From assembly GCA_037131105.1 (NCBI GenBank), contig JBAXRQ010000001.1, positions 2,039 through 66,038 of the forward strand: 64,000 bases of DNA. Reading direction: 5' to 3'. Numbering within the stretch: the stretch's first letter is position 1; each line of letters starts with the position of its first letter. The translations under genes were made by a program, and so were the position numbers. Shown here piece after piece: positions 1 through 64,000 of this stretch. The notes beneath the pieces were generated by a model, which did no database searches, had not been told where the DNA came from, and saw only the letters and a program-made list of their open reading frames with translations. This stretch comes from a bacterium. Lineage in GTDB: Bacteria; Patescibacteriota; UBA1384; CAILIB01.

Positions 1-1160
1 ATCGAGATGATCTTGAAGCTGAAGGGCTCGCCGAGGTGCAGGATGGTGCCTGGGTCGGTGATCCGCTCATTGCTGATCTCCGAGATATGCACCAGTCCAT
101 CGATGTCAGAGTCAAGCCGTACGAATACTCCGAACGGGGTAACGCGGGTGACTGCACCCTTTACGATGTCCCCGACCTTGTACTTGCTGGCTGCCTCCTG
201 CCACGGATCCTTGAGTAGGCGCTTGATCGAAAGTGAAACACGATTGTCGGCGGTAGACACTACCAGTACCTTCACCTTGTCGCCAATGGCGTACAGGGAG
301 TTGATATCGGTAACGCGTCCCCAGGCGATCTCGGAAATGTGCACCAGACCCTCGAGAGCGTCGCCTTCATCGCCAAGCTTGACGAAGATACCGAAGTCTA
401 CGATGCCGGTGATGACACCTTCCATGGTGTCGCCTTCCTTGATGTGCTTGAGCTTAGCCTCCTGAATGGTGTCGCCGGCTGCCTTCTCTGAGAAGATCAG
501 CTTGCCCTGGGACATGTCGAAGTTCAGTACCTTAACCGTCAGGGTCTGGCTGACCAGTTCCTTCAGGCGGGCATAGATCTCGTCAACGTTTCCACCATCA
601 ACCCGAGGATAGTGCTCGGATGCCAGCTGCGATACTGGAAGGAATCCAGTAAAGTCGCCTAGTTCGATCAGGAGACCGCCCTTGTTGGCGTCGCTCACCT
701 TGACCTGCATGGGCTCGCCGTCCTTCACACGCTGCTGCAGCTCGTTGGAGATGCGCTCACGATCGGCACGACGCAGTGACAGGACAATATTGCCCCGTTC
801 ATCCTCGATTACCAGTACCGACGCCATTACGGTGTCGCCTGGCTTCAGTTCGCTGGAAAGTACGGAAAGCTCACGCTCGGGGATGACTCCCACGGCGATG
901 CCGGCAATATCAATCCAGATTCGGGTAGCTGAGGAGGAAATAACAGTTCCCTCGACTACTGCGCCCGGTACGAACGGTACGACCTTTCCTCCAAGTTCGC
1001 GAAGCATCGTTTCCATGGTATCGACTCCATCGAAAGCAGGCTTTGCGACCTCTGTCTTTTCACTCTTTTTCTCCTCGGTCTCCTCGGTCTTCACAATGGT
1101 CTCTTCACTCTTCACTTCTTCTACGAACTCCACATCTGTCTGTTTGGGCTTTGTGGCCAT
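1..1160 (-). CDS. rpsA: 30S ribosomal protein S1 (partial; C-terminus beyond window start)
   Basis: Reverse-complement translation starting at the ATG ending at 1160 gives MATKPKQTDVEF...GAVVEGTVISSSATRIWIDIAGIAVGVIPERELS...GDTMEGVITGIVDFGIFVKLG...GLVHISEI. These are repeated S1 RNA-binding domains typical of RpsA. The frame stays open to position 1. Confidence 0.85.
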   Translation of the reverse strand, partial: MATKPKQTDVEFVEEVKSEETIVKTEETEEKKSEKTEVAKPAFDGVDTMETMLRELGGKVVPFVPGAVVEGTVISSSATRIWIDIAGIAVGVIPERELSVLSSELKPGDTVMASVLVIEDERGNIVLSLRRADRERISNELQQRVKDGEPMQVKVSDANKGGLLIELGDFTGFLPVSQLASEHYPRVDGGNVDEIYARLKELVSQTLTVKVLNFDMSQGKLIFSEKAAGDTIQEAKLKHIKEGDTMEGVITGIVDFGIFVKLGDEGDALEGLVHISEIAWGRVTDINSLYAIGDKVKVLVVSTADNRVSLSIKRLLKDPWQEAASKYKVGDIVKGAVTRVTPFGVFVRLDSDIDGLVHISEISNERITDPGTILHLGEPFSFKIIS

Positions 1161-1251
1161 GAGATTATATCTCTTTCTTCTGCGTAAGCGAGTATGCTCG
1201 CCGGCATATTCTGAGTAAGTGCCTAAGCGCTTAGTCCTTTATGCCTGCGAA

Positions 1252-1683
1252 TTACTTTTTAGCCTTGGGAAGATACTTTTGCTTGTACTCTATCACTTTC
1301 TCCTGCTTGATCACCTGGGTCAGGTCGGTCCTCCAGTAACGGATGAGGAAGCCTATCCATACTACCGCAGAGATCTCCTGGATCAATCGTATCGCGTCCA
1401 TGCCAAGGATGGGAAGGTACTGGAACCTGAAGAAGAACAGGAATACTCCGAGGATGGCATTGGTCCAGAAGAAGGTGGCAATCCGTTCTTTCAGCTGGGG
1501 ATGAACCTTCAGGAAGCTAATGGCAATGCCTCCGACCCAGCAGACCGCTACGAACCCTACGTATCCCCACATAAGCTTCCAAGGAAGCCGAGGGGTGATC
1601 TGAAGGATGTCGCTGTTCTTGAACCAGTGAGCCAAGGCTGAGCTGGTAAGGGCAGTACTGAATCGAGTCCACAGGGCATGCAT
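1252..1683 (-). CDS. small multi-pass membrane protein, unknown function
   Basis: ORF with 3-4 hydrophobic helices (WGYVGFVAVCWVGGIAISF..., ILGVFLFFFRF...). The start is placed at the MHALW methionine. The longer annotated ORF (to 1770) would run through the tRNA-Leu 3'-end repeat. Confidence 0.45.
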   Translation of the reverse strand: MHALWTRFSTALTSSALAHWFKNSDILQITPRLPWKLMWGYVGFVAVCWVGGIAISFLKVHPQLKERIATFFWTNAILGVFLFFFRFQYLPILGMDAIRLIQEISAVVWIGFLIRYWRTDLTQVIKQEKVIEYKQKYLPKAKK

Positions 1684-1720
1684 GGTGGGATTGCTACTGA
1701 CACAATAGCTTCGTCTCGAT

Positions 1721-1737
1721 TGGTGCCGCGAGAGGGA
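1721..1737 (-). repeat. 17-nt direct repeat of the tRNA-Leu(GAG) 3' end (tggtgccgcgagaggga)
   Basis: It is a perfect copy of positions 1814-1830, which is the 3' acceptor/T-stem of the tRNA-Leu. It lies 76 bp beyond the tRNA 3' end. Confidence 0.8.
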
Positions 1738-1813
1738 TATGCAGCTGCCGGGGGCAGGTGCATGTACCATCTAGTGACTAGTCCCGAGGGCGGCTACCTT
1801 AACTCTATCAAAC

Positions 1814-1899
1814 TGGTGCCGCGAGAGGGACTCGAACCCTCACACCATTGCTGGTCTAGGCCCTCAACCTAGTGCGTATACCGATTCCGCCATCGCGGC
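1814..1899 (-). tRNA. tRNA-Leu (anticodon GAG), 86 nt, long variable arm, CCA encoded
   Basis: Reverse complement is GCCGCGATGGCGG...CTAGGTTGAGGGCCTAG...GGGTTCGAGTCCCTCTCGCGGCACCA. It has a 7-bp acceptor stem, an anticodon loop TTGAGGG and a long extra arm. Confidence 0.85.
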
Positions 1900-1967
1900 C
1901 TGGTCGAGGCGTGGTTTCTTCTGATCTGTCTGACTATATCAAATGATCCGGTTGCTGTCGAGGGTTT

Positions 1968-2423
1968 ATGGCCTGTAGAATGACTGCAATGAATTACCTA
2001 GTGTTTACCCGGATTTCTCGGTTGGCGTGGGTTCTGCCAGTTCTGGTCTGGCTGGCCGCTTTTGGCTATCTGATTGGCCGTAACTCACCGCCGCCAGCTG
2101 CTTCTCCTGCGCCGGTCATTGCTCCCATAGGACTGGCGACTATTCAACCTGGATTTACTGCCAAGTACGATCCCGCTACCTCCCATTGGTCCTGGCAGTA
2201 CGCCCGAGTCATGGATACCGGCTGCCAGCAGCTGATCATGCCCATAGTGAATCCGGTGACCTATGACGAGCCTACTGACATCGTGCATATCGAGCTGAAG
2301 ACCTACAGTACCGACGATACGTGCACCAAGCCTGCGGCGATCGCAGCCTTTACCGGTGGCATCAGCACCGATCCAAATACCACATTCACACTTTCACTGG
2401 ATGGGAAGCAGATAGTTCCCTAG
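1968..2423 (+). CDS. hypothetical secreted/membrane-anchored protein
   Basis: The ORF has an N-terminal hydrophobic segment (LAWVLPVLVWLAAFGYLIG). No recognisable domain. Confidence 0.35.
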   Translation: MACRMTAMNYLVFTRISRLAWVLPVLVWLAAFGYLIGRNSPPPAASPAPVIAPIGLATIQPGFTAKYDPATSHWSWQYARVMDTGCQQLIMPIVNPVTYDEPTDIVHIELKTYSTDDTCTKPAAIAAFTGGISTDPNTTFTLSLDGKQIVP

Positions 2424-2507
2424 TACGAAAATCAGGAATGCGGACTAGGCTGCTTTGTGGTGGGCGGCTTTGTTAGGGTGTGGCTTGTACCACACTAAGC
2501 CATTCCC

Positions 2508-4001
2508 ATGTCCTGCGCAGTAGTTTCAAGTGCCTGTCTTTCCGGTCCCCGTGTAGTTCCGGTGCGTATCGAGGTGGATATCCAGCCTGGCTTGCCTTTG
2601 TTTACGGTCATCGGCCTGCCGGATAGGCGCATAGGCGAGGCCAAGGAGCGGGTGCGCTCAGCCATCAAGAATAGCGGCTTCACCTTTCCTTTGGGCAAGA
2701 TCACCGTCAATCTCTCCCCGTCCTCAGTGCCTAAGCAGGGAACCGGTCTAGATCTGGCCATAGCGGTGGGAGTGCTGGCTGCCAGCGGGAAATGTCGGGT
2801 ACCTGAAGATGGCTGTTGGGTGCTGGGTGAGCTGGCTTTGGATGGAGTAGTGCGGCCCTGTCAGCCCCTACTGCCTTTGCTTGTAGAGGCGCTTGATCAC
2901 GGTATTCCAGGTGTAATTATCCCGGCGGTAAACAGTGATGAGGTAGCACAGGTGCCCGAGTGCGCTACCTTCACCGCCGCTTCTTTACAAGAACTGGCGG
3001 GCAAGCTGTCTAAGCGATTATTCTGGAAACCCGGGGTATCTCTTCCTGACCTCCTGCCTACTCGGAATGAGTACTTCATTGATCACATCCGGGGTCAGGC
3101 CGAGGCTAAGCGCTGCTTGACTATTGCCCTGGCAGGAGGCCACCACATGCTGATGACCGGCCCTCCCGGTACCGGGAAGACCCTGCTGGCACGCGCAGCC
3201 GGCGAACTGCTCCCCTTTTTGACGAGGCGCCAGTCGCTTGACCATGCCCGTATCAGATCGTTGGTGGATGATCATTCATCTATCCAATTCGAGCCTCCCT
3301 TCCGTAGTCCTCACCATACGATCAGTCGAGCAGGCTTGTTGGGAGGTGGAAGCCAGGGCTTCCCCGGTGAAGTCAGCCTGGCAAATGACGGGATACTCTT
3401 TTTAGATGAGATCAGTGAGATCTCTCGGTCAGTGCTCGAGTCCTTGAGGCAGCCTTTGCAGGATAGACAGGTAGTCATCAATCGCAAAGGAGGCGAGCTA
3501 AAATACCCGGCTGACTGCCTGGTGATCGCAGCACGGAACCCCTGTCCCTGCGGTTTACTAGGAGTTGAGGGTCAAGTTTGCCGCTGCAGCGCTGGGGAGA
3601 TGGAGAGGTATGAGCGGAGGCTTTCTGAGGCTCTGCTGGATCGGTTCGATTTGTTCTGCCCGGTGCCGGCTGAGTCAGGTAGGGAGGTGGCGGCAGATGG
3701 ACGTAGTATGGCGGCAGAAATTGCACGATGCAGAAAGGTCCAGGGGAGACGTTGGGGCCAGAATATGACTAACGGAAAAGCGCTCCTAGAAGAACTGGAG
3801 AAGGTTGTTCGGTTGGATCAACCAAGCGGTAAGATGCTAGACGAGGCGACGGGGCGATTCTACCTTTCTATGCGTGGCCGGCAGAAGGTGTTGGCCGTAG
3901 CTTTGACGGTGGCGGACCTAGACAGAAAACCGCGACCCACTATTGAACATCTTCGAGAAGCACTAAGTTACCGTTACCGATCCTCGAATCAACGGTTCTA
4001 A
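2508..4001 (+). CDS. comM: Mg-chelatase-like AAA+ protein YifB/ComM
   Basis: N-terminal VIGLPDRRIGEAKERVRSAIKNSGFTFP...ITVNLSPSSVPKQGTGLDLAIAVGVLAA is the Lon-like ComM N-domain. It is followed by Walker A MTGPPGTGKT and a C-terminal Mg-chelatase domain. Confidence 0.9.
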   Translation: MSCAVVSSACLSGPRVVPVRIEVDIQPGLPLFTVIGLPDRRIGEAKERVRSAIKNSGFTFPLGKITVNLSPSSVPKQGTGLDLAIAVGVLAASGKCRVPEDGCWVLGELALDGVVRPCQPLLPLLVEALDHGIPGVIIPAVNSDEVAQVPECATFTAASLQELAGKLSKRLFWKPGVSLPDLLPTRNEYFIDHIRGQAEAKRCLTIALAGGHHMLMTGPPGTGKTLLARAAGELLPFLTRRQSLDHARIRSLVDDHSSIQFEPPFRSPHHTISRAGLLGGGSQGFPGEVSLANDGILFLDEISEISRSVLESLRQPLQDRQVVINRKGGELKYPADCLVIAARNPCPCGLLGVEGQVCRCSAGEMERYERRLSEALLDRFDLFCPVPAESGREVAADGRSMAAEIARCRKVQGRRWGQNMTNGKALLEELEKVVRLDQPSGKMLDEATGRFYLSMRGRQKVLAVALTVADLDRKPRPTIEHLREALSYRYRSSNQRF

Positions 4002-4137
4002 TCTGTACTTTGGTGATCTGACCAGCTATATTGGGAGGGAATCGGAAAGCAATACTGGTCTGTACTCGTAGCTTCGCTACTCGTGCTGACCTCGTCGAAA
4101 GTCTAATCCCATGCAAGCATGGATTATCCTTTCTCCT

Positions 4138-4214
4138 CGGTCTGTAGCTCAGTTGGTTAGAGCAACGCTCTTATAAGGCGTGGGTCCTGGGTTCAAGTCC
4201 CAGCAGACCGACCA
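4138..4214 (+). tRNA. tRNA-Ile with anticodon UAU (TAT), 77 nt, CCA encoded
   Basis: CGGTCTGTAGCTCAGTTGGTTAGAGCAACGCTCTTATAAGGCGTGGGTCCTGGGTTCAAGTCCCAGCAGACCGACCA. The backbone is nearly identical to bacterial tRNA-Ile(GAU). The anticodon loop CTTATAA gives UAU. Confidence 0.8.
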
Positions 4215-4223
4215 AAGTAAAAA

Positions 4224-4246
4224 GGCAGCAATATGCTGCCTTTTTA
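4224..4246 (+). terminator. rho-independent terminator after tRNA-Ile (GGCAGCA-loop-TGCTGCC + T5)
   Basis: A GC-rich hairpin is followed by TTTTT. Confidence 0.7.
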
Positions 4247-4374
4247 CTTTGCCTGTATCAGGTTGGGACTTGAACGGGAGAGGGGTCGGGAGAACGGAAG
4301 TTCTCCCGTGGAGGAAGGTAGCCTTCGAAGAAGGCGTTAAGGAAACCGTGGGTTTCCTAGTGCGGAGCACGTGA

Positions 4375-4394
4375 AAGTCCCAGCAGACCGACCA
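4375..4394 (+). repeat. 20-nt perfect direct repeat of the tRNA-Ile 3' end (aagtcccagcagaccgacca)
   Basis: Identical to 4195-4214 and located 160 bp downstream of the tRNA. It is immediately followed by a second hairpin terminator. Confidence 0.85.
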
Positions 4395-4398
4395 GAAC

Positions 4399-4432
4399 AA
4401 AAGAACATCCAAACGGATGTTCTTTTGTTCTG
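4399..4432 (+). terminator. second hairpin terminator (AAGAACATCC-aaac-GGATGTTCTT + T-tract)
   Basis: 10-bp stem followed by TTTGTT. Confidence 0.65.
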
Positions 4433-4519
4433 TAATAGGATTGACTTTTTTATCGTTGCGTGGTAGTATCCGGCGGTTCAATTACGAACTGAGGTTTAGA
4501 GTTTACAGAGGGGAATCAA

Positions 4520-5338
4520 ATGAAAAAGTTACTAAGACGTTTGGAAGAGTCACTGAGACGTTCCAAGTTCTACAGGGAAAATGCACAGATGGTTCAGGCG
4601 GGAATGCTGATCGGGTTGGCTATCTATGTTGCGTTCTTTGCCTGTCATGAGTATTATCGGCAGCCTCAGCTTCCGACCCTCGTCAGCTTATGGGCAGTCG
4701 GCCTGGCGACCATCTATTCAATCCCTATTGTGATGAGGCTCAGAAGGTTTTCATCCTCCTACGAGGGTGAGTACCGCCCGGCACTAGAGGTACTAAGTAG
4801 CGAGTCTGGAATCTCGAAATGCCGCATTCTGGTGGCGCAGAACGACATGATGGGAGCGGCTGCCTGCGGTTTTTGGGGGCAGGCCACGGTAATCCTTACG
4901 AGCAGTCTGTGCCAGCTCCCCTATGAGCAGCTTGAAGCGGTTTTTGCTCATGAGCTGGGCCACCTTGCTCATCGGGATGCCTTAGTGAAGTCGGCAATTG
5001 GACTTACCCTGTTGGACCTCATGTGCTGGCTAAGCGTTTCGCTTACCAACTACCTGCAGGGCAACGAGGCAACCCTTTTCGTCATATCCAGCTGTATGGC
5101 GGTAGCGACGCTCGTTCCCGTTCTTGCGTACAACCGAGCCATCGAGCGCAGAACTGACAGATTTGCAGCATGTCTTACAGGGAAGCCTGAAAATCTGGCA
5201 AAAGCCCTTTCCAGTATGTTGGAAAACAACTATCTGCTCCCTGGCATAGTTGTTAGGGAGAAAGAGCCGTTCTGGGTACGTATGTTCAATACTCACCCTG
5301 CTATTCATGAGAGGATACGGATGTATGGCCAAGCCTAA
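4520..5338 (+). CDS. htpX: M48-family zinc metallopeptidase, HtpX-like
   Basis: HEXXH motif AHELGHLAHRD, N-terminal TM helices and a C-terminal THPAIHERI motif typical of HtpX. RBS GAGGGG lies 6 nt upstream of the ATG. Confidence 0.85.
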   Translation: MKKLLRRLEESLRRSKFYRENAQMVQAGMLIGLAIYVAFFACHEYYRQPQLPTLVSLWAVGLATIYSIPIVMRLRRFSSSYEGEYRPALEVLSSESGISKCRILVAQNDMMGAAACGFWGQATVILTSSLCQLPYEQLEAVFAHELGHLAHRDALVKSAIGLTLLDLMCWLSVSLTNYLQGNEATLFVISSCMAVATLVPVLAYNRAIERRTDRFAACLTGKPENLAKALSSMLENNYLLPGIVVREKEPFWVRMFNTHPAIHERIRMYGQA

Positions 5339-5365
5339 GTGGCCGATCCTCAAAGTACATCAAAG

Positions 5366-5400
5366 GAAAAGCCCCGTCTCTGAAAGGAGTCGGGGCTTTT
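5366..5400. terminator. bidirectional hairpin terminator between convergent htpX and pnp
   Basis: AAAAGCCCCGTCTCTGAAAGGAGTCGGGGCTTTTAC has a GC stem and a U-tract on both strands. Confidence 0.7.
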
Positions 5401-5425
5401 ACTTTGCCTAGGCGACTACTCGCCT

Positions 5426-7540
5426 TTAGATAGCGTCCTTCATGCTCAGGGAGATACGTCCCTTTTCAGCATCGACTGCCTTCACCTTCACCTTTACGCT
5501 GTCCCCGATCTTCAGAATGTCGGAAACCAGGTTGATGCGGTCCTTGGAGACTTCGGAGATGTGTACCATTCCCTCCTTGTTAGGCAGAAACTGGACGATG
5601 GCGCCGATCTCCTTCTTAGGATCAATGCGGTCCTTGATGATCTGGATCACCTCGCCGTCGAACACCTCGCCTACCTCGATGGCGCGGCCGATGGCCTTGA
5701 CCTGCTCGATAGCCCACTTGGCCATCTCAGGATCAGAGGAGGCAATCATGACGGTACCGTCATCCTCGATGTCGATGGTGGTGATCTCCTTGCCGCCAGC
5801 CTCGCTGATGATACGGTTGATGTTCTTGCCGCCAGGCCCGATCAGCTCACCGATCTTGGCTGGGTCGATCTCGATTGCGGTGATACGCGGTGCATACTTG
5901 GACATCTCTTCGCGTGGCTCGGAGATGGTCTCCATCATCTTCTCAAGGATGAACATGCGGCCCTCAAAGGCCTGACTAAGCGTCTGCTCAATGATCGGCC
6001 AGGTTAGGCCCTCGATCTTGGTATCCATTTGGATAGCCGTGATACCGTCCTGGGTACCGGCGATCTTGAAGTCCATGTCACCGGCGAAGTCCTCAAGTCC
6101 CTGCAGGTCGGTCAGGACCTTGAACTTGGAGGCATCGTCATTGGTGACCAGGCCCATGGCGATACCAGAGACCGGAGCCGAAATAGGTACGCCGGCGTCC
6201 ATCAATGCCAGAGTAGAGCCACAGGTGGAGGCCATGGAAGACGAACCGTTGGAAGACAGGATCTCAGATACCAGGCGGATCGTGTAGGGGAAGTCACTCT
6301 GATCTGGGATCACCGGAGCCAAAGCCCGCTCAGCCAAGGCGCCGTGACCAGTCTCGCGACGGGAGGTTCCGCGTACGGGAGAAGCCTCACCGGTGGAATA
6401 CGGAGGGAAGTTGTAATGGTGCATGAAGCGCTTGGTACCCTCAAAGTCCATGGTGTCGATCATCTGCTCAGCACCAGGTGAGCCCAGGGTGGCGATAGTC
6501 AATGCCTGGGTCTGGCCGCGGGTGAACAGGGCTGAACCGTGGGTACGGGGCAGTAGGCTGACCTCTACGGTGATAGGGCGAACCTCAAGGATGCCGCGTC
6601 CGTCTGGGCGTTCCTCACGCTCCAGGATGGCTACGCGCACTTCCTTCTCCATCAGCTTGTTGACGGCCATGCGGATGTCTACCTGCTTGAAGGTGCCCTC
6701 CAGGTGGGCGCAGACCTTTACGGTGAGGTCGTCCAACAGGGTGGCCCGGACCTCAAGGTCCATGTTCTTCATGGCGGCAGTGATCTCATCGCCGCAGAAG
6801 CCCTTCACGGCCTCGTCGACAGTAGGTCCCTCCTTGCTCACAGTGTACTCAGGAGCGACATAGGCCTTGGCGAAGTCGTTCTGTACCTCAATGACCTGCT
6901 GCATGCCTTCGTGGGCCATTCTGAGGGCTTCTAGCATAATTTTCTCTGGTACCTGGTTGGCGCCAGCCTCAACCATCATGACCCGGTCCTTGGTTCCGGC
7001 GACCACAAGGTCAAGCTCGGACTCCTGCATTTCGATGCGGGTAGGGTTGACTACCAGCTTGCCGTCGATCAGACCGACCCGGCAGGCGCCTACGGCCTGT
7101 TTGAACGGGGCGGTACCGGCCTTCATCAGGGCGCAGGAGGCGGCGATGATGGCCAGGATGTCAGGGTCGTTCTCCTTGTCTATGGAAAGAACGGTGACGA
7201 TAACCTGGACGTCCTTCCTGAACTTCTTGTCGAACAGGGGACGAAGAGGGCGGTCGATCAGGCGAGAAGTAAGGATGGCGGCCTCGGAAGGACGTCCCTC
7301 ACGCTTAATGAACCGGGAACCGGAGATCTTACCGGCTGCGTACAGGCGCTCCTCGTAGTCCACCATCAGGGGGAAATAGTCTATCCCCTCGCGCTCGGAC
7401 TTGGATACTACCACGGTGGCCAGCAGCACGGTCTCACCGGCGGTGAGAGTGATGGCTGCGTCGGCCTGCTCTGCCATGCGACCAAACTCGATGGTCAGCT
7501 GGCGGTCACCAAGGGTGGTGACAAATTGCTCTACGGGCAT
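5426..7540 (-). CDS. pnp: polyribonucleotide nucleotidyltransferase (PNPase)
   Basis: MPVEQFVTTLGDRQLTIEFGRMAEQADAAI...two RNase PH domains...KH and S1 C-terminus (GEVFDGEVIQIIKDRIDPKKEIGAIVQF...). The start is chosen at MPVEQ, which has an AAAGG RBS. Confidence 0.95.
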   Translation of the reverse strand: MPVEQFVTTLGDRQLTIEFGRMAEQADAAITLTAGETVLLATVVVSKSEREGIDYFPLMVDYEERLYAAGKISGSRFIKREGRPSEAAILTSRLIDRPLRPLFDKKFRKDVQVIVTVLSIDKENDPDILAIIAASCALMKAGTAPFKQAVGACRVGLIDGKLVVNPTRIEMQESELDLVVAGTKDRVMMVEAGANQVPEKIMLEALRMAHEGMQQVIEVQNDFAKAYVAPEYTVSKEGPTVDEAVKGFCGDEITAAMKNMDLEVRATLLDDLTVKVCAHLEGTFKQVDIRMAVNKLMEKEVRVAILEREERPDGRGILEVRPITVEVSLLPRTHGSALFTRGQTQALTIATLGSPGAEQMIDTMDFEGTKRFMHHYNFPPYSTGEASPVRGTSRRETGHGALAERALAPVIPDQSDFPYTIRLVSEILSSNGSSSMASTCGSTLALMDAGVPISAPVSGIAMGLVTNDDASKFKVLTDLQGLEDFAGDMDFKIAGTQDGITAIQMDTKIEGLTWPIIEQTLSQAFEGRMFILEKMMETISEPREEMSKYAPRITAIEIDPAKIGELIGPGGKNINRIISEAGGKEITTIDIEDDGTVMIASSDPEMAKWAIEQVKAIGRAIEVGEVFDGEVIQIIKDRIDPKKEIGAIVQFLPNKEGMVHISEVSKDRINLVSDILKIGDSVKVKVKAVDAEKGRISLSMKDAI

Positions 7541-7733
7541 TGATGCCTTTCTTTCCCGCCGCGTAACGATTTCAGAATACCCGGGGGCATTCCGCAATCT
7601 CTTACGTGGCAGGAACGATTAAATGTATGTCTAGTTTGATCTTATCAGAAAGGTTGCAGGGAGGCCACAGGTGCTTGACTGATGGCTAGCGCAGTGGTTT
7701 AATGCGGTCAGATCTTTTCAGGAGAGGAATGTT

Positions 7734-7964
7734 ATGGGAACGTTGGTACTGATAATTTTGGTGCTTGCCGCTTTGGTTTCGCCTACTGTTCTGGCAGCCT
7801 TTATAGATAATGCAGCCAGTCCACGGCAGCGTAGTGGAAGGGCCGGATTCTCACTAGTAGTCTGGCCGCTCATTCTCGTGCTGAGCATAATGCAAGCGGA
7901 CAAGCTTGATCGGGATACGATTGCCGCACAGGATCGTGAGGGTATTGTAGTCACTGGTTTCTAA
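7734..7964 (+). CDS. small hydrophobic hypothetical protein
   Basis: 76-aa ORF with two TM-like segments. It has a GGAGAGG RBS and lies between rpsO and pnp on the opposite strand. Weak support. Confidence 0.3.
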   Translation: MGTLVLIILVLAALVSPTVLAAFIDNAASPRQRSGRAGFSLVVWPLILVLSIMQADKLDRDTIAAQDREGIVVTGF

Positions 7965-7983
7965 TGTGTGACTGTCTAACAAA

Positions 7984-8016
7984 AGCGCCGGATCCCAATG
8001 GGATCCGGCGCTTCGT
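7984..8016 (-). terminator. perfect palindromic terminator downstream of rpsO (GCGCCGGATCCCA|TGGGATCCGGCGC)
   Basis: 13-bp perfect stem followed by a T-tract on the minus strand. Confidence 0.7.
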
Positions 8017-8033
8017 GCGTTTCACAGGAGAAC

Positions 8034-8288
8034 CTACTTGCGCAGACCGAGCTCCTTGATGAACTCACCGTAGATGTCCGGCTCAGTGGAGGACAGGTAG
8101 TTCAGGAGGCGGCGACGGCGTCCGACCATCTTCAGAAGACCAGAACGGGAGTCGTGGTCCTTCTTGTGGGTCTTCAGGTGATCTGCCAGTTCCTCGATGC
8201 GCTCAGTAATCAAAGCAACCTGGACCTTGGTGGATCCGGTGTCGCTTGGGTTGGACTGATACTTCTTGACAATGCTTTTGACGGCCAT
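8034..8288 (-). CDS. rpsO: 30S ribosomal protein S15
   Basis: ...[48 protein letters not shown]... is the canonical S15 sequence. Confidence 0.9.
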
Positions 8289-8330
8289 GAGATCTATTAA
8301 CGTTAGAAAGTCTGTTTGACTATACAGGAT

Positions 8331-9557
8331 TTAGCGTCGCGGTTCAAGCTGCCGACGATTGGGGGCTTTGGGAAGAGACTCTGGAGTGACATCCAGCTCA
8401 ATGGTGGCTCCCCCGCCCAGGTGTCGGCGAATGGTATTGATGATCTCCATCTCCTTCTGGGCAAGCGTTGCTCCCTCCATTTTGAAGGCTGCTGCCTGGG
8501 TGTGTCCTCCACCGCCAAACAGGCGGGCCAGGGCTGAAACGTCGACGCTGGGGGTGGTGGAACGGAATGAGCCGCTCAGGCTGCCGTCCTTCTCCTTTAG
8601 GAGCAGTACGAAGTCCATGCCCTGGGCGGTCTTGATCAGCTCATCGATTACTCCCCCAGCCTCGTCAGGACTAGCCTGGGAAGCAACGAAGTCAGCCTTG
8701 GAAAGTACTGACCAGGCGAAGTGGAGCGGATCCTCCTTGATGTAGGAAAGGGCACGGCCCCAGAGGCGAAGCGTAGAAAGGGTGCGAGTCTTGTAGATCT
8801 GCTTGATGATCTCCTGCTGGCGACCACCTGCGGCTACCAGCTGGGCAGCCACGGTCAGGGACTTGGGAGTAGTGTTGCTGTTCTGGAAGCTGTCGGTGTC
8901 GGTAGTTACACCGGTAAGAAGCGCGGTAGCGATATCGGCGTCTAGGATAGCTGGAACGTCCTTGCCCAGGGTCTCCAATAGTGAGACCAATATCTCGGCG
9001 GTAGAGGAGGCGGTCAGGTCGACTATATTGACCTTGCCGAAGTTGGTGTTGCCCGGGTGGTGGTCGACGTTGATGACCGGTACGTCGTAGAAGAGAGTAG
9101 GATTCTCCTCGTAGAAGCCGCCGATACGGTCCAGATCGGCGCAGTCCAGGGTAATGATCAGGTCAACATTGAAGTTGCCTTCCTCGATGCGTACGCCGGC
9201 CGGAGTCAGGAGGCCCTCCTTGGGGGTGACTACGATCATCAGCTTGGTCTCGGAGATGCGCTTTAGGTTTACATTCCCTACCTTGGCCTGGCTCTCATCG
9301 ACGATGAGCAGCAGGTCCTTCTTGAGGTTCAGCTCGGTATCCACCTTGGAGTACTCGGGGAGGAAGGACAGACTGGAAGGCAGCTCACTGGCTACGGCTG
9401 CAGTTACGTCCTTGCCCAGCTTGGTCAGACCTAACTTCAGGGCAATGAGAGAGCCCAGGGCGTCGCCGTCAGGATTGGCATGGGTAAGAAGAAGGATGCT
9501 CTTGGCAGCCTTCACGTGCTCAACCCACTGCTGTTTGGGAGTCATCTCGGCCGGCAT
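8331..9557 (-). CDS. nrnA: DHH/DHHA1 phosphoesterase, NrnA-like oligoribonuclease/pAp phosphatase
   Basis: DHH motif LLTHANPDGDALGS and DHHA1 motif GGGGH near the C-terminus. Confidence 0.8.
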   Translation of the reverse strand: MPAEMTPKQQWVEHVKAAKSILLLTHANPDGDALGSLIALKLGLTKLGKDVTAAVASELPSSLSFLPEYSKVDTELNLKKDLLLIVDESQAKVGNVNLKRISETKLMIVVTPKEGLLTPAGVRIEEGNFNVDLIITLDCADLDRIGGFYEENPTLFYDVPVINVDHHPGNTNFGKVNIVDLTASSTAEILVSLLETLGKDVPAILDADIATALLTGVTTDTDSFQNSNTTPKSLTVAAQLVAAGGRQQEIIKQIYKTRTLSTLRLWGRALSYIKEDPLHFAWSVLSKADFVASQASPDEAGGVIDELIKTAQGMDFVLLLKEKDGSLSGSFRSTTPSVDVSALARLFGGGGHTQAAAFKMEGATLAQKEMEIINTIRRHLGGGATIELDVTPESLPKAPNRRQLEPRR

Positions 9558-9639
9558 GGCGAAAGGAGAGGGGGATACTGACTTAGTTAGCAGTAACTAT
9601 AGCCAGTTTTCACGCGTCGGTCAAGGAGAAATCCTGCTT

Positions 9640-10332
9640 TTACTTGTTGTAGCAGGTAGTACTGCAGTAGGGGCCGTAGAGAACGTACTGGTAACGGCCG
9701 GTGCTGGTGGGATAGGCTACGGGAGCTGAGGCTGGCAAAGAAAGCGGTCCTACCTGGAATAGTCCGGAGTCCCCTGCCTTGTTCTCCAGGCCGACCTCCA
9801 GGGCGTAAGCTACCTGCTTAATTTCGGCTAGGTTCGAATAGGCGAGCAGGGAGTGGTCGTATTCGGTATGGTAGGTGTAGCCGTTGATCATGCCGCTGAA
9901 GCTGGTGCTAATGGCAGGGGCTCCTGTTGAAGCATCCTGGCCGCACTCAGCCCACGTGGCTCTGCTGCGGACCTTAAGCGGTCGGGGGTCTACAGGCATC
10001 TTGCCGCTACTAAAGCTCGATAAGGCCAGATTCTGGCCCATATTGGTATTGTCAATGGAGCTGTGCAACAGTTCTGACACGCACATCGTGGACTTGTTAG
10101 CGTGAATTGAAGTGTTATCCAGATTTACATTGACGGGGTATACGCCGTTATGGGTGTCAGCGAACTGATCGATCACCTTTCCAATCAGAAGTACGTCGCT
10201 GAGACGGCGACTGTCTCTGGCGCTGCTTTGGGCACCCTTAAGCCCGATAGTAAGGGCGCCAATTAGAACGCCTATTATGAATATCACTATCATCAGCTCG
10301 ATAAGGGTGAAGGCGGTGCGACGCATGGCCAT
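9640..10332 (-). CDS. type IV pilin-like protein (prepilin-type N-terminal cleavage/methylation domain)
   Basis: N-terminus MAMRRTAFTLIELMIVIFIIGVLIGA is a class III signal peptide followed by a hydrophobic helix. Confidence 0.75.
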   Translation of the reverse strand: MAMRRTAFTLIELMIVIFIIGVLIGALTIGLKGAQSSARDSRRLSDVLLIGKVIDQFADTHNGVYPVNVNLDNTSIHANKSTMCVSELLHSSIDNTNMGQNLALSSFSSGKMPVDPRPLKVRSRATWAECGQDASTGAPAISTSFSGMINGYTYHTEYDHSLLAYSNLAEIKQVAYALEVGLENKAGDSGLFQVGPLSLPASAPVAYPTSTGRYQYVLYGPYCSTTCYNK

Positions 10333-10974
10333 TTATTTGCAGATGAGGAAGAGATTGTCTGCAGTCAGGGGAGTGTGGGGATTACCAGGGCACGCCAGTT
10401 GCCCAGCACTGGGGTGGACCAGGTAGTAGTTGTCACCTGACGAGGCGCTCTCCAGGCGGGCTGCCACTATGTAACCTTCGCCCTGGTTTTGATAGAAGTA
10501 GCTCTGAGTGGTGTTGTTAGTAAGTAGATAGCCTGGACCATTGCTGGGGTTCGTATCCGAGTCCACGTAACGCTTCTCAAAAGGGAAAGGATTGATGTAT
10601 GAGGTCAGGTTGGGAATCCAAGACGGACTTGGTTTGTAATCATGGGTAAGGCCGGCGTCAGTACAGGTGGTAGCCGGGTCCTTGGCGACGTTGTAGGCGT
10701 AGTAGTAGGTTGAAGTACTGAAGAGGTACTGACACCCGTCGGTAACACTGGCAAGTACCTTGTCACCAGGAAATGCCTTGTTGCTGGCGTAATAGGTCTC
10801 AATCGCCGCTGAAAGAGCACTGATATCGGTCTTTCGCGTATTGTCGCGGGCCGAAGTCTGGGCACGCAGATAACTAGTGGTCGCCAGGGATGAGAGCAGC
10901 CCGATGATCACGATTACCACCATCAGTTCGATAAGAGTAAAGCCCTTATAACCTCTCCTGATATGCAATGACAT
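10333..10974 (-). CDS. type IV pilin (prepilin-type N-terminal cleavage/methylation domain)
   Basis: N-terminus RRGYKGFTLIELMVVIVIIGLLSSLA. Strong RBS AAAGGAGG. Its stop codon directly abuts the start of the next pilin. Confidence 0.8.
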   Translation of the reverse strand: MSLHIRRGYKGFTLIELMVVIVIIGLLSSLATTSYLRAQTSARDNTRKTDISALSAAIETYYASNKAFPGDKVLASVTDGCQYLFSTSTYYYAYNVAKDPATTCTDAGLTHDYKPSPSWIPNLTSYINPFPFEKRYVDSDTNPSNGPGYLLTNNTTQSYFYQNQGEGYIVAARLESASSGDNYYLVHPSAGQLACPGNPHTPLTADNLFLICK

Positions 10975-10994
10975 AAGCCTCCTTTATGTTTCCC

Positions 10995-13667
10995 TTAGTC
11001 TACCATCTCGGGCGTGATACGCAATGGCACTTCCGGCTGGATCTGTCTCTGTAAGATCATCTCAGCCAACTTGCCCTCTACCTTGTCTTGGATCAGCCTA
11101 CGTAGCGGACGGGCGCCATACAGCGGGTCAAAGCCCGTTTGGGCGATCTTTGTCACAGTCGCCGGGTCGAACTCGATAATATACTTCTGCTCAGCCATCT
11201 TCTCAGTCACTTCCTTGAGCATCAGGGTAACCACCTGCTCTATTTCCGACTGGGTAAGCGGATGGAACGGTACGATAGCGTCAAACCGGTTGAGGAACTC
11301 GGGGCGGAAGTGGCTCTGCAGAAGGGCGCGTACCTGCTTAGGCAGCTCGTCAACTGACAATCCTTTCTGGAGAAGCTGAGCCAGCTCAGTACTTCCGGCG
11401 TTTGAGGTGGCAATGATAATGGTGTTGTTGAAGTGGACGGTCCTACCGGTGTTCTCGGTTAAGCGTCCGTCATCCAGCAGCTGCAGGAAGACGTTGAGGA
11501 CCTCGGGGCTGGCCTTCTCAAGCTCGTCCAGGAGTATCAGCGAGAAGGGGTTCTCTCGCACCGGCTGGGTCAGGCTGCCACCCTCGGTGTGCTCAGATGC
11601 GCTAGCTTGGGGAGCACCAATCAGGCGGTAGATTGAGGAGCTATCCTGGTACTCTGACATATCCAGCCTGATCATCGCCTCTTCCTTGCCATAGTAGATG
11701 GCAGCCAGGGCTTTGGCAGTCTCGGTCTTACCTACACCGGTAGGGCCAACGAACAGGAAGGTGGCAATAGGTCGTTCACCCTGGTGCAGGCCAGCCCTGG
11801 AACGACGGATGGCATTGGCCACAGCATGGATAGCTTCGAGCTGGCCGATTACTCGCATATGCAGGCTGTCCTCGAGATTGAGCAGGCGAGTAGCCTCCTG
11901 ATCATCGGCTTCACGTACTGGTATGTTGGTCTTCTTCTCCACGGTATCTAGGACGTCATCTTTGCTCACCCAGCTACCCTTGGCTAGTCGAACTGCTGAG
12001 GCTGCCTCATCAATCAGTCCTATAGCACTCTCGGGCAGCATCTTCTCAGGGAAGTACTTCTTGGCCATCTCGGCAGCGGTAGCAATGGCCGGATAGGTCA
12101 GGAAGACCTGTTGCTTGGCCTCTATACTAGGCGCCTCCTCTTCCAAGATCGTAATGGCCTGCTCCACGCTTACCTCCTTGATCTCAACAGTCTCCAGGAT
12201 GGCAGCCAATTGGGCATTTGACTCTACATAGCGGTGATAGTCGGCATAGGTCGCGGTAGTGATCACCTGCAGCTTACCCTGGTTAAGGGCGCTTGAGAGC
12301 AGGCTGGCGGCATCCAGGGCATTGTCAGAAGTGCCTACCAGTACCTGGATGTCTGGAATGGCCAATATCACGTTGCCGGCCTGACCTACCTCATCGAGGA
12401 TGGCCTGCATGTTCTGCTCACTGTTGGCTCCCTTATCCAGCAGGGCCGCTGAGTCCATACTGATAAGGCGCTTGTCCTTAAGAATCTCTGGTACATCCTC
12501 CTCGATCATGTGTAGTGCCAAGGCGCCTAGGAGGGTGTTCTTGCCTACGCCTGGCTCACCTAGCATAAGCAGGCTGTTCTTCTGGGTACGTCCCAGTACT
12601 TCTAGCATTTTCTGGATCTCAGCGTCGCGCACACTGACGCTGGCAACGGCACCATGTCCAGCCAAGCGAGTCAGGTCGGTGCTGTACTGGTCGAGAAACG
12701 GCGTAGGCAGAGCGGTCCAGGCCCGGTTCATAAAACCTTTAGGACGGGTACGCCCCTTTTCCAGCCAGAATGCCCACTTACGTGCTCGCTCCTGATCGGC
12801 GGCGAACCAGCGGCTGACAGCGTAAAACTCATCATAGGTTAGCTCGAAGGCTTTAAAGATGTCGGCAAATCCCTCAGGTCGGGCCAGGTAACTTAAGAGT
12901 ACGTCCTCCACCTCAACATAGGGGAACTGATGATCAAGCGCCTGGCCAAGTCCTTCGAACAGCCGCTGGCGCACTTCTGGCGCATAGGTGGCTGAGGAGA
13001 TGAGATTAGTAGTGGCTTCGGGCAAAGTTTTCTTGAGCTCATCTGAAAGCTCGGTGTAGCCCTTCTCCATCCGTGAGAACATACCTCGAATACGCTGCTG
13101 TCTGAGCAGAGTGATCAGGAAGACTGTGTCATTGACGAGGGGGGTATGCAGTTCGGCCGCCACGGCTGCCGCATCTCGAAGAAGAAGCTCTATCCGTTCG
13201 TTCGAGTAGTGATTCAGAGAGACGGTGGAACCGGCCGGTAGCGCCTGCAGGTCCTCTTCTAGCTGCATAAGGGGCAGGCGACTAGTCTGTACTGCCTTGA
13301 TCGAGGTGATGGACCACATACTGGCGAGGCCGGCTATGCCAAATATCGCCTCTGCTATTCCTCGGCTCCAAAAGATCTCGGTAAGTGAGGCGCCGTGTTC
13401 AATGATCAGGAGAATGAACGAAAGAAAGACAAATCCAAAGCTTGCTGCATAAATGCCTAGGCGGATCCAATGCTTGGCAGTCAGTGCTTCAGAGGCGTGA
13501 CTGGTCTCAACTGCTGAAAAATCAAACTGCAGGCGTTTGCCGTCGCCTGTCTGTAGCCAGCTGCCTACACCGGTACAGGTTGGACAAGTGAAAGCTGCAC
13601 CATGGCCAGCTTGAACCCCGGCACCCTGACAGGTCTGACAAATAGTGGTGACCAGGCCGGTGATCAT
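10995..13667 (-). CDS. Hsp100/Clp-family AAA+ ATPase with an N-terminal DnaJ-type zinc-finger pair and a TM helix; NBD1 Walker motifs are non-canonical
   Basis: N-terminus CQTCQGAGVQAGHGAAFTCPTCTGVG has two CxxCxGxG motifs. It is followed by a TM helix (WIRLGIYAASFGFVFLSFILLII), Clp-N-like repeats, NBD1 GEPGVGKNTLL with IPDIQ in place of IDE, and a canonical NBD2 (GPTGVGKTE, ILLDELEKA, sensor-2 GARPLRR). No M-domain and no ClpP-binding IGF/L loop were seen. Confidence 0.8.
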   Translation of the reverse strand: MITGLVTTICQTCQGAGVQAGHGAAFTCPTCTGVGSWLQTGDGKRLQFDFSAVETSHASEALTAKHWIRLGIYAASFGFVFLSFILLIIEHGASLTEIFWSRGIAEAIFGIAGLASMWSITSIKAVQTSRLPLMQLEEDLQALPAGSTVSLNHYSNERIELLLRDAAAVAAELHTPLVNDTVFLITLLRQQRIRGMFSRMEKGYTELSDELKKTLPEATTNLISSATYAPEVRQRLFEGLGQALDHQFPYVEVEDVLLSYLARPEGFADIFKAFELTYDEFYAVSRWFAADQERARKWAFWLEKGRTRPKGFMNRAWTALPTPFLDQYSTDLTRLAGHGAVASVSVRDAEIQKMLEVLGRTQKNSLLMLGEPGVGKNTLLGALALHMIEEDVPEILKDKRLISMDSAALLDKGANSEQNMQAILDEVGQAGNVILAIPDIQVLVGTSDNALDAASLLSSALNQGKLQVITTATYADYHRYVESNAQLAAILETVEIKEVSVEQAITILEEEAPSIEAKQQVFLTYPAIATAAEMAKKYFPEKMLPESAIGLIDEAASAVRLAKGSWVSKDDVLDTVEKKTNIPVREADDQEATRLLNLEDSLHMRVIGQLEAIHAVANAIRRSRAGLHQGERPIATFLFVGPTGVGKTETAKALAAIYYGKEEAMIRLDMSEYQDSSSIYRLIGAPQASASEHTEGGSLTQPVRENPFSLILLDELEKASPEVLNVFLQLLDDGRLTENTGRTVHFNNTIIIATSNAGSTELAQLLQKGLSVDELPKQVRALLQSHFRPEFLNRFDAIVPFHPLTQSEIEQVVTLMLKEVTEKMAEQKYIIEFDPATVTKIAQTGFDPLYGARPLRRLIQDKVEGKLAEMILQRQIQPEVPLRITPEMVD

Positions 13668-14002
13668 AGTCCGTCCCCTGTTACGACTGGCCCGGCTCCG
13701 AAGATTGAGCCGATCAGGCTGACTATGCAGATGATCGGAAAGAACAGCCAGACTACGTAGACTATCCCGTACAGCACGCCGAGGGTAAAGAAGGCTAGTC
13801 CACCTATAAAGATCCTAACCAGTCGTAGGCCAAAGCCTATGGCGCGCCCCTGTAGGGTGTAGTCCTGGAAAAGTGGCTTACGTAGGTTCTTGATGGTGTC
13901 GCGCACAGCAAGTGTAGCCTCTACTGAAGCGACGCTCTCAAGGAATGAGGCGTAGAACCATGACGCGCTGGTTACGTACCAGGTTGTAAGGACGTTGAGC
14001 AT
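13664..14002 (-). CDS. small membrane protein translationally coupled (ATGA overlap) to the Clp-like ATPase
   Basis: 112-aa ORF with 3 TM segments. Its stop overlaps the start codon of the downstream ATPase. Confidence 0.5.
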   Translation of the reverse strand: MLNVLTTWYVTSASWFYASFLESVASVEATLAVRDTIKNLRKPLFQDYTLQGRAIGFGLRLVRIFIGGLAFFTLGVLYGIVYVVWLFFPIICIVSLIGSIFGAGPVVTGDGL

Positions 14003-14117
14003 AAGGAGTTCCCCTCTCTAGATAGAGTCATTGTATGCCCTGGAGGGTAATGGGGCAAGGCGAGGACTGGTTGTGACAGGGAGATAAACCTGGTATGAAA
14101 GAAGGGGAGGTGACAGG

Positions 14118-14240
14118 GTGGGAAAGCCGAAGGACAGAGCTTACAAAGTGAAAGTGATGAAAGGCAAAAAGCAGGACAGAAGGAGAACGCAAAAGGAGGA
14201 GGCGCTAGCCAGGAAGAGAGCAGAAAAGCGGCAGAATTAA
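14118..14240 (+). CDS. possible 40-aa Lys/Arg-rich small protein
   Basis: GTG start preceded by GAAGGGGAGG. Translation is VGKPKDRAYKVKVMKGKKQDRRRTQKEEALARKRAEKRQN. Speculative. Confidence 0.2.
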   Translation: MGKPKDRAYKVKVMKGKKQDRRRTQKEEALARKRAEKRQN

Positions 14241-14320
14241 GCGGTCGATCTAAGCGTGGCATGGTTGTAGAGTGCTTTGTGAAATGGTATCAAAATGAAG
14301 AGGCAAAGGTGGTGAAAGAC

Positions 14321-14488
14321 ATGGCGAATGAAAAGTTAGAAGTAGGACGTGAGAAGCAGCGCAAGGCTAAAGACAAAAAGGACAAGGCAAAAACACGTAA
14401 TGGCCGTAACGTGAAGGATAAGGGGCCGAAAAACGCTCCACATGTAAACAAGCAAAGATTACAGGAGTTGGCCAAGAAGGATAAATAA
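14321..14488 (+). CDS. possible 55-aa Lys-rich small protein
   Basis: ATG preceded by AAAGGTGGTGA. Translation is MANEKLEVGREKQRKAKDKKDKAKTRNGRNVKDKGPKNAPHVNKQRLQELAKKDK. Confidence 0.3.
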   Translation: MANEKLEVGREKQRKAKDKKDKAKTRNGRNVKDKGPKNAPHVNKQRLQELAKKDK

Positions 14489-14624
14489 TGATGGTAATCC
14501 CTGAAGGACCTGGCCAGTAGGCTGGGTCCTTCGCCCTATTGCACCGTTAAAGGATTGACTAAATGCCATTGAGGGAGTATATCTTGGATGCCCAAAAGGC
14601 ATATTCTATAGCCCCAGAAGGGGC

Positions 14625-14840
14625 ATGAGGAGCAATGATATGGTAGACGGAAAAGAGAAGTCCACTGGGGCGGATGAGTCAGGCGACGGTGTTCAGGAAG
14701 TTGATGAAGACGTCCTGGAGCGTGTGCGCCAGCAACTTGCGAGCGATGCTGATGCTAACGTACGGATCATTGTGAAGGGTCAGGAAAGCCTGAAACATTT
14801 TGTCGCTGTTGAATTGGATCAGCAGGCTCAGGAGAGGTAG
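14625..14840 (+). CDS. small acidic hypothetical protein
   Basis: 71-aa ORF followed by hairpin terminator GGCTTCTGC-ttg-CAGAAGTC plus a T-tract at about 14853-14888. Confidence 0.3.
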   Translation: MRSNDMVDGKEKSTGADESGDGVQEVDEDVLERVRQQLASDADANVRIIVKGQESLKHFVAVELDQQAQER

Positions 14841-14976
14841 ACTCCGCGGCCGAACCGGTTTGGAAGTTCAAGGAAGGCTTCTGCTTGCAGAAGTCTTTTC
14901 TTTTTCTAGCAGGCTACTAACCTTTTACTAAAATACTCCAGCCAGCAAACACGAATATTCATTTGTGGGAATGTTC

Positions 14977-14996
14977 TGGGGGCCCTAGAAGGCTCG
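14977..14996 (-). repeat. degenerate copy of tRNA-Val 3' end (18/20 match to 15093-15113)
   Basis: tgggggccctagaaggctcg versus tggtgggccctagaggactcg. It lies about 95 bp beyond the tRNA-Val 3' end. Confidence 0.55.
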
Positions 14997-15060
14997 TTTG
15001 TATCCTGCGGAGCTGCAGGCTTGCACATGGTACTCGAGTCCCCTAACTTAGTCGCCAAAC

Positions 15061-15092
15061 AAAAAAACCGACATCTAGTCGGTTTCTTTGTT
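15061..15092 (-). terminator. hairpin terminator after tRNA-Val (AACCGAC-tagat-GTCGGTT + T-run)
   Basis: The stem is flanked by A/T runs on both strands. Confidence 0.65.
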
Positions 15093-15168
15093 TGGTGGGC
15101 CCTAGAGGACTCGAACCTCTGACATCTTCGGTGTAAACGAAGCGCTCTACCAGCTGAGCTAAGAGCCC
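15093..15168 (-). tRNA. tRNA-Val (anticodon TAC)
   Basis: GGGCTCTTAGCTCAGCTGGTAGAGCGCTTCGTTTACACCGAAGATGTCAGAGGTTCGAGTCCTCTAGGGCCCACCA. Confidence 0.85.
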
Positions 15169-15298
15169 GAGTGAGGGGACGGTTCTGCGAAGCGGAACAG
15201 AGTCCTCACCACCCGGCAATGTGCATTTGACGAGCGAGAGAGGCGGCATTTACGAAGTAAATGCAGAGCCCCTATCTACCTATGGAAGCTAATGTTTA

Positions 15299-15374
15299 TG
15301 GTGCCGAACCTCAGAATCGAACTGAGTACGCCTGCCTCTTCAGGGCAGCGCTCTACCAATGAGCTAGTTCGGCA
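15299..15374 (-). tRNA. tRNA-Phe (anticodon GAA)
   Basis: TGCCGAACTAGCTCATTGGTAGAGCGCTGCCCTGAAGAGGCAGGCGTACTCAGTTCGATTCTGAGGTTCGGCACCA. Confidence 0.85.
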
Positions 15375-15401
15375 GGCCGCCGGCTGTCAAATTGTAAATC
15401 A

Positions 15402-15420
15402 ATGGAAGAGGACTCGACCT
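15402..15420 (-). repeat. degenerate copy of tRNA-Leu(CAG) T-arm/3' region
   Basis: ggaagaggactcgacc versus ggagagaggactcgaacc of the tRNA, about 115 bp beyond the tRNA 3' end. Confidence 0.45.
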
Positions 15421-15489
15421 ATGTCGCTTTGCGACGGTTCCGACCTGCACCAGCAGGTCAGATAGGGACTCTCGTCCTCTCGTAGGCAT

Positions 15490-15535
15490 AATTGTTGCCA
15501 TTTCCATGGATTAATCCATGGAAATGGCAACAATT
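15490..15535. repeat. 46-bp perfect palindrome abutting the 3' end of tRNA-Leu(CAG)
   Basis: AATTGTTGCCATTTCCATGGATTAATCCATGGAAATGGCAACAATT. It probably forms a 21-bp-stem terminator hairpin. Confidence 0.8.
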
Positions 15536-15620
15536 GGTGCCGGAGAGAGGACTCGAACCTCCACGACCTTGCGATCACTGGCTTCTGAAGCCAGCGTGTC
15601 TACCATTCCACCACCCCGGC
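15535..15620 (-). tRNA. tRNA-Leu (anticodon CAG), 86 nt, long variable arm
   Basis: GCCGGGGTGGTGGAATGGTAGACACGCTGGCTTCAGAAGCCAGTGATCGCAAGGTCGTGGAGGTTCGAGTCCTCTCTCCGGCACCA. Confidence 0.85.
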
Positions 15621-15648
15621 AGGGTGCTATGCAACAAAAATTGTGAAG

Positions 15649-15870
15649 TTACACCCGGGTAAGGTAGATCTGCAGTACCGCGAGGGCGGCGAAGCTGACT
15701 CCGAATATAATGGTCAGATAAAACAGGATCTTCTCAGCTCCCCTTCTGCTGGTATATACGGCGCCGGTGTCTCCGAAGGCATCTCCCAAGCCGCTACCGC
15801 GCTGCTGAAGCAGGATGGAGGCTACAAGAAGAAAGGTGACGATGATGCTAGCAATCTGCAGAACAAGCAT
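15649..15870 (-). CDS. secG: preprotein translocase subunit SecG
   Basis: MLVLQIASIIVTFLLVASILLQQRGSGLGDAFG...RRGAEKILFYLTIIFGVSFAALAV shows the two TM helices and the glycine-rich loop typical of SecG. Confidence 0.8.
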   Translation of the reverse strand: MLVLQIASIIVTFLLVASILLQQRGSGLGDAFGDTGAVYTSRRGAEKILFYLTIIFGVSFAALAVLQIYLTRV

Positions 15871-15882
15871 GGAGGTGAGTTA

Positions 15883-15956
<74 letters not shown>

Positions 15957-16000
15957 TGATTCCCATTCCGCGGTTTGTTCTTCCTAGGGCAGTGTCTTGA

Positions 16001-16086
16001 GCTACACACACGATATCTCTCAGTCCGAACAGTAGGCGTCAGCAGCGTGTAGCGACTGTGAGGCTGAGAGATATCGTGTGTGTAGC
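16001..16086. repeat. 23-bp perfect inverted repeat (GCTACACACACGATATCTCTCAG ... CTGAGAGATATCGTGTGTGTAGC) with a 40-nt spacer, just beyond the tRNA-Gly 3' end
   Basis: The arms are at 16001-16023 and 16064-16086. Likely a large stem-loop. Confidence 0.75.
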
Positions 16087-16093
16087 AGTTTTA

Positions 16094-16167
16094 TGGAGCG
16101 GGTAAGGGGAGTCGGACCCCTGTCTCCACCATGGCAAGGTGATGTAATACCGTTATACCATACCCGC
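16094..16167 (-). tRNA. tRNA-Gly (anticodon GCC)
   Basis: GCGGGTATGGTATAACGGTATTACATCACCTTGCCATGGTGGAGACAGGGGTCCGACTCCCCTTACCCGCTCCA. Confidence 0.8.
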
Positions 16168-16267
16168 TCAGGTTCATTACCTCAATACTTTAGCAGAATA
16201 TTACTACCTTGCCTAGCTGTCGACGAGCTGCTTAAATGAGCTTACCGAGCTACTCCTAACTACTCCC

Positions 16268-16594
16268 ATGGGCAAGAAAAGCCGAAACAAGCGCAAAGGA
16301 CAGCCAAAGCCAAATTTGAAGACGGGTACTCCCCTCTACGCACCTCAGGGCACTACTCCCGCCAGTCTTTCTGGGGCCGGGTTTTCTGCCGCAGCTTCTA
16401 CTCCTTCCAAGTCCCCTGCCAAACCCGCTCAGCTCATGGATGTCCAGACTGAGTATATTCGCTCAGACATTGTTCGGATCATCCTTCTTCTGGTTGTCGT
16501 CGCAGTGATTCTGGGCATAATCTCCCTAGTGAATGCCAAGACTTCCTACCTCCGTCAGGGCGGCGAGAAGCTGGGTACGTTCCTCCGTCTTTAG
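16268..16594 (+). CDS. hypothetical protein with basic N-terminus and C-terminal TM helix
   Basis: 108-aa ORF. MGKKSRNKRKGQPKP... followed by IVRIILLLVVVAVILGIISLV. Confidence 0.4.
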   Translation: MGKKSRNKRKGQPKPNLKTGTPLYAPQGTTPASLSGAGFSAAASTPSKSPAKPAQLMDVQTEYIRSDIVRIILLLVVVAVILGIISLVNAKTSYLRQGGEKLGTFLRL

Positions 16595-16604
16595 CTTACA
16601 CGGC

Positions 16605-16634
16605 ATTGACAAAGTGCCCTGAAAGAGCTATACT
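16605..16634 (+). promoter_or_regulatory. sigma70-like promoter (TTGACA-18 nt-TATACT)
   Basis: ttgacaaagtgccctgaaagagctatact lies upstream of the 65-aa ORF at 16706. Confidence 0.45.
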
Positions 16635-16705
16635 AGGGACATCGGAAAAAGAACAAAAACAAAGTTCAAAACAAATATAAATAGTTTTCCGATAGAAAGG
16701 TTTTT

Positions 16706-16903
16706 GTGAAGAATGCTACCCCCCAGGTGCAGTCAAATGAAGCCGCTCAGCAGGTTAAGGACACGTTGCAGAAGTCTTACATGTTTGTAAGCACCAAGCA
16801 CGTTGACTATAACAATCTAAGCGCCTTCGAGTCAGCCAGTATGAGTCTAGTCATGGTACTTGCTGTTCTAATCGGAGTACTCCAGGCAACTTCTATCGCC
16901 TAA
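16706..16903 (+). CDS. small hypothetical protein with C-terminal TM helix
   Basis: 65-aa ORF with a GAAAGG RBS. It is followed by a bidirectional hairpin at about 16920-16960. Confidence 0.4.
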   Translation: MKNATPQVQSNEAAQQVKDTLQKSYMFVSTKHVDYNNLSAFESASMSLVMVLAVLIGVLQATSIA

Positions 16904-16963
16904 GCGACTAGTCAAAACAAAAAGAAAGGCCCTTATCTACGGGGGTCTTTCTTTTTTGGTTTC

Positions 16964-18070
16964 CTAGACGTTGAACCGGAAATGCATCACGTCGCCATCC
17001 TTGACGACGTATTCCTTACCTTCTGATCGCAATTTACCGGCTTCCTTGGCGCCCTGCTCACCTGAGTAGGCGATGTAGTCATCATATGAAATCACCTCAG
17101 CCCTGATAAAGCCCTTGGTGAAGTCGGTATGGATGACGCCAGCGGCCTCGGGTGCCATGGCGCCTATGCGGACGGTCCAGGCCCTGACCTCCTGAGGGCC
17201 GGCAGTAAAGTAGGTCTGCAGTCCTAGTAAATGATAAGCCGACTGTACGAGGCGGGTAAGTCCTGACTCCTCAAGTCCATAGGTAGAGAGGAACTCGCCC
17301 TGCTCTTCAGCGGGTAGGGTAGAGAGCTCTGCCTCAAGCTGGGCGCAGATCGGTACCAGCCATTCAGACGAGGGGATGATCGAGCTCAGAGCATGCTTTT
17401 CATATAGCTCTTCAGCGGTGACTCCGATCTGGTTTTCACCAACGTTGGCAACTATCAACAGAGGCTTGGCTGTCAGTAACTGTAACTCGCGGATGACTTG
17501 GTAGTCGGCCTCGGTTTCGGGCTTCACGGTTGAGGCAGGCTGTTCATTCTCAAGGGCTGCATAGACGCGTTCGCAGTAGGCTAGGCAGGCAGCGGCCTCC
17601 TTGTCATTGCCACGGGCTGCCTTAGCGTAACGATCCTTGCCTTTGCCAATAGTCTCCAGGTCGGCCAGTATGAGCTCCAGCATGACGGTTTCCAGATCAG
17701 CCTTGGGATCGATACGTCCATTTACATGGATGACGTCGGGATGTTCGAAGAAACGAGCCACCAGAATGATGGCAGCAGTTTGGCGGATGTTGGCCAGAAA
17801 CTTGTTGCCAAGGCCTTCTCCCTGGGAGGCACCTTTGATAATGCCCGCAATATCATAGAACTCTACGACAGCCGGAATGACCTTCTCGGGTTTGACTAGG
17901 CCGCTGAGGCCGCCTAGGCGAGCATCAGGTACTTCAACGATACCGATATTCGGGTCGATGGTGCAGAAGGGGTAGTTGCTGGCTACCGCCTGGCCGTTTT
18001 TGACGAGGGCATTGAAGAGGGTGGACTTGCCAACGTTGGGAAGGCCGACGATACCGAGGGAGAGGTTCAT
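16964..18070 (-). CDS. ychF: ribosome-binding ATPase YchF (Ola1)
   Basis: [17 protein letters not shown], a TGS domain at the C-terminus (MHFRFNV), and the full YchF architecture. Confidence 0.9.
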
Positions 18071-18211
18071 GTTCTGGGCTCAGGCTTATCATGTAGCATA
18101 TAGCCCAGTGATCCTAGCATTTTCTGGCTAGTTTGACAAAGGCACTTCCAAACCTATTGACCAGGTAGGGGAAAGGTGATACTGTTGCGGATGCATTTTA
18201 AGGAGGTAACT

Positions 18212-18589
18212 GTGGAAGAGAACACGTGGAGGAACTTCAGTTGTCCTCTTAGAAAATACCTGATTCTTGATATCGGCGGTGAGCAAGTACTTGTGGCTGA
18301 CCGTTCTACTGGAGGAACAGCCCCGGTGGCAATTCTCCGCAAGTATATGGACCAGATGGGACTAGACAAAGTGACCGTTTGCGGTTGCGGTAGCGTGCAC
18401 CGCATTGATGCGACGAAGACCGTTGTCATGCAGGGGACTAGATCTGAATTTGGACCTGCTGATCACGAAACCGTGGTTCGCCTCGCCGCTAAAAGTTTAG
18501 CGAACGAAGGATTCGGGTCGTACGCATTAAAGGTCTCTGGTACGGTGGGTGATATCCAGAAGGTAAGGAGAATAGAATTATGTCTCTAG
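18212..18589 (+). CDS. hypothetical protein
   Basis: GTG start 5 nt after TAAGGAGGT. Translation is VEENTWRNFSCPLRKYLILDIGGEQVLVADRSTGGTAPVAI.... A terminator follows at about 18601-18637. Confidence 0.45.
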   Translation: MEENTWRNFSCPLRKYLILDIGGEQVLVADRSTGGTAPVAILRKYMDQMGLDKVTVCGCGSVHRIDATKTVVMQGTRSEFGPADHETVVRLAAKSLANEGFGSYALKVSGTVGDIQKVRRIELCL

Positions 18590-18709
18590 GCCTTCACGTC
18601 TGATGATCAGTAAAGGGGTCGGCTTGCCGCCGCCCCTTTTTTTGATACTGCACTCGAATGATCTCACGCTTCCGTGATATACTGCCAAGTAATCACTGTA
18701 ATTTCTTCT

Positions 18710-20833
18710 ATGGCTAAAAAGAAGCGACGCTCCTCAAGTTCTTCTGGTAGTCGCAAGGGCGGGGTCAACCAGACAGCTGCCCATCAGATAAAGGTTCTCA
18801 TCATCGTTCTGGTGGTGTTGTTCCTATTTGCCTCTATATTCAATGCGGCAGGCAGCCTGGGGGAGATCATTCATCACTATCTGGCATTGGTCTTTGGGGT
18901 CACCACTCCTCTTTCCGCAGTTTTTCTCCTCTGGTACCTGGGCCATCATTTCTGGCCGCAGCGTTTTGCCATTCGTTTTACTACGGCGCTGGGGATAATC
19001 TTGTTTATCCTTTCTCTTAACGGATTCATTCACAGTCTGGTAGTAAGTTCTCAGGTCTATGAAACGGCACTGAAGGGTGAGGGAGGGGGAATGCTGGGCT
19101 ACCTTATCTTCAATACCGCCTACTCACTGATCGGCACCTATATCAGTCGTCTGCTTCTGATAGTCCTGATGATCATTTCTCTGATGTTGGTATTTGATAA
19201 GGCGGTTATTCCATTGACTCTTGAAGACGATGAGGAGGATGAAGATGGAGAGGCGACTAGTCGGGTGCGCGTGGTGGGTGAACTGCAGCCCAGTCCTTTA
19301 GATAAGTTTCGTAAGAAGCTGGTAAAGACCCAGACTATCGAAGTTGCTCAACCCAAGAAAGCGGCTATGCCGGCTGTTAGTCGTACGGCAAACTGGAACT
19401 ATCCCTCGGTCAGCTTGTTGGACATCATCGACATGAAGCCCCAGGCTGGCAATATCCAGAAGCGTATGGAGACTATCAAGAAGACTTTGGCAGACTTCGG
19501 CATCGAGGTAAGCATGACCGATGTAAACGTCGGTCCTACCGTCACTCAGTACACCCTGAAGCCTGCTGACGGGGTGAAGCTGAATCAGATTACAGCACGG
19601 CAGGATGACCTGGCTCTGGCGTTGGCAGCCCAAGAGCTGCGGGTAGAGGCGCCTATCCCTGGTAAGGCCTTGGTGGGTATTGAGATTCCTAATGAGAAGA
19701 AGGCCATGGTCGGTCTGCGCGACATCCTGGAGTCAAAGGAGTTCAAGCAGTCGGGCTCCAAGCTGTCGTTGGCCATGGGTAGAGACGTTGCCGGCGCGCC
19801 GATAGTGGTAGACCTGGCTCGCATGCCTCACGCCTTGGTGGCCGGTGCTACTGGCTCAGGTAAGTCGGTCTGTATCAACTCGATCATCCTTTCACTGCTG
19901 TATAATAATTCACCTGACGAGCTGCGCCTCATCCTGGTAGACCCTAAGCGGGTTGAGCTTACCGGCTATAACGGCATTCCCCATCTGCTTACTCCAGTTA
20001 TCACCGAGACCAAGGACACTATTCCGGCCCTGCACTGGGCGGTACGCGAAATGGAACGCCGTTACAAACTGTTCCAGACCACTGGCAAGCGCAATATCGA
20101 CCTGTACAACCAGGAGCCCGACCTGGCCGAGGGCAAGCTGCCCTACATCGTCATTATCATCGATGAGTTGGCCGATCTGATGATGGTTGCTGCGCGCGAC
20201 GTGGAAGGTTCCATCGTCCGTCTGGCTCAGATGGCCCGAGCCGTGGGCATCCACCTTATCGTTGCTACCCAGCGCCCATCCGTTGACGTGATCACCGGCC
20301 TTATCAAGGCCAATGTGCCTACGCGGGTAGCCTTCGCAGTGGCTAGTCAGATTGACTCCCGTACTATCATTGACCAGGCCGGCGCCGAAAAGCTGCTCGG
20401 ATATGGAGACATGCTGTACATCAGTACTGAAGTGGGTAAGCCTAAGCGTATCCAGGGAGTATTCGCTTCCGAGAAAGAGATCAACGCCGTCATCGCCCAT
20501 ATCAAGATTCAGGAAGAAGGCGACCGGTATGACCCTAGCGTACTTGAGACCAGGGTGGAGAGCCGCCTAGGCGGAAGCCGGGACGGGGGAGAGATCGATG
20601 ACGAGCTGTTCAATGAGGCTTATGAGGTGGTGCGCCAGGCGGGCAAGGCATCCTCGACGCTCCTGCAGACCCGCCTAAGCGTCGGATATGCCCGGGCAGC
20701 CCGCCTCATACAGGCCCTGGAAGACAAGGGTATGATCGGCCCTGCCAAGGGTGCCAAGCCTCGAGAAGTATACGGGTCAGAAACGACTGGGGACGAGGAA
20801 ATGGGCATTGAAGCCTATCCCGAAGGGGAGTAA
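18710..20833 (+). CDS. ftsK: DNA translocase FtsK/SpoIIIE
   Basis: N-terminal TM helices, Walker A LVAGATGSGKSVCIN, Walker B IVIIIDELADL, and a C-terminal gamma domain (winged helix). The start is taken at MAKKKRR. The ORF-track start at 18674 is a GTG. Confidence 0.9.
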   Translation: MAKKKRRSSSSSGSRKGGVNQTAAHQIKVLIIVLVVLFLFASIFNAAGSLGEIIHHYLALVFGVTTPLSAVFLLWYLGHHFWPQRFAIRFTTALGIILFILSLNGFIHSLVVSSQVYETALKGEGGGMLGYLIFNTAYSLIGTYISRLLLIVLMIISLMLVFDKAVIPLTLEDDEEDEDGEATSRVRVVGELQPSPLDKFRKKLVKTQTIEVAQPKKAAMPAVSRTANWNYPSVSLLDIIDMKPQAGNIQKRMETIKKTLADFGIEVSMTDVNVGPTVTQYTLKPADGVKLNQITARQDDLALALAAQELRVEAPIPGKALVGIEIPNEKKAMVGLRDILESKEFKQSGSKLSLAMGRDVAGAPIVVDLARMPHALVAGATGSGKSVCINSIILSLLYNNSPDELRLILVDPKRVELTGYNGIPHLLTPVITETKDTIPALHWAVREMERRYKLFQTTGKRNIDLYNQEPDLAEGKLPYIVIIIDELADLMMVAARDVEGSIVRLAQMARAVGIHLIVATQRPSVDVITGLIKANVPTRVAFAVASQIDSRTIIDQAGAEKLLGYGDMLYISTEVGKPKRIQGVFASEKEINAVIAHIKIQEEGDRYDPSVLETRVESRLGGSRDGGEIDDELFNEAYEVVRQAGKASSTLLQTRLSVGYARAARLIQALEDKGMIGPAKGAKPREVYGSETTGDEEMGIEAYPEGE

Positions 20834-20866
20834 CATAAGCTCATAATCACCTAACACCTTCACCGC

Positions 20867-21568
20867 GTGGCAGCAGGCTTTCGAACAAGGAGGATTAAGA
20901 CGGAGAGCTCAATCGGCGACAAGCTGAAGCGGGCTCGCACTCGCCGACGTCTCAGCGTTGCCCAGGCAGAAGAGGAGACTAGGATTCGCGCTCGTTTCAT
21001 TCTTGCTCTTGAGGGGGACTCCTGGGACCAGATTCCGTCCGAAGCCTATGGCCGGGGTTATCTGGAAAGCTACGCAGGCTACCTGCAGCTGGCTGTTGAG
21101 CCTATCATGCGCCAGTATGCCCGAGAGCGTGAACTGTATGCCCGCAAATGCCAGGACGGGCCGGTGGAGCTTACTCCCATGTCCCACCTTTCATTGCCTA
21201 AGTTCTTTCTTACCCCCCGTTTCTTTACTATCGGGGCGGCAGTTCTGGTGCTCATGATCGGGGTAGGAATGGTAGGGTATCAGATCCGGAAGTTCACGGC
21301 GCTGCCATTTCTAGAAGTGGCCACCCCCGCCCAGGCCAAGGGTCAGGAAGGCTCTGACCTGGTAGTCTCTACCGACTCTATCAATATCACCGGTCGTACG
21401 GTAATGGGTGCCGCCGTTGAGGTTAACGGACGAGCCGCTACGGTAGACGACGGGGGAGGCTTTCGTTCTACCGTAGCCTTGCAAAAGGGGAGTAATTCTA
21501 TTCTGGTAGAAGCCACCGACGGTTCAGGGAAGAAAAGTTCTCAGGTCCTCAACGTCGTAGCTCAGTAG
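20867..21568 (+). CDS. rodZ: RodZ-like cytoskeletal protein (XRE-type HTH + TM + C-terminal domain)
   Basis: HTH IGDKLKRARTRRRLSVAQAEEETRIRARFILALE, TM FFTIGAAVLVLMIGVGMVGY, and a C-terminal beta-rich domain. Confidence 0.55.
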   Translation: MAAGFRTRRIKTESSIGDKLKRARTRRRLSVAQAEEETRIRARFILALEGDSWDQIPSEAYGRGYLESYAGYLQLAVEPIMRQYARERELYARKCQDGPVELTPMSHLSLPKFFLTPRFFTIGAAVLVLMIGVGMVGYQIRKFTALPFLEVATPAQAKGQEGSDLVVSTDSINITGRTVMGAAVEVNGRAATVDDGGGFRSTVALQKGSNSILVEATDGSGKKSSQVLNVVAQ

Positions 21569-21676
21569 TTCAATGTTGCTAGTATTGTACTAGCTTGCAA
21601 AGCCACTTTGCTTTGGTAGAGTGGGTAGGAGAGAAGCCGCTCTTTTTTAGATTAGTAATTCGCACTGGGAGGCATA

Positions 21677-22774
21677 ATGGCAGATACACAGAACCCGGAG
21701 CTCTCCGGTAAAAAAGCGGCCTTGGAGATGGCCATAGCTTCCATCGAGAAGCAGTTCGGTAAGGGGTCCATCATGACCATGGGCGGGGCAAATAACGTTG
21801 GTTCCATTGAGGTTATCCCAACAGGCATCATCAGCCTGGATATTGCTCTGGGCGGTGGTATTCCTCGTGGCCGTATCATTGAGATCTATGGGCCAGAGTC
21901 TTCAGGTAAGACCACTCTTTCCACCTACATCCTGGGACAGGTGCAGAAGCGGGGAGGCCTAGCCGCCTTCGTTGACGCTGAGCACGCCTTTGATCCTGAG
22001 TACGCCAAGACCTTGGGAGTACAGCTTGACGATCTGCTGGTCTCGCAGCCTGACACGGGTGAGCAGGCATTGGAGATCACTGAGACGCTGGTGCGCTCAA
22101 ACGCCGTTGACATCGTAGTCATCGACTCGGTGGCTGCTCTGGTGCCGCGGGCTGAGATCGAGGGTGAGATGGGTGACGCCATGGTAGGCGTCCAGGCTCG
22201 GCTGATGTCCCAGGCTCTGCGTAAGCTGACCGGCGCCATCTCCAAGTCAAAGACCACCGTGATCTTCATCAACCAGATCCGCATGAAGATCGGCGTCATG
22301 TTCGGAAACCCAGAGACCACTACCGGTGGAAACGCCCTGAAATTCTATGCTTCCGTGCGTATGGATATCCGACGCAAGGAACAGATCAAGGACGGGGACG
22401 TGGTGACCGGAGTCGCTACCGGAGTGAAGGTGGTGAAGAATAAGGTGGCTCCTCCCTTCCGCACAGCGCTCTTCGACATTATCTACGGCGAGGGTATCTC
22501 CCGTGAGGGCGGCCTACTGGATGTAGGAGTAGAGCAGGACATCGTCAGGAAGTCCGGTGCCTGGTATTACCTGGGAGAGGAGAAGCTGGGACAGGGGAAA
22601 GAGGGCGCACGTGAGTATCTCAAGGCTCATCCTGAGCTTTCCGCAAAGATTGAAAAGGAGATCCGGGCCAAGACCGGCCTGGACAAGGTGACTATCGCCG
22701 GATCCCAGGGTGACTCAGAGCCAAAGGAGTTTGAAGAGAAGCCAACCAAGAAGAACCGAGAGAAGGCTTCCTAG
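21677..22774 (+). CDS. recA: recombinase RecA
   Basis: [19 protein letters not shown]...[17 protein letters not shown]...canonical RecA. Confidence 0.95.
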
Positions 22775-22783
22775 CCACCTCTC

Positions 22784-23251
22784 ATGCGCGATCCGCTTAC
22801 CTATTGCCTGGTCCTGATCAAGAAACGGCTGCGAAGCCGGTACGAGCTGGACCAGGCAATGAAGCGGCACGAGGTGGAGGATGAGAAGCGAGACGAGGTC
22901 CTGCAGGTACTTACCGAGCAGGGCCTTGTTAATGACACGGCCTATGCCAGGGCGTGGGTGCATACTAGGGACCGCCTAGCACCGCGTGGAGCGGCCGTAT
23001 TGCGTCAGGAACTCATGTTGAAGGGGATTGGGAAGGAGATCATCTCAGAGGTCCTTGCTGAGCGTCGTGAGCAGTCCGAGGACGAGGAAGATGAGCAGCC
23101 GACCGAGGATGAATTGGCCCGGCGACTGATGGCCGGCAAGGAGCGACTCTACGCAAACCTTACTCCTGAAGTGAGGAAACGGCGGCTGATGGCATTTCTT
23201 CAGAGGCGCGGCTTTTCCTATGATGTCATCCGTCGTATACTGGATGCATGA
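22784..23251 (+). CDS. recX: RecA regulator RecX
   Basis: Three-repeat helical protein immediately downstream of recA: LTEQGLVNDTAYARAWVHTR...LMLKGIGKEIISEVL... Confidence 0.75.
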   Translation: MRDPLTYCLVLIKKRLRSRYELDQAMKRHEVEDEKRDEVLQVLTEQGLVNDTAYARAWVHTRDRLAPRGAAVLRQELMLKGIGKEIISEVLAERREQSEDEEDEQPTEDELARRLMAGKERLYANLTPEVRKRRLMAFLQRRGFSYDVIRRILDA

Positions 23252-25506
23252 GTGCTAATTACTGCCGCTGGCTCTATGAGATAGGGCCAGAGGAAACGGA
23301 GGGGTGGGAATACGAGGCAAGGGATCTGGCGGCGGTCAGCCGTACCGGGGTAGCAGTACCTCCGGGATTCGTCGTGTCGTACAAGGTTTTTGAGCAATTG
23401 TTTGAGAGTCGTTCCCTTGCCGGAAACATTTCCAAGGCTGGCAAGGGGTTGTCGGCTTCCAGGCCTGAACGTTTCGCTGCAGCTGCCAAGGATATACGGG
23501 CTGCTGTAGTTGGTGCTGAGTTCCCGGTTGAAGCCAGTTCTTCCCTGAAAGCTTTTTATGAGCAACTGCGTACGCAGCTTCTTCACTCTTCTGATAAGGC
23601 GGTTCGCCTCCATCTGACCGGCCTTTCAGACAATGAGGTCACGTTGGTGCAGTCGGTAAAGAGCGGAGCCGAGTTTGAGAAGGCGCTTAGGCAGTTGTTT
23701 AGTCTGCTTTTTACAGAACATGATCTCTTCCAGAGGGTTCAAGCTCGTCAGCCGTTGGTTCCTAACTCCTTCGGTGTGCTGATCCAATACCTGGAGGCAC
23801 CGGTCGCCAGTGGTTTGGCTGCCTGCCATGACCAGAGTGAGCATGACGACCTGACTATTCAGATAGATGCCTGGCCCCTGACCCGCCCTACCAAGGCCGC
23901 CAAGGAGACGATGGCTACACATGACAGCTTTAGGGTAGATCGCAAGTCGCTTACTCTTCTTTCCCGTAACTTGAAACGTCAGTGGTGGGCTGAGGATGGC
24001 AGCGGAAAATTCATTGCGCCCAAGCAGCAGCCTGACCTGGCTACAGCATTAGATGATGACCAGGTGCTTAGGCTGGCTCGCTTCATCAAGCTTGCTCAGG
24101 CGCCCTTCCAGTCGACTATGCGGTTCGAATGGGTCTATGCCCATAAGCAGTTTCTGATCACCCGGGCCTACCGGATGGAACATCGCGCCGACTGCGAATG
24201 CAGCCTGCCACCGGCTCCGCCCCTGCCACCGGATATCCAACCAGCGTTGGTTCAGGGTCTTTCAGGTGCACTGGGAGTTGTCTCTGGACCTGCTCGCCTC
24301 ATTAAACACAAGAAGGACCAAGCCCAGCTGAAACCAGGAGAGATAGCTGTAACTGAGCACCTGACTAGTCAGGACGCTGATTGGTTACAGAATGCAGCTG
24401 GAGTAGTCACCGAAGCTGGTACCCAGACCAGTCCTGAGTCACGGGTGGCACAGCAGCTCTTGGTTCCGGCGGTAGTAGGCGCCAGCAAAGCTCTGAGCCT
24501 TATCGGAAACGGCCAGATCATTACAGTAGATGGTAGAAGGGGTGCGGTGTATAAGGGGGTTATACCGAGAGAGGCCGCCTATGCGCCTAATCAGTCACCG
24601 GTCACTGGCACCAAGATTTGGACCCTGGTCTCTGACCCGTACCAGGTAAGCGGTCCCGAGCTTATCGCAAGCGACGGCGTCGGCCTGATGCGAGGTGAGT
24701 TCATTATCAGGATGCTCGGCCTGCATCCCCATGACGTGCTGCGCAGGGGCTTTGCCGGTGAGTACTCGGATATCCTGGCTGAGGGCATCTCCCGGGTAGC
24801 CCGCCTGATCAATCCGCATCCCCTGGTCTATCAGCTACATGACCTGAACAGCGCCGACCTGCTGGGCCTCAGGGAGCGTCATCATGACCGGCATGAGCCC
24901 AATCCCATCCTGGGCTTCCGCGGCACCCACCGCTTGCTCAGCGAGCCTGAGCTTCTGGAGATAGAGCTGCAGGCCCTTTCACAAGTGGCTGACAAGGGGG
25001 CTGATCACATCTCGATCATGCTGCCAATGGTCAGGAGCATTGACGAGGTGAAACGCATGATCAAGTATCTGCAGGACTCGCCTCTTTCCGCCCATCTGGC
25101 CACCAAGGTCTGGGTGAAGTGCGAGACCCCCGCCATGCTTATCTTGATGGAGGAGCTCTGCCAGCTGGATATAGCCGGCGTCTGCTTCGAGGTCCCCGCC
25201 CTTACCCAGCTGATCCAGGGTATAGACAGGGACAATGCCCAGGTGGCCCATCACCTCGATACCACCGGCCAAGCTGTAGAACAGGCTCTGACTTTCGCAA
25301 TTGCCACCTGCCGCAATGCCGGTATCGCCACAATGCTGGTGGCGGAGCTCGACGAACTACGTCCAGAAGTCGTCCAGAGCGCCGTGAAGGCCGGTCTGAC
25401 CGGCGTTACCGTCATACCTAGCTTCCTGCCCGAAATGAGGGCCTTCCTGGCCTCTGTGGAGCAGCGCATGCTTTTAGATCACGTGCTGAGTGAGGACGTG
25501 GCCTAG
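23248..25506 (+). CDS. PEP synthase/pyruvate-phosphate-dikinase family protein with the phospho-carrier His replaced by Pro
   Basis: N-terminal ATP-grasp-like PEP/pyruvate-binding domain (GVAVPPGFVVSYKVFEQ). The central mobile domain AAGVVTEAGTQTSPESRVAQQLLVPAVVG aligns to the canonical A(A/I)VT(D/N)RGGRT(C/S)[16 protein letters not shown], with H changed to P. C-terminal PEP-utilising TIM-barrel domain. It overlaps the recX stop (ATGA). Confidence 0.75.
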   Translation: MSANYCRWLYEIGPEETEGWEYEARDLAAVSRTGVAVPPGFVVSYKVFEQLFESRSLAGNISKAGKGLSASRPERFAAAAKDIRAAVVGAEFPVEASSSLKAFYEQLRTQLLHSSDKAVRLHLTGLSDNEVTLVQSVKSGAEFEKALRQLFSLLFTEHDLFQRVQARQPLVPNSFGVLIQYLEAPVASGLAACHDQSEHDDLTIQIDAWPLTRPTKAAKETMATHDSFRVDRKSLTLLSRNLKRQWWAEDGSGKFIAPKQQPDLATALDDDQVLRLARFIKLAQAPFQSTMRFEWVYAHKQFLITRAYRMEHRADCECSLPPAPPLPPDIQPALVQGLSGALGVVSGPARLIKHKKDQAQLKPGEIAVTEHLTSQDADWLQNAAGVVTEAGTQTSPESRVAQQLLVPAVVGASKALSLIGNGQIITVDGRRGAVYKGVIPREAAYAPNQSPVTGTKIWTLVSDPYQVSGPELIASDGVGLMRGEFIIRMLGLHPHDVLRRGFAGEYSDILAEGISRVARLINPHPLVYQLHDLNSADLLGLRERHHDRHEPNPILGFRGTHRLLSEPELLEIELQALSQVADKGADHISIMLPMVRSIDEVKRMIKYLQDSPLSAHLATKVWVKCETPAMLILMEELCQLDIAGVCFEVPALTQLIQGIDRDNAQVAHHLDTTGQAVEQALTFAIATCRNAGIATMLVAELDELRPEVVQSAVKAGLTGVTVIPSFLPEMRAFLASVEQRMLLDHVLSEDVA

Positions 25507-25552
25507 GGTTGAAGAAGGGAAAAGAATTTGTTACTCTCTTGAGAGTAAGTAA

Positions 25553-25628
25553 TCCCCTGTAGCTCAGTGGTAGTAGCGCCTCGCTGTTAACGAGGATGTC
25601 GTTGGTTCGAATCCAACCGGGGGAGCCA
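25553..25628 (+). tRNA. tRNA-Asn (anticodon GTT)
   Basis: TCCCCTGTAGCTCAGTGGTAGTAGCGCCTCGCTGTTAACGAGGATGTCGTTGGTTCGAATCCAACCGGGGGAGCCA. Confidence 0.85.
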
Positions 25629-25631
25629 AAG

Positions 25632-25665
25632 AAAAAGACAGATCCTCGGATCTGTCTTTTTCTTT
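25632..25665 (+). terminator. hairpin terminator after tRNA-Asn (AAGACAGATCC-tcg-GATCTGTCTT + T-tract)
   Basis: Perfect 11-bp stem followed by TTTTCTTTG. Confidence 0.7.
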
Positions 25666-25883
25666 GTTTATCGTAAGGTTGGATTCGAAAGGGAGAGGGG
25701 TGGGGAGAATATGGGCCTTGCTTATAGTGCAAACTCCTTCTTTCTGATGTCTTACTTGATCGTTTTTGTACTCCGAGACCGAGATTGAGACTAGTGTTAA
25801 TAGTTAGTTCACTCTGTATCGCCTCAGTTTCTTCCCTTTATCTCCGGCCTGCCTGTATACTTGATGCATCTATAAAAAATACC

Positions 25884-27866
25884 ATGATCAGCAACGCCCA
25901 GAAATTTCAAACCTCATTAGCTGCTGCCCTGCTCGTGGCGCCACTGTTAGCTATTTTCTCCTATGCTCCGGCGGCTCAGGCTTTCTCTGGTAATGGCAGC
26001 GGCACCGTAGGTTCACCGTATCAGATTGAAACCTGTGCCCAGTTTCAGGATATTAGCAGTGATCTGGCGGCTAACTACGTTCTGGTAAAAGATATTGACT
26101 GTACCGGAGTAACTTTCACCCCACTGGGAACCTCAGGCACTAAATTCACTGGTACTTTTGATGGTAATGATTTTTCAATTACTGCCCTTACAATCTCAGC
26201 TTCTGGCCAAATTGCTCCTTTTGCCTATGTCGGGGCGGCAACCATCAAGAACGTCCATTTTGTTGGTGGAGCCATGACTTCAACAACCTCCAATGCTGGA
26301 GGAGTTATTGCTTATGCTCTGGGAGCAACGGTAACCAACATCTCTTCGACAGCTACGATTGTGGCGAGCAGCGGTTGGGGGTCGGGTTTAGTTACTACTG
26401 CCGATACGGTCACCATGAGTAATTCTTTCTACAACGGATCAGTTACAGCAGGCGCCTATGCCTCAGGTTTGGTTGGGGTTACGTATAACACCACCACTAT
26501 TGCCGACTCATACAGTAAGGGTTCCATGAATGACAATATCTACCCTGGTGGTCTGGTGGGTAACCTAGGTGGAGGCTCATCAATTGTCCGAAGTTATAGT
26601 ACTGCCACCATTAATGCAGTAGGTGTGTACGTGGGTGGCTTGGTCGGCACCTTTAGTGGATCCGCCTCGATAACTGATACGTTCTATGCTGGGTTAATGA
26701 ATACGGCTGGCTCTACTAATCACGGGGCTATTTCAGGTATACGGAGCGGCAGCACTACGATGACCAATGTGTTCTTTGACTCAGATGCGTGTACTACCTG
26801 TAGTCAAGGAGCTAGTGGTACAGGTTCAGATACTGGGGCTACTTCGATCACGGGGGATCCGACATACTTTCTAAACAATAGTACCAACGCTCCGCTTGAT
26901 ACTTACAACTTTACTACTGTCTGGCAGACCGTAACGGCCGATTACCCTACTCTTCGAACGGCTGGTGCCCCGACTGCCCCTTCGGCTCCTCAAGCCTTCA
27001 GTGCCGCTAAGACCGGTGACTCAGTAGTATTGACCTGGGCTGCACCTAGTACTGTCGGTGGAGGAAGTCGTACTGATTACGAAGTGCAGTATAAGCTTTC
27101 TACTGATTCTGGGTGGACAACTAAAGCTCATACAGCCGATCCAAGTTTGACTAGCATAACGCTGTCTGGGCTTACCATAGGCGGTGTCTATAGTTTCAGG
27201 GTTCGAGCTTTGAACTCAACCGTTTTCGGAAGCCTATCAACTCTTACCGATGAGGCGACGATTGTTGGTGGGGTGGCAACGGGTTTGCCAAGTGGTTTAA
27301 GCGTTAAGGATGCTACTTCGGGAGTCGACCTTACCACTTCCGGTAGTACTGGCTTGGTAACGGTTCAGGTAGTTGATACGGCTAGCGGGCTGGTGGTTGG
27401 TACGGTCTCAGTTGATCTTTCGACCAATCGAAGTTTCGCCGGCATAACGGCCGCTACGAGTCTGGCCACGGGGAAGACGGTTATCTCTGGCTTTGGCGCC
27501 CTGGCAGGTGTGAGCGGTACACACACCCTCTTTGTTCCTAAGCTATCTGGTCAAACCCAGGTAAGAATCTGCCCAAGCGCCACCATTATAAGTGACGTCA
27601 CCGTTGATTGTACGGGAGGTACTACCTATGCAGCGGGCGATACGAATGTGACGGTAGTAACGCTAGCTTCCCAGGCTTATTGGAAAATAGACGGATTGAC
27701 TGGTACGGGTGGAATCGGTATCAGTCCGGCCGTAGCTACCCCAGCTCCTTCTTTGGCTAAGACTGGAGATAGTCCTCTCCCAGGAATGGTACTTGCTCTT
27801 ATTCTCTTGATCGGAAGTGGGCTAGGTCTCTTCTCTCGCCACCCACACGTGTCTTCGAAGCATTAG
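25884..27866 (+). CDS. cell-wall-anchored surface protein with GLUG-type repeats, an Fn3-like domain and a C-terminal LAKTG sorting signal
   Basis: Signal peptide MISNAQKFQTSLAAALLVAPLLAIFSYAPAAQA. Repeated G(G)LVG(V/N) motifs. TDYEVQYK... is Fn3-like. The C-terminus LAKTGDSPLPGMVLALILLIGSGLGLFSRHPH has an LAxTG motif, a hydrophobic segment and a basic tail. Confidence 0.7.
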   Translation: MISNAQKFQTSLAAALLVAPLLAIFSYAPAAQAFSGNGSGTVGSPYQIETCAQFQDISSDLAANYVLVKDIDCTGVTFTPLGTSGTKFTGTFDGNDFSITALTISASGQIAPFAYVGAATIKNVHFVGGAMTSTTSNAGGVIAYALGATVTNISSTATIVASSGWGSGLVTTADTVTMSNSFYNGSVTAGAYASGLVGVTYNTTTIADSYSKGSMNDNIYPGGLVGNLGGGSSIVRSYSTATINAVGVYVGGLVGTFSGSASITDTFYAGLMNTAGSTNHGAISGIRSGSTTMTNVFFDSDACTTCSQGASGTGSDTGATSITGDPTYFLNNSTNAPLDTYNFTTVWQTVTADYPTLRTAGAPTAPSAPQAFSAAKTGDSVVLTWAAPSTVGGGSRTDYEVQYKLSTDSGWTTKAHTADPSLTSITLSGLTIGGVYSFRVRALNSTVFGSLSTLTDEATIVGGVATGLPSGLSVKDATSGVDLTTSGSTGLVTVQVVDTASGLVVGTVSVDLSTNRSFAGITAATSLATGKTVISGFGALAGVSGTHTLFVPKLSGQTQVRICPSATIISDVTVDCTGGTTYAAGDTNVTVVTLASQAYWKIDGLTGTGGIGISPAVATPAPSLAKTGDSPLPGMVLALILLIGSGLGLFSRHPHVSSKH

Positions 27867-28075
27867 CCAGGTTTCATAGGTATAGAGAGTGAGCTCAGGG
27901 CTCTTGCTGGGCTTAAGTATCTCTACCAGTATGCTACTAGCAGCCAAGGTATCCGTACCGAGTATAGACGTACTGATACCACTTCTGAAAAGGCTGGATT
28001 TGAAACCTGAACAAATGGGCCGATGGACAATTGACATCATCGACATCAAAACAGTGTCAATGCTATCATACCCCT

Positions 28076-28267
28076 ATGAAAACCACCCAAATCACCATTC
28101 GGAAGGTTGACCTGGCCCTTGAGGCTTTGCGTGAGAAGGTGGGTGATATGTCTGCTTCTAAGCGTCAGACTGGTCTGCAAAAGTATTTCGGCATGTTCTC
28201 TGAAGGTGCCTTTGACCAGTCGGCCCTGGACGGCTTTGAGGCTGTCGACGAAGCAATGTGGGCCTGA
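28076..28267 (+). CDS. vapB: ribbon-helix-helix antitoxin (VapB/FitA-like)
   Basis: MKTTQITIRKVDLALEALREKVGDMSASKRQ...FDQSALDGFEAVDEAMWA. The stop overlaps the start of the downstream PIN-domain remnant. Confidence 0.5.
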   Translation: MKTTQITIRKVDLALEALREKVGDMSASKRQTGLQKYFGMFSEGAFDQSALDGFEAVDEAMWA

Positions 28268-28645
28268 GCATACTTGCCGTAGACACCACTATCGTCAGCC
28301 TGTTCCTGAGGGGCATGGACTAGCTTCCCTCTGACGACCTCTATCTTCCCTACATGGTCCTCGCCAAGACGAGGGCGGGCATTATCAGGGGTGCTAATCC
28401 GGCAAAGTTCCTGCCTCTTTTTGAGGAGTTCCTTGCCGATCGCCACATTATCACCAGTCCAGGACTGACCCCGGACATGATTCCTATTCTACGCGGAGAT
28501 ATACACCTATCTGCGTGCCCACGGTACCCCCATGTCTGCCAATGACCTCTGGATAGCCGCTGAGTGCTCTCACCTGTCGCTGCCGCTTTTAACCAAGGAC
28601 AAGGACTTCCAGCACGTGCCACAGGTCATCTTGTGGCAGGGGTGA
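28258..28645 (+). pseudogene. vapC: decayed PIN-domain toxin gene (vapC) with an in-frame stop and a frameshift
   Basis: A GTG overlaps the vapB stop. The first frame reads VGLSILAVDTTIVSLFLRGMD*, which is the PIN N-terminus LxxDTxxV, and stops at TAG 28321. The same frame continues ...FLPLFEEFLADRHIITSPGLTPDMIPILRGDI. The +1 frame then reads ...AEIYTYLRAHGTPMSANDLWIAAECSHLSLPLLTKDKDFQHVPQV, the PIN C-terminus D.WIAA......L.T.D.DF, to the TGA at 28645. Confidence 0.6.
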
Positions 28646-28764
28646 GGGGGAGAAGATGAGATTGGAAAGACAAAAGGAGCCCCTGATGAGGCTTCTTTTT
28701 ATTTACCTTTATTTCGCTTAGCCAATATCCCCTGTATCGACGGGCTTACCGCCTTGTCAGTACG

Positions 28765-29118
28765 ATGAATGCAGCCTATCCAGCAGCAGGGCCGGCGCAT
28801 TCCCTCGATAAGCTCGCTGACCGTCCTTCTGACATGGTCCTTTCTGGTGTCGTCCCTCTTGACCCAGGTTACCCAGCAGATCCACTCATTACGGGTGACT
28901 GGGCCGGGGAAGAGATTGTCCAGACGATGGATAAAACCTTTCCAAACGCAGTGTTCTGCGTAGGGGGCCGGGGTGCCGTGTTGTCGCAGTTCGCATTTCA
29001 CCCGCGTTTTGCGGGGTACGTACCCCAACCAGTTTCCCTGAACTCGGAGAATGGCAACAGGGTGCTTATGGATCCTCTTCTGGGGAATGCCATGGAGCAT
29101 CCGCTGCTCTCCGGTTGA
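28765..29118 (+). CDS. hypothetical protein, paralogue of 29276-29704 (N-terminally shorter)
   Basis: The C-terminal 60 aa (DWAGEEIVQTMDKTFPNAVFCVGGRGAVLSQFAFHPRFAGYV) align with the downstream paralogue (DWAGYDIITMMDRVFPNALFVVGD...EAHPRFAGYV). The antisense ORF 28699-29181 is rejected. Confidence 0.5.
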   Translation: MNAAYPAAGPAHSLDKLADRPSDMVLSGVVPLDPGYPADPLITGDWAGEEIVQTMDKTFPNAVFCVGGRGAVLSQFAFHPRFAGYVPQPVSLNSENGNRVLMDPLLGNAMEHPLLSG

Positions 29119-29275
29119 ATCGGTGGTTCTCTCAGGTGTGGGTGGGCACATACGCCCACTCACCCACCCTGAGCGAAGCAACGCTCACAGGTTTGAAAGT
29201 CGTACCTTTAGAAGATAGCCCTTCGAGACACCCACCCTCACCGGGGGATTACAGAAGAAGGGCCTGGAGAAGACC

Positions 29276-29704
29276 ATGAAGAAAGTAGTTATCTTTGACG
29301 TTATGCTGTCCGGCGGACATATCCTGCAGAGGGTTATCCTCGAACGCAGCGAGACGCCGGACCCGGATCGGAAGTGTGACCTGGTCTACATGACTGGCTT
29401 CGGGAAGGTGGCCGAGACCGGCACTCCTGATCCCGATGTGGCGGCGGTCGCGTTCTACACGAGCGAAATCGTCCGCGAGGACTGGGCGGGGTATGACATC
29501 ATTACCATGATGGACAGAGTGTTTCCGAATGCGCTGTTCGTCGTGGGGGATGCTTCCTCCTACCGCCGGGACTTCCTCGAAGCGCACCCGCGCTTTGCAG
29601 GTTATGTCCACATGCCCTGGGGAATCGAGGATAAGTTTGACTACGAAGTCATCGAACCCCTCGCTCGCGCCCTGCGGAAATATAAGGAGAAGAAGAATGG
29701 TTAA
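29276..29704 (+). CDS. hypothetical protein, paralogue of 28765-29118
   Basis: 142 aa, MKKVVIFDVMLSGGHILQRVIL...HPRFAGYVHMPWGIEDKFD. It is followed by hairpin terminator AAAATCCCCGCGCC-ggtg-GCGCGGGGATTTT at 29706-29740. Confidence 0.55.
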   Translation: MKKVVIFDVMLSGGHILQRVILERSETPDPDRKCDLVYMTGFGKVAETGTPDPDVAAVAFYTSEIVREDWAGYDIITMMDRVFPNALFVVGDASSYRRDFLEAHPRFAGYVHMPWGIEDKFDYEVIEPLARALRKYKEKKNG

Positions 29705-29800
29705 AAAATCCCCGCGCCGGTGGCGCGGGGATTTTGCTGTGACATTTCTTGTGTAAGGGCGCTGACCACCATATACTGAAGATACATATAATATTGCCAC

Positions 29801-32800
29801 ATGGTTAATGAGGGCGACTGGGGAAGGGGCGTTCCCCCATCCGAAGAAAACAATAGAGAGCCTGATGCTCTGACAGCGGCTGCTTATGACGCGGCCCTCT
29901 TTTCCGCGGGACAGGCGGACTCTCCCGAGGTGCCCGCTTCTCCTGAGGATTCTCCTAAACTGAAAGTGGAGGAGGTGCATCGTTCCGCCAAGACAATTCT
30001 CGCTACTGTCGCCAACATGGTGGGGCCAAATGCAGCCCCTAGGATTGAGATGACAGGATTTGAATCTCCTGACCGGATCATCACTCAGTTTCAGGGGTAT
30101 ACCGTGGTGCTTAACAAGTCGCGGTACTTCGTCTTTGACGATGAAGGGAACGAAGTCGGTGAAAATATGCCAAGAGACGCACACCTGACGGCTGAATGGG
30201 ACGCCATTGAGCTAATAAGTGCTGGTGGTAAGGAGCCAAATGTCTCAGAATCACCAAGGGGCAGATCTAATACCGTTGAGCAGTATCCGGCTGTAACCCA
30301 TTCTTACTTGAGAAGAGCTATCCGAGAACAAGGTGGTGTCAGTATGCAAACGCCCATGCACCGTGTGGATACGATCTATTCACCAGAGCTTGAAAGCATA
30401 GACCCGATGGTTCTTGATAACGGCAACATCTTGATGTTCCCTGGTCGAAAGCATTCTGCCTATGTGGGGTATGTCAGTAATCCTGGCGGCGACCCGGTGG
30501 CACCAAGGCACTGGAAGAGGATAGACAGCTTTACTCCAATTGATGACTTACCGCTTGAAGCGCAGGATATTGCCCGTGAAATTGCTAAGGTTGATAACCG
30601 TGGAACAGCTAGACTAAATGATGAGCTGCGTATCAAATATGCTTTGGACCGTGTGGAGATCTATCGCGGCGCAATCCTTCTGGGGATGGATCCCGAGTTC
30701 AAGGATAATGTCCAGGGCATTGATACCTCTTTCGCCGATACGAAACACCCGGAAATAATATACTACTACTCCAGTCGCAATCCCCAGAAGCTTATCCGCA
30801 TGGATACCTCGGCAGATGATGTTGGCAAATGGGCTGCCACTCAGACTGACCTGATATTTCCCCAGACATACGGTTTTTTGAATGATCTAAAAATGGATCC
30901 TTCTGGCACATTGCTCTGCGGTAAGACCGATAAGGGCTTCGTTATCCTGGACAAGGATACCCTGGAGGAGGTGTACTATTTTAATGATTTTTGCACAGAG
31001 CTGTGGTTTGACGGCGAAGGAAAGGTTCGCATCATGGACGCCGAAGGCTATATCCATACTTTTGCTATGGATATCCCCACTTGGAAGGCCCAGGCAGTTG
31101 CAAGGAACCTGGAGCCGCTGACGGTTCAGAGTCCCTTTACCGCTCCTCAGGCCGCAGCGGGTCAGGGCCCCCAGCCAAGCGGCATGGAGCACCTAAACCC
31201 TTCCCGTGCAGAGTATACGCGACAGCTCTCAGTCTTCATTGACCAGGCGACGACGTTGGCGCAGCTAGAGGATGTGCGGATTCAGTCGATAGGTGACCTG
31301 ATCTTCCAACTGATGGGACAGGGTCTTACCAAAGAAGAAGCGAAGTATGTTACGGCAGAGGCCAAGGCCTTGCTGGTGGAGAAGCAGAAGACACTTGCCA
31401 GCCAGGAGGCTGCCAAGCTTATTGCAGACCTCAGAGGTCATCTCGGTGGCAGCGATCTCACCCTTGCCCGTCTTGCCGAGCTGAAGGCCGATGCCGGCCA
31501 GCTGGATGCCCTCAAAGGCCTGGTGGATCAGCCGTATAGAGATCAGATCCGTATCCTTGAAGAGAATATCGCCCAGAAGCTGGCCGAAGTATTTAGGCAG
31601 GAAGCTGAGACTATCAAGAAAAGCATAGGTGAGCTGGTGGGGCATGCCAAGGCTGAGCTAGAGGGATTTGCCTCGCTTACCCAGTTTACTGATTGGCGTG
31701 AGTTCGCCTATCCCCAGTACCGTTCTCGCCTAGGAGGACTGCTTCAGGACTGTCCCATTGAGGCCACTGAATCCCGGCAGATCATTCTTGACGGCTCACG
31801 GAGTCTCCAGGAGCTGGCAGACCAGTATGAGAACACGTTCACCACCCAGTATGCAAAGGTACGGGAGAAGGCAGCTGATCAGACTGCCCAGATGGAATCT
31901 TCCATACGGACGGAGATTGATTCGTTCAGTGCACGGCTACGGGCCAAGGGCTTTACCTTGCGATCCGATGCCGAGGACTATATCTCCCGTAGTGGTGCGG
32001 TGGCTCAGATCGAACAGGATATCGCGGCCATGCAGAGCTCCCACCCCACCCATGCCGAGGAGCTGGACCGGGTCTTTAATGTAACTAAGGCCAATCTTCT
32101 GGCCGAAGTGAGTCGGGGCGCCTCAACCCAGGTGGAGGCCAACGGCCAGCAGATGGCGGCTTTCGGGAGCACTCTGTTCCCGGTCTGGGAGAGCAAGGTC
32201 AAGGAGCGCAAGGAGAAGAAGGTGGAAGTCAGCTTTGCCGCTAACGAGGCTTCCCGAGGCCCCGGCGTGCAGGCCAACGAAGTGATGGGCGATGTCTCGG
32301 TGGTCATCACGAACTCAGAAGGACATAAGGAAGCGGTACGCCTCTGGGAGTCCATGGGCGATACTGAGGACCTCAGGCGGTATGGCGACAGCATCAAGGC
32401 AATGGGCCCCTCATACGTCACCAAGGAGGATTTTGACGGCATTGCCAGAGGGTACCGTACCTGGACGCGCGACGACGGCGCTTCGGTGATGGCCTCGTTG
32501 GAGGCTAAGCGGAAGGAGCTGGGCCTTGAAGCGGTGAATGAGCGGATCGACGCTCTGTATAAGGAAGCTGGAAGCTCTCGTGATGGGCGCAGGGAATTGC
32601 GCCAGTCCAGTTCCGAATTGCGGGAGCTGAGGAGGCAGCAGGCTGAGCTGCTTGAGCAGTATGCTGACTATTATGCCAAGCAGAACGTGGGACTCTACAA
32701 GCGTCTGGACGCCATAGCCGGCCTGCCGGAGCCAGAGTACACCAACGGCCGCGGCTTCGTGCCTGAGTGGCAGAGCCACTGGGTACTTGACGTCGACACC

Positions 32801-33835
32801 GAGAAGAACCTGGAGAAGATGGCGGAGCTGCTACTGATGCAGCTGGAGACCCATGAGGGCATTCTTAATCTCAAAGGCCATGCCGGTACGGGAAAGGACG
32901 TCCTAGTGAAGATGTTCTGCGAGCTGGCCAAGCGGCCGTATTTCCCTATGGACTGTTCCAAGTGGACCACTGAGTTTGAGCTTTCAGAGGATGTGGTCCT
33001 CGAGGCTCAGGACGGGGCCACCCAGACGGTGAAGGTTCCTTCGGTAGTACTGCAGGCAGTCGAGACGCCGGGCGCTGTCATGTACTTCAACGAGTTCAAC
33101 GCAATGCCTGAGCAGGCCCAGATCTTCCTACACGGTCTGTTTGACGAAAAGCGCTCCCTGACCCTGAAGACCAGTTCGGGCAAGGCCACCAAGGCAGACC
33201 CCAGCGTACTCTTCATTTCGTCGATGAACCCCGGTTACCCCGGCACCTTTGATCCCCAATTCGCTACCAAGAGTCGCATGGTCTCCATGGATATCGGCTA
33301 TCCTGACCAGTATAAGGATCCGGCCGAGGGCGATCCCAATCGCAATGCCATGCTCTCTTCCTCTGAGGCCCTGCGTATGGCCCGCGAGGTCAAATCGGTC
33401 TCCCGTCTCACCTATGAGTCTGATGCTGACAGAAATGAGTTTGGCATGCTGTGGGACCGGTATGTGAACGGTGTTGAACGAGGTGGTCCTGAGCCCACTA
33501 CTCTCCAGAAATACGACCTGGACGTAATACTGGCAGTCGTCCAGTTTGGCAACAAGCTTCGCGACGCCTTCATGATGCAATATGACGGTACGCCGCAGCA
33601 GAAGCGGGATACTAGCAGGGACCTACCGGTCACCCAGCCGTTCACAGGCCGCGAAATCAGGCGCTGCGCCTACGCCTTGAACAAGATTCCTTTGGTTGAG
33701 AAGGACGCGGATCCTGAGCAGGTGGCACGTAACCTCATCACCACCTTCTTTCTCTCTCACATAGATGACTCATCCAAGGTCGCCAAGATTGCGTCGGCCA
33801 TGGAGACCTGGACCTCGGCCAAACGGGTTCGTTAA
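29801..33835 (+). CDS. 1344-aa multidomain protein with a C-terminal MoxR/AAA_5-like ATPase domain that has non-canonical Walker motifs
   Basis: The N-terminal ~460 aa are globular and aromatic-rich (YYYSS, YYFNDF). About 450 aa of predicted coiled coil follow. Then GHAGTGKDV (Walker A with Asp after Lys), VMYFNEFNAMPEQAQIFLHGLF (Walker B NE rather than DE) and FISSMNPGYPGTFDPQFATKSRM (sensor/Arg region like ATMNP...SRF of MoxR/dynein-type AAA). A ~200-aa C-terminal helical extension completes the protein. Confidence 0.7.
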   Translation: MVNEGDWGRGVPPSEENNREPDALTAAAYDAALFSAGQADSPEVPASPEDSPKLKVEEVHRSAKTILATVANMVGPNAAPRIEMTGFESPDRIITQFQGYTVVLNKSRYFVFDDEGNEVGENMPRDAHLTAEWDAIELISAGGKEPNVSESPRGRSNTVEQYPAVTHSYLRRAIREQGGVSMQTPMHRVDTIYSPELESIDPMVLDNGNILMFPGRKHSAYVGYVSNPGGDPVAPRHWKRIDSFTPIDDLPLEAQDIAREIAKVDNRGTARLNDELRIKYALDRVEIYRGAILLGMDPEFKDNVQGIDTSFADTKHPEIIYYYSSRNPQKLIRMDTSADDVGKWAATQTDLIFPQTYGFLNDLKMDPSGTLLCGKTDKGFVILDKDTLEEVYYFNDFCTELWFDGEGKVRIMDAEGYIHTFAMDIPTWKAQAVARNLEPLTVQSPFTAPQAAAGQGPQPSGMEHLNPSRAEYTRQLSVFIDQATTLAQLEDVRIQSIGDLIFQLMGQGLTKEEAKYVTAEAKALLVEKQKTLASQEAAKLIADLRGHLGGSDLTLARLAELKADAGQLDALKGLVDQPYRDQIRILEENIAQKLAEVFRQEAETIKKSIGELVGHAKAELEGFASLTQFTDWREFAYPQYRSRLGGLLQDCPIEATESRQIILDGSRSLQELADQYENTFTTQYAKVREKAADQTAQMESSIRTEIDSFSARLRAKGFTLRSDAEDYISRSGAVAQIEQDIAAMQSSHPTHAEELDRVFNVTKANLLAEVSRGASTQVEANGQQMAAFGSTLFPVWESKVKERKEKKVEVSFAANEASRGPGVQANEVMGDVSVVITNSEGHKEAVRLWESMGDTEDLRRYGDSIKAMGPSYVTKEDFDGIARGYRTWTRDDGASVMASLEAKRKELGLEAVNERIDALYKEAGSSRDGRRELRQSSSELRELRRQQAELLEQYADYYAKQNVGLYKRLDAIAGLPEPEYTNGRGFVPEWQSHWVLDVDTEKNLEKMAELLLMQLETHEGILNLKGHAGTGKDVLVKMFCELAKRPYFPMDCSKWTTEFELSEDVVLEAQDGATQTVKVPSVVLQAVETPGAVMYFNEFNAMPEQAQIFLHGLFDEKRSLTLKTSSGKATKADPSVLFISSMNPGYPGTFDPQFATKSRMVSMDIGYPDQYKDPAEGDPNRNAMLSSSEALRMAREVKSVSRLTYESDADRNEFGMLWDRYVNGVERGGPEPTTLQKYDLDVILAVVQFGNKLRDAFMMQYDGTPQQKRDTSRDLPVTQPFTGREIRRCAYALNKIPLVEKDADPEQVARNLITTFFLSHIDDSSKVAKIASAMETWTSAKRVR

Positions 33836-33843
33836 AGGGTAAT

Positions 33844-36800
33844 ATGCTCGACCACTTAAACTTGCCTCCCCTTCCTGAAGCGGAGAAACCCCCGCAGAGA
33901 GAGCATCTCCGCCATATGGGGATATTGTCAGATATGGGCAGGGAGCTGGGAGCACCGGTGCTCCCAGGTAAGCAGTGGGGGTATCATTATCCGGGTAACG
34001 GCGCCCAGCGGGCAGACTTGCTTAAGGGTCTCTTGGACGGGACCGTCAGCTCTGAGGAGGCTGCCCTTGGCCTGCGCCCTGATGCGATCACCTATAGCCT
34101 TGAGGATCTTCAGACTGAAGGGTTTGAAGCTGTAAGCGGGAGACTGCGGGCAGTCACCTCGACTTTGCAGAACTATGACTACGAAGGGCTGGCCGAGTTC
34201 GTCGGCCAGATGCAGGGTAAGGACGTCTCGCCAGAGGAGGCTCAGGCCCTCTATGACCGCCTGACTGGCGGATACGTCCAGAAACGGGCCATGGACAGCT
34301 TTGGAAGCACCGGCCGCAGACAGATGGAGGCCGCCCTGCAGGGCGAGTCAAGGCGCCTTCTGGAATCCACGGGGAGCACTCCTCAGGAGAGAGTGCTCCA
34401 GGCGCTACGGGCCCACTGGCTGTGTGAGGGGGCCAGGACACTGAGGAGTGATGATCGCGACGGAATAGCCGCTGCGCTGTCTCAGGACGAGCTCAGGGCC
34501 TATGAGGGACTGAAGGAGGACTATCTGCAGTATATGTCAGGCGATAAGGATGCGTATCGCCGCTTAGCGACGTATGTCCAGGAGAGTTTCGGGAGAGCTG
34601 AGCCGCTAGAGAGCAGCCAGAGCATGCAGGACCTGGAGAAGGAACTTGAGCCGTATATGGACCAAGCAGTTCCGCCTGGAATGCCTTCTGATCCGGCCAT
34701 ACCGCCAGATGACAATGACGAATACCATACGCCTCCGCCCCGACCTGGCCGGGAGTCAGGAGTGGAGTCGGAGCCCCAGAGGCCTATCTTTGAGATCGCC
34801 CCTACCGGTAGTAGCACCAAGCCGCTGACCGGCTACTATATATCCGGCCGCAAAAGCTACTATGACGAGGACGCCAAGGTCTGGAGCAAGCGGAAGCAGC
34901 TTATGCCCTATTCTGAGTCTCCCGCCGGTACTGACCGCCAGGTCCTGAGCGGCCGCATTGATGCTGGTTTGAAGTCTGTTCCCATCCCCAACGGCTATGC
35001 CCTAGATGCTGCCACCTTGCGGGTTCAGCAGGGGACAGCGACCCTTTCTCGGGATCAGAACGGCTGTTTCTATATCCAGTCCACTGAGACCTCGGACTTT
35101 ACCGTAGAATTTTTGAAGGAGCCGACTGCATTTATCAGCCCGCCCATAGGAGAGGATGTGCGTGACGTTCATAGGGGGAGACTCTCGGATCAGACCGAGC
35201 AGTTCCTGGCCACTGTGAGGGGCACTCCTACCGAGATGGCAGTCAAGGCGCAGGGGTACATCCGCTCCAACCATTTCTACCCCGGTGGAGGGGATCTGAA
35301 GGCCGCCCAAGCCCTCCAACACAAGCTCAGGTCTGAGTCGACGGCGGACACCTACTTCCAGAACCTGGATGCCTCGGAATACTTGGAGTGTTACTCGTCC
35401 CTCAACCTGTGGATTGCCATGATGCGTAGCGTTGATGTACCCTGTCGAGTGGTGCTCGGGCACATGATAGATTCGGCACGTGACGGCAAGGCGGCTATGG
35501 ATGCCACTACCGGGCACGCCTGGGGTGAGTTCTGGGATGGAAGTGAGTGGCGTCGCATTGACCCGACTCCTCCTCCCAAGCCAGAGGACAAGAAGCCCGA
35601 AGGTGACCCAGGGCAGGGTGAGCCCACTCCTAGCCAGCAGGCAGAGGACGGAGGTATCGAAGGCGATACCAGCCAGCCGACCCAGACCGGCGAATCCGGT
35701 GAACAGGCCGGCCAGGGCCAGGGGTCTGGACAAGAGATGGGCCAGGTCAGTGACCAGGAGATGGAAGAAGCCCAGTCCCAGCTTGAGCAGGCTCAAAACG
35801 AGCTGCAAAAAATGGATGACCGTAAGGCGGAGCTCAATCAGAAGATCCAGGATGCTAAGGATTTCAACGACCTCAAGGAACTGCACGACAAGATGGAGAA
35901 GGAAGACCTGCTAGACGATATGAAGGAAGACCTTGTGAAGCGTCTGGAGGCCAAGCAGGAGCAGATGAAGGACAATATCAAAGAGCAGCTGGACGAGATG
36001 GTTGAGGACGGCTTTATGGACGAAGATAAGCGGAAGCAGCTTGAGGAAGCACTGGATGAAGGTGCTCTCGAGAAGCTTGACCAGATGAAGCAGCAGCTTG
36101 AGAGGGAGAGTGGCCTCTACAATGAGTACGATGCTATCCGGCAGGAGGTGCAGCCGCTGGTGGATGAGTGGCTTGGGTATTTTCTGGAGCGCCTTCCTCG
36201 CCAGGATGAAATCGAAGTAGATGAGGACGCTTTGGCTCGAAGGGGAACCTTCAATAGGCGTTCAGCTATGCGGGCCCGCAACCTGTTATTCGGCACAGTC
36301 CGCAATCCTCATATCATTAATCCGGTGGTGAAACCCCTGTTCCTGGCCAAGATGATGGTGGACGTCAGCGGTTCGATGCAGGGTGAGAAGCTGAGGAGCG
36401 CTCGCAAGACACTGGTATTTCTCTCTGAACTCTTTAGTGCCATTAAGGAGCAGTTTGGGTATATCAAGTTTTCCATCGACATCTTCTCTGACAACCTGAC
36501 CACCATCAAGGGGTTTGATCAAGACTACGATCGAAATGAGCGGTATGATTTCAAGGACGGAAGCACTTCCACGGTAAAGGTGCGCCTTATGGAGAGACTT
36601 GCCAGCAAGGGCGGCACCAACATGCTGGCCGCCATTACTGCGGCAGCTGATGATCTTACCGAACAAGCTTCGGATAACCCTGAGTTTGCCTCCGCCTTTT
36701 ACTTTATGGGAGACGGGGGTGACACCTGTGGAAACGGTGCCAAGGTGAGGGAGTTCATGCAAACCAAGCAAAGGGGGGGATTTGGCGAGCATATGCACTC

Positions 36801-36960
36801 GGCTATTCTTCTGGGAGACGAGTCGCAGCGACGGACGCTGAGCGACATATTCGGAGAAGACCACACGGCTGTGGCTCCGAACTTCGATGCATTGATCGAG
36901 ACCTTTATGGGGCAGTTTGATGATGATATTAGTCAATATCTTTCTGATAAGACCCGGTAA
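33844..36960 (+). CDS. 1038-aa protein with a transglutaminase-like Cys-protease core, an acidic linker with coiled coil, and a C-terminal vWA (MIDAS) domain
   Basis: TGase-like core: LECYSSLNLWIAMMRSVDVPCRVVLGH...TTGHAWGEFWDGSEWRRIDPT (Cys, His, Asp). A Gly/Gln/Glu-rich linker and a coiled coil (QLEQAQNELQKMDDRKAELNQK...) follow. vWA MIDAS motifs are DVSGSM, GGTNM and MGDGGDT. The gene starts 9 bp after the previous stop and is followed by terminator AAGCGCCCC-tttgtca-GGGGCGCTT at 36988-37018. Confidence 0.7.
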   Translation: MLDHLNLPPLPEAEKPPQREHLRHMGILSDMGRELGAPVLPGKQWGYHYPGNGAQRADLLKGLLDGTVSSEEAALGLRPDAITYSLEDLQTEGFEAVSGRLRAVTSTLQNYDYEGLAEFVGQMQGKDVSPEEAQALYDRLTGGYVQKRAMDSFGSTGRRQMEAALQGESRRLLESTGSTPQERVLQALRAHWLCEGARTLRSDDRDGIAAALSQDELRAYEGLKEDYLQYMSGDKDAYRRLATYVQESFGRAEPLESSQSMQDLEKELEPYMDQAVPPGMPSDPAIPPDDNDEYHTPPPRPGRESGVESEPQRPIFEIAPTGSSTKPLTGYYISGRKSYYDEDAKVWSKRKQLMPYSESPAGTDRQVLSGRIDAGLKSVPIPNGYALDAATLRVQQGTATLSRDQNGCFYIQSTETSDFTVEFLKEPTAFISPPIGEDVRDVHRGRLSDQTEQFLATVRGTPTEMAVKAQGYIRSNHFYPGGGDLKAAQALQHKLRSESTADTYFQNLDASEYLECYSSLNLWIAMMRSVDVPCRVVLGHMIDSARDGKAAMDATTGHAWGEFWDGSEWRRIDPTPPPKPEDKKPEGDPGQGEPTPSQQAEDGGIEGDTSQPTQTGESGEQAGQGQGSGQEMGQVSDQEMEEAQSQLEQAQNELQKMDDRKAELNQKIQDAKDFNDLKELHDKMEKEDLLDDMKEDLVKRLEAKQEQMKDNIKEQLDEMVEDGFMDEDKRKQLEEALDEGALEKLDQMKQQLERESGLYNEYDAIRQEVQPLVDEWLGYFLERLPRQDEIEVDEDALARRGTFNRRSAMRARNLLFGTVRNPHIINPVVKPLFLAKMMVDVSGSMQGEKLRSARKTLVFLSELFSAIKEQFGYIKFSIDIFSDNLTTIKGFDQDYDRNERYDFKDGSTSTVKVRLMERLASKGGTNMLAAITAAADDLTEQASDNPEFASAFYFMGDGGDTCGNGAKVREFMQTKQRGGFGEHMHSAILLGDESQRRTLSDIFGEDHTAVAPNFDALIETFMGQFDDDISQYLSDKTR

Positions 36961-37035
36961 TGTTCGATAGAAAAATCAGGGAAAAGCAAGCGCCCCTTTG
37001 TCAGGGGCGCTTGTTGGTCTTGGGCTGTGAAGAAC

Positions 37036-37890
37036 CTATTCAGAAGGAGTGGTATCAGTTACCGTGGCGCTCTTGCAGTATTTCGTGTCATCGCTCAACG
37101 TGGCACAAACCTCGGCCTTGGCGCCGCTGTCAGATACCGTGTAGTCGTAATCATAGCCGGTGAACGGGTCGGTGGGCTCGGTCTTGCCTAGGCCGGACAG
37201 GCTGTAGGGAAGGATGCCGCCGCTGGTACTGTCGGCTCCGTAGGCGTTCAGGTCCTTGGCGATCTGGTCAATGTTATTCTTACGGGTCTGGTCAGAGCCT
37301 CCGTTGCTTTTGCCGCCGGGACCGGCCAGGGAGCTGAATGCGAGGATAGGTAGGAGGATGAAGCCGATAGTTGAGATGATGAAGAACCCAAGGCCCCACT
37401 GGGCCCAGCGTTTTTGGACGGCTTTGAACTGCTCGATACTTTCAAACCTCCGGTTCTTCCAGGCTAGCTCATTTCCCTTGATACCCAGGGAAATAACGAT
37501 GTAGATGTTCAGGAAGGGAATGAGTACGAGAAAGGCCAGATAGGTGTTGTGCGCGACGCCCCATACCCAGGTGAGGAAGAAGGCTCCCCAGTTCCATCGG
37601 CGCAGCTCCTCAGGGAACTCGCCGTTAGGTCCGGCCGCGCCGCCCAGGTTTACCGAAACATGGATGGGTTGTCCGGTGGGGGTGGTGGCTGCCACAACTG
37701 GTGCTGCTCCTGGTGAAACGACTGGTGCCGCAAGGGGAGACGTGACAGGGGCTACAGCGGGAGCTGACGTTATTGCCGGTGTAGCCACGACAGGCTGCTC
37801 GGTAACGGGCGAGGTAGCTGGCGCCTCTACTGGCGGCATGCTAGTATCTGGCGTCTCGGCAGGGGTAGGTGAAGTGAAGGCGTCGGCCAT
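37036..37890 (-). CDS. membrane protein with a Pro/Ala/Thr-rich N-terminus and a central WNWGAFF...WG motif (DUF2628-like)
   Basis: 284-aa ORF with a low-complexity N-terminal half and three TM helices in the central part. Confidence 0.45.
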   Translation of the reverse strand: MADAFTSPTPAETPDTSMPPVEAPATSPVTEQPVVATPAITSAPAVAPVTSPLAAPVVSPGAAPVVAATTPTGQPIHVSVNLGGAAGPNGEFPEELRRWNWGAFFLTWVWGVAHNTYLAFLVLIPFLNIYIVISLGIKGNELAWKNRRFESIEQFKAVQKRWAQWGLGFFIISTIGFILLPILAFSSLAGPGGKSNGGSDQTRKNNIDQIAKDLNAYGADSTSGGILPYSLSGLGKTEPTDPFTGYDYDYTVSDSGAKAEVCATLSDDTKYCKSATVTDTTPSE

Positions 37891-37966
37891 GGGGTTGCTT
37901 AGGTTGTGAACGATATTCTCATTCTAAGCCCATCTGCTTAAAGAAGCAAAATATCTCTGGAATATC

Positions 37967-38428
37967 TTAAGCTCCCCCGCTTAGATGGTCAATGTGGTAG
38001 CCGTTAGCATCCTTGATGATGCTTATGAACAGATACTTATGGCGGATCCAGCCGCCGTCTTCTGGGACACCGCTACCTGACACCCAGTTCTCTCCAAAAA
38101 TGTAAGGCTTTTTCACGTCAAAACTAAGACCGTAGGTAAAGTTGCCGTTCGTATCAGGCTTTTCGGGAGATACTTTGGTAATTGAGTAGTCGCTTAGGCG
38201 GCTGTCCGGACAGGAGAAGAACGGTCGGTGTCTATCTAGCCAGCGCGTGGTAAGGATCTGGGCTATCTGTTCCTGGGATTTCCCCGTCGCTTCCTGAGTG
38301 GTAAGTCCGGCGCCGAAGTCGCTGCCGCAGTCCAGGTTTATGAAGGTTGTGGCGCCCAGGAAGGGGATGAAGAGGATAAGGATGATGGCAATGGCGCCGA
38401 AAATAACCGGCTTGGGGATATGGCTCAT
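37967..38428 (-). CDS. hypothetical membrane-anchored protein
   Basis: N-terminal TM helix (VIFGAIAIILILFIPFLG). Its start overlaps the stop of the upstream TrmB gene (ATGA). Confidence 0.4.
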   Translation of the reverse strand: MSHIPKPVIFGAIAIILILFIPFLGATTFINLDCGSDFGAGLTTQEATGKSQEQIAQILTTRWLDRHRPFFSCPDSRLSDYSITKVSPEKPDTNGNFTYGLSFDVKKPYIFGENWVSGSGVPEDGGWIRHKYLFISIIKDANGYHIDHLSGGA

Positions 38429-39177
38429 GATAATGCGCTAGTCTGGCTCCACATAGTCTCAAACATATCCCTAAGCATAGTCGAGTATTCATGCGATTCC
38501 AAGATGGTGCCGAAGTTCTCTCGCTTGGTGCTCATGAGGGCGACCGAGTCGTCGTAGATCATCATCATGGCCGAGACGTCGATACTGCTAGGTCCTAGTC
38601 TGGATTCACGCAACAGCAGCGGGTCGCTGACCATGTGGAAACCTTCCTCCTCCAGGGAGATCTCACCGCGGGGGTCATTGAGGGTGCGGATTTTGATATG
38701 GCGCCTCGTCCTCTTCTCAGCGTAGTACTGCATGAACTCCTCACCCACCACCTCCAAGATCTCCCTTGCCGAGACGAAGCAGACTATCTCCTTGCTCCGG
38801 CAGCGCAACGTCTCTTCATATACCGTCTTAATCCCCTCGACTCCTTCGAAAAACCGCACCACCGGACGGTAGGAGCTGCTCTGGATCATATCCTCGATGG
38901 CTGGCATCAGGGAGGTTGCGGCCGTGACCTCCTGGTTCAGCTGGTAAATGTACCGGTGGGGAGGGGAGGCGACGAAGTGGGTGATGTTCTTTTTCTGGGT
39001 GCTGCTTACCAGACCCTTCTTGAAGAGTGAGCGGGCCACGTCGTAGATGGTACCGCGGTTCAGCTCGGTGTAGGCGGAGATGTCCTTGGCCTTGCTGGGA
39101 CCGAGCTCCAAAAGGGCTAAATAGAGCTCTGCTTCCTTGTCGGAAAGGCCTAGGGAAATGAGTTCTTCGGTGGTCAT
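38425..39177 (-). CDS. TrmB-family transcriptional regulator
   Basis: N-terminal wHTH LGLSDKEAELYLALLELGPSKAKDISAYTELNRGTIYDVARSLFKKGLVS with a C-terminal TrmB-type sensor domain. Confidence 0.7.
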   Translation of the reverse strand: MTTEELISLGLSDKEAELYLALLELGPSKAKDISAYTELNRGTIYDVARSLFKKGLVSSTQKKNITHFVASPPHRYIYQLNQEVTAATSLMPAIEDMIQSSSYRPVVRFFEGVEGIKTVYEETLRCRSKEIVCFVSAREILEVVGEEFMQYYAEKRTRRHIKIRTLNDPRGEISLEEEGFHMVSDPLLLRESRLGPSSIDVSAMMMIYDDSVALMSTKRENFGTILESHEYSTMLRDMFETMWSQTSALS

Positions 39178-39401
39178 TTTGTTGTAGAGAAATATCTACT
39201 GATTTAGATAATTAGCCTGCGTATGGTTGAGCTTGCGAAAAACCAGGTCATTTTTGTTACAGGTGTTAAACCTGGCAGTGAGAAATCATTTTTACTATAC
39301 CCTATTTTCCTAGTTAGACCTATAACTATCCTGCTTTAAAAAAGTGCAGATCAATGTCTACAAGACAGCGACTACTTTGACAACGCGAAAGAGGAGAAAA
39401 G

Positions 39402-39689
39402 ATGAACGCAGTACAGAAGCTCAAGGCAGCGGCTGCAGTGGCGCTGATGGTGGTTTACGGCATTGCCCGTAACACGTTCCATCCGGTGCTCACCCAGCAA
39501 GTGGCGCTTGGGCAGTTGCAGGACAGGCCCAGCTCATTTACCGACTACCGACTGTGGGAGACGGCGTGGAGCTACGGGTCGATTGCAGTCGTACTGATCG
39601 TGCTGGCGCTGTTCTGGCCAGAGATCAAGAGTGTGTTCGGTGCTGCCAAAAAAGCGGTCGCCGATGAAGTACAAGAAGATTCGGTATAG
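39402..39689 (+). CDS. small two-TM membrane protein
   Basis: RBS AAAGAGGAGAAAAG then ATG. Two hydrophobic helices. It directly precedes the SPFH lipoprotein and may be an NfeD-like partner. Confidence 0.45.
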   Translation: MNAVQKLKAAAAVALMVVYGIARNTFHPVLTQQVALGQLQDRPSSFTDYRLWETAWSYGSIAVVLIVLALFWPEIKSVFGAAKKAVADEVQEDSV

Positions 39690-39691
39690 GA

Positions 39692-40720
39692 GTGGTTAGC
39701 ATGAAGAGTCGTTTTGTAGGACTGGCCTTATTGGCCGTGGTGATGTCGATGCTGATGGCGGGATGCGGAGCCTATGATAGGCCTGAATTTCAGGAAATCA
39801 GCCCTTCGCAAACTGCCTTTCTGATCCCTATGGAGGGACAGACCTCCGGGCAGCAGAAGTTTGGCTCGCAAGAGTTCTACCAGAAAGCCATGGTGGCGAC
39901 GAAGCGGGTACAGATCCCGCATCGTTGGATCCAAGAGGGTCGTAGTGGGAATGACGGCAAGTACGTTCCCACCATGCGACTGCTGATAGTTGAGCGGAAG
40001 CCGGTAGTGCGTGAGTGGACGGAAAATCCGGGCACGGGTACCTCGGCCAAGAACCAGGGCATCCAGGCTGAAAGCCGTGAATCGATCGGTTTTATGGCAC
40101 GCATGAACTGCGCCGCCCAGATTGACGAGACAGACGCCGTGCTCTACTTGTACCGCTATAACGACAAGCCTCTCGAAGAAGTCATGGATCAGGAGATCCG
40201 GGCCAGAGTCGAGTCGAAGTTCGTCGAACAGTGTGCTCATTACCCACTGTCTGAACTCCTAGTGAATAAGGATAAGATCATGTCCGCCATTCGTGGCGAC
40301 GTGCTCCCCTTCTTCAAGGGACGTGGTATCACTATCACGGTCCTCGGACTGCAGGGTGAGCTGACCTACTCCAGCGAAGAGATCCAGAAGTCGATCAACT
40401 TGAAGTTCACCGCCGCCCAGGAGCAGCAGGCTCAAGAAAGTGTGAACCGCAAGGAGATTTCCAAGGCTAACGCCCTGGCTCAGGCTGGACGTACTATGGC
40501 TGGACCTGCCGCCCAGAGTTATTTGTCGTTCCAACTGCGTAACCGTGCCCTGGACAACCAGGCGCAGGCGATACAGAAATGGACCGGACAGTCTCCCAAT
40601 GCAGTAGGTGCCGGAACCATATTCGGCATTCCCTTCAGTGCTGCCGCGGCTCCGGCCCCGGAAGCACCAAAGCCGGCTCCCAAGCCGGCTGAACAACCCG
40701 CCCAGGAGGCAGGCCAATAG
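39692..40720 (+). CDS. SPFH/band-7-like lipoprotein
   Basis: Lipobox LMAGCGA. A central beta-rich domain is followed by an Ala/Gln-rich helical stretch (AQEQQAQESVNRKEISKANALAQAGR) typical of SPFH proteins. Pro/Ala-rich tail. Confidence 0.5.
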   Translation: MVSMKSRFVGLALLAVVMSMLMAGCGAYDRPEFQEISPSQTAFLIPMEGQTSGQQKFGSQEFYQKAMVATKRVQIPHRWIQEGRSGNDGKYVPTMRLLIVERKPVVREWTENPGTGTSAKNQGIQAESRESIGFMARMNCAAQIDETDAVLYLYRYNDKPLEEVMDQEIRARVESKFVEQCAHYPLSELLVNKDKIMSAIRGDVLPFFKGRGITITVLGLQGELTYSSEEIQKSINLKFTAAQEQQAQESVNRKEISKANALAQAGRTMAGPAAQSYLSFQLRNRALDNQAQAIQKWTGQSPNAVGAGTIFGIPFSAAAAPAPEAPKPAPKPAEQPAQEAGQ

Positions 40721-40805
40721 GCCTAGCCTCCGGGCACGTCTGAAGCCCGTGAGTGTGCGATGTTCTCTAGTAATAGAGGATCTCGCCCTCACGGGTTTTT
40801 CATTG

Positions 40806-41558
40806 CTAAGGGGCAAGGGTCAGCCAGGCTTTCTCAAATCCGAACCGCTCCAGGGCGGCCAGCTGTTTTGATCGCACTACTATCAGGTTTGTGGCATTCT
40901 CGCGGATGCTTAGGAAGCAGATGGTGTCGCGCCAGATCCATTTCTCGGTATCGGTCTCCCACCAGTCAGTGCTAAACCTGAACTGGGCGTTGGACTGCTG
41001 GTTCTGGCGGGTGAATTCCCGGGAATCAGCCGTGTCTGGGGCAATGATCCGGTCGGCTGTCCCCACCCTTTTCTTGAACTCAATAAAGGTGGTAAGGAAC
41101 TCCGGGTCGACACTGTGCCAAGCAGTGTTGGTGGCCCAGACTAGGAGCTCTTCCCCTGGTGTGGCCTGATTCATGAACTCGCGGTACCACTCCCGCATGC
41201 TGATGGGGTTTTCATAGACCGAAATGGTGGGCAATGAGGCATTGCTGGCCTCTCGGGTCTTCAGGAGAGGGACTGCCTCCTCGATGTCCTTGGCAATCTG
41301 GCGGGCCTTGTCATTGAGCGCTTCAGGTCCGATGGCTTGGAACAAACGTTTGCCGTCAGTAGTGATTTCCTTCATGAGGCCTTGGCTGGCTAGCCTGTCC
41401 AGTAGGGTATAGACCATCTGACGGCTCATACCTATCTTCTTGCCCAGCTGGATGGCGGTAGCGGGACCGGTCGAAAGTCCGGCCAGGTAGAGGGAGGCCT
41501 CACTTTCGGAGAGGCCCAGCGACTGCAGGAGAGTGACGTAGCGCTTAGGTGTAGACAT
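40806..41558 (-). CDS. TrmB-family transcriptional regulator (second copy)
   Basis: LGLSESEASLYLAGLSTGPATAIQLGKKIGMSRQMVYTLLDRLASQGLM wHTH plus a C-terminal sensor domain. Confidence 0.65.
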   Translation of the reverse strand: MSTPKRYVTLLQSLGLSESEASLYLAGLSTGPATAIQLGKKIGMSRQMVYTLLDRLASQGLMKEITTDGKRLFQAIGPEALNDKARQIAKDIEEAVPLLKTREASNASLPTISVYENPISMREWYREFMNQATPGEELLVWATNTAWHSVDPEFLTTFIEFKKRVGTADRIIAPDTADSREFTRQNQQSNAQFRFSTDWWETDTEKWIWRDTICFLSIRENATNLIVVRSKQLAALERFGFEKAWLTLAP

Positions 41559-41602
41559 GTGACATACTAATTTACAACATATATACTATAACCATATATT
41601 AT

Positions 41603-41630
41603 TGACAAGTCAAGATTTACGTAATATACT
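41603..41630 (+). promoter_or_regulatory. sigma70-like promoter (TTGACA-16 nt-TATACT) with palindromic TTGACaaGTCAA overlapping the -35
   Basis: ttgacaagtcaagatttacgtaatatact lies in the 105-bp divergent intergenic region between the TrmB-like gene and the methyltransferase. It may be an operator. Confidence 0.45.
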
Positions 41631-41664
41631 CCGATATTGGCATATTGGCCAATAAGGAGGACGT

Positions 41665-42399
41665 ATGAATGACTATGATCTGATTGCCGAGCGGTACCAG
41701 GGTGCCCATGACAAGCCGGATGTGCGGTACAGTGTGGTGCCAACTGTGCTGAGCCTGGTGGGCGACCTGGAGGGAAGACGGGTGCTGGACGTGGGCTGTG
41801 GCGACGGGTTCTTCACGGAACTGTTCGCCGCCCGAGGAGCTGCTGAGGTGTATGGCTTGGACAGCTCAGCCAGGCAGATTGAGCTGGCACGGCAGAAGAG
41901 TCGGAACTCCAACGTGAAGTACATCCAGCAGGATATGTTCAGGTGGTCAGACTGGGGTGAGTTCCCCCTGGTCGACGTGGTAGTGGCGCCTTTCGTGCTG
42001 AATTATGCCCAGATTTGGTGGCAGCTGCACGGCCTGTTCGAGGCCTTCCGCTGGGTCCTTCGTGAGTGCGATGAGGAAGGAAGATTGGTTGCCGTGATCG
42101 ATATGCCAAGCGGCCAGGATCTTTCAAGGTTCGGGGCACGCAAGAGCTTACCGAGAGGCGCTGAAGACGGTGCGTCGATGCAGATTGAGCTGTTCAATGA
42201 AGGCCAGCCTCTTCTTACGCTTTCTGCCATATACTTCCAGAAGGAGACCGTAGAGATCAACTGCCGTACTGCCAAGTTCAAGGAGGTTTCCTGGGCAAAT
42301 CCTATCATTTCTCAGGAAGGACTGGAGAAGATGGGCTCGGGTTTTTGGGAGGGTTATCTGGAGAACCCTGAGCTGGCCTACTTGGTGGCGGAGTTGTGA
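41665..42399 (+). CDS. class I SAM-dependent methyltransferase
   Basis: Motif I VLDVGCGDGFFT. RBS AAGGAGG. Confidence 0.75.
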   Translation: MNDYDLIAERYQGAHDKPDVRYSVVPTVLSLVGDLEGRRVLDVGCGDGFFTELFAARGAAEVYGLDSSARQIELARQKSRNSNVKYIQQDMFRWSDWGEFPLVDVVVAPFVLNYAQIWWQLHGLFEAFRWVLRECDEEGRLVAVIDMPSGQDLSRFGARKSLPRGAEDGASMQIELFNEGQPLLTLSAIYFQKETVEINCRTAKFKEVSWANPIISQEGLEKMGSGFWEGYLENPELAYLVAEL

Positions 42400-42433
42400 G
42401 AAGTACCTGTAGGCACGTCCCCTAGGGCCGTGC

Positions 42434-43048
42434 CTACTTCTTTGTGGCAATAACCACCAGTCTTCGGGTCATGGCCCAGCTGTCGCAGGTGTAAAGAGTG
42501 AGTTGGTTGCTGAAATTCTGATTGAGGATGGAGACCTGGTCCGAGTCTACCGTCTCGGTTATTTTGACGACGTAGACCTGGGCTGTCGCGTTCCAGTAGA
42601 TGATAATAATATCCCCCGTCTCCAGCCTGTTCAGGTTATAGAACGTATGGGCATTGGGGGGGAGGTACTGGAAGCGATGGCCGGCCAGAACCAGGTTGTG
42701 ACTGATGTCTCCTACCTGGTGCCAGACACCTTCTTTTTTATTGAGCACTGAAAGGTCCGGGCCTTCCAGAATCTCCTCGCGCACCCCGATGGCCGGTATT
42801 ACTAGCCAGTTGCCGGTCTTGGGGACGGTGCTGGTGTCAGGCGCCCGTAAGGAGGGAGGAAGAATCCGGGCCAGGCCAGGATGGTCCACTGAAGCGCGTT
42901 GCAGTCTGAACTGCAGCTCGGGGAACAGGGGGTAGAGCAGGCAGAGGATACTGACTGCGATGAGGGCGGCACCATAAGGGGTCCTGAGCCGCTTATAGGC
43001 CCGCTGCAAGGCCTCGGTGATGACAGTACGGGCCTCGGCCCTAGTCAT
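42434..43048 (-). CDS. sortase (class E-like)
   Basis: N-terminal TM anchor, catalytic His LVLAGHRF, the TLxTC motif QLTLYTCDSW and a conserved Arg downstream. Its start overlaps the stop of the upstream LAGTG surface-protein gene by 8 bp. Confidence 0.75.
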   Translation of the reverse strand: MTRAEARTVITEALQRAYKRLRTPYGAALIAVSILCLLYPLFPELQFRLQRASVDHPGLARILPPSLRAPDTSTVPKTGNWLVIPAIGVREEILEGPDLSVLNKKEGVWHQVGDISHNLVLAGHRFQYLPPNAHTFYNLNRLETGDIIIIYWNATAQVYVVKITETVDSDQVSILNQNFSNQLTLYTCDSWAMTRRLVVIATKK

Positions 43049-45080
43049 GCTTGAAGAGCAGCCTTAGGCCAAGGGCCAAGAGCAGGCCGCCGATGAAGAG
43101 GATAGGCTGCACGGGACTCCCGGTGCCGGCCAGCTGGGCAGGTACGGTAACAGGGAAGGAAGCCAAGCTGATAGGTGTGCCGCCAGGAGTTAAGGCAGAG
43201 ATGAGTACGGTGTGCTGGCCCCCAGGGAGGGACGTAGCCAACGTGCAGCTCCAGTGTCCGTCGGCATCAGCCGTAGCAGTACAGGTAACAGGGTTGGAGT
43301 GAACGGTAACAGTGATCTCGGTCCCGGGAGTGGCATTGCCGCTGAAAGTCGGTAGGGCTGTAATGACCGGATCCCCGGCAGTTTCCTTCTGGTCCACGGT
43401 CTTTACGGCAAGAACAGGAACGATGGAAAGGGTGGCGGTGCTGTATGCAGAGATATTCCCAGCAACGTCTGCTGCTTTTACCCGCACGTACCAGGTGCCG
43501 TCCTTTAAGGTGTGCGAATAGGTGGTCTCGGCTTGGCTGACAGTGGTGACCCCGCTGCTAAAATCACTGCTCTTGCTGTACTGCAAGGTATACGGGGTGG
43601 CGGAGAGGCCGCTTCCAGCATCGGTAGCAGTGTCCCAGGAAAACGTTGCGGTAGAGCCACTGTTTGTGGCGGTGACGGTTCCGAGGGCAGGTGCAGTAGT
43701 ATCTAACTTAAAGGCGATACCTGAAGGCGCGGACCAGCCACTTACAGCAGTAGCATCGTCTATGGTTCGTACTCTCCAGTAGTAGTTACCGTCGGACAAG
43801 GTGGTGCTGGCAGAGCCTACCGTGTAGGTGCCGCTTCCGGCAGCCTGGCCGAATGTGAAGGTGCTGGCGCCCTGGGCGGCGAGTGCTGAGGTGTAACTGA
43901 TCAGGGGAGACGCGAAGTCGTTGCTGGAGTTGATCTGGATCTGGTACTTTACCTGCTGGCCGGAATCAGGATCAGCCAGGGTGAAGGCAAAGGGGGTGCC
44001 GGCAAGAGTGGACTGGGAAATGAAGCTGCTGCCGGTTAGGGTGCTGGGAGAGAGTGAGGTGGGATCAGTGGGGTTCTGGTTGGCTGCCCCGGTAGTGAAG
44101 CTGAAGCTGTCTGAGAGGGCGGAGCCGCTGCTGTTATCCGCCTCAATACGCCAATAGTAGGTAGTGCCGGGATCCAGCCCGCTGAGACCATAACTGGTGT
44201 CGGTGACGCCGCTCTGATTGGTGACGATAGTGCTGAAGCCGGCATCGGTGGCCACCAGCACCTTGTAGGAGGTCGTATTAGTGGCAGCGCTCCAGGTCAG
44301 GGTGGGGCTGGTTGATACACCGGTAGCGGCGTTTGAGGGAGAGGTGAGGGTAGCGGTGCCGGGTCCATCGGCATCGGACAGGTACTTGTAGTCGTAAGCC
44401 GCCGCGTCATTTATGATGTAGGTGTCCTCGTCCGGCGTGTAGCTGATGGCCATGCGGCTGTGTACGACGGGGTCATTGACCGAGTATTGCAGCGGCGTGC
44501 TCCCATCCTTCTGGATACCGATAGTGGCGCTGTCTCCCTCGGCCTGGGTGCCTCCGAGGATGTCACGGTACTGGAGTTGGATCTTGCCCCCGTTCTCGTA
44601 GAGGATGACCTGGAAGGTGCCGAGCTGCACGTCGGGATTGTTATAGAAGTACATGCTCGTCCACTGGACGATGAACTCCCGGTTGGGGGCCGACCCGACG
44701 GTCTTATAGAGGATGCTCTGGGCGTCGTAGTTATGAGTGATGAGGTCGTCCCAGAAAGGCAGAATGGCAGCGCCCATGCCACTACCGGCCGGCAGGCCGC
44801 TATTACTGTATTCATCGTAGCCGCTATCGAAGTTCAGGGTGCCGTTGATGTTGACGAAAGCCTGGGTCTTGGTGACGCCGAAGAAGGGGAAGTTGAAACC
44901 AAAGTTAAAGGGACCGGAATAATCGTCATCTCCTGACAGGGTGGTGTTGGTGCCCTCGTAAATAGTGTCCGAGGTAGCATGGGCAACCTGAGGGCCCAGC
45001 AATGCACTTGCCTGCCAGCACAGTACGGTGGCAATCATCAGGTAGGCAAACGGGCGCGATAACGAAGAAAAGTGACGCAT
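43041..45080 (-). CDS. cell-wall-anchored surface protein with Fn3-like repeats and a C-terminal LAGTG sorting signal
   Basis: Signal peptide. Repeated T/S-rich Fn3-like modules (TYYWRIEADNSSGS, NYYWRVRTIDDAT). The C-terminus QLAGTGSPVQPILFIGGLLLALGLRLLFKHD carries LAxTG, a hydrophobic segment and a basic tail. Confidence 0.7.
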   Translation of the reverse strand: MRHFSSLSRPFAYLMIATVLCWQASALLGPQVAHATSDTIYEGTNTTLSGDDDYSGPFNFGFNFPFFGVTKTQAFVNINGTLNFDSGYDEYSNSGLPAGSGMGAAILPFWDDLITHNYDAQSILYKTVGSAPNREFIVQWTSMYFYNNPDVQLGTFQVILYENGGKIQLQYRDILGGTQAEGDSATIGIQKDGSTPLQYSVNDPVVHSRMAISYTPDEDTYIINDAAAYDYKYLSDADGPGTATLTSPSNAATGVSTSPTLTWSAATNTTSYKVLVATDAGFSTIVTNQSGVTDTSYGLSGLDPGTTYYWRIEADNSSGSALSDSFSFTTGAANQNPTDPTSLSPSTLTGSSFISQSTLAGTPFAFTLADPDSGQQVKYQIQINSSNDFASPLISYTSALAAQGASTFTFGQAAGSGTYTVGSASTTLSDGNYYWRVRTIDDATAVSGWSAPSGIAFKLDTTAPALGTVTATNSGSTATFSWDTATDAGSGLSATPYTLQYSKSSDFSSGVTTVSQAETTYSHTLKDGTWYVRVKAADVAGNISAYSTATLSIVPVLAVKTVDQKETAGDPVITALPTFSGNATPGTEITVTVHSNPVTCTATADADGHWSCTLATSLPGGQHTVLISALTPGGTPISLASFPVTVPAQLAGTGSPVQPILFIGGLLLALGLRLLFKHD

Positions 45081-45097
45081 GTCACTAGTATACGGGT

Positions 45098-45703
45098 TTA
45101 CTGTGTCGTAAGGAAAGTCTCCTTCTTAGCAAGGTGAAGTCCCATTAGAATAAGCCAGACAGTCTGAGGATATGCTACTACTCGTTCAAGGCTTCCAAGG
45201 CCGATTCCCAGGTAATTATGCAAGAGGTAGAAGATGAGTGCCACCAGGGCCAGTGATCCGAAGATAAGACCATAGGTCCGCAGCCATCCGGGAAGGCGCC
45301 TCTCGCCTACTCCTATAAGAATAAGGGCAAGATTGCCATAGATGAAGGGGAGGCTGGCCCCAAGGGTGTGTACCGGACGAAGAACATTCTCCGGGAACAG
45401 TCCGACCATGACCGTGCCAATGCCGGAAAGCAGTAGGAAGGCAAAGCCTACCAGTACCAGCTTTCTTACCTGGAGCTGCCGCATGATGAGCAGAGCGCCG
45501 ATAGACATGGTGACTCCTAGTAGCACGAACGAGGCGTTCATCAGGGAATGCAGGGGAGAGAGAATGGTATTGCCCAGGTCACTGATGTAGTTGCCGGTAA
45601 GGCTGTACGGGTGCGTCCACGTGGCGGCTACCAGAACCTGTACCGCAAAGTATTGGAGGCTGCTAATCCAGAGAAGAGGCCCAAGTAGATAGTGTGACTT
45701 CAT
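45098..45703 (-). CDS. polytopic membrane protein, unknown function
   Basis: 201-aa ORF with 5-6 TM helices. Confidence 0.45.
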   Translation of the reverse strand: MKSHYLLGPLLWISSLQYFAVQVLVAATWTHPYSLTGNYISDLGNTILSPLHSLMNASFVLLGVTMSIGALLIMRQLQVRKLVLVGFAFLLLSGIGTVMVGLFPENVLRPVHTLGASLPFIYGNLALILIGVGERRLPGWLRTYGLIFGSLALVALIFYLLHNYLGIGLGSLERVVAYPQTVWLILMGLHLAKKETFLTTQ

Positions 45704-45779
45704 ACTTCTGTATTGTACATCGAAAGGCAGGAGGCCTGCTGCTTTGTATTTTCTCAGGAACTTATCATATACTATCTGT

Positions 45780-46133
45780 ATGCAATCAGCCCGCTATCAC
45801 ATTGTGCTCGACCTCCAGGAGGTATCGACCGAGAAGGTGAATGACGCCGTCGGACTGGAAGGTTTTCTCAAGAAACTCCCAGGACTTATCGGCATGAGCA
45901 TCCTGCACGGACCTGTTATCAAGGAGGGAATTCCAGAGAATCCTGGGATTACCGGCTTTGTGGTGATCGACTATTCCCACATCTCAGTGCATACGTTCTC
46001 AAAGTACAACGAGGCGCTCATCGACATTTTCTCCTGCAAGCCCTACGACCAGGAGTTTGCCATGAAGGTGACTCTTGAGTACTTCGGGTCTTCTGCCAAG
46101 GCCGCCCGCACCCAGGTCGTTAACTGGGAGTAG
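45780..46133 (+). CDS. speH: pyruvoyl-dependent decarboxylase of the S-adenosylmethionine decarboxylase (SpeH) family
   Basis: ARYHIVLDL...GITGFVVIDYSHISVHTFSKYNEALIDIFSCK matches the SpeH proenzyme pattern (ESH(L/I)(T/S)(I/V)HT(W/F)PE ... IDLFTCG). The cleavage-site Glu is replaced by Tyr. Confidence 0.65.
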   Translation: MQSARYHIVLDLQEVSTEKVNDAVGLEGFLKKLPGLIGMSILHGPVIKEGIPENPGITGFVVIDYSHISVHTFSKYNEALIDIFSCKPYDQEFAMKVTLEYFGSSAKAARTQVVNWE

Positions 46134-46209
46134 CCGTTCCCCGAGTATCTTTTAAGCCTGTTCTCAGGCTTACTTGGTAGTGTAGCCGCATATAGCTAAC
46201 ACTATTTCT

Positions 46210-46677
46210 ATGGAACCAGGTACGGAACAGCCAAAGGAGACAAAAGTGAAGACCGTAGTGAGGCCATGGTCAGGTACCGGCGTAGTAATCGGGGGAGTGG
46301 TGCTTGTTGTATTGGTATTCTCTCTTGGTGCTTTCGCCTCTCGTTCACATATGGCCCGCACAGCATGGATGGAGGGTCCTGGCTTGCGGGAAGCCGGTGT
46401 GAGGCCCATGGGTGGCCAGAGAATGATGGGGGGACGTCAGCGTCCTGATCGACAGGACGACCGTGTCCTTGGGGCCGTTACGGCAGTTTCAGGCAGCAGC
46501 ATTACCCTGCGGGTCTCCGGTGCCAGCCAAACCGTAGCGGTTGCCAGCACTACCTCGTTTTATAAGCAGGGGGCTATTGCTAAGCAGAGCGATCTCCAGG
46601 TCAGTGACGTAGTTGTGGTCTTCGGTGCTCCTGATAGCAGTGGTACTATCCAGGCCCAGTCTGTGGAGATACAGTAG
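46210..46677 (+). CDS. hypothetical protein with an N-terminal TM helix
   Basis: 155-aa ORF. TM VVIGGVVLVVLVFSLGAFA followed by a beta-rich C-terminal domain. Confidence 0.4.
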   Translation: MEPGTEQPKETKVKTVVRPWSGTGVVIGGVVLVVLVFSLGAFASRSHMARTAWMEGPGLREAGVRPMGGQRMMGGRQRPDRQDDRVLGAVTAVSGSSITLRVSGASQTVAVASTTSFYKQGAIAKQSDLQVSDVVVVFGAPDSSGTIQAQSVEIQ

Positions 46678-46746
46678 GTCGACGTATTGCTTGGAGGGCA
46701 GATAAGGTGTTGTATAGGGCTAGTTTATTAGCCTAAGCACCCTTGT

Positions 46747-56539: not shown

Positions 56540-56570
56540 ACCTTGCTTAAACCTGTAAAATCCGCTATTC

Positions 56571-57464
56571 TTGGGCCACTTAATACTTATAGACCCATTT
56601 CCCATGATTGATCTTATCGCAGCCGGCTGGGAGGGCTATGAGCTCATCGACAGCGGCGAGGGCAAGCGCCTGGAGCGTTTCGGCCCCCATACCGTCGTCC
56701 GGCCTGACCCCAACATCATCTGGGTCAAGAGCAATCCTGACAATGCCGCCTGGTCCACGCCTGATCTCGAGTACTTGGGCAAGAAGGAAGAACCCTGGAA
56801 AGCCAGCGCCGAGATCCACCAGGGCTGGGATGTCGCCTACGGTAAATCCCGCTTCCTCCTGAAGCCCACCAGCTTCCGGCACGTTGGACTCTTCCCTGAG
56901 CAACAGGCTCATTGGGACTGGATAGAGGAGAAGGTGAAAGCTGCGGTAAAGGAGGGGCGCAAGCCCAAGGTGCTCAACCTCTTCGCCTACACTGGTGCCT
57001 CCAGCGTCATCGCCGCCCGGGCCGGCGCCCAGGTCACTCATGTCGATGCCTCAAAGGCCAGCGTCTACAAGGCGCGCGAGAACGGGGTAGCTTCAGGTCT
57101 GGCTGAAGACGCCATCCGCTGGATAGTGGACGATGTGCTGAAGTTCATGCTGCGCGAGGTGCGTCGCGGTAATCATTACGACATGATCCTTATGGACCCG
57201 CCGGTATTTGGGCGGGGACCAAAGGGGGAGATCTGGCGTATTGAAGTAGGTATCACTGAACTAGCTGTCCTTACCTCCCAGCTTCTTACTGAAAAACCTA
57301 TAGGCGTCCTGGCCAATGTCTATGCTACCGCTCTCTATCCCCAGGCCGTACTACGGGTCTTCGAGGACGCCCTTCCTACCATGAAATGCGAGCTGGGCTG
57401 CCTCTCTCTTAAAGAAACATCAAGCGGAAAGCTGCTCCCCACCGGCTATTTCGTTCGGGCATAG
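56571..57464 (+). CDS. class I SAM-dependent RNA methyltransferase (RlmI/YccW-like, without PUA domain)
   Basis: VLNLFAYTGASSV (motif I), ILMDPPVFGRG (motif IV DPP). The start may be the internal Met at 56604. Confidence 0.7.
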   Translation: MGHLILIDPFPMIDLIAAGWEGYELIDSGEGKRLERFGPHTVVRPDPNIIWVKSNPDNAAWSTPDLEYLGKKEEPWKASAEIHQGWDVAYGKSRFLLKPTSFRHVGLFPEQQAHWDWIEEKVKAAVKEGRKPKVLNLFAYTGASSVIAARAGAQVTHVDASKASVYKARENGVASGLAEDAIRWIVDDVLKFMLREVRRGNHYDMILMDPPVFGRGPKGEIWRIEVGITELAVLTSQLLTEKPIGVLANVYATALYPQAVLRVFEDALPTMKCELGCLSLKETSSGKLLPTGYFVRA

Positions 57465-57575
57465 TTCTCACATTTTTTCGTAATATGGCTGACATAGTGC
57501 GTCCGTAAGGTAATGGTGTCGCAGGGTTTATCCCCGGTCGAGGCGGCAGACACCATTCACATAAACGGAGCATTT

Positions 57576-58139
57576 ATGCCGAAGTCACTTTTTCGGAGAT
57601 ACCTGCTTGCCACCTTTGTACTGTTAGCCTGGTTAGGGTTTGTGGTTGAAGGTAGCCATGCCTTGCTTTCTTCAAGCGCTACCCTGGCGGGAAATACCAT
57701 CACCACGGGAAGTATTAACCTGCAGATAAGTAATTCGCAAAGCGCCACTTCTACGACCTATGCCGACAGTCGACCAGGATTCAACCTGGTGCTGACGCCG
57801 GGACAGTCACAGGAAAGCTACTTTTTCGTTAAGAACACCAGCCCTATGCCAGCTCCGCTGGACATAGACGCCCTGGCGGTCATCCAAGCGGCCAACCCAG
57901 ACATGGCCGGCGCCGTGACACTGGAGATCGTCTCGGTTGACGCGGCAGGTGTGATAAATGGCGTGCCGGTAAGTACTACGCTTGCTGACCTGACCGCCCG
58001 TCATCTGTCCATACCGGTGATAGTTCCCACCTCTGCTACCCAGCGGTTCAAGCTGAAGGCCACCCTGGCCTCTTCGTATACGGCCGCTAATCAGTCGATA
58101 GGATATGACCTGGTGCTCACGGGTACCCAGCGTAGTTAG
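57576..58139 (+). CDS. secreted protein with a SipW-cognate-type signal peptide (TasA/camelysin-like)
   Basis: MPKSLFRRYLLATFVLLAWLGFVVEGSHALLSSSATLAGNTITTGSI... The motif after the h-region resembles the TFTAGTL signature of SipW-cognate peptides. RBS ACGGAG. It is immediately followed by a SipW-like peptidase. Confidence 0.55.
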   Translation: MPKSLFRRYLLATFVLLAWLGFVVEGSHALLSSSATLAGNTITTGSINLQISNSQSATSTTYADSRPGFNLVLTPGQSQESYFFVKNTSPMPAPLDIDALAVIQAANPDMAGAVTLEIVSVDAAGVINGVPVSTTLADLTARHLSIPVIVPTSATQRFKLKATLASSYTAANQSIGYDLVLTGTQRS

Positions 58140-58650
58140 GCGTGTTCTAGGGGCCTTCCTGGGCCTCCTAGGCGTCTACCTACTGCTCCTGCCCTTGGCG
58201 GTTCGGAGTCTGCGCTACGAAGTGATACTTTCTGGCAGCATGGCGCCAGGACTGCCGGTAGGGAGCCTGATAGTGGTGAGAGAGCTGCCCGCGTCACAGT
58301 ACCAGGTTGGGGATGTAGTGAGCTTCAAGGTTCCTAGTCGTCCCTCCGAGGTGGTCACCCACCGCCTGGTGCGACTGTACCGAGACGAGCAGGGTTTGAG
58401 ATTGGCGAAGACGAAGGGGGATGCTAACACCAATGGCGACCCTTGGACACTGAGCCTGGGCAATATCATGGGGAAGGAGGTGGCGGTCATCCCGTGGCTG
58501 GGATACCTAGCCATAGTCATGCGTCTGCCAAGCGGCTTCTTGGCTGCGGCTGCACTTTCCCTGGTTTTTCTGGTGCTGCCTGAGATGTGGGCCTTGTGGT
58601 CCGAGCCAGTGGCACAGAATGCCGCGGGAACACCTGGGACGGAGGTATAA
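58105..58650 (+). CDS. sipW: signal peptidase I, SipW/archaeal type (S26B)
   Basis: TM helix followed by catalytic ILSGSMAPGLPVGSLIVV (SGSM(A/E)P), a GD motif and a C-terminal TM. Overlaps the upstream gene by 35 nt. Confidence 0.65.
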   Translation: MTWCSRVPSVVRRVLGAFLGLLGVYLLLLPLAVRSLRYEVILSGSMAPGLPVGSLIVVRELPASQYQVGDVVSFKVPSRPSEVVTHRLVRLYRDEQGLRLAKTKGDANTNGDPWTLSLGNIMGKEVAVIPWLGYLAIVMRLPSGFLAAAALSLVFLVLPEMWALWSEPVAQNAAGTPGTEV

Positions 58651-58694
58651 TTCCGTCCCAGGGTCCCATTATTTATCTGGATAATGCGAATCGT

Positions 58695-59180
58695 ATGAGA
58701 CTACTTGAAAAGAAGGTGTTAGTACTACTGACTGACGGTGTGGACCATGCCGAGTATGCCCAGATCAGAAAGGGTTTTGAGCGCGAGGAGGCTACCGTCA
58801 TGGTTACCTCTCCCCAGGAGAGTCTTTCAATAGAGACCATTAGCGGTAGTCGTAGGGGACCGGATATCCTGGTGGATATTCCCTTCGAAGCAGTGGAGGA
58901 GTTGGCCTTTGACGGCCTGATCATTCCTGACGGGATACTCTCCACCGAGCTGATGCGCAAAGACGTAAGGGTGATTACCATGATCCATGGGTTCCACCAG
59001 AAGCAGCTGCCTATATTTGCCTCAGGAAACGCTGTGCAGCTCCTTTATGATAGTCAGGTGCTGTCCGAGCAGGTCGTAGTGCGTGAGGGGACACCGCTGG
59101 GATTATTTGTGGACAAGGCGGTCGAGGTACTGCTTGATCGGGCGCCTTATAGTCACATATATCGACCAACGATGGCTTGA
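58695..59180 (+). CDS. DJ-1/PfpI-family protein (class I glutamine-amidotransferase-like fold)
   Basis: KKVLVLLTDGVDHAEYAQI...DGLIIPDG.... The nucleophile position reads IFASGNA, Ser in place of the usual Cys. Confidence 0.5.
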   Translation: MRLLEKKVLVLLTDGVDHAEYAQIRKGFEREEATVMVTSPQESLSIETISGSRRGPDILVDIPFEAVEELAFDGLIIPDGILSTELMRKDVRVITMIHGFHQKQLPIFASGNAVQLLYDSQVLSEQVVVREGTPLGLFVDKAVEVLLDRAPYSHIYRPTMA

Positions 59181-59896
59181 TGGGCTTCCCATTCCATGGT
59201 GTCATCAAGCTTGGCGAGGGGTTGGTCGATACCCTTGTGAGTAAGAGCCTTTTGGATCAGCCAGTCAGCTAAGTGGGGATTTTTGGGAAGGAGTGAACCA
59301 TGGAGATAGCAGCCGATGGAGGAGTAGACACAACAGCCTTCGGTACCGTCACTGCCATTGTTACCACCCCCGTGGCGTACCGTGCCGAGAGGAAAATCGA
59401 TACTTACATCGATAGACGATGTATTACCGCTGTGATTCTCAAAACCAACGATAGTGGGATGCTCCTCGCCAAGGCTCAGCCGAGGATCTGCAGTAAGCAC
59501 GAGGTCGCCGATAAGCCGCTTTGAACCTGCAACCGTAGTGACAGGAAATAGTCCTAGACCTGGTATTTGAGGTCCTTCGGCGGGCTGGTAACTACTCCCT
59601 AGTAGCTGGTATCCACCGCAAATGGCCAGAATGGGCACTCCTGCCCTGGCGTCGTTCAGGATGCGCTGCCCCTTTTTACCGATAAGGTCGTTTCCGACGC
59701 TGGTCTGGGCTACGTCTTGTCCTCCGCCGAAGAAATAGAGGTCGATATCAGCGGGTATCTCCTCGCCGATCTCTATGGGGATCACAGTGACAGCTATGTT
59801 GCGCCACTCACAACGGCGTACCAGACAGGTAATGTTACCTAGGTCGCCATAGGTGCTCATTGTCTGGGGGTAGAGGTGGGCGATGCGAAGGGACAT
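59153..59896 (-). CDS. gatD: lipid II isoglutaminyl synthase glutaminase subunit GatD (CobQ-type GATase)
   Basis: ...VPILAICGGYQLLG... catalytic Cys. Immediately downstream of the murT-like gene. Confidence 0.8.
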   Translation of the reverse strand: MSLRIAHLYPQTMSTYGDLGNITCLVRRCEWRNIAVTVIPIEIGEEIPADIDLYFFGGGQDVAQTSVGNDLIGKKGQRILNDARAGVPILAICGGYQLLGSSYQPAEGPQIPGLGLFPVTTVAGSKRLIGDLVLTADPRLSLGEEHPTIVGFENHSGNTSSIDVSIDFPLGTVRHGGGNNGSDGTEGCCVYSSIGCYLHGSLLPKNPHLADWLIQKALTHKGIDQPLAKLDDTMEWEAHQAIVGRYM

Positions 59897-60051
59897 GGGC
59901 TTGTCTTACGGCTGCTTAAAGAATGGAATATTCACCGAAGCTTGCGAAGGGAGAGGAAGCGTATCGGATATACGGTGACGAGACCTGAGTCGTCTGTAGT
60001 TGGTTCGGTGGGGATTCCACTTGCTTGAGGAGTCGTAAGACAAGTCCATAG

Positions 60052-61425
60052 TTATTCTTTCCAATAGTACTGTTTGATACCTAGTTTTTGTAGTAGACTT
60101 TGCAGCTCGATACTGGCGGTATAGGTGGAGAGAACATAGGTGACTGAGGATGATGAGGCGGCTAGTCGGTCAAGGGCGTCAGATAAGGAAATAGCGTGTA
60201 CGGATTCGCCGACATAGCCGGCATACTTCATGCGTAGGCGGATATCCGCCGACCGTGTGCCTGCACAGGCGACTATGCAGGGAAGTGACGAGATCAGCTC
60301 GTAAGGTGTGTCCCAGTACCAGGAAACATCTTGACCGTCGGCGAAGTCGTCGTTGACGAGGAGTCCTAGGCTGAAGGGACGTTTCTCCTGGGCGATGGTG
60401 CGTAGTACTTCAGTTGCCCCGGCTGGGTTCTTGACCAGGCAGAGCACAAGCTCCTTGTCCTTGTAGGTGAGGCGCTCAAAACGGCCGAAGACTGACTGGA
60501 ACTTCGAGAGAACAGTGACAATGTGATCAGTGGGTATGCCCAGTAGAAGTCCGGCTGCGCTGGCTGCTAGGGCGTTATAGATATTGTAGAGACCTGGCAA
60601 AGGAAGGGTTGTCGAAAAGTTCTTGTCACCTCTTGTAATGGTGAATGAGCTGCCGGTGGCGGCATCTTGTGTGATAGCGGCGGCACTTATCTGAAGCGGG
60701 GGGCGGGAAAAGCCGGTGCCGTCATCGTATTCCCCCAGGTGGGAAAGATAGTAGCGACTATAGTGAAGGGGAAGATGAGAGGAAGGAGAAAGATAGGCGT
60801 CTACCGAGGAGGTGGCGGCATCAGTGGCAACGGATGGATCATCCAGTCCGTAGTACATGGTATGGGGGTGATTCAGTTGCGTGCCCAGCCAGGCAAGATT
60901 GGGGTCGTCGGCACAAATGAGTAGCTGGCACTCAGGGGGAAGGTCTTTCTTGAGTGCCTCAAGCCATTTGCTGGCAATACTGTCTACTTCTCCGTAGCGG
61001 TCAAGTTGATCACGGAAGAGATTATGGAGGATGATCAGCCGGGGTTTGACGTTCAGGAGAGTAGCGGGGAGAACGGCTTCGTCTACCTCGAGAATGGCCG
61101 CCTTAGCCCGGACGGTTCCGCTCCAGCTGGTAGCGGCCAGGAAGGCAGCCAGATGTCCACGGGTAAGATTGGAGCCGCTGCGATTATGTACGATGGCCTC
61201 TTCCCCCAAGAGGGCTGCCAGCATGCGGCTGGTAGTGGTCTTACCGTTGGTCCCACAGACGAGCGTAACTCCTTCTGAGCATTGGCGACTGAGGTCAGAG
61301 AGCAGGCTGGGAGAGAGGCGAGCGGAAATCAGTCCCGGCAGGGCACCGCCTCCAGAACGGAACATACGGAGCAGTGAGAGTGTGGACTTGCCGGCGACAA
61401 GCGCTAAGTATGAACGTGGGGTCAT
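60052..61425 (-). CDS. murT: lipid II isoglutaminyl synthase MurT (Mur-ligase family)
   Basis: Walker A CGTNGKTTTSRMLAALL, Mur-ligase central domain and the MurT C-terminal domain. The start is taken at MTPRSYLALVAG. The ORF track extends to 61611. Confidence 0.8.
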   Translation of the reverse strand: MTPRSYLALVAGKSTLSLLRMFRSGGGALPGLISARLSPSLLSDLSRQCSEGVTLVCGTNGKTTTSRMLAALLGEEAIVHNRSGSNLTRGHLAAFLAATSWSGTVRAKAAILEVDEAVLPATLLNVKPRLIILHNLFRDQLDRYGEVDSIASKWLEALKKDLPPECQLLICADDPNLAWLGTQLNHPHTMYYGLDDPSVATDAATSSVDAYLSPSSHLPLHYSRYYLSHLGEYDDGTGFSRPPLQISAAAITQDAATGSSFTITRGDKNFSTTLPLPGLYNIYNALAASAAGLLLGIPTDHIVTVLSKFQSVFGRFERLTYKDKELVLCLVKNPAGATEVLRTIAQEKRPFSLGLLVNDDFADGQDVSWYWDTPYELISSLPCIVACAGTRSADIRLRMKYAGYVGESVHAISLSDALDRLAASSSSVTYVLSTYTASIELQSLLQKLGIKQYYWKE

Positions 61426-61644
61426 GTACTTACTATAGCCAGGTCGGAGGGCAAAGGCCAGGCGAAAAGAAGCCTGACAATCTCGCTTGTGTTTTCCAAG
61501 CGGTATGTTATATTTTAGCTGTCGCTCAGGCGACTCATGATGACAAGTAAGACGGAGGTACATAAGAGGAAATCTAGCGGTGCAGGTACCCGCATGAAGG
61601 GGAGCGTGCACAAGTATATCTACAGATCAGTTCACAGCAATTAT

Positions 61645-61989
61645 ATGGAAGAACAGGCACAGCAGTTCAAAGTGTTCGTAGGAAATCTGCCCTACTCAAT
61701 CTCCGAGGCCAAGCTCAAAGAAGTATTCATGGAAGTCGGAGGCTTTGAGGCGGACCAGATCACTGAAGTCATTATTCTTAAGGAGAAGAATCCATCCGAT
61801 CCTTCTCTGCCACCTCGCTCCCGCGGTATCGGCTTCGTAGGCTTCACCACTAAGGAAGCTATGGAGCAGTCCATCGAGAAGGTGAACGGCACCGAAGTCG
61901 ACTACGAGATGCGTGGTGAGGCTATGAAGCGCCCCATCTTCGTCAACGAGGCCCGTCCTTACGTTCCACGAGATCAGCGCGAGGCCTAA
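61645..61989 (+). CDS. RRM-type RNA-binding protein
   Basis: RNP2 KVFVGNL and RNP1-like RGIGFVGF. The start is taken at the internal MEEQAQQ. The ORF track starts at 61537. Confidence 0.55.
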   Translation: MEEQAQQFKVFVGNLPYSISEAKLKEVFMEVGGFEADQITEVIILKEKNPSDPSLPPRSRGIGFVGFTTKEAMEQSIEKVNGTEVDYEMRGEAMKRPIFVNEARPYVPRDQREA

Positions 61990-62069
61990 TTGGCACCTGC
62001 AAGACGAAAGAAAGCCCTGGCTCAGGCCGGGGCTTTTGTTATGCCCGCGTACAGTTGTATACTAGGTGT

Positions 62070-62528
62070 ATGCAAACTCGTGTAGCAGTCCTGATCCTTG
62101 CTCTTCTCGCCATTGTACTGGTGGGACTTCTCGGTACTGAAGCCTATCTGAGCTACCACAAGGGCCAGGAGGCTGCTACATCAGCTCTCGCGACTCCCAC
62201 GCCAAGCCCCTCGGCTACTCCGAAGGGCGTCACTACCGTCTATTCGGATAATCTCACTACCATTGTCACTTCTAACGGGATAGTGGCTGATTTTGCCAAG
62301 GACAAGGTCCAGGTTATCATAGGTTTTCCCGAAGACGGGTCCGCCCTATTAGCTAAGGGGCCCTTGCCAGGTAGTGGAGCCGGTGTAACGTATCGCTATA
62401 CTCTTTCTACTGAAACAGTGAAGGCCGCCAATGCCGCCTGCGCATCGAGCACTGACCTGCCATGCCGCATTCAAGAGTATATGAAGGCAGCTGATCAGAT
62501 CAAGTCGATTGCAGCTACTTCCATCTAG
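62070..62528 (+). CDS. hypothetical membrane-anchored protein
   Basis: The N-terminal TM VAVLILALLAIVLVGLL is followed by a Thr/Pro/Ser linker. Confidence 0.4.
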   Translation: MQTRVAVLILALLAIVLVGLLGTEAYLSYHKGQEAATSALATPTPSPSATPKGVTTVYSDNLTTIVTSNGIVADFAKDKVQVIIGFPEDGSALLAKGPLPGSGAGVTYRYTLSTETVKAANAACASSTDLPCRIQEYMKAADQIKSIAATSI

Positions 62529-62611
62529 AGGCGGATAGCTGGGGGACAATGAAAAGGACTGGTCGCACGGCCAGTCCTTTCTGTTCTTCGATGGATGAAA
62601 GGATCTCTGCT

Positions 62612-64000
62612 TTATTTCTTCTTGGTAGCTGGCGTCGTACTAGTGTTACAGCTTCCGACAATGTTGTGGTCCCCAGGCTTGAGAAATACTACAATTACTT
62701 CGTTCGGCTCAAAGTCTATGGTGGCATTGCATACGTTGAAGCTGCCGGTGTGGTCGATGCTTACCGATAGGCGACCCTTCTCGTTCATATTCATGGGATT
62801 GATGACACCGCTACTGTCAGTCTCTCCCTTATAATAGCTGCTGCCATCCTTTTTATCGATGACGCGAACCTGGGTCCCTGGTACAGCACGATGGGTGGTA
62901 GCATTGATGACGTGGAACTCTACATTGTAGTTTGGCAGAGTCCCAGGAGGAATGACTGGAGGGGTGCCATAGGTTGGTGTAAGGTCACAGGACTCTTCGC
63001 TGCCGAGGTCACCATAACTTAGGGTGACGGAAATGGAGATTCCGGGCTTGAAGGATACTTCTGCGGTACAGCCTGCATAATCTGACCGCTGGGCCTGGAA
63101 GGTGAAGGTCTGGAGATCGTTGCCGCTGTACATCAGGAAGGTAAGGGTGCTGTCGCCGCCAGTGGATCCCTTGTCATATCCATCGACAAAGATCGAGGCA
63201 GAGTCCATGGGGGTGTAGCCCTCGCTACTCAGTACAGTGACCTTTACGGGATAGGGAGGGGCAGTACCGGTAGGGGGATCGCCTCCGCCGGGTGGAGGGG
63301 GTTTTCCATCTCCAGGTGTAGTGGGTTTACCACCGCCAAGACCAGCCGTGCAGGAGTCGGTGCCCTTGGCCATGCGTATGGTAAGGGCGGCCCCAGGGGT
63401 AAAGCTAAGCTGGCTATTGCAGTCCTTGTAGCCAGTGGCAGCCACGCTTATGGAGTAGGTGCCCCGGTTGTTCATGTTGAAGGTAAGGGTGCCTGTGGCG
63501 GTGGTCATGCCCTTGTTCACATAGACAGGAGGGGTGTCTGCAGCGAAAGCTGTAAAGTCTTTAAGGAAGGGGTTTAATGCTGCTGTGGCTGGAGGGTCGA
63601 CCACGCTCACCGTGGCGTTTGGCACTGGGTTGTTGGTTTGGTCGACTACGCTGGCGCTGACACTGAAGGAGGCTACATGATTCGGAGCGTTGGTGCCGGT
63701 GCCGTTTATTGGGTCGTTGGTGCCCGGGGTATTAGGACTCGAAGTGGTGATGTCGTTGCCGACGGTGATGCCGATCCTGATGATAAAGAAGGTGGCCACA
63801 ACGATGGCAATACCGATGACCGCATTAATGATGCCTTGACGGGCTACTTTCGCCTTCTCAGGATTGCCGTTGGAGGTGATGTATTGGACGCCGTTATATA
63901 TGATGTATAGTACTGCTAGAGCACCGGCCAGCAGGGTGATGATAGTAAAGGCCTGCGTATAAATGGTTCCGATAAGGGCTACCGCATCTGAATTTCCCAC
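62612..64000 (-). CDS. giant T4SS-pilin-like fusion protein (partial; N-terminus beyond window end)
   Basis: The visible N-terminal portion LIGTIYTQAFTIITLLAGALAVLYIIYNGVQYITSNGNPEKAKVARQGIINAVIGIAIVVATFFIIR is homologous to the 139-aa pilin-like protein at 51723. It continues into a >380-aa Thr/Pro/Gly-rich beta-rich extracellular region. Confidence 0.55.
   Translation of the reverse strand: MGNSDAVALIGTIYTQAFTIITLLAGALAVLYIIYNGVQYITSNGNPEKAKVARQGIINAVIGIAIVVATFFIIRIGITVGNDITTSSPNTPGTNDPINGTGTNAPNHVASFSVSASVVDQTNNPVPNATVSVVDPPATAALNPFLKDFTAFAADTPPVYVNKGMTTATGTLTFNMNNRGTYSISVAATGYKDCNSQLSFTPGAALTIRMAKGTDSCTAGLGGGKPTTPGDGKPPPPGGGDPPTGTAPPYPVKVTVLSSEGYTPMDSASIFVDGYDKGSTGGDSTLTFLMYSGNDLQTFTFQAQRSDYAGCTAEVSFKPGISISVTLSYGDLGSEESCDLTPTYGTPPVIPPGTLPNYNVEFHVINATTHRAVPGTQVRVIDKKDGSSYYKGETDSSGVINPMNMNEKGRLSVSIDHTGSFNVCNATIDFEPNEVIVVFLKPGDHNIVGSCNTSTTPATKKK

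Follow-up and report, generated by a model that had tools for sequence, protein, structure and literature searches.

A tRNA gene whose 3' end is written twice in close succession raises the question of whether the second copy marks a past insertion or belongs to something functional. In the 64-kb window (the whole stretch of DNA analysed here), the tail of a tRNA-Ile gene, AAGTCCCAGCAGACCGACCA, occurs exactly twice, at 4195-4214 and 4375-4394, with none expected from 100 shuffles. The two 20-nt copies are separated by 160 nt (180 nt from start to start), and the locus is flanked by genes for ComM, an M48 peptidase and PNPase. A first-pass annotation of this DNA had recognised the perfect repeat and proposed an att-like scar, left by a decayed or excised element or by a miniature non-autonomous insertion. 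We favour a different reading, to which we assign a probability of roughly 60%: the segment 4215-4432 would be an element of the type described in Escherichia coli as tRNA-linked repeats (TLRs), that is, a structured RNA module placed between two terminators, T1 and T2, with a 3' end that copies the tRNA.

The sequence features on which the annotation relied are all present (Table 1). The hairpin that follows each tRNA tail is a perfect 18-bp inverted repeat (4213-4230/4234-4251 for T1 and 4393-4410/4415-4432 for T2) that begins at the CA of the CCA and has a G+C-rich core of 7-8 bp followed by a T-rich tract; a simple terminator scan flagged neither, because the T tract is part of the extended stem. 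The inverted T-loop copy reported between the repeats is TGGGACTTGAAC (4264-4275), complementary at 12 of 12 positions to the T-loop/T-stem of tRNA-Ile (4191-4202). The reported G-rich motif, GGGAGAGGGGTCGGGAGAA, has a second match with one mismatch at 25691-25709, downstream of tRNA-Asn, where none is expected at up to one mismatch. The insert had also been judged too small for coding, and indeed no credible ORF is found in the 160 nt that separate the repeats; the ORFs at 4180-4374 (+) and 4149-4481 (-) were taken to be spurious, both overlapping the tRNA and the conserved helices. Finally, the locus sequence is 100% identical over 736 nt in contigs from ERZ27300165, ERZ27300174 and Logan SRR7053528. 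The duplicated tail is not an assembly artefact, a concern that the annotation had raised, as three independent assemblies agree.

Table 1. Positions of the features discussed, grouped by tRNA locus of the window.
Locus	Feature	Position	Strand	Details
Ile	tRNA-Ile leader, structured	4055-4137	+	Acceptor copy, hairpin, ACCTCGTCG, GCAAGC-loop hairpin, pyrimidine tract
Ile	Copy of the tRNA's own 5' acceptor strand, GGTCTG	4057-4062	+	In leader
Ile	ACCTCGTCG	4089-4097	+	In leader
Ile	Leader hairpin with GCAAGC loop	4109-4122	+	Flagged terminator-like
Ile	tRNA-Ile, anticodon TAT, CCA encoded	4138-4214	+	ARAGORN; Rfam tRNA 71.5 bits
Ile	Direct repeat copy 1	4195-4214	+	Last 4 nt of T-loop, T-stem 3' strand, acceptor 3' strand, ACCA
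Ile	Terminator-type hairpin T1	4213-4251	+	Core GGCAGCA/TGCTGCC (4224-4230/4234-4240), then TTTTTACTTTG; in MFE fold
Ile	Element 5' arm	4262-4275	+	4262-4271 pairs with 4375-4384 (closing helix, 10 bp)
Ile	G-rich box GGGAGAGGGGTCGGGAGAA	4276-4294	+	Common to the element downstream of tRNA-Asn
Ile	Hairpin (helix 2)	4287-4295/4300-4308	+	MFE fold; 3 pairs with compensatory changes across lineages
Ile	Hairpin	4321-4326/4330-4335	+	Window lineage only
Ile	Hairpin (helix 4), conserved CCGTGGG top	4340-4347/4351-4358	+	MFE fold; 3 pairs with compensatory changes
Ile	Hairpin (helix 5), GTGC-GGA-GCAC	4360-4370	+	CTGC-AAA-GCAG in L141, L179
Ile	Direct repeat copy 2	4375-4394	+	4375-4384, closing-helix 3' strand; 4385-4394 (AGACCGACCA), unpaired tail
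Ile	Terminator-type hairpin T2	4393-4432	+	Core GAACATCC/GGATGTTC (4403-4410/4415-4422), then TTTTGTTCTG
Ile	Promoter-like site TTGACT-17-TAGTAT	4441-4469	+	Outside element; for M48 peptidase gene 4520-5338
Arg	Whole locus (second)	54793-55057	+	
Arg	tRNA-Arg(CCG)	54793-54868	+	
Arg	T1	54869-54904	+	
Arg	Folded body	54905-54999	+	
Arg	Closing helix	54912-54919/55004-55011	+	
Arg	Exact 19-nt copy ATTCCTGCCGGGCGCACCA	55000-55018	+	
Arg	T2	55019-55057	+	
Leu	Whole locus (third)	1721-1899	-	
Leu	tRNA-Leu(GAG)	1814-1899	-	Followed by 75-nt body
Leu	5' arm GGTAGCCGC		-	Pairs with GCGGCACC
Leu	17/18 copy ATCCCTCTCGCGGCACCA	1721-1738	-	
Val	Whole locus (fourth, degenerate)	14976-15168	-	
Val	tRNA-Val(TAC)	15093-15168	-	Last gene of Gly-Cys-Leu-Phe-Val cluster
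Val	T1	about 15055-15092	-	
Val	Inverted T-loop arm AGGGGACTCGAG	15033-15044	-	
Val	Diverged copy GAGCCTTCTAGGGCCCCCAG	14976-14995	-	
Asn	Whole locus (fifth, partial)	25553-25709	+	
Asn	tRNA-Asn	25553-25628	+	
Asn	T1	25629-25665	+	
Asn	Inverted Asn T-arm and G-rich box (GGTTGGATTCGAAAGGGAGAGGGGTGGGGAGAA)	25677-25709	+	

The element proper, of about 133 nt (4262-4394), lies between T1 and T2 and is predicted to adopt a closed multi-branch fold. Its 5' arm is complementary to a stretch that runs from the T-loop end over the T-stem 3' strand to the first acceptor base, so that the closing helix leaves free a 10-nt tail consisting of the acceptor 3' strand and ACCA (AGACCGACCA); three or four hairpins are enclosed by this helix. 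The predicted fold has a minimum free energy of -57.4 kcal/mol, compared with -42.9 ± 3.7 kcal/mol for shuffled sequences (z = -4.0). In an alignment of four sequences (A2), 91.6% of the cells pair, as opposed to 31-51% in slid controls, and seven pairs are changed on both sides, a number reached by none of 500 shuffles. Each of the Ile elements contains one G-U pair and no A-C pairs. The element body is 68-83% identical between lineages, and ComM is 40-46% identical among those that carry the element. In these four sequences, compensatory substitutions preserve the predicted fold between distant relatives. The plus strand folds better by 5 kcal/mol in the Ile elements, while the minus strand is slightly better in those of Arg and Leu; neither the pair types nor the energies single out one transcribed strand. 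Rfam searches, both local and window-wide, returned no family for the insert.

Whether relatives exist with and without the insert had been left as a check by the first-pass annotation, and both kinds were found. The Ile-linked element is present in four lineages (that of the window, L141, L052 and L179) in the context ComM - tRNA-Ile(TAT) - PNPase, and tRNA-Ile is without an insert in seven syntenic lineages (L243, L244, L245 and L274-L277). It is also without one in L212, whose context is unplaced and which is therefore not counted as syntenic. The element is thus missing from 8 of the 12 informative lineages and is therefore dispensable; given these empty sites, the layout is not one carried by all relatives, as the annotation had considered that it might be. 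The element may have been gained or lost repeatedly in this clade: the ComM tree is star-like, with no clear clade of element-bearing lineages, and is therefore compatible with a single gain as well as with multiple gains or losses. As to its origin, the element probably arose by DNA duplication of a segment running from the T-loop to the terminator, since the repeat extends beyond the CCA (to 28 nt at 89% identity in the window, and over 28/28 nt in L052). Scans of genome and metagenome contigs with an 18-mer met the tRNA at 5 of 238 loci, the remainder being mostly chance matches in GC-rich genomes, and a protein-based scan of genome contigs with the M48 peptidase found no relative.

The same design recurs in the window at four or five transcription units, each time after the final tRNA, and tRNAs internal to a cluster are without it. 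At each locus, the copy matches the 3' end of its own upstream tRNA; by way of background, a copy of the own 3' end was found at 0 of 30 tRNAs in 1.56 Mb of unrelated loci, tandem tRNA genes excepted. The bodies at different tRNAs are mostly unrelated to one another. Only the Ile and Asn elements have a box in common, a 19-mer at equal relative position, and the body motifs tested have no further copy in the window. The loci differ in completeness. Copy 2 and T2 of the Arg locus are found in an independent contig (L280), the second contig from this strain terminates at the repeat, and the only relative found for this locus, with 69% identity in the gene next to it, lacks synteny. In L245, tRNA-Leu(GAG) is followed by a homologous element. 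The Val-linked sequence folds no better than its shuffles, and a 3' copy of the tRNA end was looked for at the Asn locus and not found.

This arrangement closely resembles that of the TLRs, which were first described in 1978 in E. coli (Egan and Landy, cited in PMC8144298). Each of the 22 E. coli TLRs comprises 18-19 bp of the 3' end of the upstream tRNA or rRNA, and one of them, rrB, lies between T1 and T2 with a 150-bp spacing and is a product of T1 read-through for which RNase E cleavage at the repeat has been proposed (PMC8144298). Both rrB and rtT are known as transcribed, processed RNAs, and most E. coli TLRs are without known function; the literature on them, as far as examined, reports no integrase. 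At E. coli tyrT, four RtT units were examined, each ending in AATCCTTCCCCCACCACCA, the 19-nt 3' end of tRNA-Tyr, and in the Rfam RtT consensus (RF00391) the 5' arm GGGGAAGG pairs with CCUUCCCC of the copy, leaving the last 9 nt unpaired.

The Ile element has much in common with these. Like the E. coli TLRs, it is co-oriented with, and immediately downstream of, a stable-RNA gene, which also holds for the elements after tRNA-Arg, tRNA-Leu and tRNA-Val, and it ends in a copy of 18-20 nt that runs from the T-loop (A57/A58) to the CCA. The window copies match their upstream tRNAs at 20/20 (Ile), 19/19 (Arg) and 17/18 (Leu) positions, the Val copy being diverged, against a reference length of 19 nt in E. 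coli. The spacing in both is 150-180 bp, and both have several loci per genome, each matching its own upstream RNA. As in RtT, a 5' arm closes a multi-branch fold in the Ile and Arg elements and leaves the acceptor strand and CCA unpaired; as in rrnB (T1-rrB-T2), the Ile element has a dual-terminator setting. Judged from its sequence, the Ile element has the TLR architecture in position, copy, closing arm and number of loci. The differences are equally clear. The window elements belong to a Patescibacteria-like genome, whereas the hosts of TLRs are Enterobacteria; they are single units, whereas E. coli has tandem arrays; and their bodies are mostly unrelated between loci, whereas one Rfam model covers the tyrT units sampled and rrA/B/F share more than 98% identity. 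E. coli TLRs have Hfq and CsrA as binding partners, whereas the window elements are known from sequence alone. There is also no detectable sequence or covariance-model similarity between the two groups: the RtT model, which as a positive control scored 133-137 bits on the four tyrT units sampled from E. coli, gave no match at E<=10 within 4100-4480 or at E<=5 over the window as a whole. What connects the element with TLRs is therefore architecture and not homology, and the window element is an analogue of E. coli TLRs rather than a member of the RtT family.

We infer transcription and processing of the element by analogy with rrnB T1-rrB-T2 and tyrT-rtT of E. coli (PMC8144298). Read-through of T1 would transcribe the element, and transcription would stop at T2. 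The endonuclease/exonuclease system of tRNA 3' maturation would cut after the first CCA, creating the 5' end of the element, and the same system would cut after the copied CCA, creating its 3' end. The product would be a stable RNA of ~135-180 nt, made in an amount that is a fixed fraction of tRNA transcription. With the maturation system acting at both CCAs, the copy would therefore be a borrowed processing signal, and possibly also a mimic of the tRNA 3' end. A further RNA of this general kind is 3'ETS-leuZ of E. coli, which acts by base-pairing to RyhB and RybB and for which we know of no tRNA 3'-end copy or second terminator. It is processed from the 3' external spacer of the primary transcript of a tRNA operon (PMC8144298), and the RNA proposed for the Ile element would likewise derive from such a spacer.

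Several other readings deserve to be weighed. In the first, in line with the first-pass annotation, the repeat was left as an att scar by an integrase that targets tRNA genes, or marks a miniature integrative element that is cis-mobilisable: integration at the T-loop would have supplied a new 3' end and terminator, the native 3' end being displaced by 180 bp, and all but ~160 bp would have been lost later or never have been present. T-loop-type att sites classically have, as their identity block, a repeat that runs from the T-loop through the CCA. The repeat at the Ile locus spans this block and slightly more, and in this it resembles the attL/attR of tyrosine-integrase elements with T-loop sublocation, including CIMEs, as it does in its presence/absence polymorphism and empty sites among relatives. 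Furthermore, the genes just downstream vary by lineage (the M48 peptidase in the window, an XRE regulator in L141), and there are T4SS genes a few kb before the window begins. However, this variable cargo is outside the repeats; between them there is neither integrase nor cargo, in contrast to attL/attR elements, but a conserved folded unit with the same internal design at several tRNAs. Pfam scans of 25 ORFs across the window, all tRNA neighbours included, revealed no integrase or other recombinase, the tRNA-targeting enzyme that the annotation had suggested looking for. A search of 2.9 million viral contigs did not find the 20-mer and gave chance matches only to the motifs of the insert (26 unrelated matches to the 15-mer GAAACCGTGGGTTTC and one to the G-rich box); BLAST against a phage collection matched only the tRNA part. 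Nor is the insert decaying, since it is conserved and its helices appear to be kept through compensatory change. The att reading would also require a separate tiny remnant at each of four or five tRNAs within 64 kb, all with an identical internal design in which a 5' arm is complementary to the start of the copy. It seems, therefore, that of the earlier proposal the repeat geometry and the polymorphism stand, while the integrase, viral relatives and decay find no counterpart; a miniature insertion is possible for the origin only, and the att-scar scenario as a whole is unlikely.

A degenerate tandem tRNA copy is distinctly improbable as well. Here, tRNA and terminator would have been duplicated together, the downstream copy then lacking its 5' two-thirds and any function. 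Copy and terminator do look like the end of a second gene, short ordered matches (TAAGG...CGTGGGT) are found in body and tRNA, and RtT of E. coli also has an internal T-arm-like AAGGTTCGA. Nevertheless, at none of the Ile, Arg, Leu and Val loci does the body resemble the 5' part of the tRNA more than shuffles do (z = -0.1 to 1.4), a pseudogene would be expected to lose the compensatory helices and the 68-83% identity at such divergence, and this model does not account for why every locus has a 5' arm complementary to its copy.

The structured leader of tRNA-Ile opens two further possibilities. Its layout is also found in L179, L276, L277 and L141, and its acceptor copy tracks lineage-specific changes of the acceptor. 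One idea, very doubtful at present, extends the TLR-type reading: the acceptor copy of the leader (GGUCUG, 4057-4062) and the tail of the trailer (AGACCGACCA, 4385-4394) would pair and stack on the 10-bp closing helix, giving a minihelix with an ACCA overhang that mimics acceptor and T-arm and would engage or titrate the enzymes of tRNA end maturation (RNase P, 3' exonucleases, CCA-adding enzyme), and TLR-type elements would form a cross-phylum class that arose independently in Enterobacteria and Patescibacteria. If true, tRNA processing would have a decoy or a feedback device built into it in the form of this mimic. The other, for which we see still less chance, is a cis-acting folding switch of the tRNA precursor that controls maturation of tRNA-Ile(UAU). 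In read-through transcripts, the arm at 4264-4275 would pair either with the T-loop/T-stem of its own tRNA or with the downstream copy, and the acceptor copy in the leader could pair with either acceptor 3' strand. The full complementarity of the arm to 4191-4202, its 10-bp helix with 4375-4384 and the tracking acceptor copy agree with such a switch; yet the element lies behind the strong hairpin T1, an equal layout is found at tRNAs of unrelated identity, and L276 and L277 have the leader copy without the trailer element.

That the element is what remains of an IS110-family insertion sequence, or consists of its solo ends, is barely credible, even though in L179 a 1210-bp IS of this family sits exactly between the 5' arm and the body. 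The window element contains no IS sequence, tblastn of the L179 transposase against the window gave nothing below E=0.6, and the L179 flanks, when joined, restore the intact element seen elsewhere. The non-coding end of the IS carries one 9-mer equal to the flank (GGGTCGGGA) and another equal to its own other end, as is predicted for bridge-RNA-guided insertion into a pre-existing target (PMC11208160). Judged by these junctions, the IS in L179 splits the element but does not belong to it. A MITE-type transposon was rejected, as the arms derive from each local tRNA and the bodies differ between loci; so was tmRNA (none by ARAGORN; best tmRNA_permuted score 12.8 bits against a gathering threshold of 47 bits), as were a hammerhead, a Y-RNA-like RNA, a minus-strand PBS, a casposon/TSD and a group II intron, for which there were no motifs, models or shared insert sequences.

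Short repeats of a tRNA 3' end alone are thus no evidence of integrated elements, and the TLR-type element accounts for contig breaks beside tRNA genes in these assemblies. The literature searched describes TLRs as belonging to E. coli and to Enterobacteriales related to it. Here, the TLR anatomy is met in a very distant, small-genome lineage without sequence homology, and the resemblance includes details: the copy measures 18-20 nt and begins at an identical T-loop position, a 5' arm is complementary to it, the acceptor-CCA tail stays free, and there are two terminators. The finding suggests either that such units arise by a general route where stable-RNA operons end or that RNA tagged with a tRNA 3' end has a general use, and it offers a second, independent system in which to study what TLRs do.

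The tRNA-Ile(TAT) gene ends in a 20-nt sequence, AAGTCCCAGCAGACCGACCA, of which a search of the whole 64-kb window returned two exact occurrences (chance expectation: none), thereby bearing out the duplicated tail reported by the first-pass annotation; extended in register, this direct repeat covers 28 nt at 89% identity. Each copy indeed carries its own hairpin (T1 after the first, T2 after the second), and both are of the terminator type, as a G+C-rich core is followed by a T-rich tract, but a simple terminator scan does not list them, their T tract being paired with an A tract further upstream. The inverted T-loop copy between the repeats was likewise recovered: TGGGACTTGAAC (4264-4275) is complementary at 12 of 12 positions to the T-loop/T-stem of tRNA-Ile (4191-4202) and exhibits 85% complementarity with the opening stretch of the second copy. 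Since the contigs of three assemblies are identical across 736 nt of this locus, the repeat structure is not an assembly artefact.

Coordinates of the tRNA 3'-end repeats and their neighbours (positions in the window unless another locus is named)
Feature	Coordinates	Strand	Remarks
tRNA-Leu(GAG)	1814-1899	minus	17/18 copy of its 3' end 75 nt downstream
ComM/YifB	2508-4001		
tRNA-Ile(TAT)	4138-4214		ARAGORN; Rfam 71.5 bits
Last 20 nt of tRNA-Ile	4195-4214		
Hairpin T1	4213-4251		perfect 18 bp; starts at CA of CCA
Second copy of tRNA-Ile 3' end	4375-4394		
Hairpin T2	4393-4432		perfect 18 bp; starts at CA of CCA
M48 peptidase	4520-5338		
PNPase	5426-7597	minus	
PAS-GGDEF-EAL protein	52139-54613		824 aa
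tRNA-Arg(CCG)	54793-54868		then terminator hairpin and folded body of ~95 nt
Exact 19-nt copy of tRNA-Arg 3' end	55000-55018		then second terminator
tRNA-Val			last gene of Gly-Cys-Leu-Phe-Val cluster; then terminator, inverted T-loop arm, diverged copy
tRNA-Asn			then terminator and an inverted T-arm copy (from the same tRNA) fused to a G-rich box
IS110-family IS	L179 (reverse complement) 470-1679		frameshifted transposase

To the first-pass annotation, the insert behind tRNA-Ile (the Ile element) suggested a decayed or excised element or a miniature non-autonomous insertion. The predicted structure of 4255-4394 is a closed multi-branch fold with an MFE of -57.4 kcal/mol, compared to -42.9 ± 3.7 kcal/mol for shuffles (z = -4.0), in which three to four hairpins are enclosed by a helix (4262-4271/4375-4384), with AGACCGACCA as an unpaired tail. 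By sequence alone, either strand could carry this structure. In a four-sequence alignment, 91.6% of cells pair in the proposed helices, falling to 31-51% in a control with slid partners, and seven pairs are changed on both sides, a number reached by none of 500 shuffles. Among the window and two relatives, L141 and L179, the element body keeps 68-83% identity at a ComM identity of ~46%; such conservation, together with the compensated helices, is unlike a decaying scar. Judged from these comparisons, the insert is both folded and conserved.

When genome and metagenome contigs were scanned with an 18-mer, most matches were due to chance, and five loci with the same tRNA emerged; look-ups of ComM homologues added eight. 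The order ComM, tRNA-Ile(TAT), PNPase is kept in every locus with visible context. The Ile element is present in the window, L141, L179 and, as a shorter version (repeat 28/28, spacing 123 nt), L052; it is absent from seven loci of the same synteny (L243, L244, L245 and L274 to L277), where a single hairpin or other sequence follows the tRNA, and from L212, outside the set with visible ComM-PNPase context. The ComM tree is star-like, so that one gain with frequent losses is not separable from spread between lineages. The Logan contigs L168, which stops two bases past the tRNA-Ile CCA, and L280, which stops just 5' of the second tRNA-Arg copy, both end at such repeats, indicating that these repeats fragment short-read assemblies.

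A search of the window with the 3'-terminal 16-18 nt of each of its tRNAs showed the same layout, complete or in part, behind further tRNAs (see table). At the tRNA-Arg locus the 5' arm pairs with the copy, the tRNA-Leu-linked element has a homologue in L245, and the G-rich box behind tRNA-Asn differs by one base from that of the Ile element; a 3' copy of the tRNA-Asn end was not found at its locus in the window, and the four internal tRNAs of the Gly-Cys-Leu-Phe-Val cluster are without any such copy or arm. Every repeat in the window starts in the T-loop and extends to CCA; tandem tRNA genes aside, none of 30 tRNAs in 1.56 Mb of unrelated loci has such a copy. In a Ca. Colwellbacteria MAG (L026, 7765-7893), a tRNA-Pro(TGG) gene lacks an encoded CCA; 40 nt beyond it lie GTCCCAGCAGACCGACCA, which agrees with its own 3' end at 14/16 positions and does include CCA, and a terminator hairpin. 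This hints that the layout also occurs in other Patescibacteria. The tRNA-Arg locus adjoins the PAS-GGDEF-EAL gene; cyclic-di-GMP signalling is unexpected for a small-genome Patescibacteria-like organism.

These features recall the tRNA-linked repeats (TLRs) of E. coli (Egan and Landy 1978; Rudd 1999), which, as summarised in PMC8144298, comprise 22 units at ten loci. The rrB unit of rrnB is flanked by terminators T1 and T2 and has a repeat spacing of 150 bp; it arises by T1 read-through, and its two ends coincide with the RNase E site that follows 5S and with the corresponding site past the copy (PMC8144298). The K-12 tyrT locus holds four units of the Rfam family RtT (133-137 bits), each ending in AATCCTTCCCCCACCACCA, which is the 3' end of tRNA-Tyr beginning at T-loop position 58. 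In the RtT consensus structure the 5' arm GGGGAAGG pairs with CCUUCCCC of the copy, several hairpins are enclosed and the last 9 nt are free. The anatomy agrees point for point with that of the Ile element (copy from the T-loop, pairing 5' arm, enclosed hairpins, free tail); however, the RtT covariance model has no match anywhere in the window, and the two are therefore the same kind of object rather than members of one family. By this analogy, the feature is probably a TLR-type tRNA-linked element (roughly 0.6).

An integrase scar or miniature integrative element seems unlikely. Its repeat geometry fits, and so do the empty sites in relatives, the part of the att-like interpretation that stood; however, no recombinase was found among 25 scanned ORFs of the window, all tRNA neighbours included, no related mobile sequence was found in viral contigs or a phage collection, the insert is conserved rather than decayed, and the same design occurs at several loci. 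A dead tandem tRNA copy is also doubtful, being without statistical support and leaving the covariation unexplained. Less probable again is a folding switch in the precursor, with which the possible alternative pairings of the 5' arm would be compatible. An IS110 remnant is very improbable, since in L179 a 1210-bp IS110-family IS (Pfam PF01548 and PF02371) interrupts the element, which becomes contiguous once the IS is removed, and 9-mers at the non-coding end of the IS match the right target flank (GGGTCGGGA) and its own other end (ACCTAGTAT), as bridge-RNA guides would predict for insertion into a pre-existing site (PMC11208160).

The closest named ComM relatives belong to Patescibacteria, with identity never above 49%. 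The tRNA, with its TAT (UAU) anticodon, is kept next to ComM at 95-100% identity in 13 loci of this clade (window, L052, L141, L168, L179, L212, L243-L245, L274-L277). AUA is usually read in bacteria by a lysidine-modified CAU tRNA, making a clade-wide tRNA-Ile(UAU) unusual. Between tRNA-Ile and PNPase, outside the repeats, gene content varies by lineage: the window has the M48 peptidase, L141 has a gene of the XRE-type HTH class, and in the remainder there are small ORFs or no genes at all (cf. L244, L245). Directly after the ComM stop codon, a promoter-like TCTGTAC-N17-TATAYT is conserved (window 4004-4037, L244, L245, L277), its -35-like element resembling the tRNA 5' end (GGTCTGTAG). The tRNA-Ile leader (4055-4137), structured and conserved also in L179, L276, L277 and L141, consists of a copy of the tRNA 5' acceptor strand, a hairpin, ACCTCGTCG, and a terminator-like GCAAGC-loop hairpin with pyrimidine tract ahead of the tRNA, and may be an attenuator or processing signal. 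The acceptor copy tracks lineage-specific changes (tRNA CGACCTG, leader CGACCCG in L277; CGGTCCA and CGGCCAC in L276). In L141 (reverse complement), an exact copy of tRNA positions 1-39 lies ~100 nt upstream, its end pairing with an inverted 10-mer, AAGAGCGTTG, that comes after it, and 5'-half-like pseudo-tRNA units occur in the leaders of L052 (two copies), L243 and L274; these partial 5' copies mirror the 3' phenomenon. Type IV secretion-like genes (VirB4/TrbE, TraC-like, PrgI; L004 1-1383) lie ~2 kb before the window begins.

Beyond the observed anatomy, conservation, recurrence and TLR likeness of the Ile element, we propose that polymerase escaping T1 would transcribe it and halt at T2, and that the machinery trimming tRNAs to CCA would act at both copies, freeing a stable RNA whose level would track tRNA transcription. 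As the direct repeat continues past CCA, its sequence points to an origin by DNA duplication of the T-loop-to-terminator segment. The Ile element would be a TLR-type element, a known but obscure kind, here in a phylum distant from E. coli.

Follow-up and report, generated by a model that had tools for sequence, protein, structure and literature searches.

Hsp100 machines are the textbook example of proteins that thread a polypeptide hand over hand with their pore-loop tyrosines, and in class-I members both ATPase sites are competent and both rings carry pore aromatics (KYR in D1, GYVG in D2). AAA+ machines also operate at membranes. FtsH carries an N-terminal anchor of two helices with both ends inside, and HSP101, which is not itself membrane-anchored, keeps its pore tyrosines and docks with its C-terminal D2 face on the pore to export proteins. 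Torsins, AAA+ proteins related to Clp/Hsp100, are associated with membranes, work with membrane-anchored cofactors and carry no aromatic pore loops (PMC5425593).

We analysed a locus within a 64,000-nucleotide stretch of patescibacterial DNA (hereafter the window) that encodes an 890-aa Clp-like ATPase and, directly upstream, a small membrane protein. In nearly all its members, the family to which the ATPase belongs has neither the two competent sites nor the pore aromatics of class-I Hsp100 proteins, and together with its partner it forms a membrane module of two genes that is specific to Patescibacteria.

A distinct class-I Hsp100 subtype in Patescibacteria

The ATPase gene and its parts lie in the window as follows.

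10995..13667, minus strand: membrane-anchored Hsp100/Clp-like ATPase, 890 aa, whole gene (open reading frame, domain and profile matches)
13503..13652, minus strand: putative N-terminal zinc ribbon, aa 6-55, two CxxCxGxG motifs (conserved cysteines, AF2 beta-hairpins)
13299..13496, minus strand: predicted transmembrane hairpin, helices aa 58-91 and 104-123, short acidic outer loop (hydropathy, AF2)
12750..13271, minus strand: Clp_N-type N-domain, aa 133-306, nearest to ClpC N-domains (profile match, PF02861 on orthologues)
12690..12776, minus strand: basic linker, aa 298-326, family-specific (alignment conservation)
11913..12689, minus strand: NBD1 (D1), degenerate, predicted pseudo-ATPase ring (alignment with ClpB/ClpC)
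10998..11912, minus strand: NBD2 (D2), intact ATPase motifs and ClpB_D2-small domain (AAA_2 and ClpB_D2-small matches)
11577..11618, minus strand: D2 pore loop GAPQASASEHTEGG, aa 684-697, without aromatic (alignment)

Pfam-type matches to AAA_2 (4e-54), AAA_lid_9 (2e-13) and ClpB_D2-small (4e-23), together with alignment to ClpB and ClpC in two stretches, reveal two AAA+ modules in tandem, and the protein is a class-I (two-ring) Hsp100/Clp relative. Its closest PDB structures are ClpC, with an alignment of about 808 columns, and ClpB; HSP101 structures are also among the matches. The AF2 model (pLDDT 84.3) resolves beta-hairpins at residues 6-55, two helices (58-91; 104-123) and then a helical N-domain followed by D1 and D2, giving an order from N- to C-terminus of zinc ribbon with two CxxCxGxG motifs, two-helix hairpin, ClpC-like N-domain, basic linker, D1 and D2.

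The earlier note, made from the sequence, did not recognise this architecture as a described Hsp100 subtype, and our comparisons likewise place it in a distinct, conserved one. The protein scores under every curated NCBIfam cut-off, reaching 562 bits for ClpB (TIGR03346, cut-off 1232) and 475 for ClpA (cut-off 993), and bit scores fall sharply, from 642 to 485, between the family and ordinary ClpC. All 51 full-length relatives, at 40-60% identity, lie above this gap, and the N-terminal region is common to at least 126 clusters (50% identity). The source names are Patescibacteria, Berkelbacteria, Uhrbacteria, Wolfe-, Colwell- and Harrisonbacteria; the family is a conserved one of Patescibacteria and not a one-off. 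No description of this family turned up in the searchable literature.

A membrane anchor preceded by a putative zinc ribbon

Both CxxCxGxG motifs read previously in the sequence are present (CQTCQGAG, aa 10-17; CPTCTGVG, aa 28-35). Among orthologues, residues C10, C13, G15, C28 and C31 are each either invariant or conserved to at least 90%, and at least two CxxC motifs occur in 100 of the 130 aligned family members. Two motifs provide four cysteines, hence probably a single predicted zinc site. The region scores below the Pfam cut-offs for both Anti-TRAP (PF15777; 28 against 32 bits) and DnaJ_CXXCXGXG (PF00684; 16.8 against 32.7 bits), and profile comparison matches it to Anti-TRAP (3lcz, E = 0.006).

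The anchor was at first read as one transmembrane helix; the anchor itself stands, but it consists of two hydrophobic helices (about aa 67-91 and 103-123). Kyte-Doolittle hydropathy peaks there at 2.35 and 1.44, a pattern conserved family-wide and in agreement with the AF2 helices, and the charges read off the sequence place basic residues at both outer flanks and acidic ones in the loop. Such a hairpin would leave zinc ribbon and ATPase both in the cytoplasm, and the large protein is thus predicted, from sequence and model, to be tethered to the cytoplasmic membrane by its N-terminus. The concern that orthologues might lack an anchor was not borne out, as an N-terminal hydrophobic segment is found in 81 of 82 full-length family representatives.

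Beyond the hairpin, the proposed Clp-N-like repeats are supported by a family profile match (aa 156-284 to ClpC 6-136, E = 1e-10) and by precomputed PF02861 assignments for many orthologues. The linker that follows has the pattern W.FW.ERGR.RPKG.MNRAWTA.PTP.LD, which is present in neither ClpB nor ClpC; P309 is kept in 116, N314 in 115 and T318 in 125 of the 130 members. Despite this high conservation, residues 306-318 are predicted to be disordered in the AF2 monomer (pLDDT 44-51).

One degenerate ring, one intact motor and no pore tyrosines

Alignment with ClpB and ClpC upholds the NBD1 substitutions reported from the sequence, namely a Thr-to-Asn change in Walker A (GEPGVGKNT) and ILAIPDIQ at Walker B, where ClpB and ClpC have ILFIDE.H. 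It also reveals losses that had not been noticed: AILE stands in place of the arginine fingers (ERRF), and a deletion has removed the KYRGEFE pore loop. Across the family the D1 Walker B DE pair survives in 3 of 130 members, the arginine finger in 15 and the pore aromatic in none. D2, by comparison, retains the Walker A Lys and Thr, Walker B Asp and Glu, sensor-1 Asn and arginine finger in all 130, and the sensor-2 Arg in 129. Judged by these residues, D1 is a predicted pseudo-ATPase and D2 the only predicted motor.

The description of NBD2 as canonical holds for its ATPase motifs and fails for its pore loop, where GAPPGYVGY has become GAPQASASEH and the GYVG tyrosine is gone. Small or polar residues replace this tyrosine in the family, and an aromatic at the canonical position is left in 6 of 130 members. 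About 21 distant members carry a Tyr ahead of LT after a shortened D2 loop (GYLT), and many close relatives keep a Tyr or Phe at the second aromatic position. Given these two groups, loss of the canonical D2 tyrosine need not signify loss of threading. PPGY in the D2 loop, or a canonical D1 Walker B, persists in a few basal members; the ancestor therefore probably threaded.

Two further absences had been proposed, and both are supported by the alignment. Where ClpC and ClpB (P0119) have the insertions that form the M-domain, the family is gapped (alignment columns 659-787), and at the site of the ClpP-binding loop there is an 8-residue deletion relative to ClpC, the sequence reading QKGLSVDELP without [ILV]G[FL]. 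The UVR motif (PF02151) has no match in the 890-aa protein; it is listed for ClpC hits from P0053 on and for none of P0001-P0052. In ClpB and Hsp104 the M-domain is a long coiled coil set into the small subdomain of D1 that couples to DnaK, and in ClpC it is short and bears the UVR motif. Lack of the M-domain would imply no DnaK coupling, and lack of the ClpP loop no proteolysis.

A small membrane protein is the family-wide neighbour

The remaining features of the locus are these.

13664..14002, minus strand: small membrane partner, 112 aa (ATGA overlap, family HMM)
10333..10974, minus strand: type IV pilin/pseudopilin-like gene 1, 213 aa (N_methyl, TIGR02532, GspG-like N-terminus)
9640..10332, minus strand: type IV pilin-like gene 2, 230 aa, Ala at cleavage position -1 (N_methyl)
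14030..14058, minus strand: promoter-like site just upstream of the small open reading frame
9596-9624: second promoter-like site, following pilin 2 and ahead of the DHH gene

As first noted, the stop codon of the 112-aa reading frame overlaps the ATPase start in an ATGA. Its product, which matched no Pfam or NCBIfam family, comprises an N-terminal helix, an invariant loop (PLFQDY..GR.IGF..R) and a hydrophobic segment of about 39 residues surrounding the invariant W85 and P89; AF2 predicts helices at 2-31, 33-38 and 50-101 (pLDDT 88.6). When a family HMM of this protein was run on the open reading frames of 41 loci, 39 gave a match immediately upstream of the Clp gene, the remaining two being cut by a contig end. 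Partner homologues are also upstream at the distant loci L042 and L043 (E = 1e-9 and 1e-7). The partner is thus directly upstream of the ATPase at every testable locus, including distant Uhrbacteria, and it is this protein, not the pilins, that is the family-wide neighbour.

The two pilin genes do lie immediately downstream on the same strand, as described before, with 20 nt between the Clp stop and pilin 1, which pilin 2 abuts. Both products have a prepilin motif of the class III signal peptide type (N-methylation motif G/A|F[TS]L[IV]E) and a hydrophobic N-terminal helix, with N_methyl matches of 5e-9 and 2e-6; TIGR02532 and a GspG-like N-terminus are matched as well. Synteny of this neighbourhood, proposed before as a check, holds within one sub-lineage and not outside it: pilins occur directly downstream, on the same strand and at 4-46 nt, in 10 of 10 sub-lineage loci (in 1 to 8 copies), and there are none next to the module in 18 Paceibacteria-type loci or at the two distant loci (Uhrbacteria and L043). 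The presence of pilin neighbours correlates with no feature of the ATPase. The DHH-S15-PNPase block further downstream is also syntenic in the sub-lineage; the whole stretch down to it is conserved there, so that pilin adjacency may be inherited. Pilus assembly genes, such as pilB, pilC, pilM or pilT, were not found among the open reading frames scanned in the window.

No terminator-like site was found between the Clp and pilin genes. The promoter-like sites hint weakly at a four-gene transcription unit; six were found against 3.8 +/- 1.6 expected, a count that is not significant alone. The module and the two pilin genes appear to be co-transcribed in the sub-lineage.

Proposed mechanism and alternatives

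Reading function from architecture and gene order alone, we tentatively favour a membrane-facing, single-motor Hsp100 complex that remodels membrane-proximal proteins, probably without threading them. Co-occurrence and gene overlap suggest that ATPase and partner form one complex, probably a hexamer, whose N-domain/D1 face would be turned towards the inner membrane face in a geometry like that of FtsH or Msp1. ATP hydrolysis in D2 would then drive the remodelling, holding or release of proteins embedded in the membrane or close to it, and the putative binding sites for clients or adaptors would be the zinc ribbon and the N-domain. Processive client threading of the ClpB/ClpC kind would most likely not occur, because neither ring has its pore-loop tyrosine and the M-domain and the ClpP loop are absent as well. 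The earlier note suggested a dedicated unfoldase at the membrane, possibly acting on pilins. Its membrane location is retained here, the unfoldase activity is doubtful with pore aromatics lost in both rings, and the pilins apply to the sub-lineage only. There, prepilins or membrane-stored pilins would be the best candidate clients because of the apparent co-transcription, a role that does not hold for the family as a whole.

A less probable reading, unlikely in our estimate, is a Torsin-like switch, in which the D2 cycle is passed through the hairpin and the hairpin-like partner to alter membrane organisation with no protein processing, for example in lipid handling, in envelope or pilus-base assembly, or in gating a ring of 12-24 membrane helices. 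Nearly all members lack pore aromatics in both rings while strict selection acts on the ATPase site, and Torsins offer the precedent of Clp/Hsp100 relatives without aromatic pore loops that use membrane cofactors (PMC5425593). The obligate partner with its long hydrophobic segment around W85 and P89, the conserved linker, whose predicted disorder in the monomer is as expected of an interface, and the housekeeping gene neighbourhoods across classes, which suggest a core cell-biological role, all fit. The analogy is, however, architectural only. The D2 arginine finger is the family's own in all 130 members, unlike that of Torsins, some members keep or have re-created an aromatic-hydrophobic pair in the D2 loop, and the family has retained an N-domain of the substrate type and a zinc ribbon of the DnaJ type, which suggests protein clients. 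The more specific proposal, which we consider rather unlikely, is that the pair forms a class of bacterial membrane machine not recognised before and widespread among Patescibacteria: a single-motor, pore-loop-less Hsp100 hexamer whose ATP cycle is passed on through 12-24 membrane helices, those of its own hairpin and of the small partner. Its task would be membrane remodelling, the gating of a conduit or the organisation of envelope and pilus assembly, as a bacterial functional counterpart of the Torsin-cofactor pair and not as a protein unfoldase.

That the ATPase is instead a dedicated pilin unfoldase or extractor, pulling prepilins or retracted pilins from the membrane for quality control or recycling, seems to us distinctly improbable. 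The tight same-strand adjacency in all ten sub-lineage loci, kept at 4-46 nt though pilin copies vary from 1 to 8, speaks for it, as do the lack of a terminator-like site before the pilins, the promoter-like site after pilin 2, and an anchor that, in the AF2 model, would hold the entrance of the ring against the membrane, as happens in FtsH and Msp1. Yet the module occurs without pilins in the 18 Paceibacteria-type, Uhrbacteria and L043 loci, pilB, pilC, pilM and pilT are not among the scanned window reading frames, the threading tyrosines are gone, and the lineage-wide syntenic flanks mean that adjacency may be inherited rather than selected. We give little credence to an ordinary ClpB or ClpC orthologue that merely happens to be tethered and serves cytosolic disaggregation or ClpP-coupled degradation. 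Its top sequence and structure matches are indeed ClpB and ClpC, the N-domain is ClpC-like and the names given by public pipelines are ClpC, ClpA or AAA family ATPase, but the scores below cut-off (ClpB 562 against 1232 bits, ClpA 475 against 993), the missing M-domain, UVR motif and ClpP loop, the dead D1, the pore tyrosines gone from both rings and the conserved anchor and partner all oppose it. Degeneration of several canonical motifs might also be taken for decay of a functionless gene; with an intact reading frame, full-length orthologues in more than 100 clusters, D2 catalytic residues invariant in 129-130 of 130 members, and a conserved family-specific linker and partner gene, this is hardly credible.

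The family has kept a perfectly conserved motor while discarding the tyrosines, the first motor and the two known output couplings, to DnaK and to ClpP. What it has gained is an anchor in the membrane, a putative zinc ribbon and a small membrane protein as obligate partner; it probably works differently from every described Hsp100. Its members come from several classes of Patescibacteria, a radiation that is very large, mostly uncultured and poorly understood in its cell-envelope biology, its pili and its attachment to hosts. The module could reveal a non-threading mode of Hsp100 action, and could also reveal a core envelope function specific to Patescibacteria. Family members are labelled ClpC, ClpA or AAA family ATPase by public pipelines, and the ClpC and ClpA labels are misleading for metabolic and proteostasis reconstructions of patescibacterial genomes.

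Comparison with known systems

With ClpC and ClpB the family shares the Clp_N double-repeat N-domain, two AAA+ modules, AAA_lid_9, ClpB_D2-small and the D2 ATPase motifs. It differs in what it lacks (M-domain or UVR motif, ClpP loop, D1 Walker B, arginine fingers and pore loop, D2 tyrosine) and in what it alone possesses, namely the zinc ribbon and transmembrane hairpin ahead of the N-domain, the basic linker and the obligate small membrane partner. A Cys4 zinc module at the N-terminus of a Clp ATPase is known from ClpE and ClpX; the putative one here is set apart from the ATPase by the membrane hairpin; the CxxCxGxG motif type is that of DnaJ and Anti-TRAP, DnaJ having four motifs where the Clp-like ATPase has two and so one predicted zinc site.

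Among membrane-bound machines, FtsH and Msp1/ATAD1 likewise have an N-terminal anchor that sets the ring entry face against the membrane, an arrangement we suggest here by analogy. These proteins are members of the classic AAA clade, have a single ring and keep aromatics in their pore loops, and FtsH has a protease domain in addition; a Pfam-type domain search found no peptidase domain, including the C-terminal M41 zinc-protease type of FtsH, in the 890-aa ATPase. Torsins, with LAP1 or LULL1, are eukaryotic proteins of the ER lumen that have a single AAA+ module and take their arginine finger from the cofactor, whereas the Clp-like family has two rings, its own D2 arginine finger and a small helical partner that is not a degenerate AAA+ fold. 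We therefore regard the resemblance to Torsins as a possible functional analogy and not as membership. In the PTEX complex of Plasmodium, HSP101 with EXP2 similarly couples an Hsp100 hexamer (in our case an inferred one) to a membrane protein assembly, and because the anchor of the Clp-like ATPase is N-terminal in the model, its geometry would be the reverse of that of HSP101.

A membrane-anchored family within the Hsp100/Clp superfamily

The ATPase gene lies on the minus strand between the gene of a small membrane protein (the partner; together the two genes form the module) and two pilin genes:

13664–14002, minus strand: partner, 112 aa
10995–13667, minus strand: Hsp100/Clp-like ATPase, 890 aa
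10333–10974, minus strand: pilin 1
9640–10332, minus strand: pilin 2

An identical protein in the public record, on a 949-kb contig, carries no name beyond 'MAG: AAA family ATPase [bacterium]'. Pfam recognises AAA_2 (4e-54), ClpB_D2-small (4e-23) and AAA_lid_9 (2e-13), with sub-threshold matches to Anti-TRAP and DnaJ_CXXCXGXG at aa 8–46, and Foldseek searches with the full-length AlphaFold2 (AF2) model recovered ClpC and ClpB, and nothing else. Fold and domain content place it in the Hsp100/Clp superfamily. Its NCBIfam neighbours are ClpB, ClpA, ClpK, ClpG and ClpV, every curated cut-off being missed by far (562 bits vs 1232 for ClpB, 475 vs 993 for ClpA). As had been proposed from the sequence, the M-domain is missing, the family being gapped at ~50 ClpC residues and ~120 ClpB residues, and so is the ClpP-docking loop. 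With the cut-offs all missed and no M-domain, UVR motif or ClpP loop, identity as an ordinary ClpC, ClpA or ClpB was ruled out; the protein does not qualify as ClpB, ClpC, ClpA or ClpE by their defining features, and lacks two traits general to Hsp100s, namely competence of both sites and aromatic residues in the pore loops.

Another 51 full-length relatives (873–942 aa, 40–60% identity) came from a word-indexed search; below them scores fall abruptly from 642 to 485 bits, into ordinary ClpC. An exhaustive phmmer search of 1.84 billion cluster representatives, using the N-terminal 345 aa only, gave 126 clusters, mostly of 800–950 aa. Members and loci are labelled Patescibacteria group, Paceibacterota/Paceibacteria, Berkelbacteria, Uhrbacteria, Wolfe-, Colwell- and Harrisonbacteria, and the names given by pipelines are ClpC, ClpA or AAA family ATPase. 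Full-text searches of the literature outside subscription-only titles turned up no account of this family. One contig labelled as a Spirochaetia MAG (QYPD01000012.1, locus L036) carries a typical Paceibacteria-type member with its partner, and is probably a mis-binned Patescibacteria contig.

The N-terminal region

The two CxxCxGxG motifs noticed earlier lie at aa 10–17 and 28–35, and their cysteines are conserved in orthologues. At least two CxxC occur within the first 70 residues in 56 of 82 full-length representatives, and a putative zinc ribbon is present in 100/130 aligned members. The membrane anchor is also real, but hydropathy resolves it into two hydrophobic segments (aa ~67–91 and ~103–123) rather than the single helix first described. 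Both segments are conserved family-wide, separated in one clade by a Ser/Thr/Pro-rich loop of 35–45 residues, and 81/82 full-length representatives have an N-terminal hydrophobic segment, in agreement with an anchor conserved among orthologues. Chance origin of the motifs was ruled out, since orthologues keep both the cysteines and the hydrophobic helices. A shorter Paceibacteria-type branch (~835–850 aa) is without the zinc ribbon and retains the anchor, linker and dead first ring, together with a D2 loop shortened to GSPDG..-..G.

The AF2 model, built with the family alignment (pLDDT 84.3, pTM 0.72), predicts beta-hairpins at 6–55, helices at 58–91 and 104–123, a helical domain at 133–306 and a low-confidence stretch at 306–318, followed by the first (D1, or NBD1) and second (D2, or NBD2) AAA+ rings. 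Profile comparison of the first 345 residues gives a match to ClpC N-domains at aa 156–284 (E = 1e-10), bearing out the Clp-N-like assignment, and only weak ones to Anti-TRAP (E = 0.006) and DnaJ zinc fingers (E = 0.11). Read directly from the sequence, the hydrophobic hairpin is bordered by basic residues at both its N- and C-terminal ends, its connecting loop being acidic, a pattern that fits both ends being inside. Such a topology would put zinc ribbon and ATPase together in the cytoplasm and turn the N-domain/D1 face of the ring to the membrane. Between N-domain and D1 runs a basic linker (W.FW.ERGR.RPKG.MNRAWTA.PTP.LD) that ClpB and ClpC lack and that few other parts of the family equal in conservation (P309 in 116/130, N314 in 115/130, T318 in 125/130). 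It is nevertheless predicted to be disordered in the monomer, which would be the expected look of an interface.

Degeneration of D1 and of the pore loops

Aligned residue by residue with ClpB of T. thermophilus and ClpC of B. subtilis, and again in a set of 33 sequences, the protein shows the NBD1 substitutions read earlier, Asn for Thr in Walker A (GEPGVGKNT) and ILAIPDIQ for the expected ILFIDE.H in Walker B. Alignment further reveals two losses that the earlier note had not mentioned: both D1 Arg fingers (ERRF to AILE) and, by deletion, the pore loop K[YF]RGEFE of that ring. The description of NBD2 as canonical holds for Walker A, Walker B, sensor 1, Arg finger and sensor 2, but not for the pore loop, where GAPQASASEH stands against GAPPGYVGY of ClpB/ClpC, with no aromatic residue at any position. 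We extended the comparison to 130 full-length members aligned to ClpC and ClpB.

Retention of motifs among 130 full-length members
D2 Walker A K and T: 130/130
D2 Walker B D and E: 130/130
D2 sensor-1 N: 130/130
D2 Arg finger: 130/130
D2 sensor-2 R: 129/130
D2 aromatic at the GYVG position: 6/130
D1 Walker A GK[ST]: 58/130
D1 Arg finger: 15/130
D1 Walker B DE: 3/130
D1 pore aromatic: 0/130

This asymmetry between D2 and D1 marks strong purifying selection on catalysis by D2; catalysis by D1 and the threading loops are under relaxed constraint. Tyr or Phe persists in many close relatives at the second aromatic position of the D2 loop (S[YF]TEGG); the window protein has His there, as do some ClpBs. 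In ~21 distant members with shortened D2 loops a Tyr immediately precedes the next LT (GYLT), and might re-create an aromatic-hydrophobic pair; these loop aromatics, found by a regex that cut some loops short at 'FT', are taken qualitatively only, and we relied on the alignment-based 130-member count. A few basal members retain PPGY (P0185 from the Uhrbacteria locus L042, with GAPPGYAG in D2) or a canonical D1 with GKT and DE (P0133 from locus L043, with LLIDEIH), both lost in the window protein. The family was thus probably derived from a threading enzyme, and P0133 and P0185 offer a natural degeneration series usable for ancestral reconstruction.

The partner is constant and the pilins are not

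The partner start-stop coupling stands as first reported, its ORF overlapping the ATPase start by ATGA. A word-indexed search with the single 112-aa sequence found 2 proteins only, and we used instead a profile search and an HMM built from ORFs upstream of ATPase genes. Run on the loci, each covering ±10 kb, this HMM matched an ORF abutting or overlapping the ATPase start in 39/41, the remaining two ending at a contig edge; it also matched the 120- and 123-aa ORFs upstream of the distant L042 and L043 ATPases (E = 1e-7 and 1e-9). Homologues share an invariant loop motif, P43...G52...R60 (PL[FY]QD..G..[IL]GF..R), and a hydrophobic segment of ~39 residues surrounding W85 and P89; AF2 predicts helices at 2–31, 33–38 and 50–101 (pLDDT 88.6). 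The partner belongs to no Pfam or NCBIfam family: Pfam searches of 24 homologues at E <= 1 gave scattered, non-recurrent weak matches (PspC-TM, holin, caveolin), Foldseek against the PDB gave nothing under E = 2, and all homologues in the profile search are named 'hypothetical protein'.

Pfam and NCBIfam identify both downstream genes as bona fide prepilin-type proteins, as had been claimed. In pilin 2 and both pilins of locus L007 (10853–11928), Ala replaces the usual Gly at prepilin cleavage position -1 (RRTA|FTLIE, KRA|FTIVE). Within the sub-lineage of the window's own close relatives, 1–8 pilin genes follow the ATPase on the same strand, 4–46 nt away, in 10/10 loci with downstream sequence (L001, L003, L005, L007, L008, L009, L011, L013, L014 and L015), all in the order small ORF, ATPase, pilins, DHH, S15, PNPase; SecG (1–4 kb away) and YchF lie upstream of the module in most. 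The proposed Clp-pilin synteny therefore holds in the sub-lineage but not beyond it. Downstream genes at 18 Paceibacteria-type loci resemble PolX-type, NUDIX-type and other housekeeping genes on visual inspection of their N-terminal sequences, and those at L042 and L043 are likewise unrelated to pilins. Since partner and ATPase co-occur across loci and pilins do not, the two-gene module is the family-wide unit. In L043 it comes immediately after the co-directional genes rpmH-rnpA-yidD-yidC (3849–8745), a context that, with SecG near the module in the window's lineage, makes a link to membrane-protein biogenesis possible.

Other features in the window

An Rfam scan found tRNAs only. AUA is usually read in bacteria by a lysidine-modified CAU tRNA, and a UAU tRNA-Ile is uncommon.

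4138–4214, plus strand: tRNA-Ile, anticodon TAT (UAU)
15093–16167, minus strand: five tRNA genes (Val, Phe, Leu, Cys, Gly), between module and SecG gene
29801–36960, plus strand: 1344-aa ORF, sole match C-terminal AAA_5 (MoxR/dynein-type), and directly after it a 1038-aa ORF with transglutaminase core; a large pair in a genome of roughly 0.95 Mb
47245–49242, minus strand, and 49384–51369, plus strand: divergent ORFs of ~660 aa each, zero Pfam matches
52139–54613, minus strand: 824-aa protein with DUF4118, PAS, GGDEF and EAL domains, predicted to be a complete c-di-GMP signalling apparatus in a Patescibacteria genome of reduced size
62612–64000, minus strand: ORF cut by the window end, with N-terminal T4SS_pilin and CarboxypepD_reg-like domains

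Proposed mechanism and alternatives

The architecture of the window protein is well supported. We propose that the ATPase would form an Hsp100-type hexamer with D1 as a structural ring, that ATPase and partner would assemble in one complex, and that the zinc ribbon and N-domain would recognise clients. With the N-domain/D1 face apposed to the membrane, membrane-embedded or membrane-proximal clients become plausible. The earlier note suggested a dedicated unfoldase; because the threading elements are gone, the canonical pore tyrosines of both rings included, non-processive remodelling or holding is favoured instead.

A dedicated pilin extractor is possible if limited to the window's sub-lineage, where the pilins adjoin the ATPase at every locus compared. 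The whole block is syntenic across those ten loci, however, so that inherited synteny is a live explanation of the adjacency, and among the 130 members no ATPase feature was found to track the pilin neighbourhood. Pilus assembly genes were absent from the ORFs scanned within the window. Promoter-like sites lie just 5' of the small ORF and just 3' of pilin 2, and no terminator-like site was found between ATPase and pilins, in a scan whose counts are overall not above chance. Ordinary ClpB or ClpC function is poorly supported, as is gene decay. The main rival to remodelling or holding is a Torsin-like switch that would act on the membrane itself or on some assembly of the envelope. Torsins are Clp/Hsp100 relatives that have no aromatic pore loops and rely on membrane cofactors (PMC5425593), which speaks for this reading; against it, D2 of the window ATPase has its own Arg finger, which is missing in Torsins. 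The ring geometry that we propose for the window ATPase, apposed to the membrane, would be that of FtsH and Msp1.
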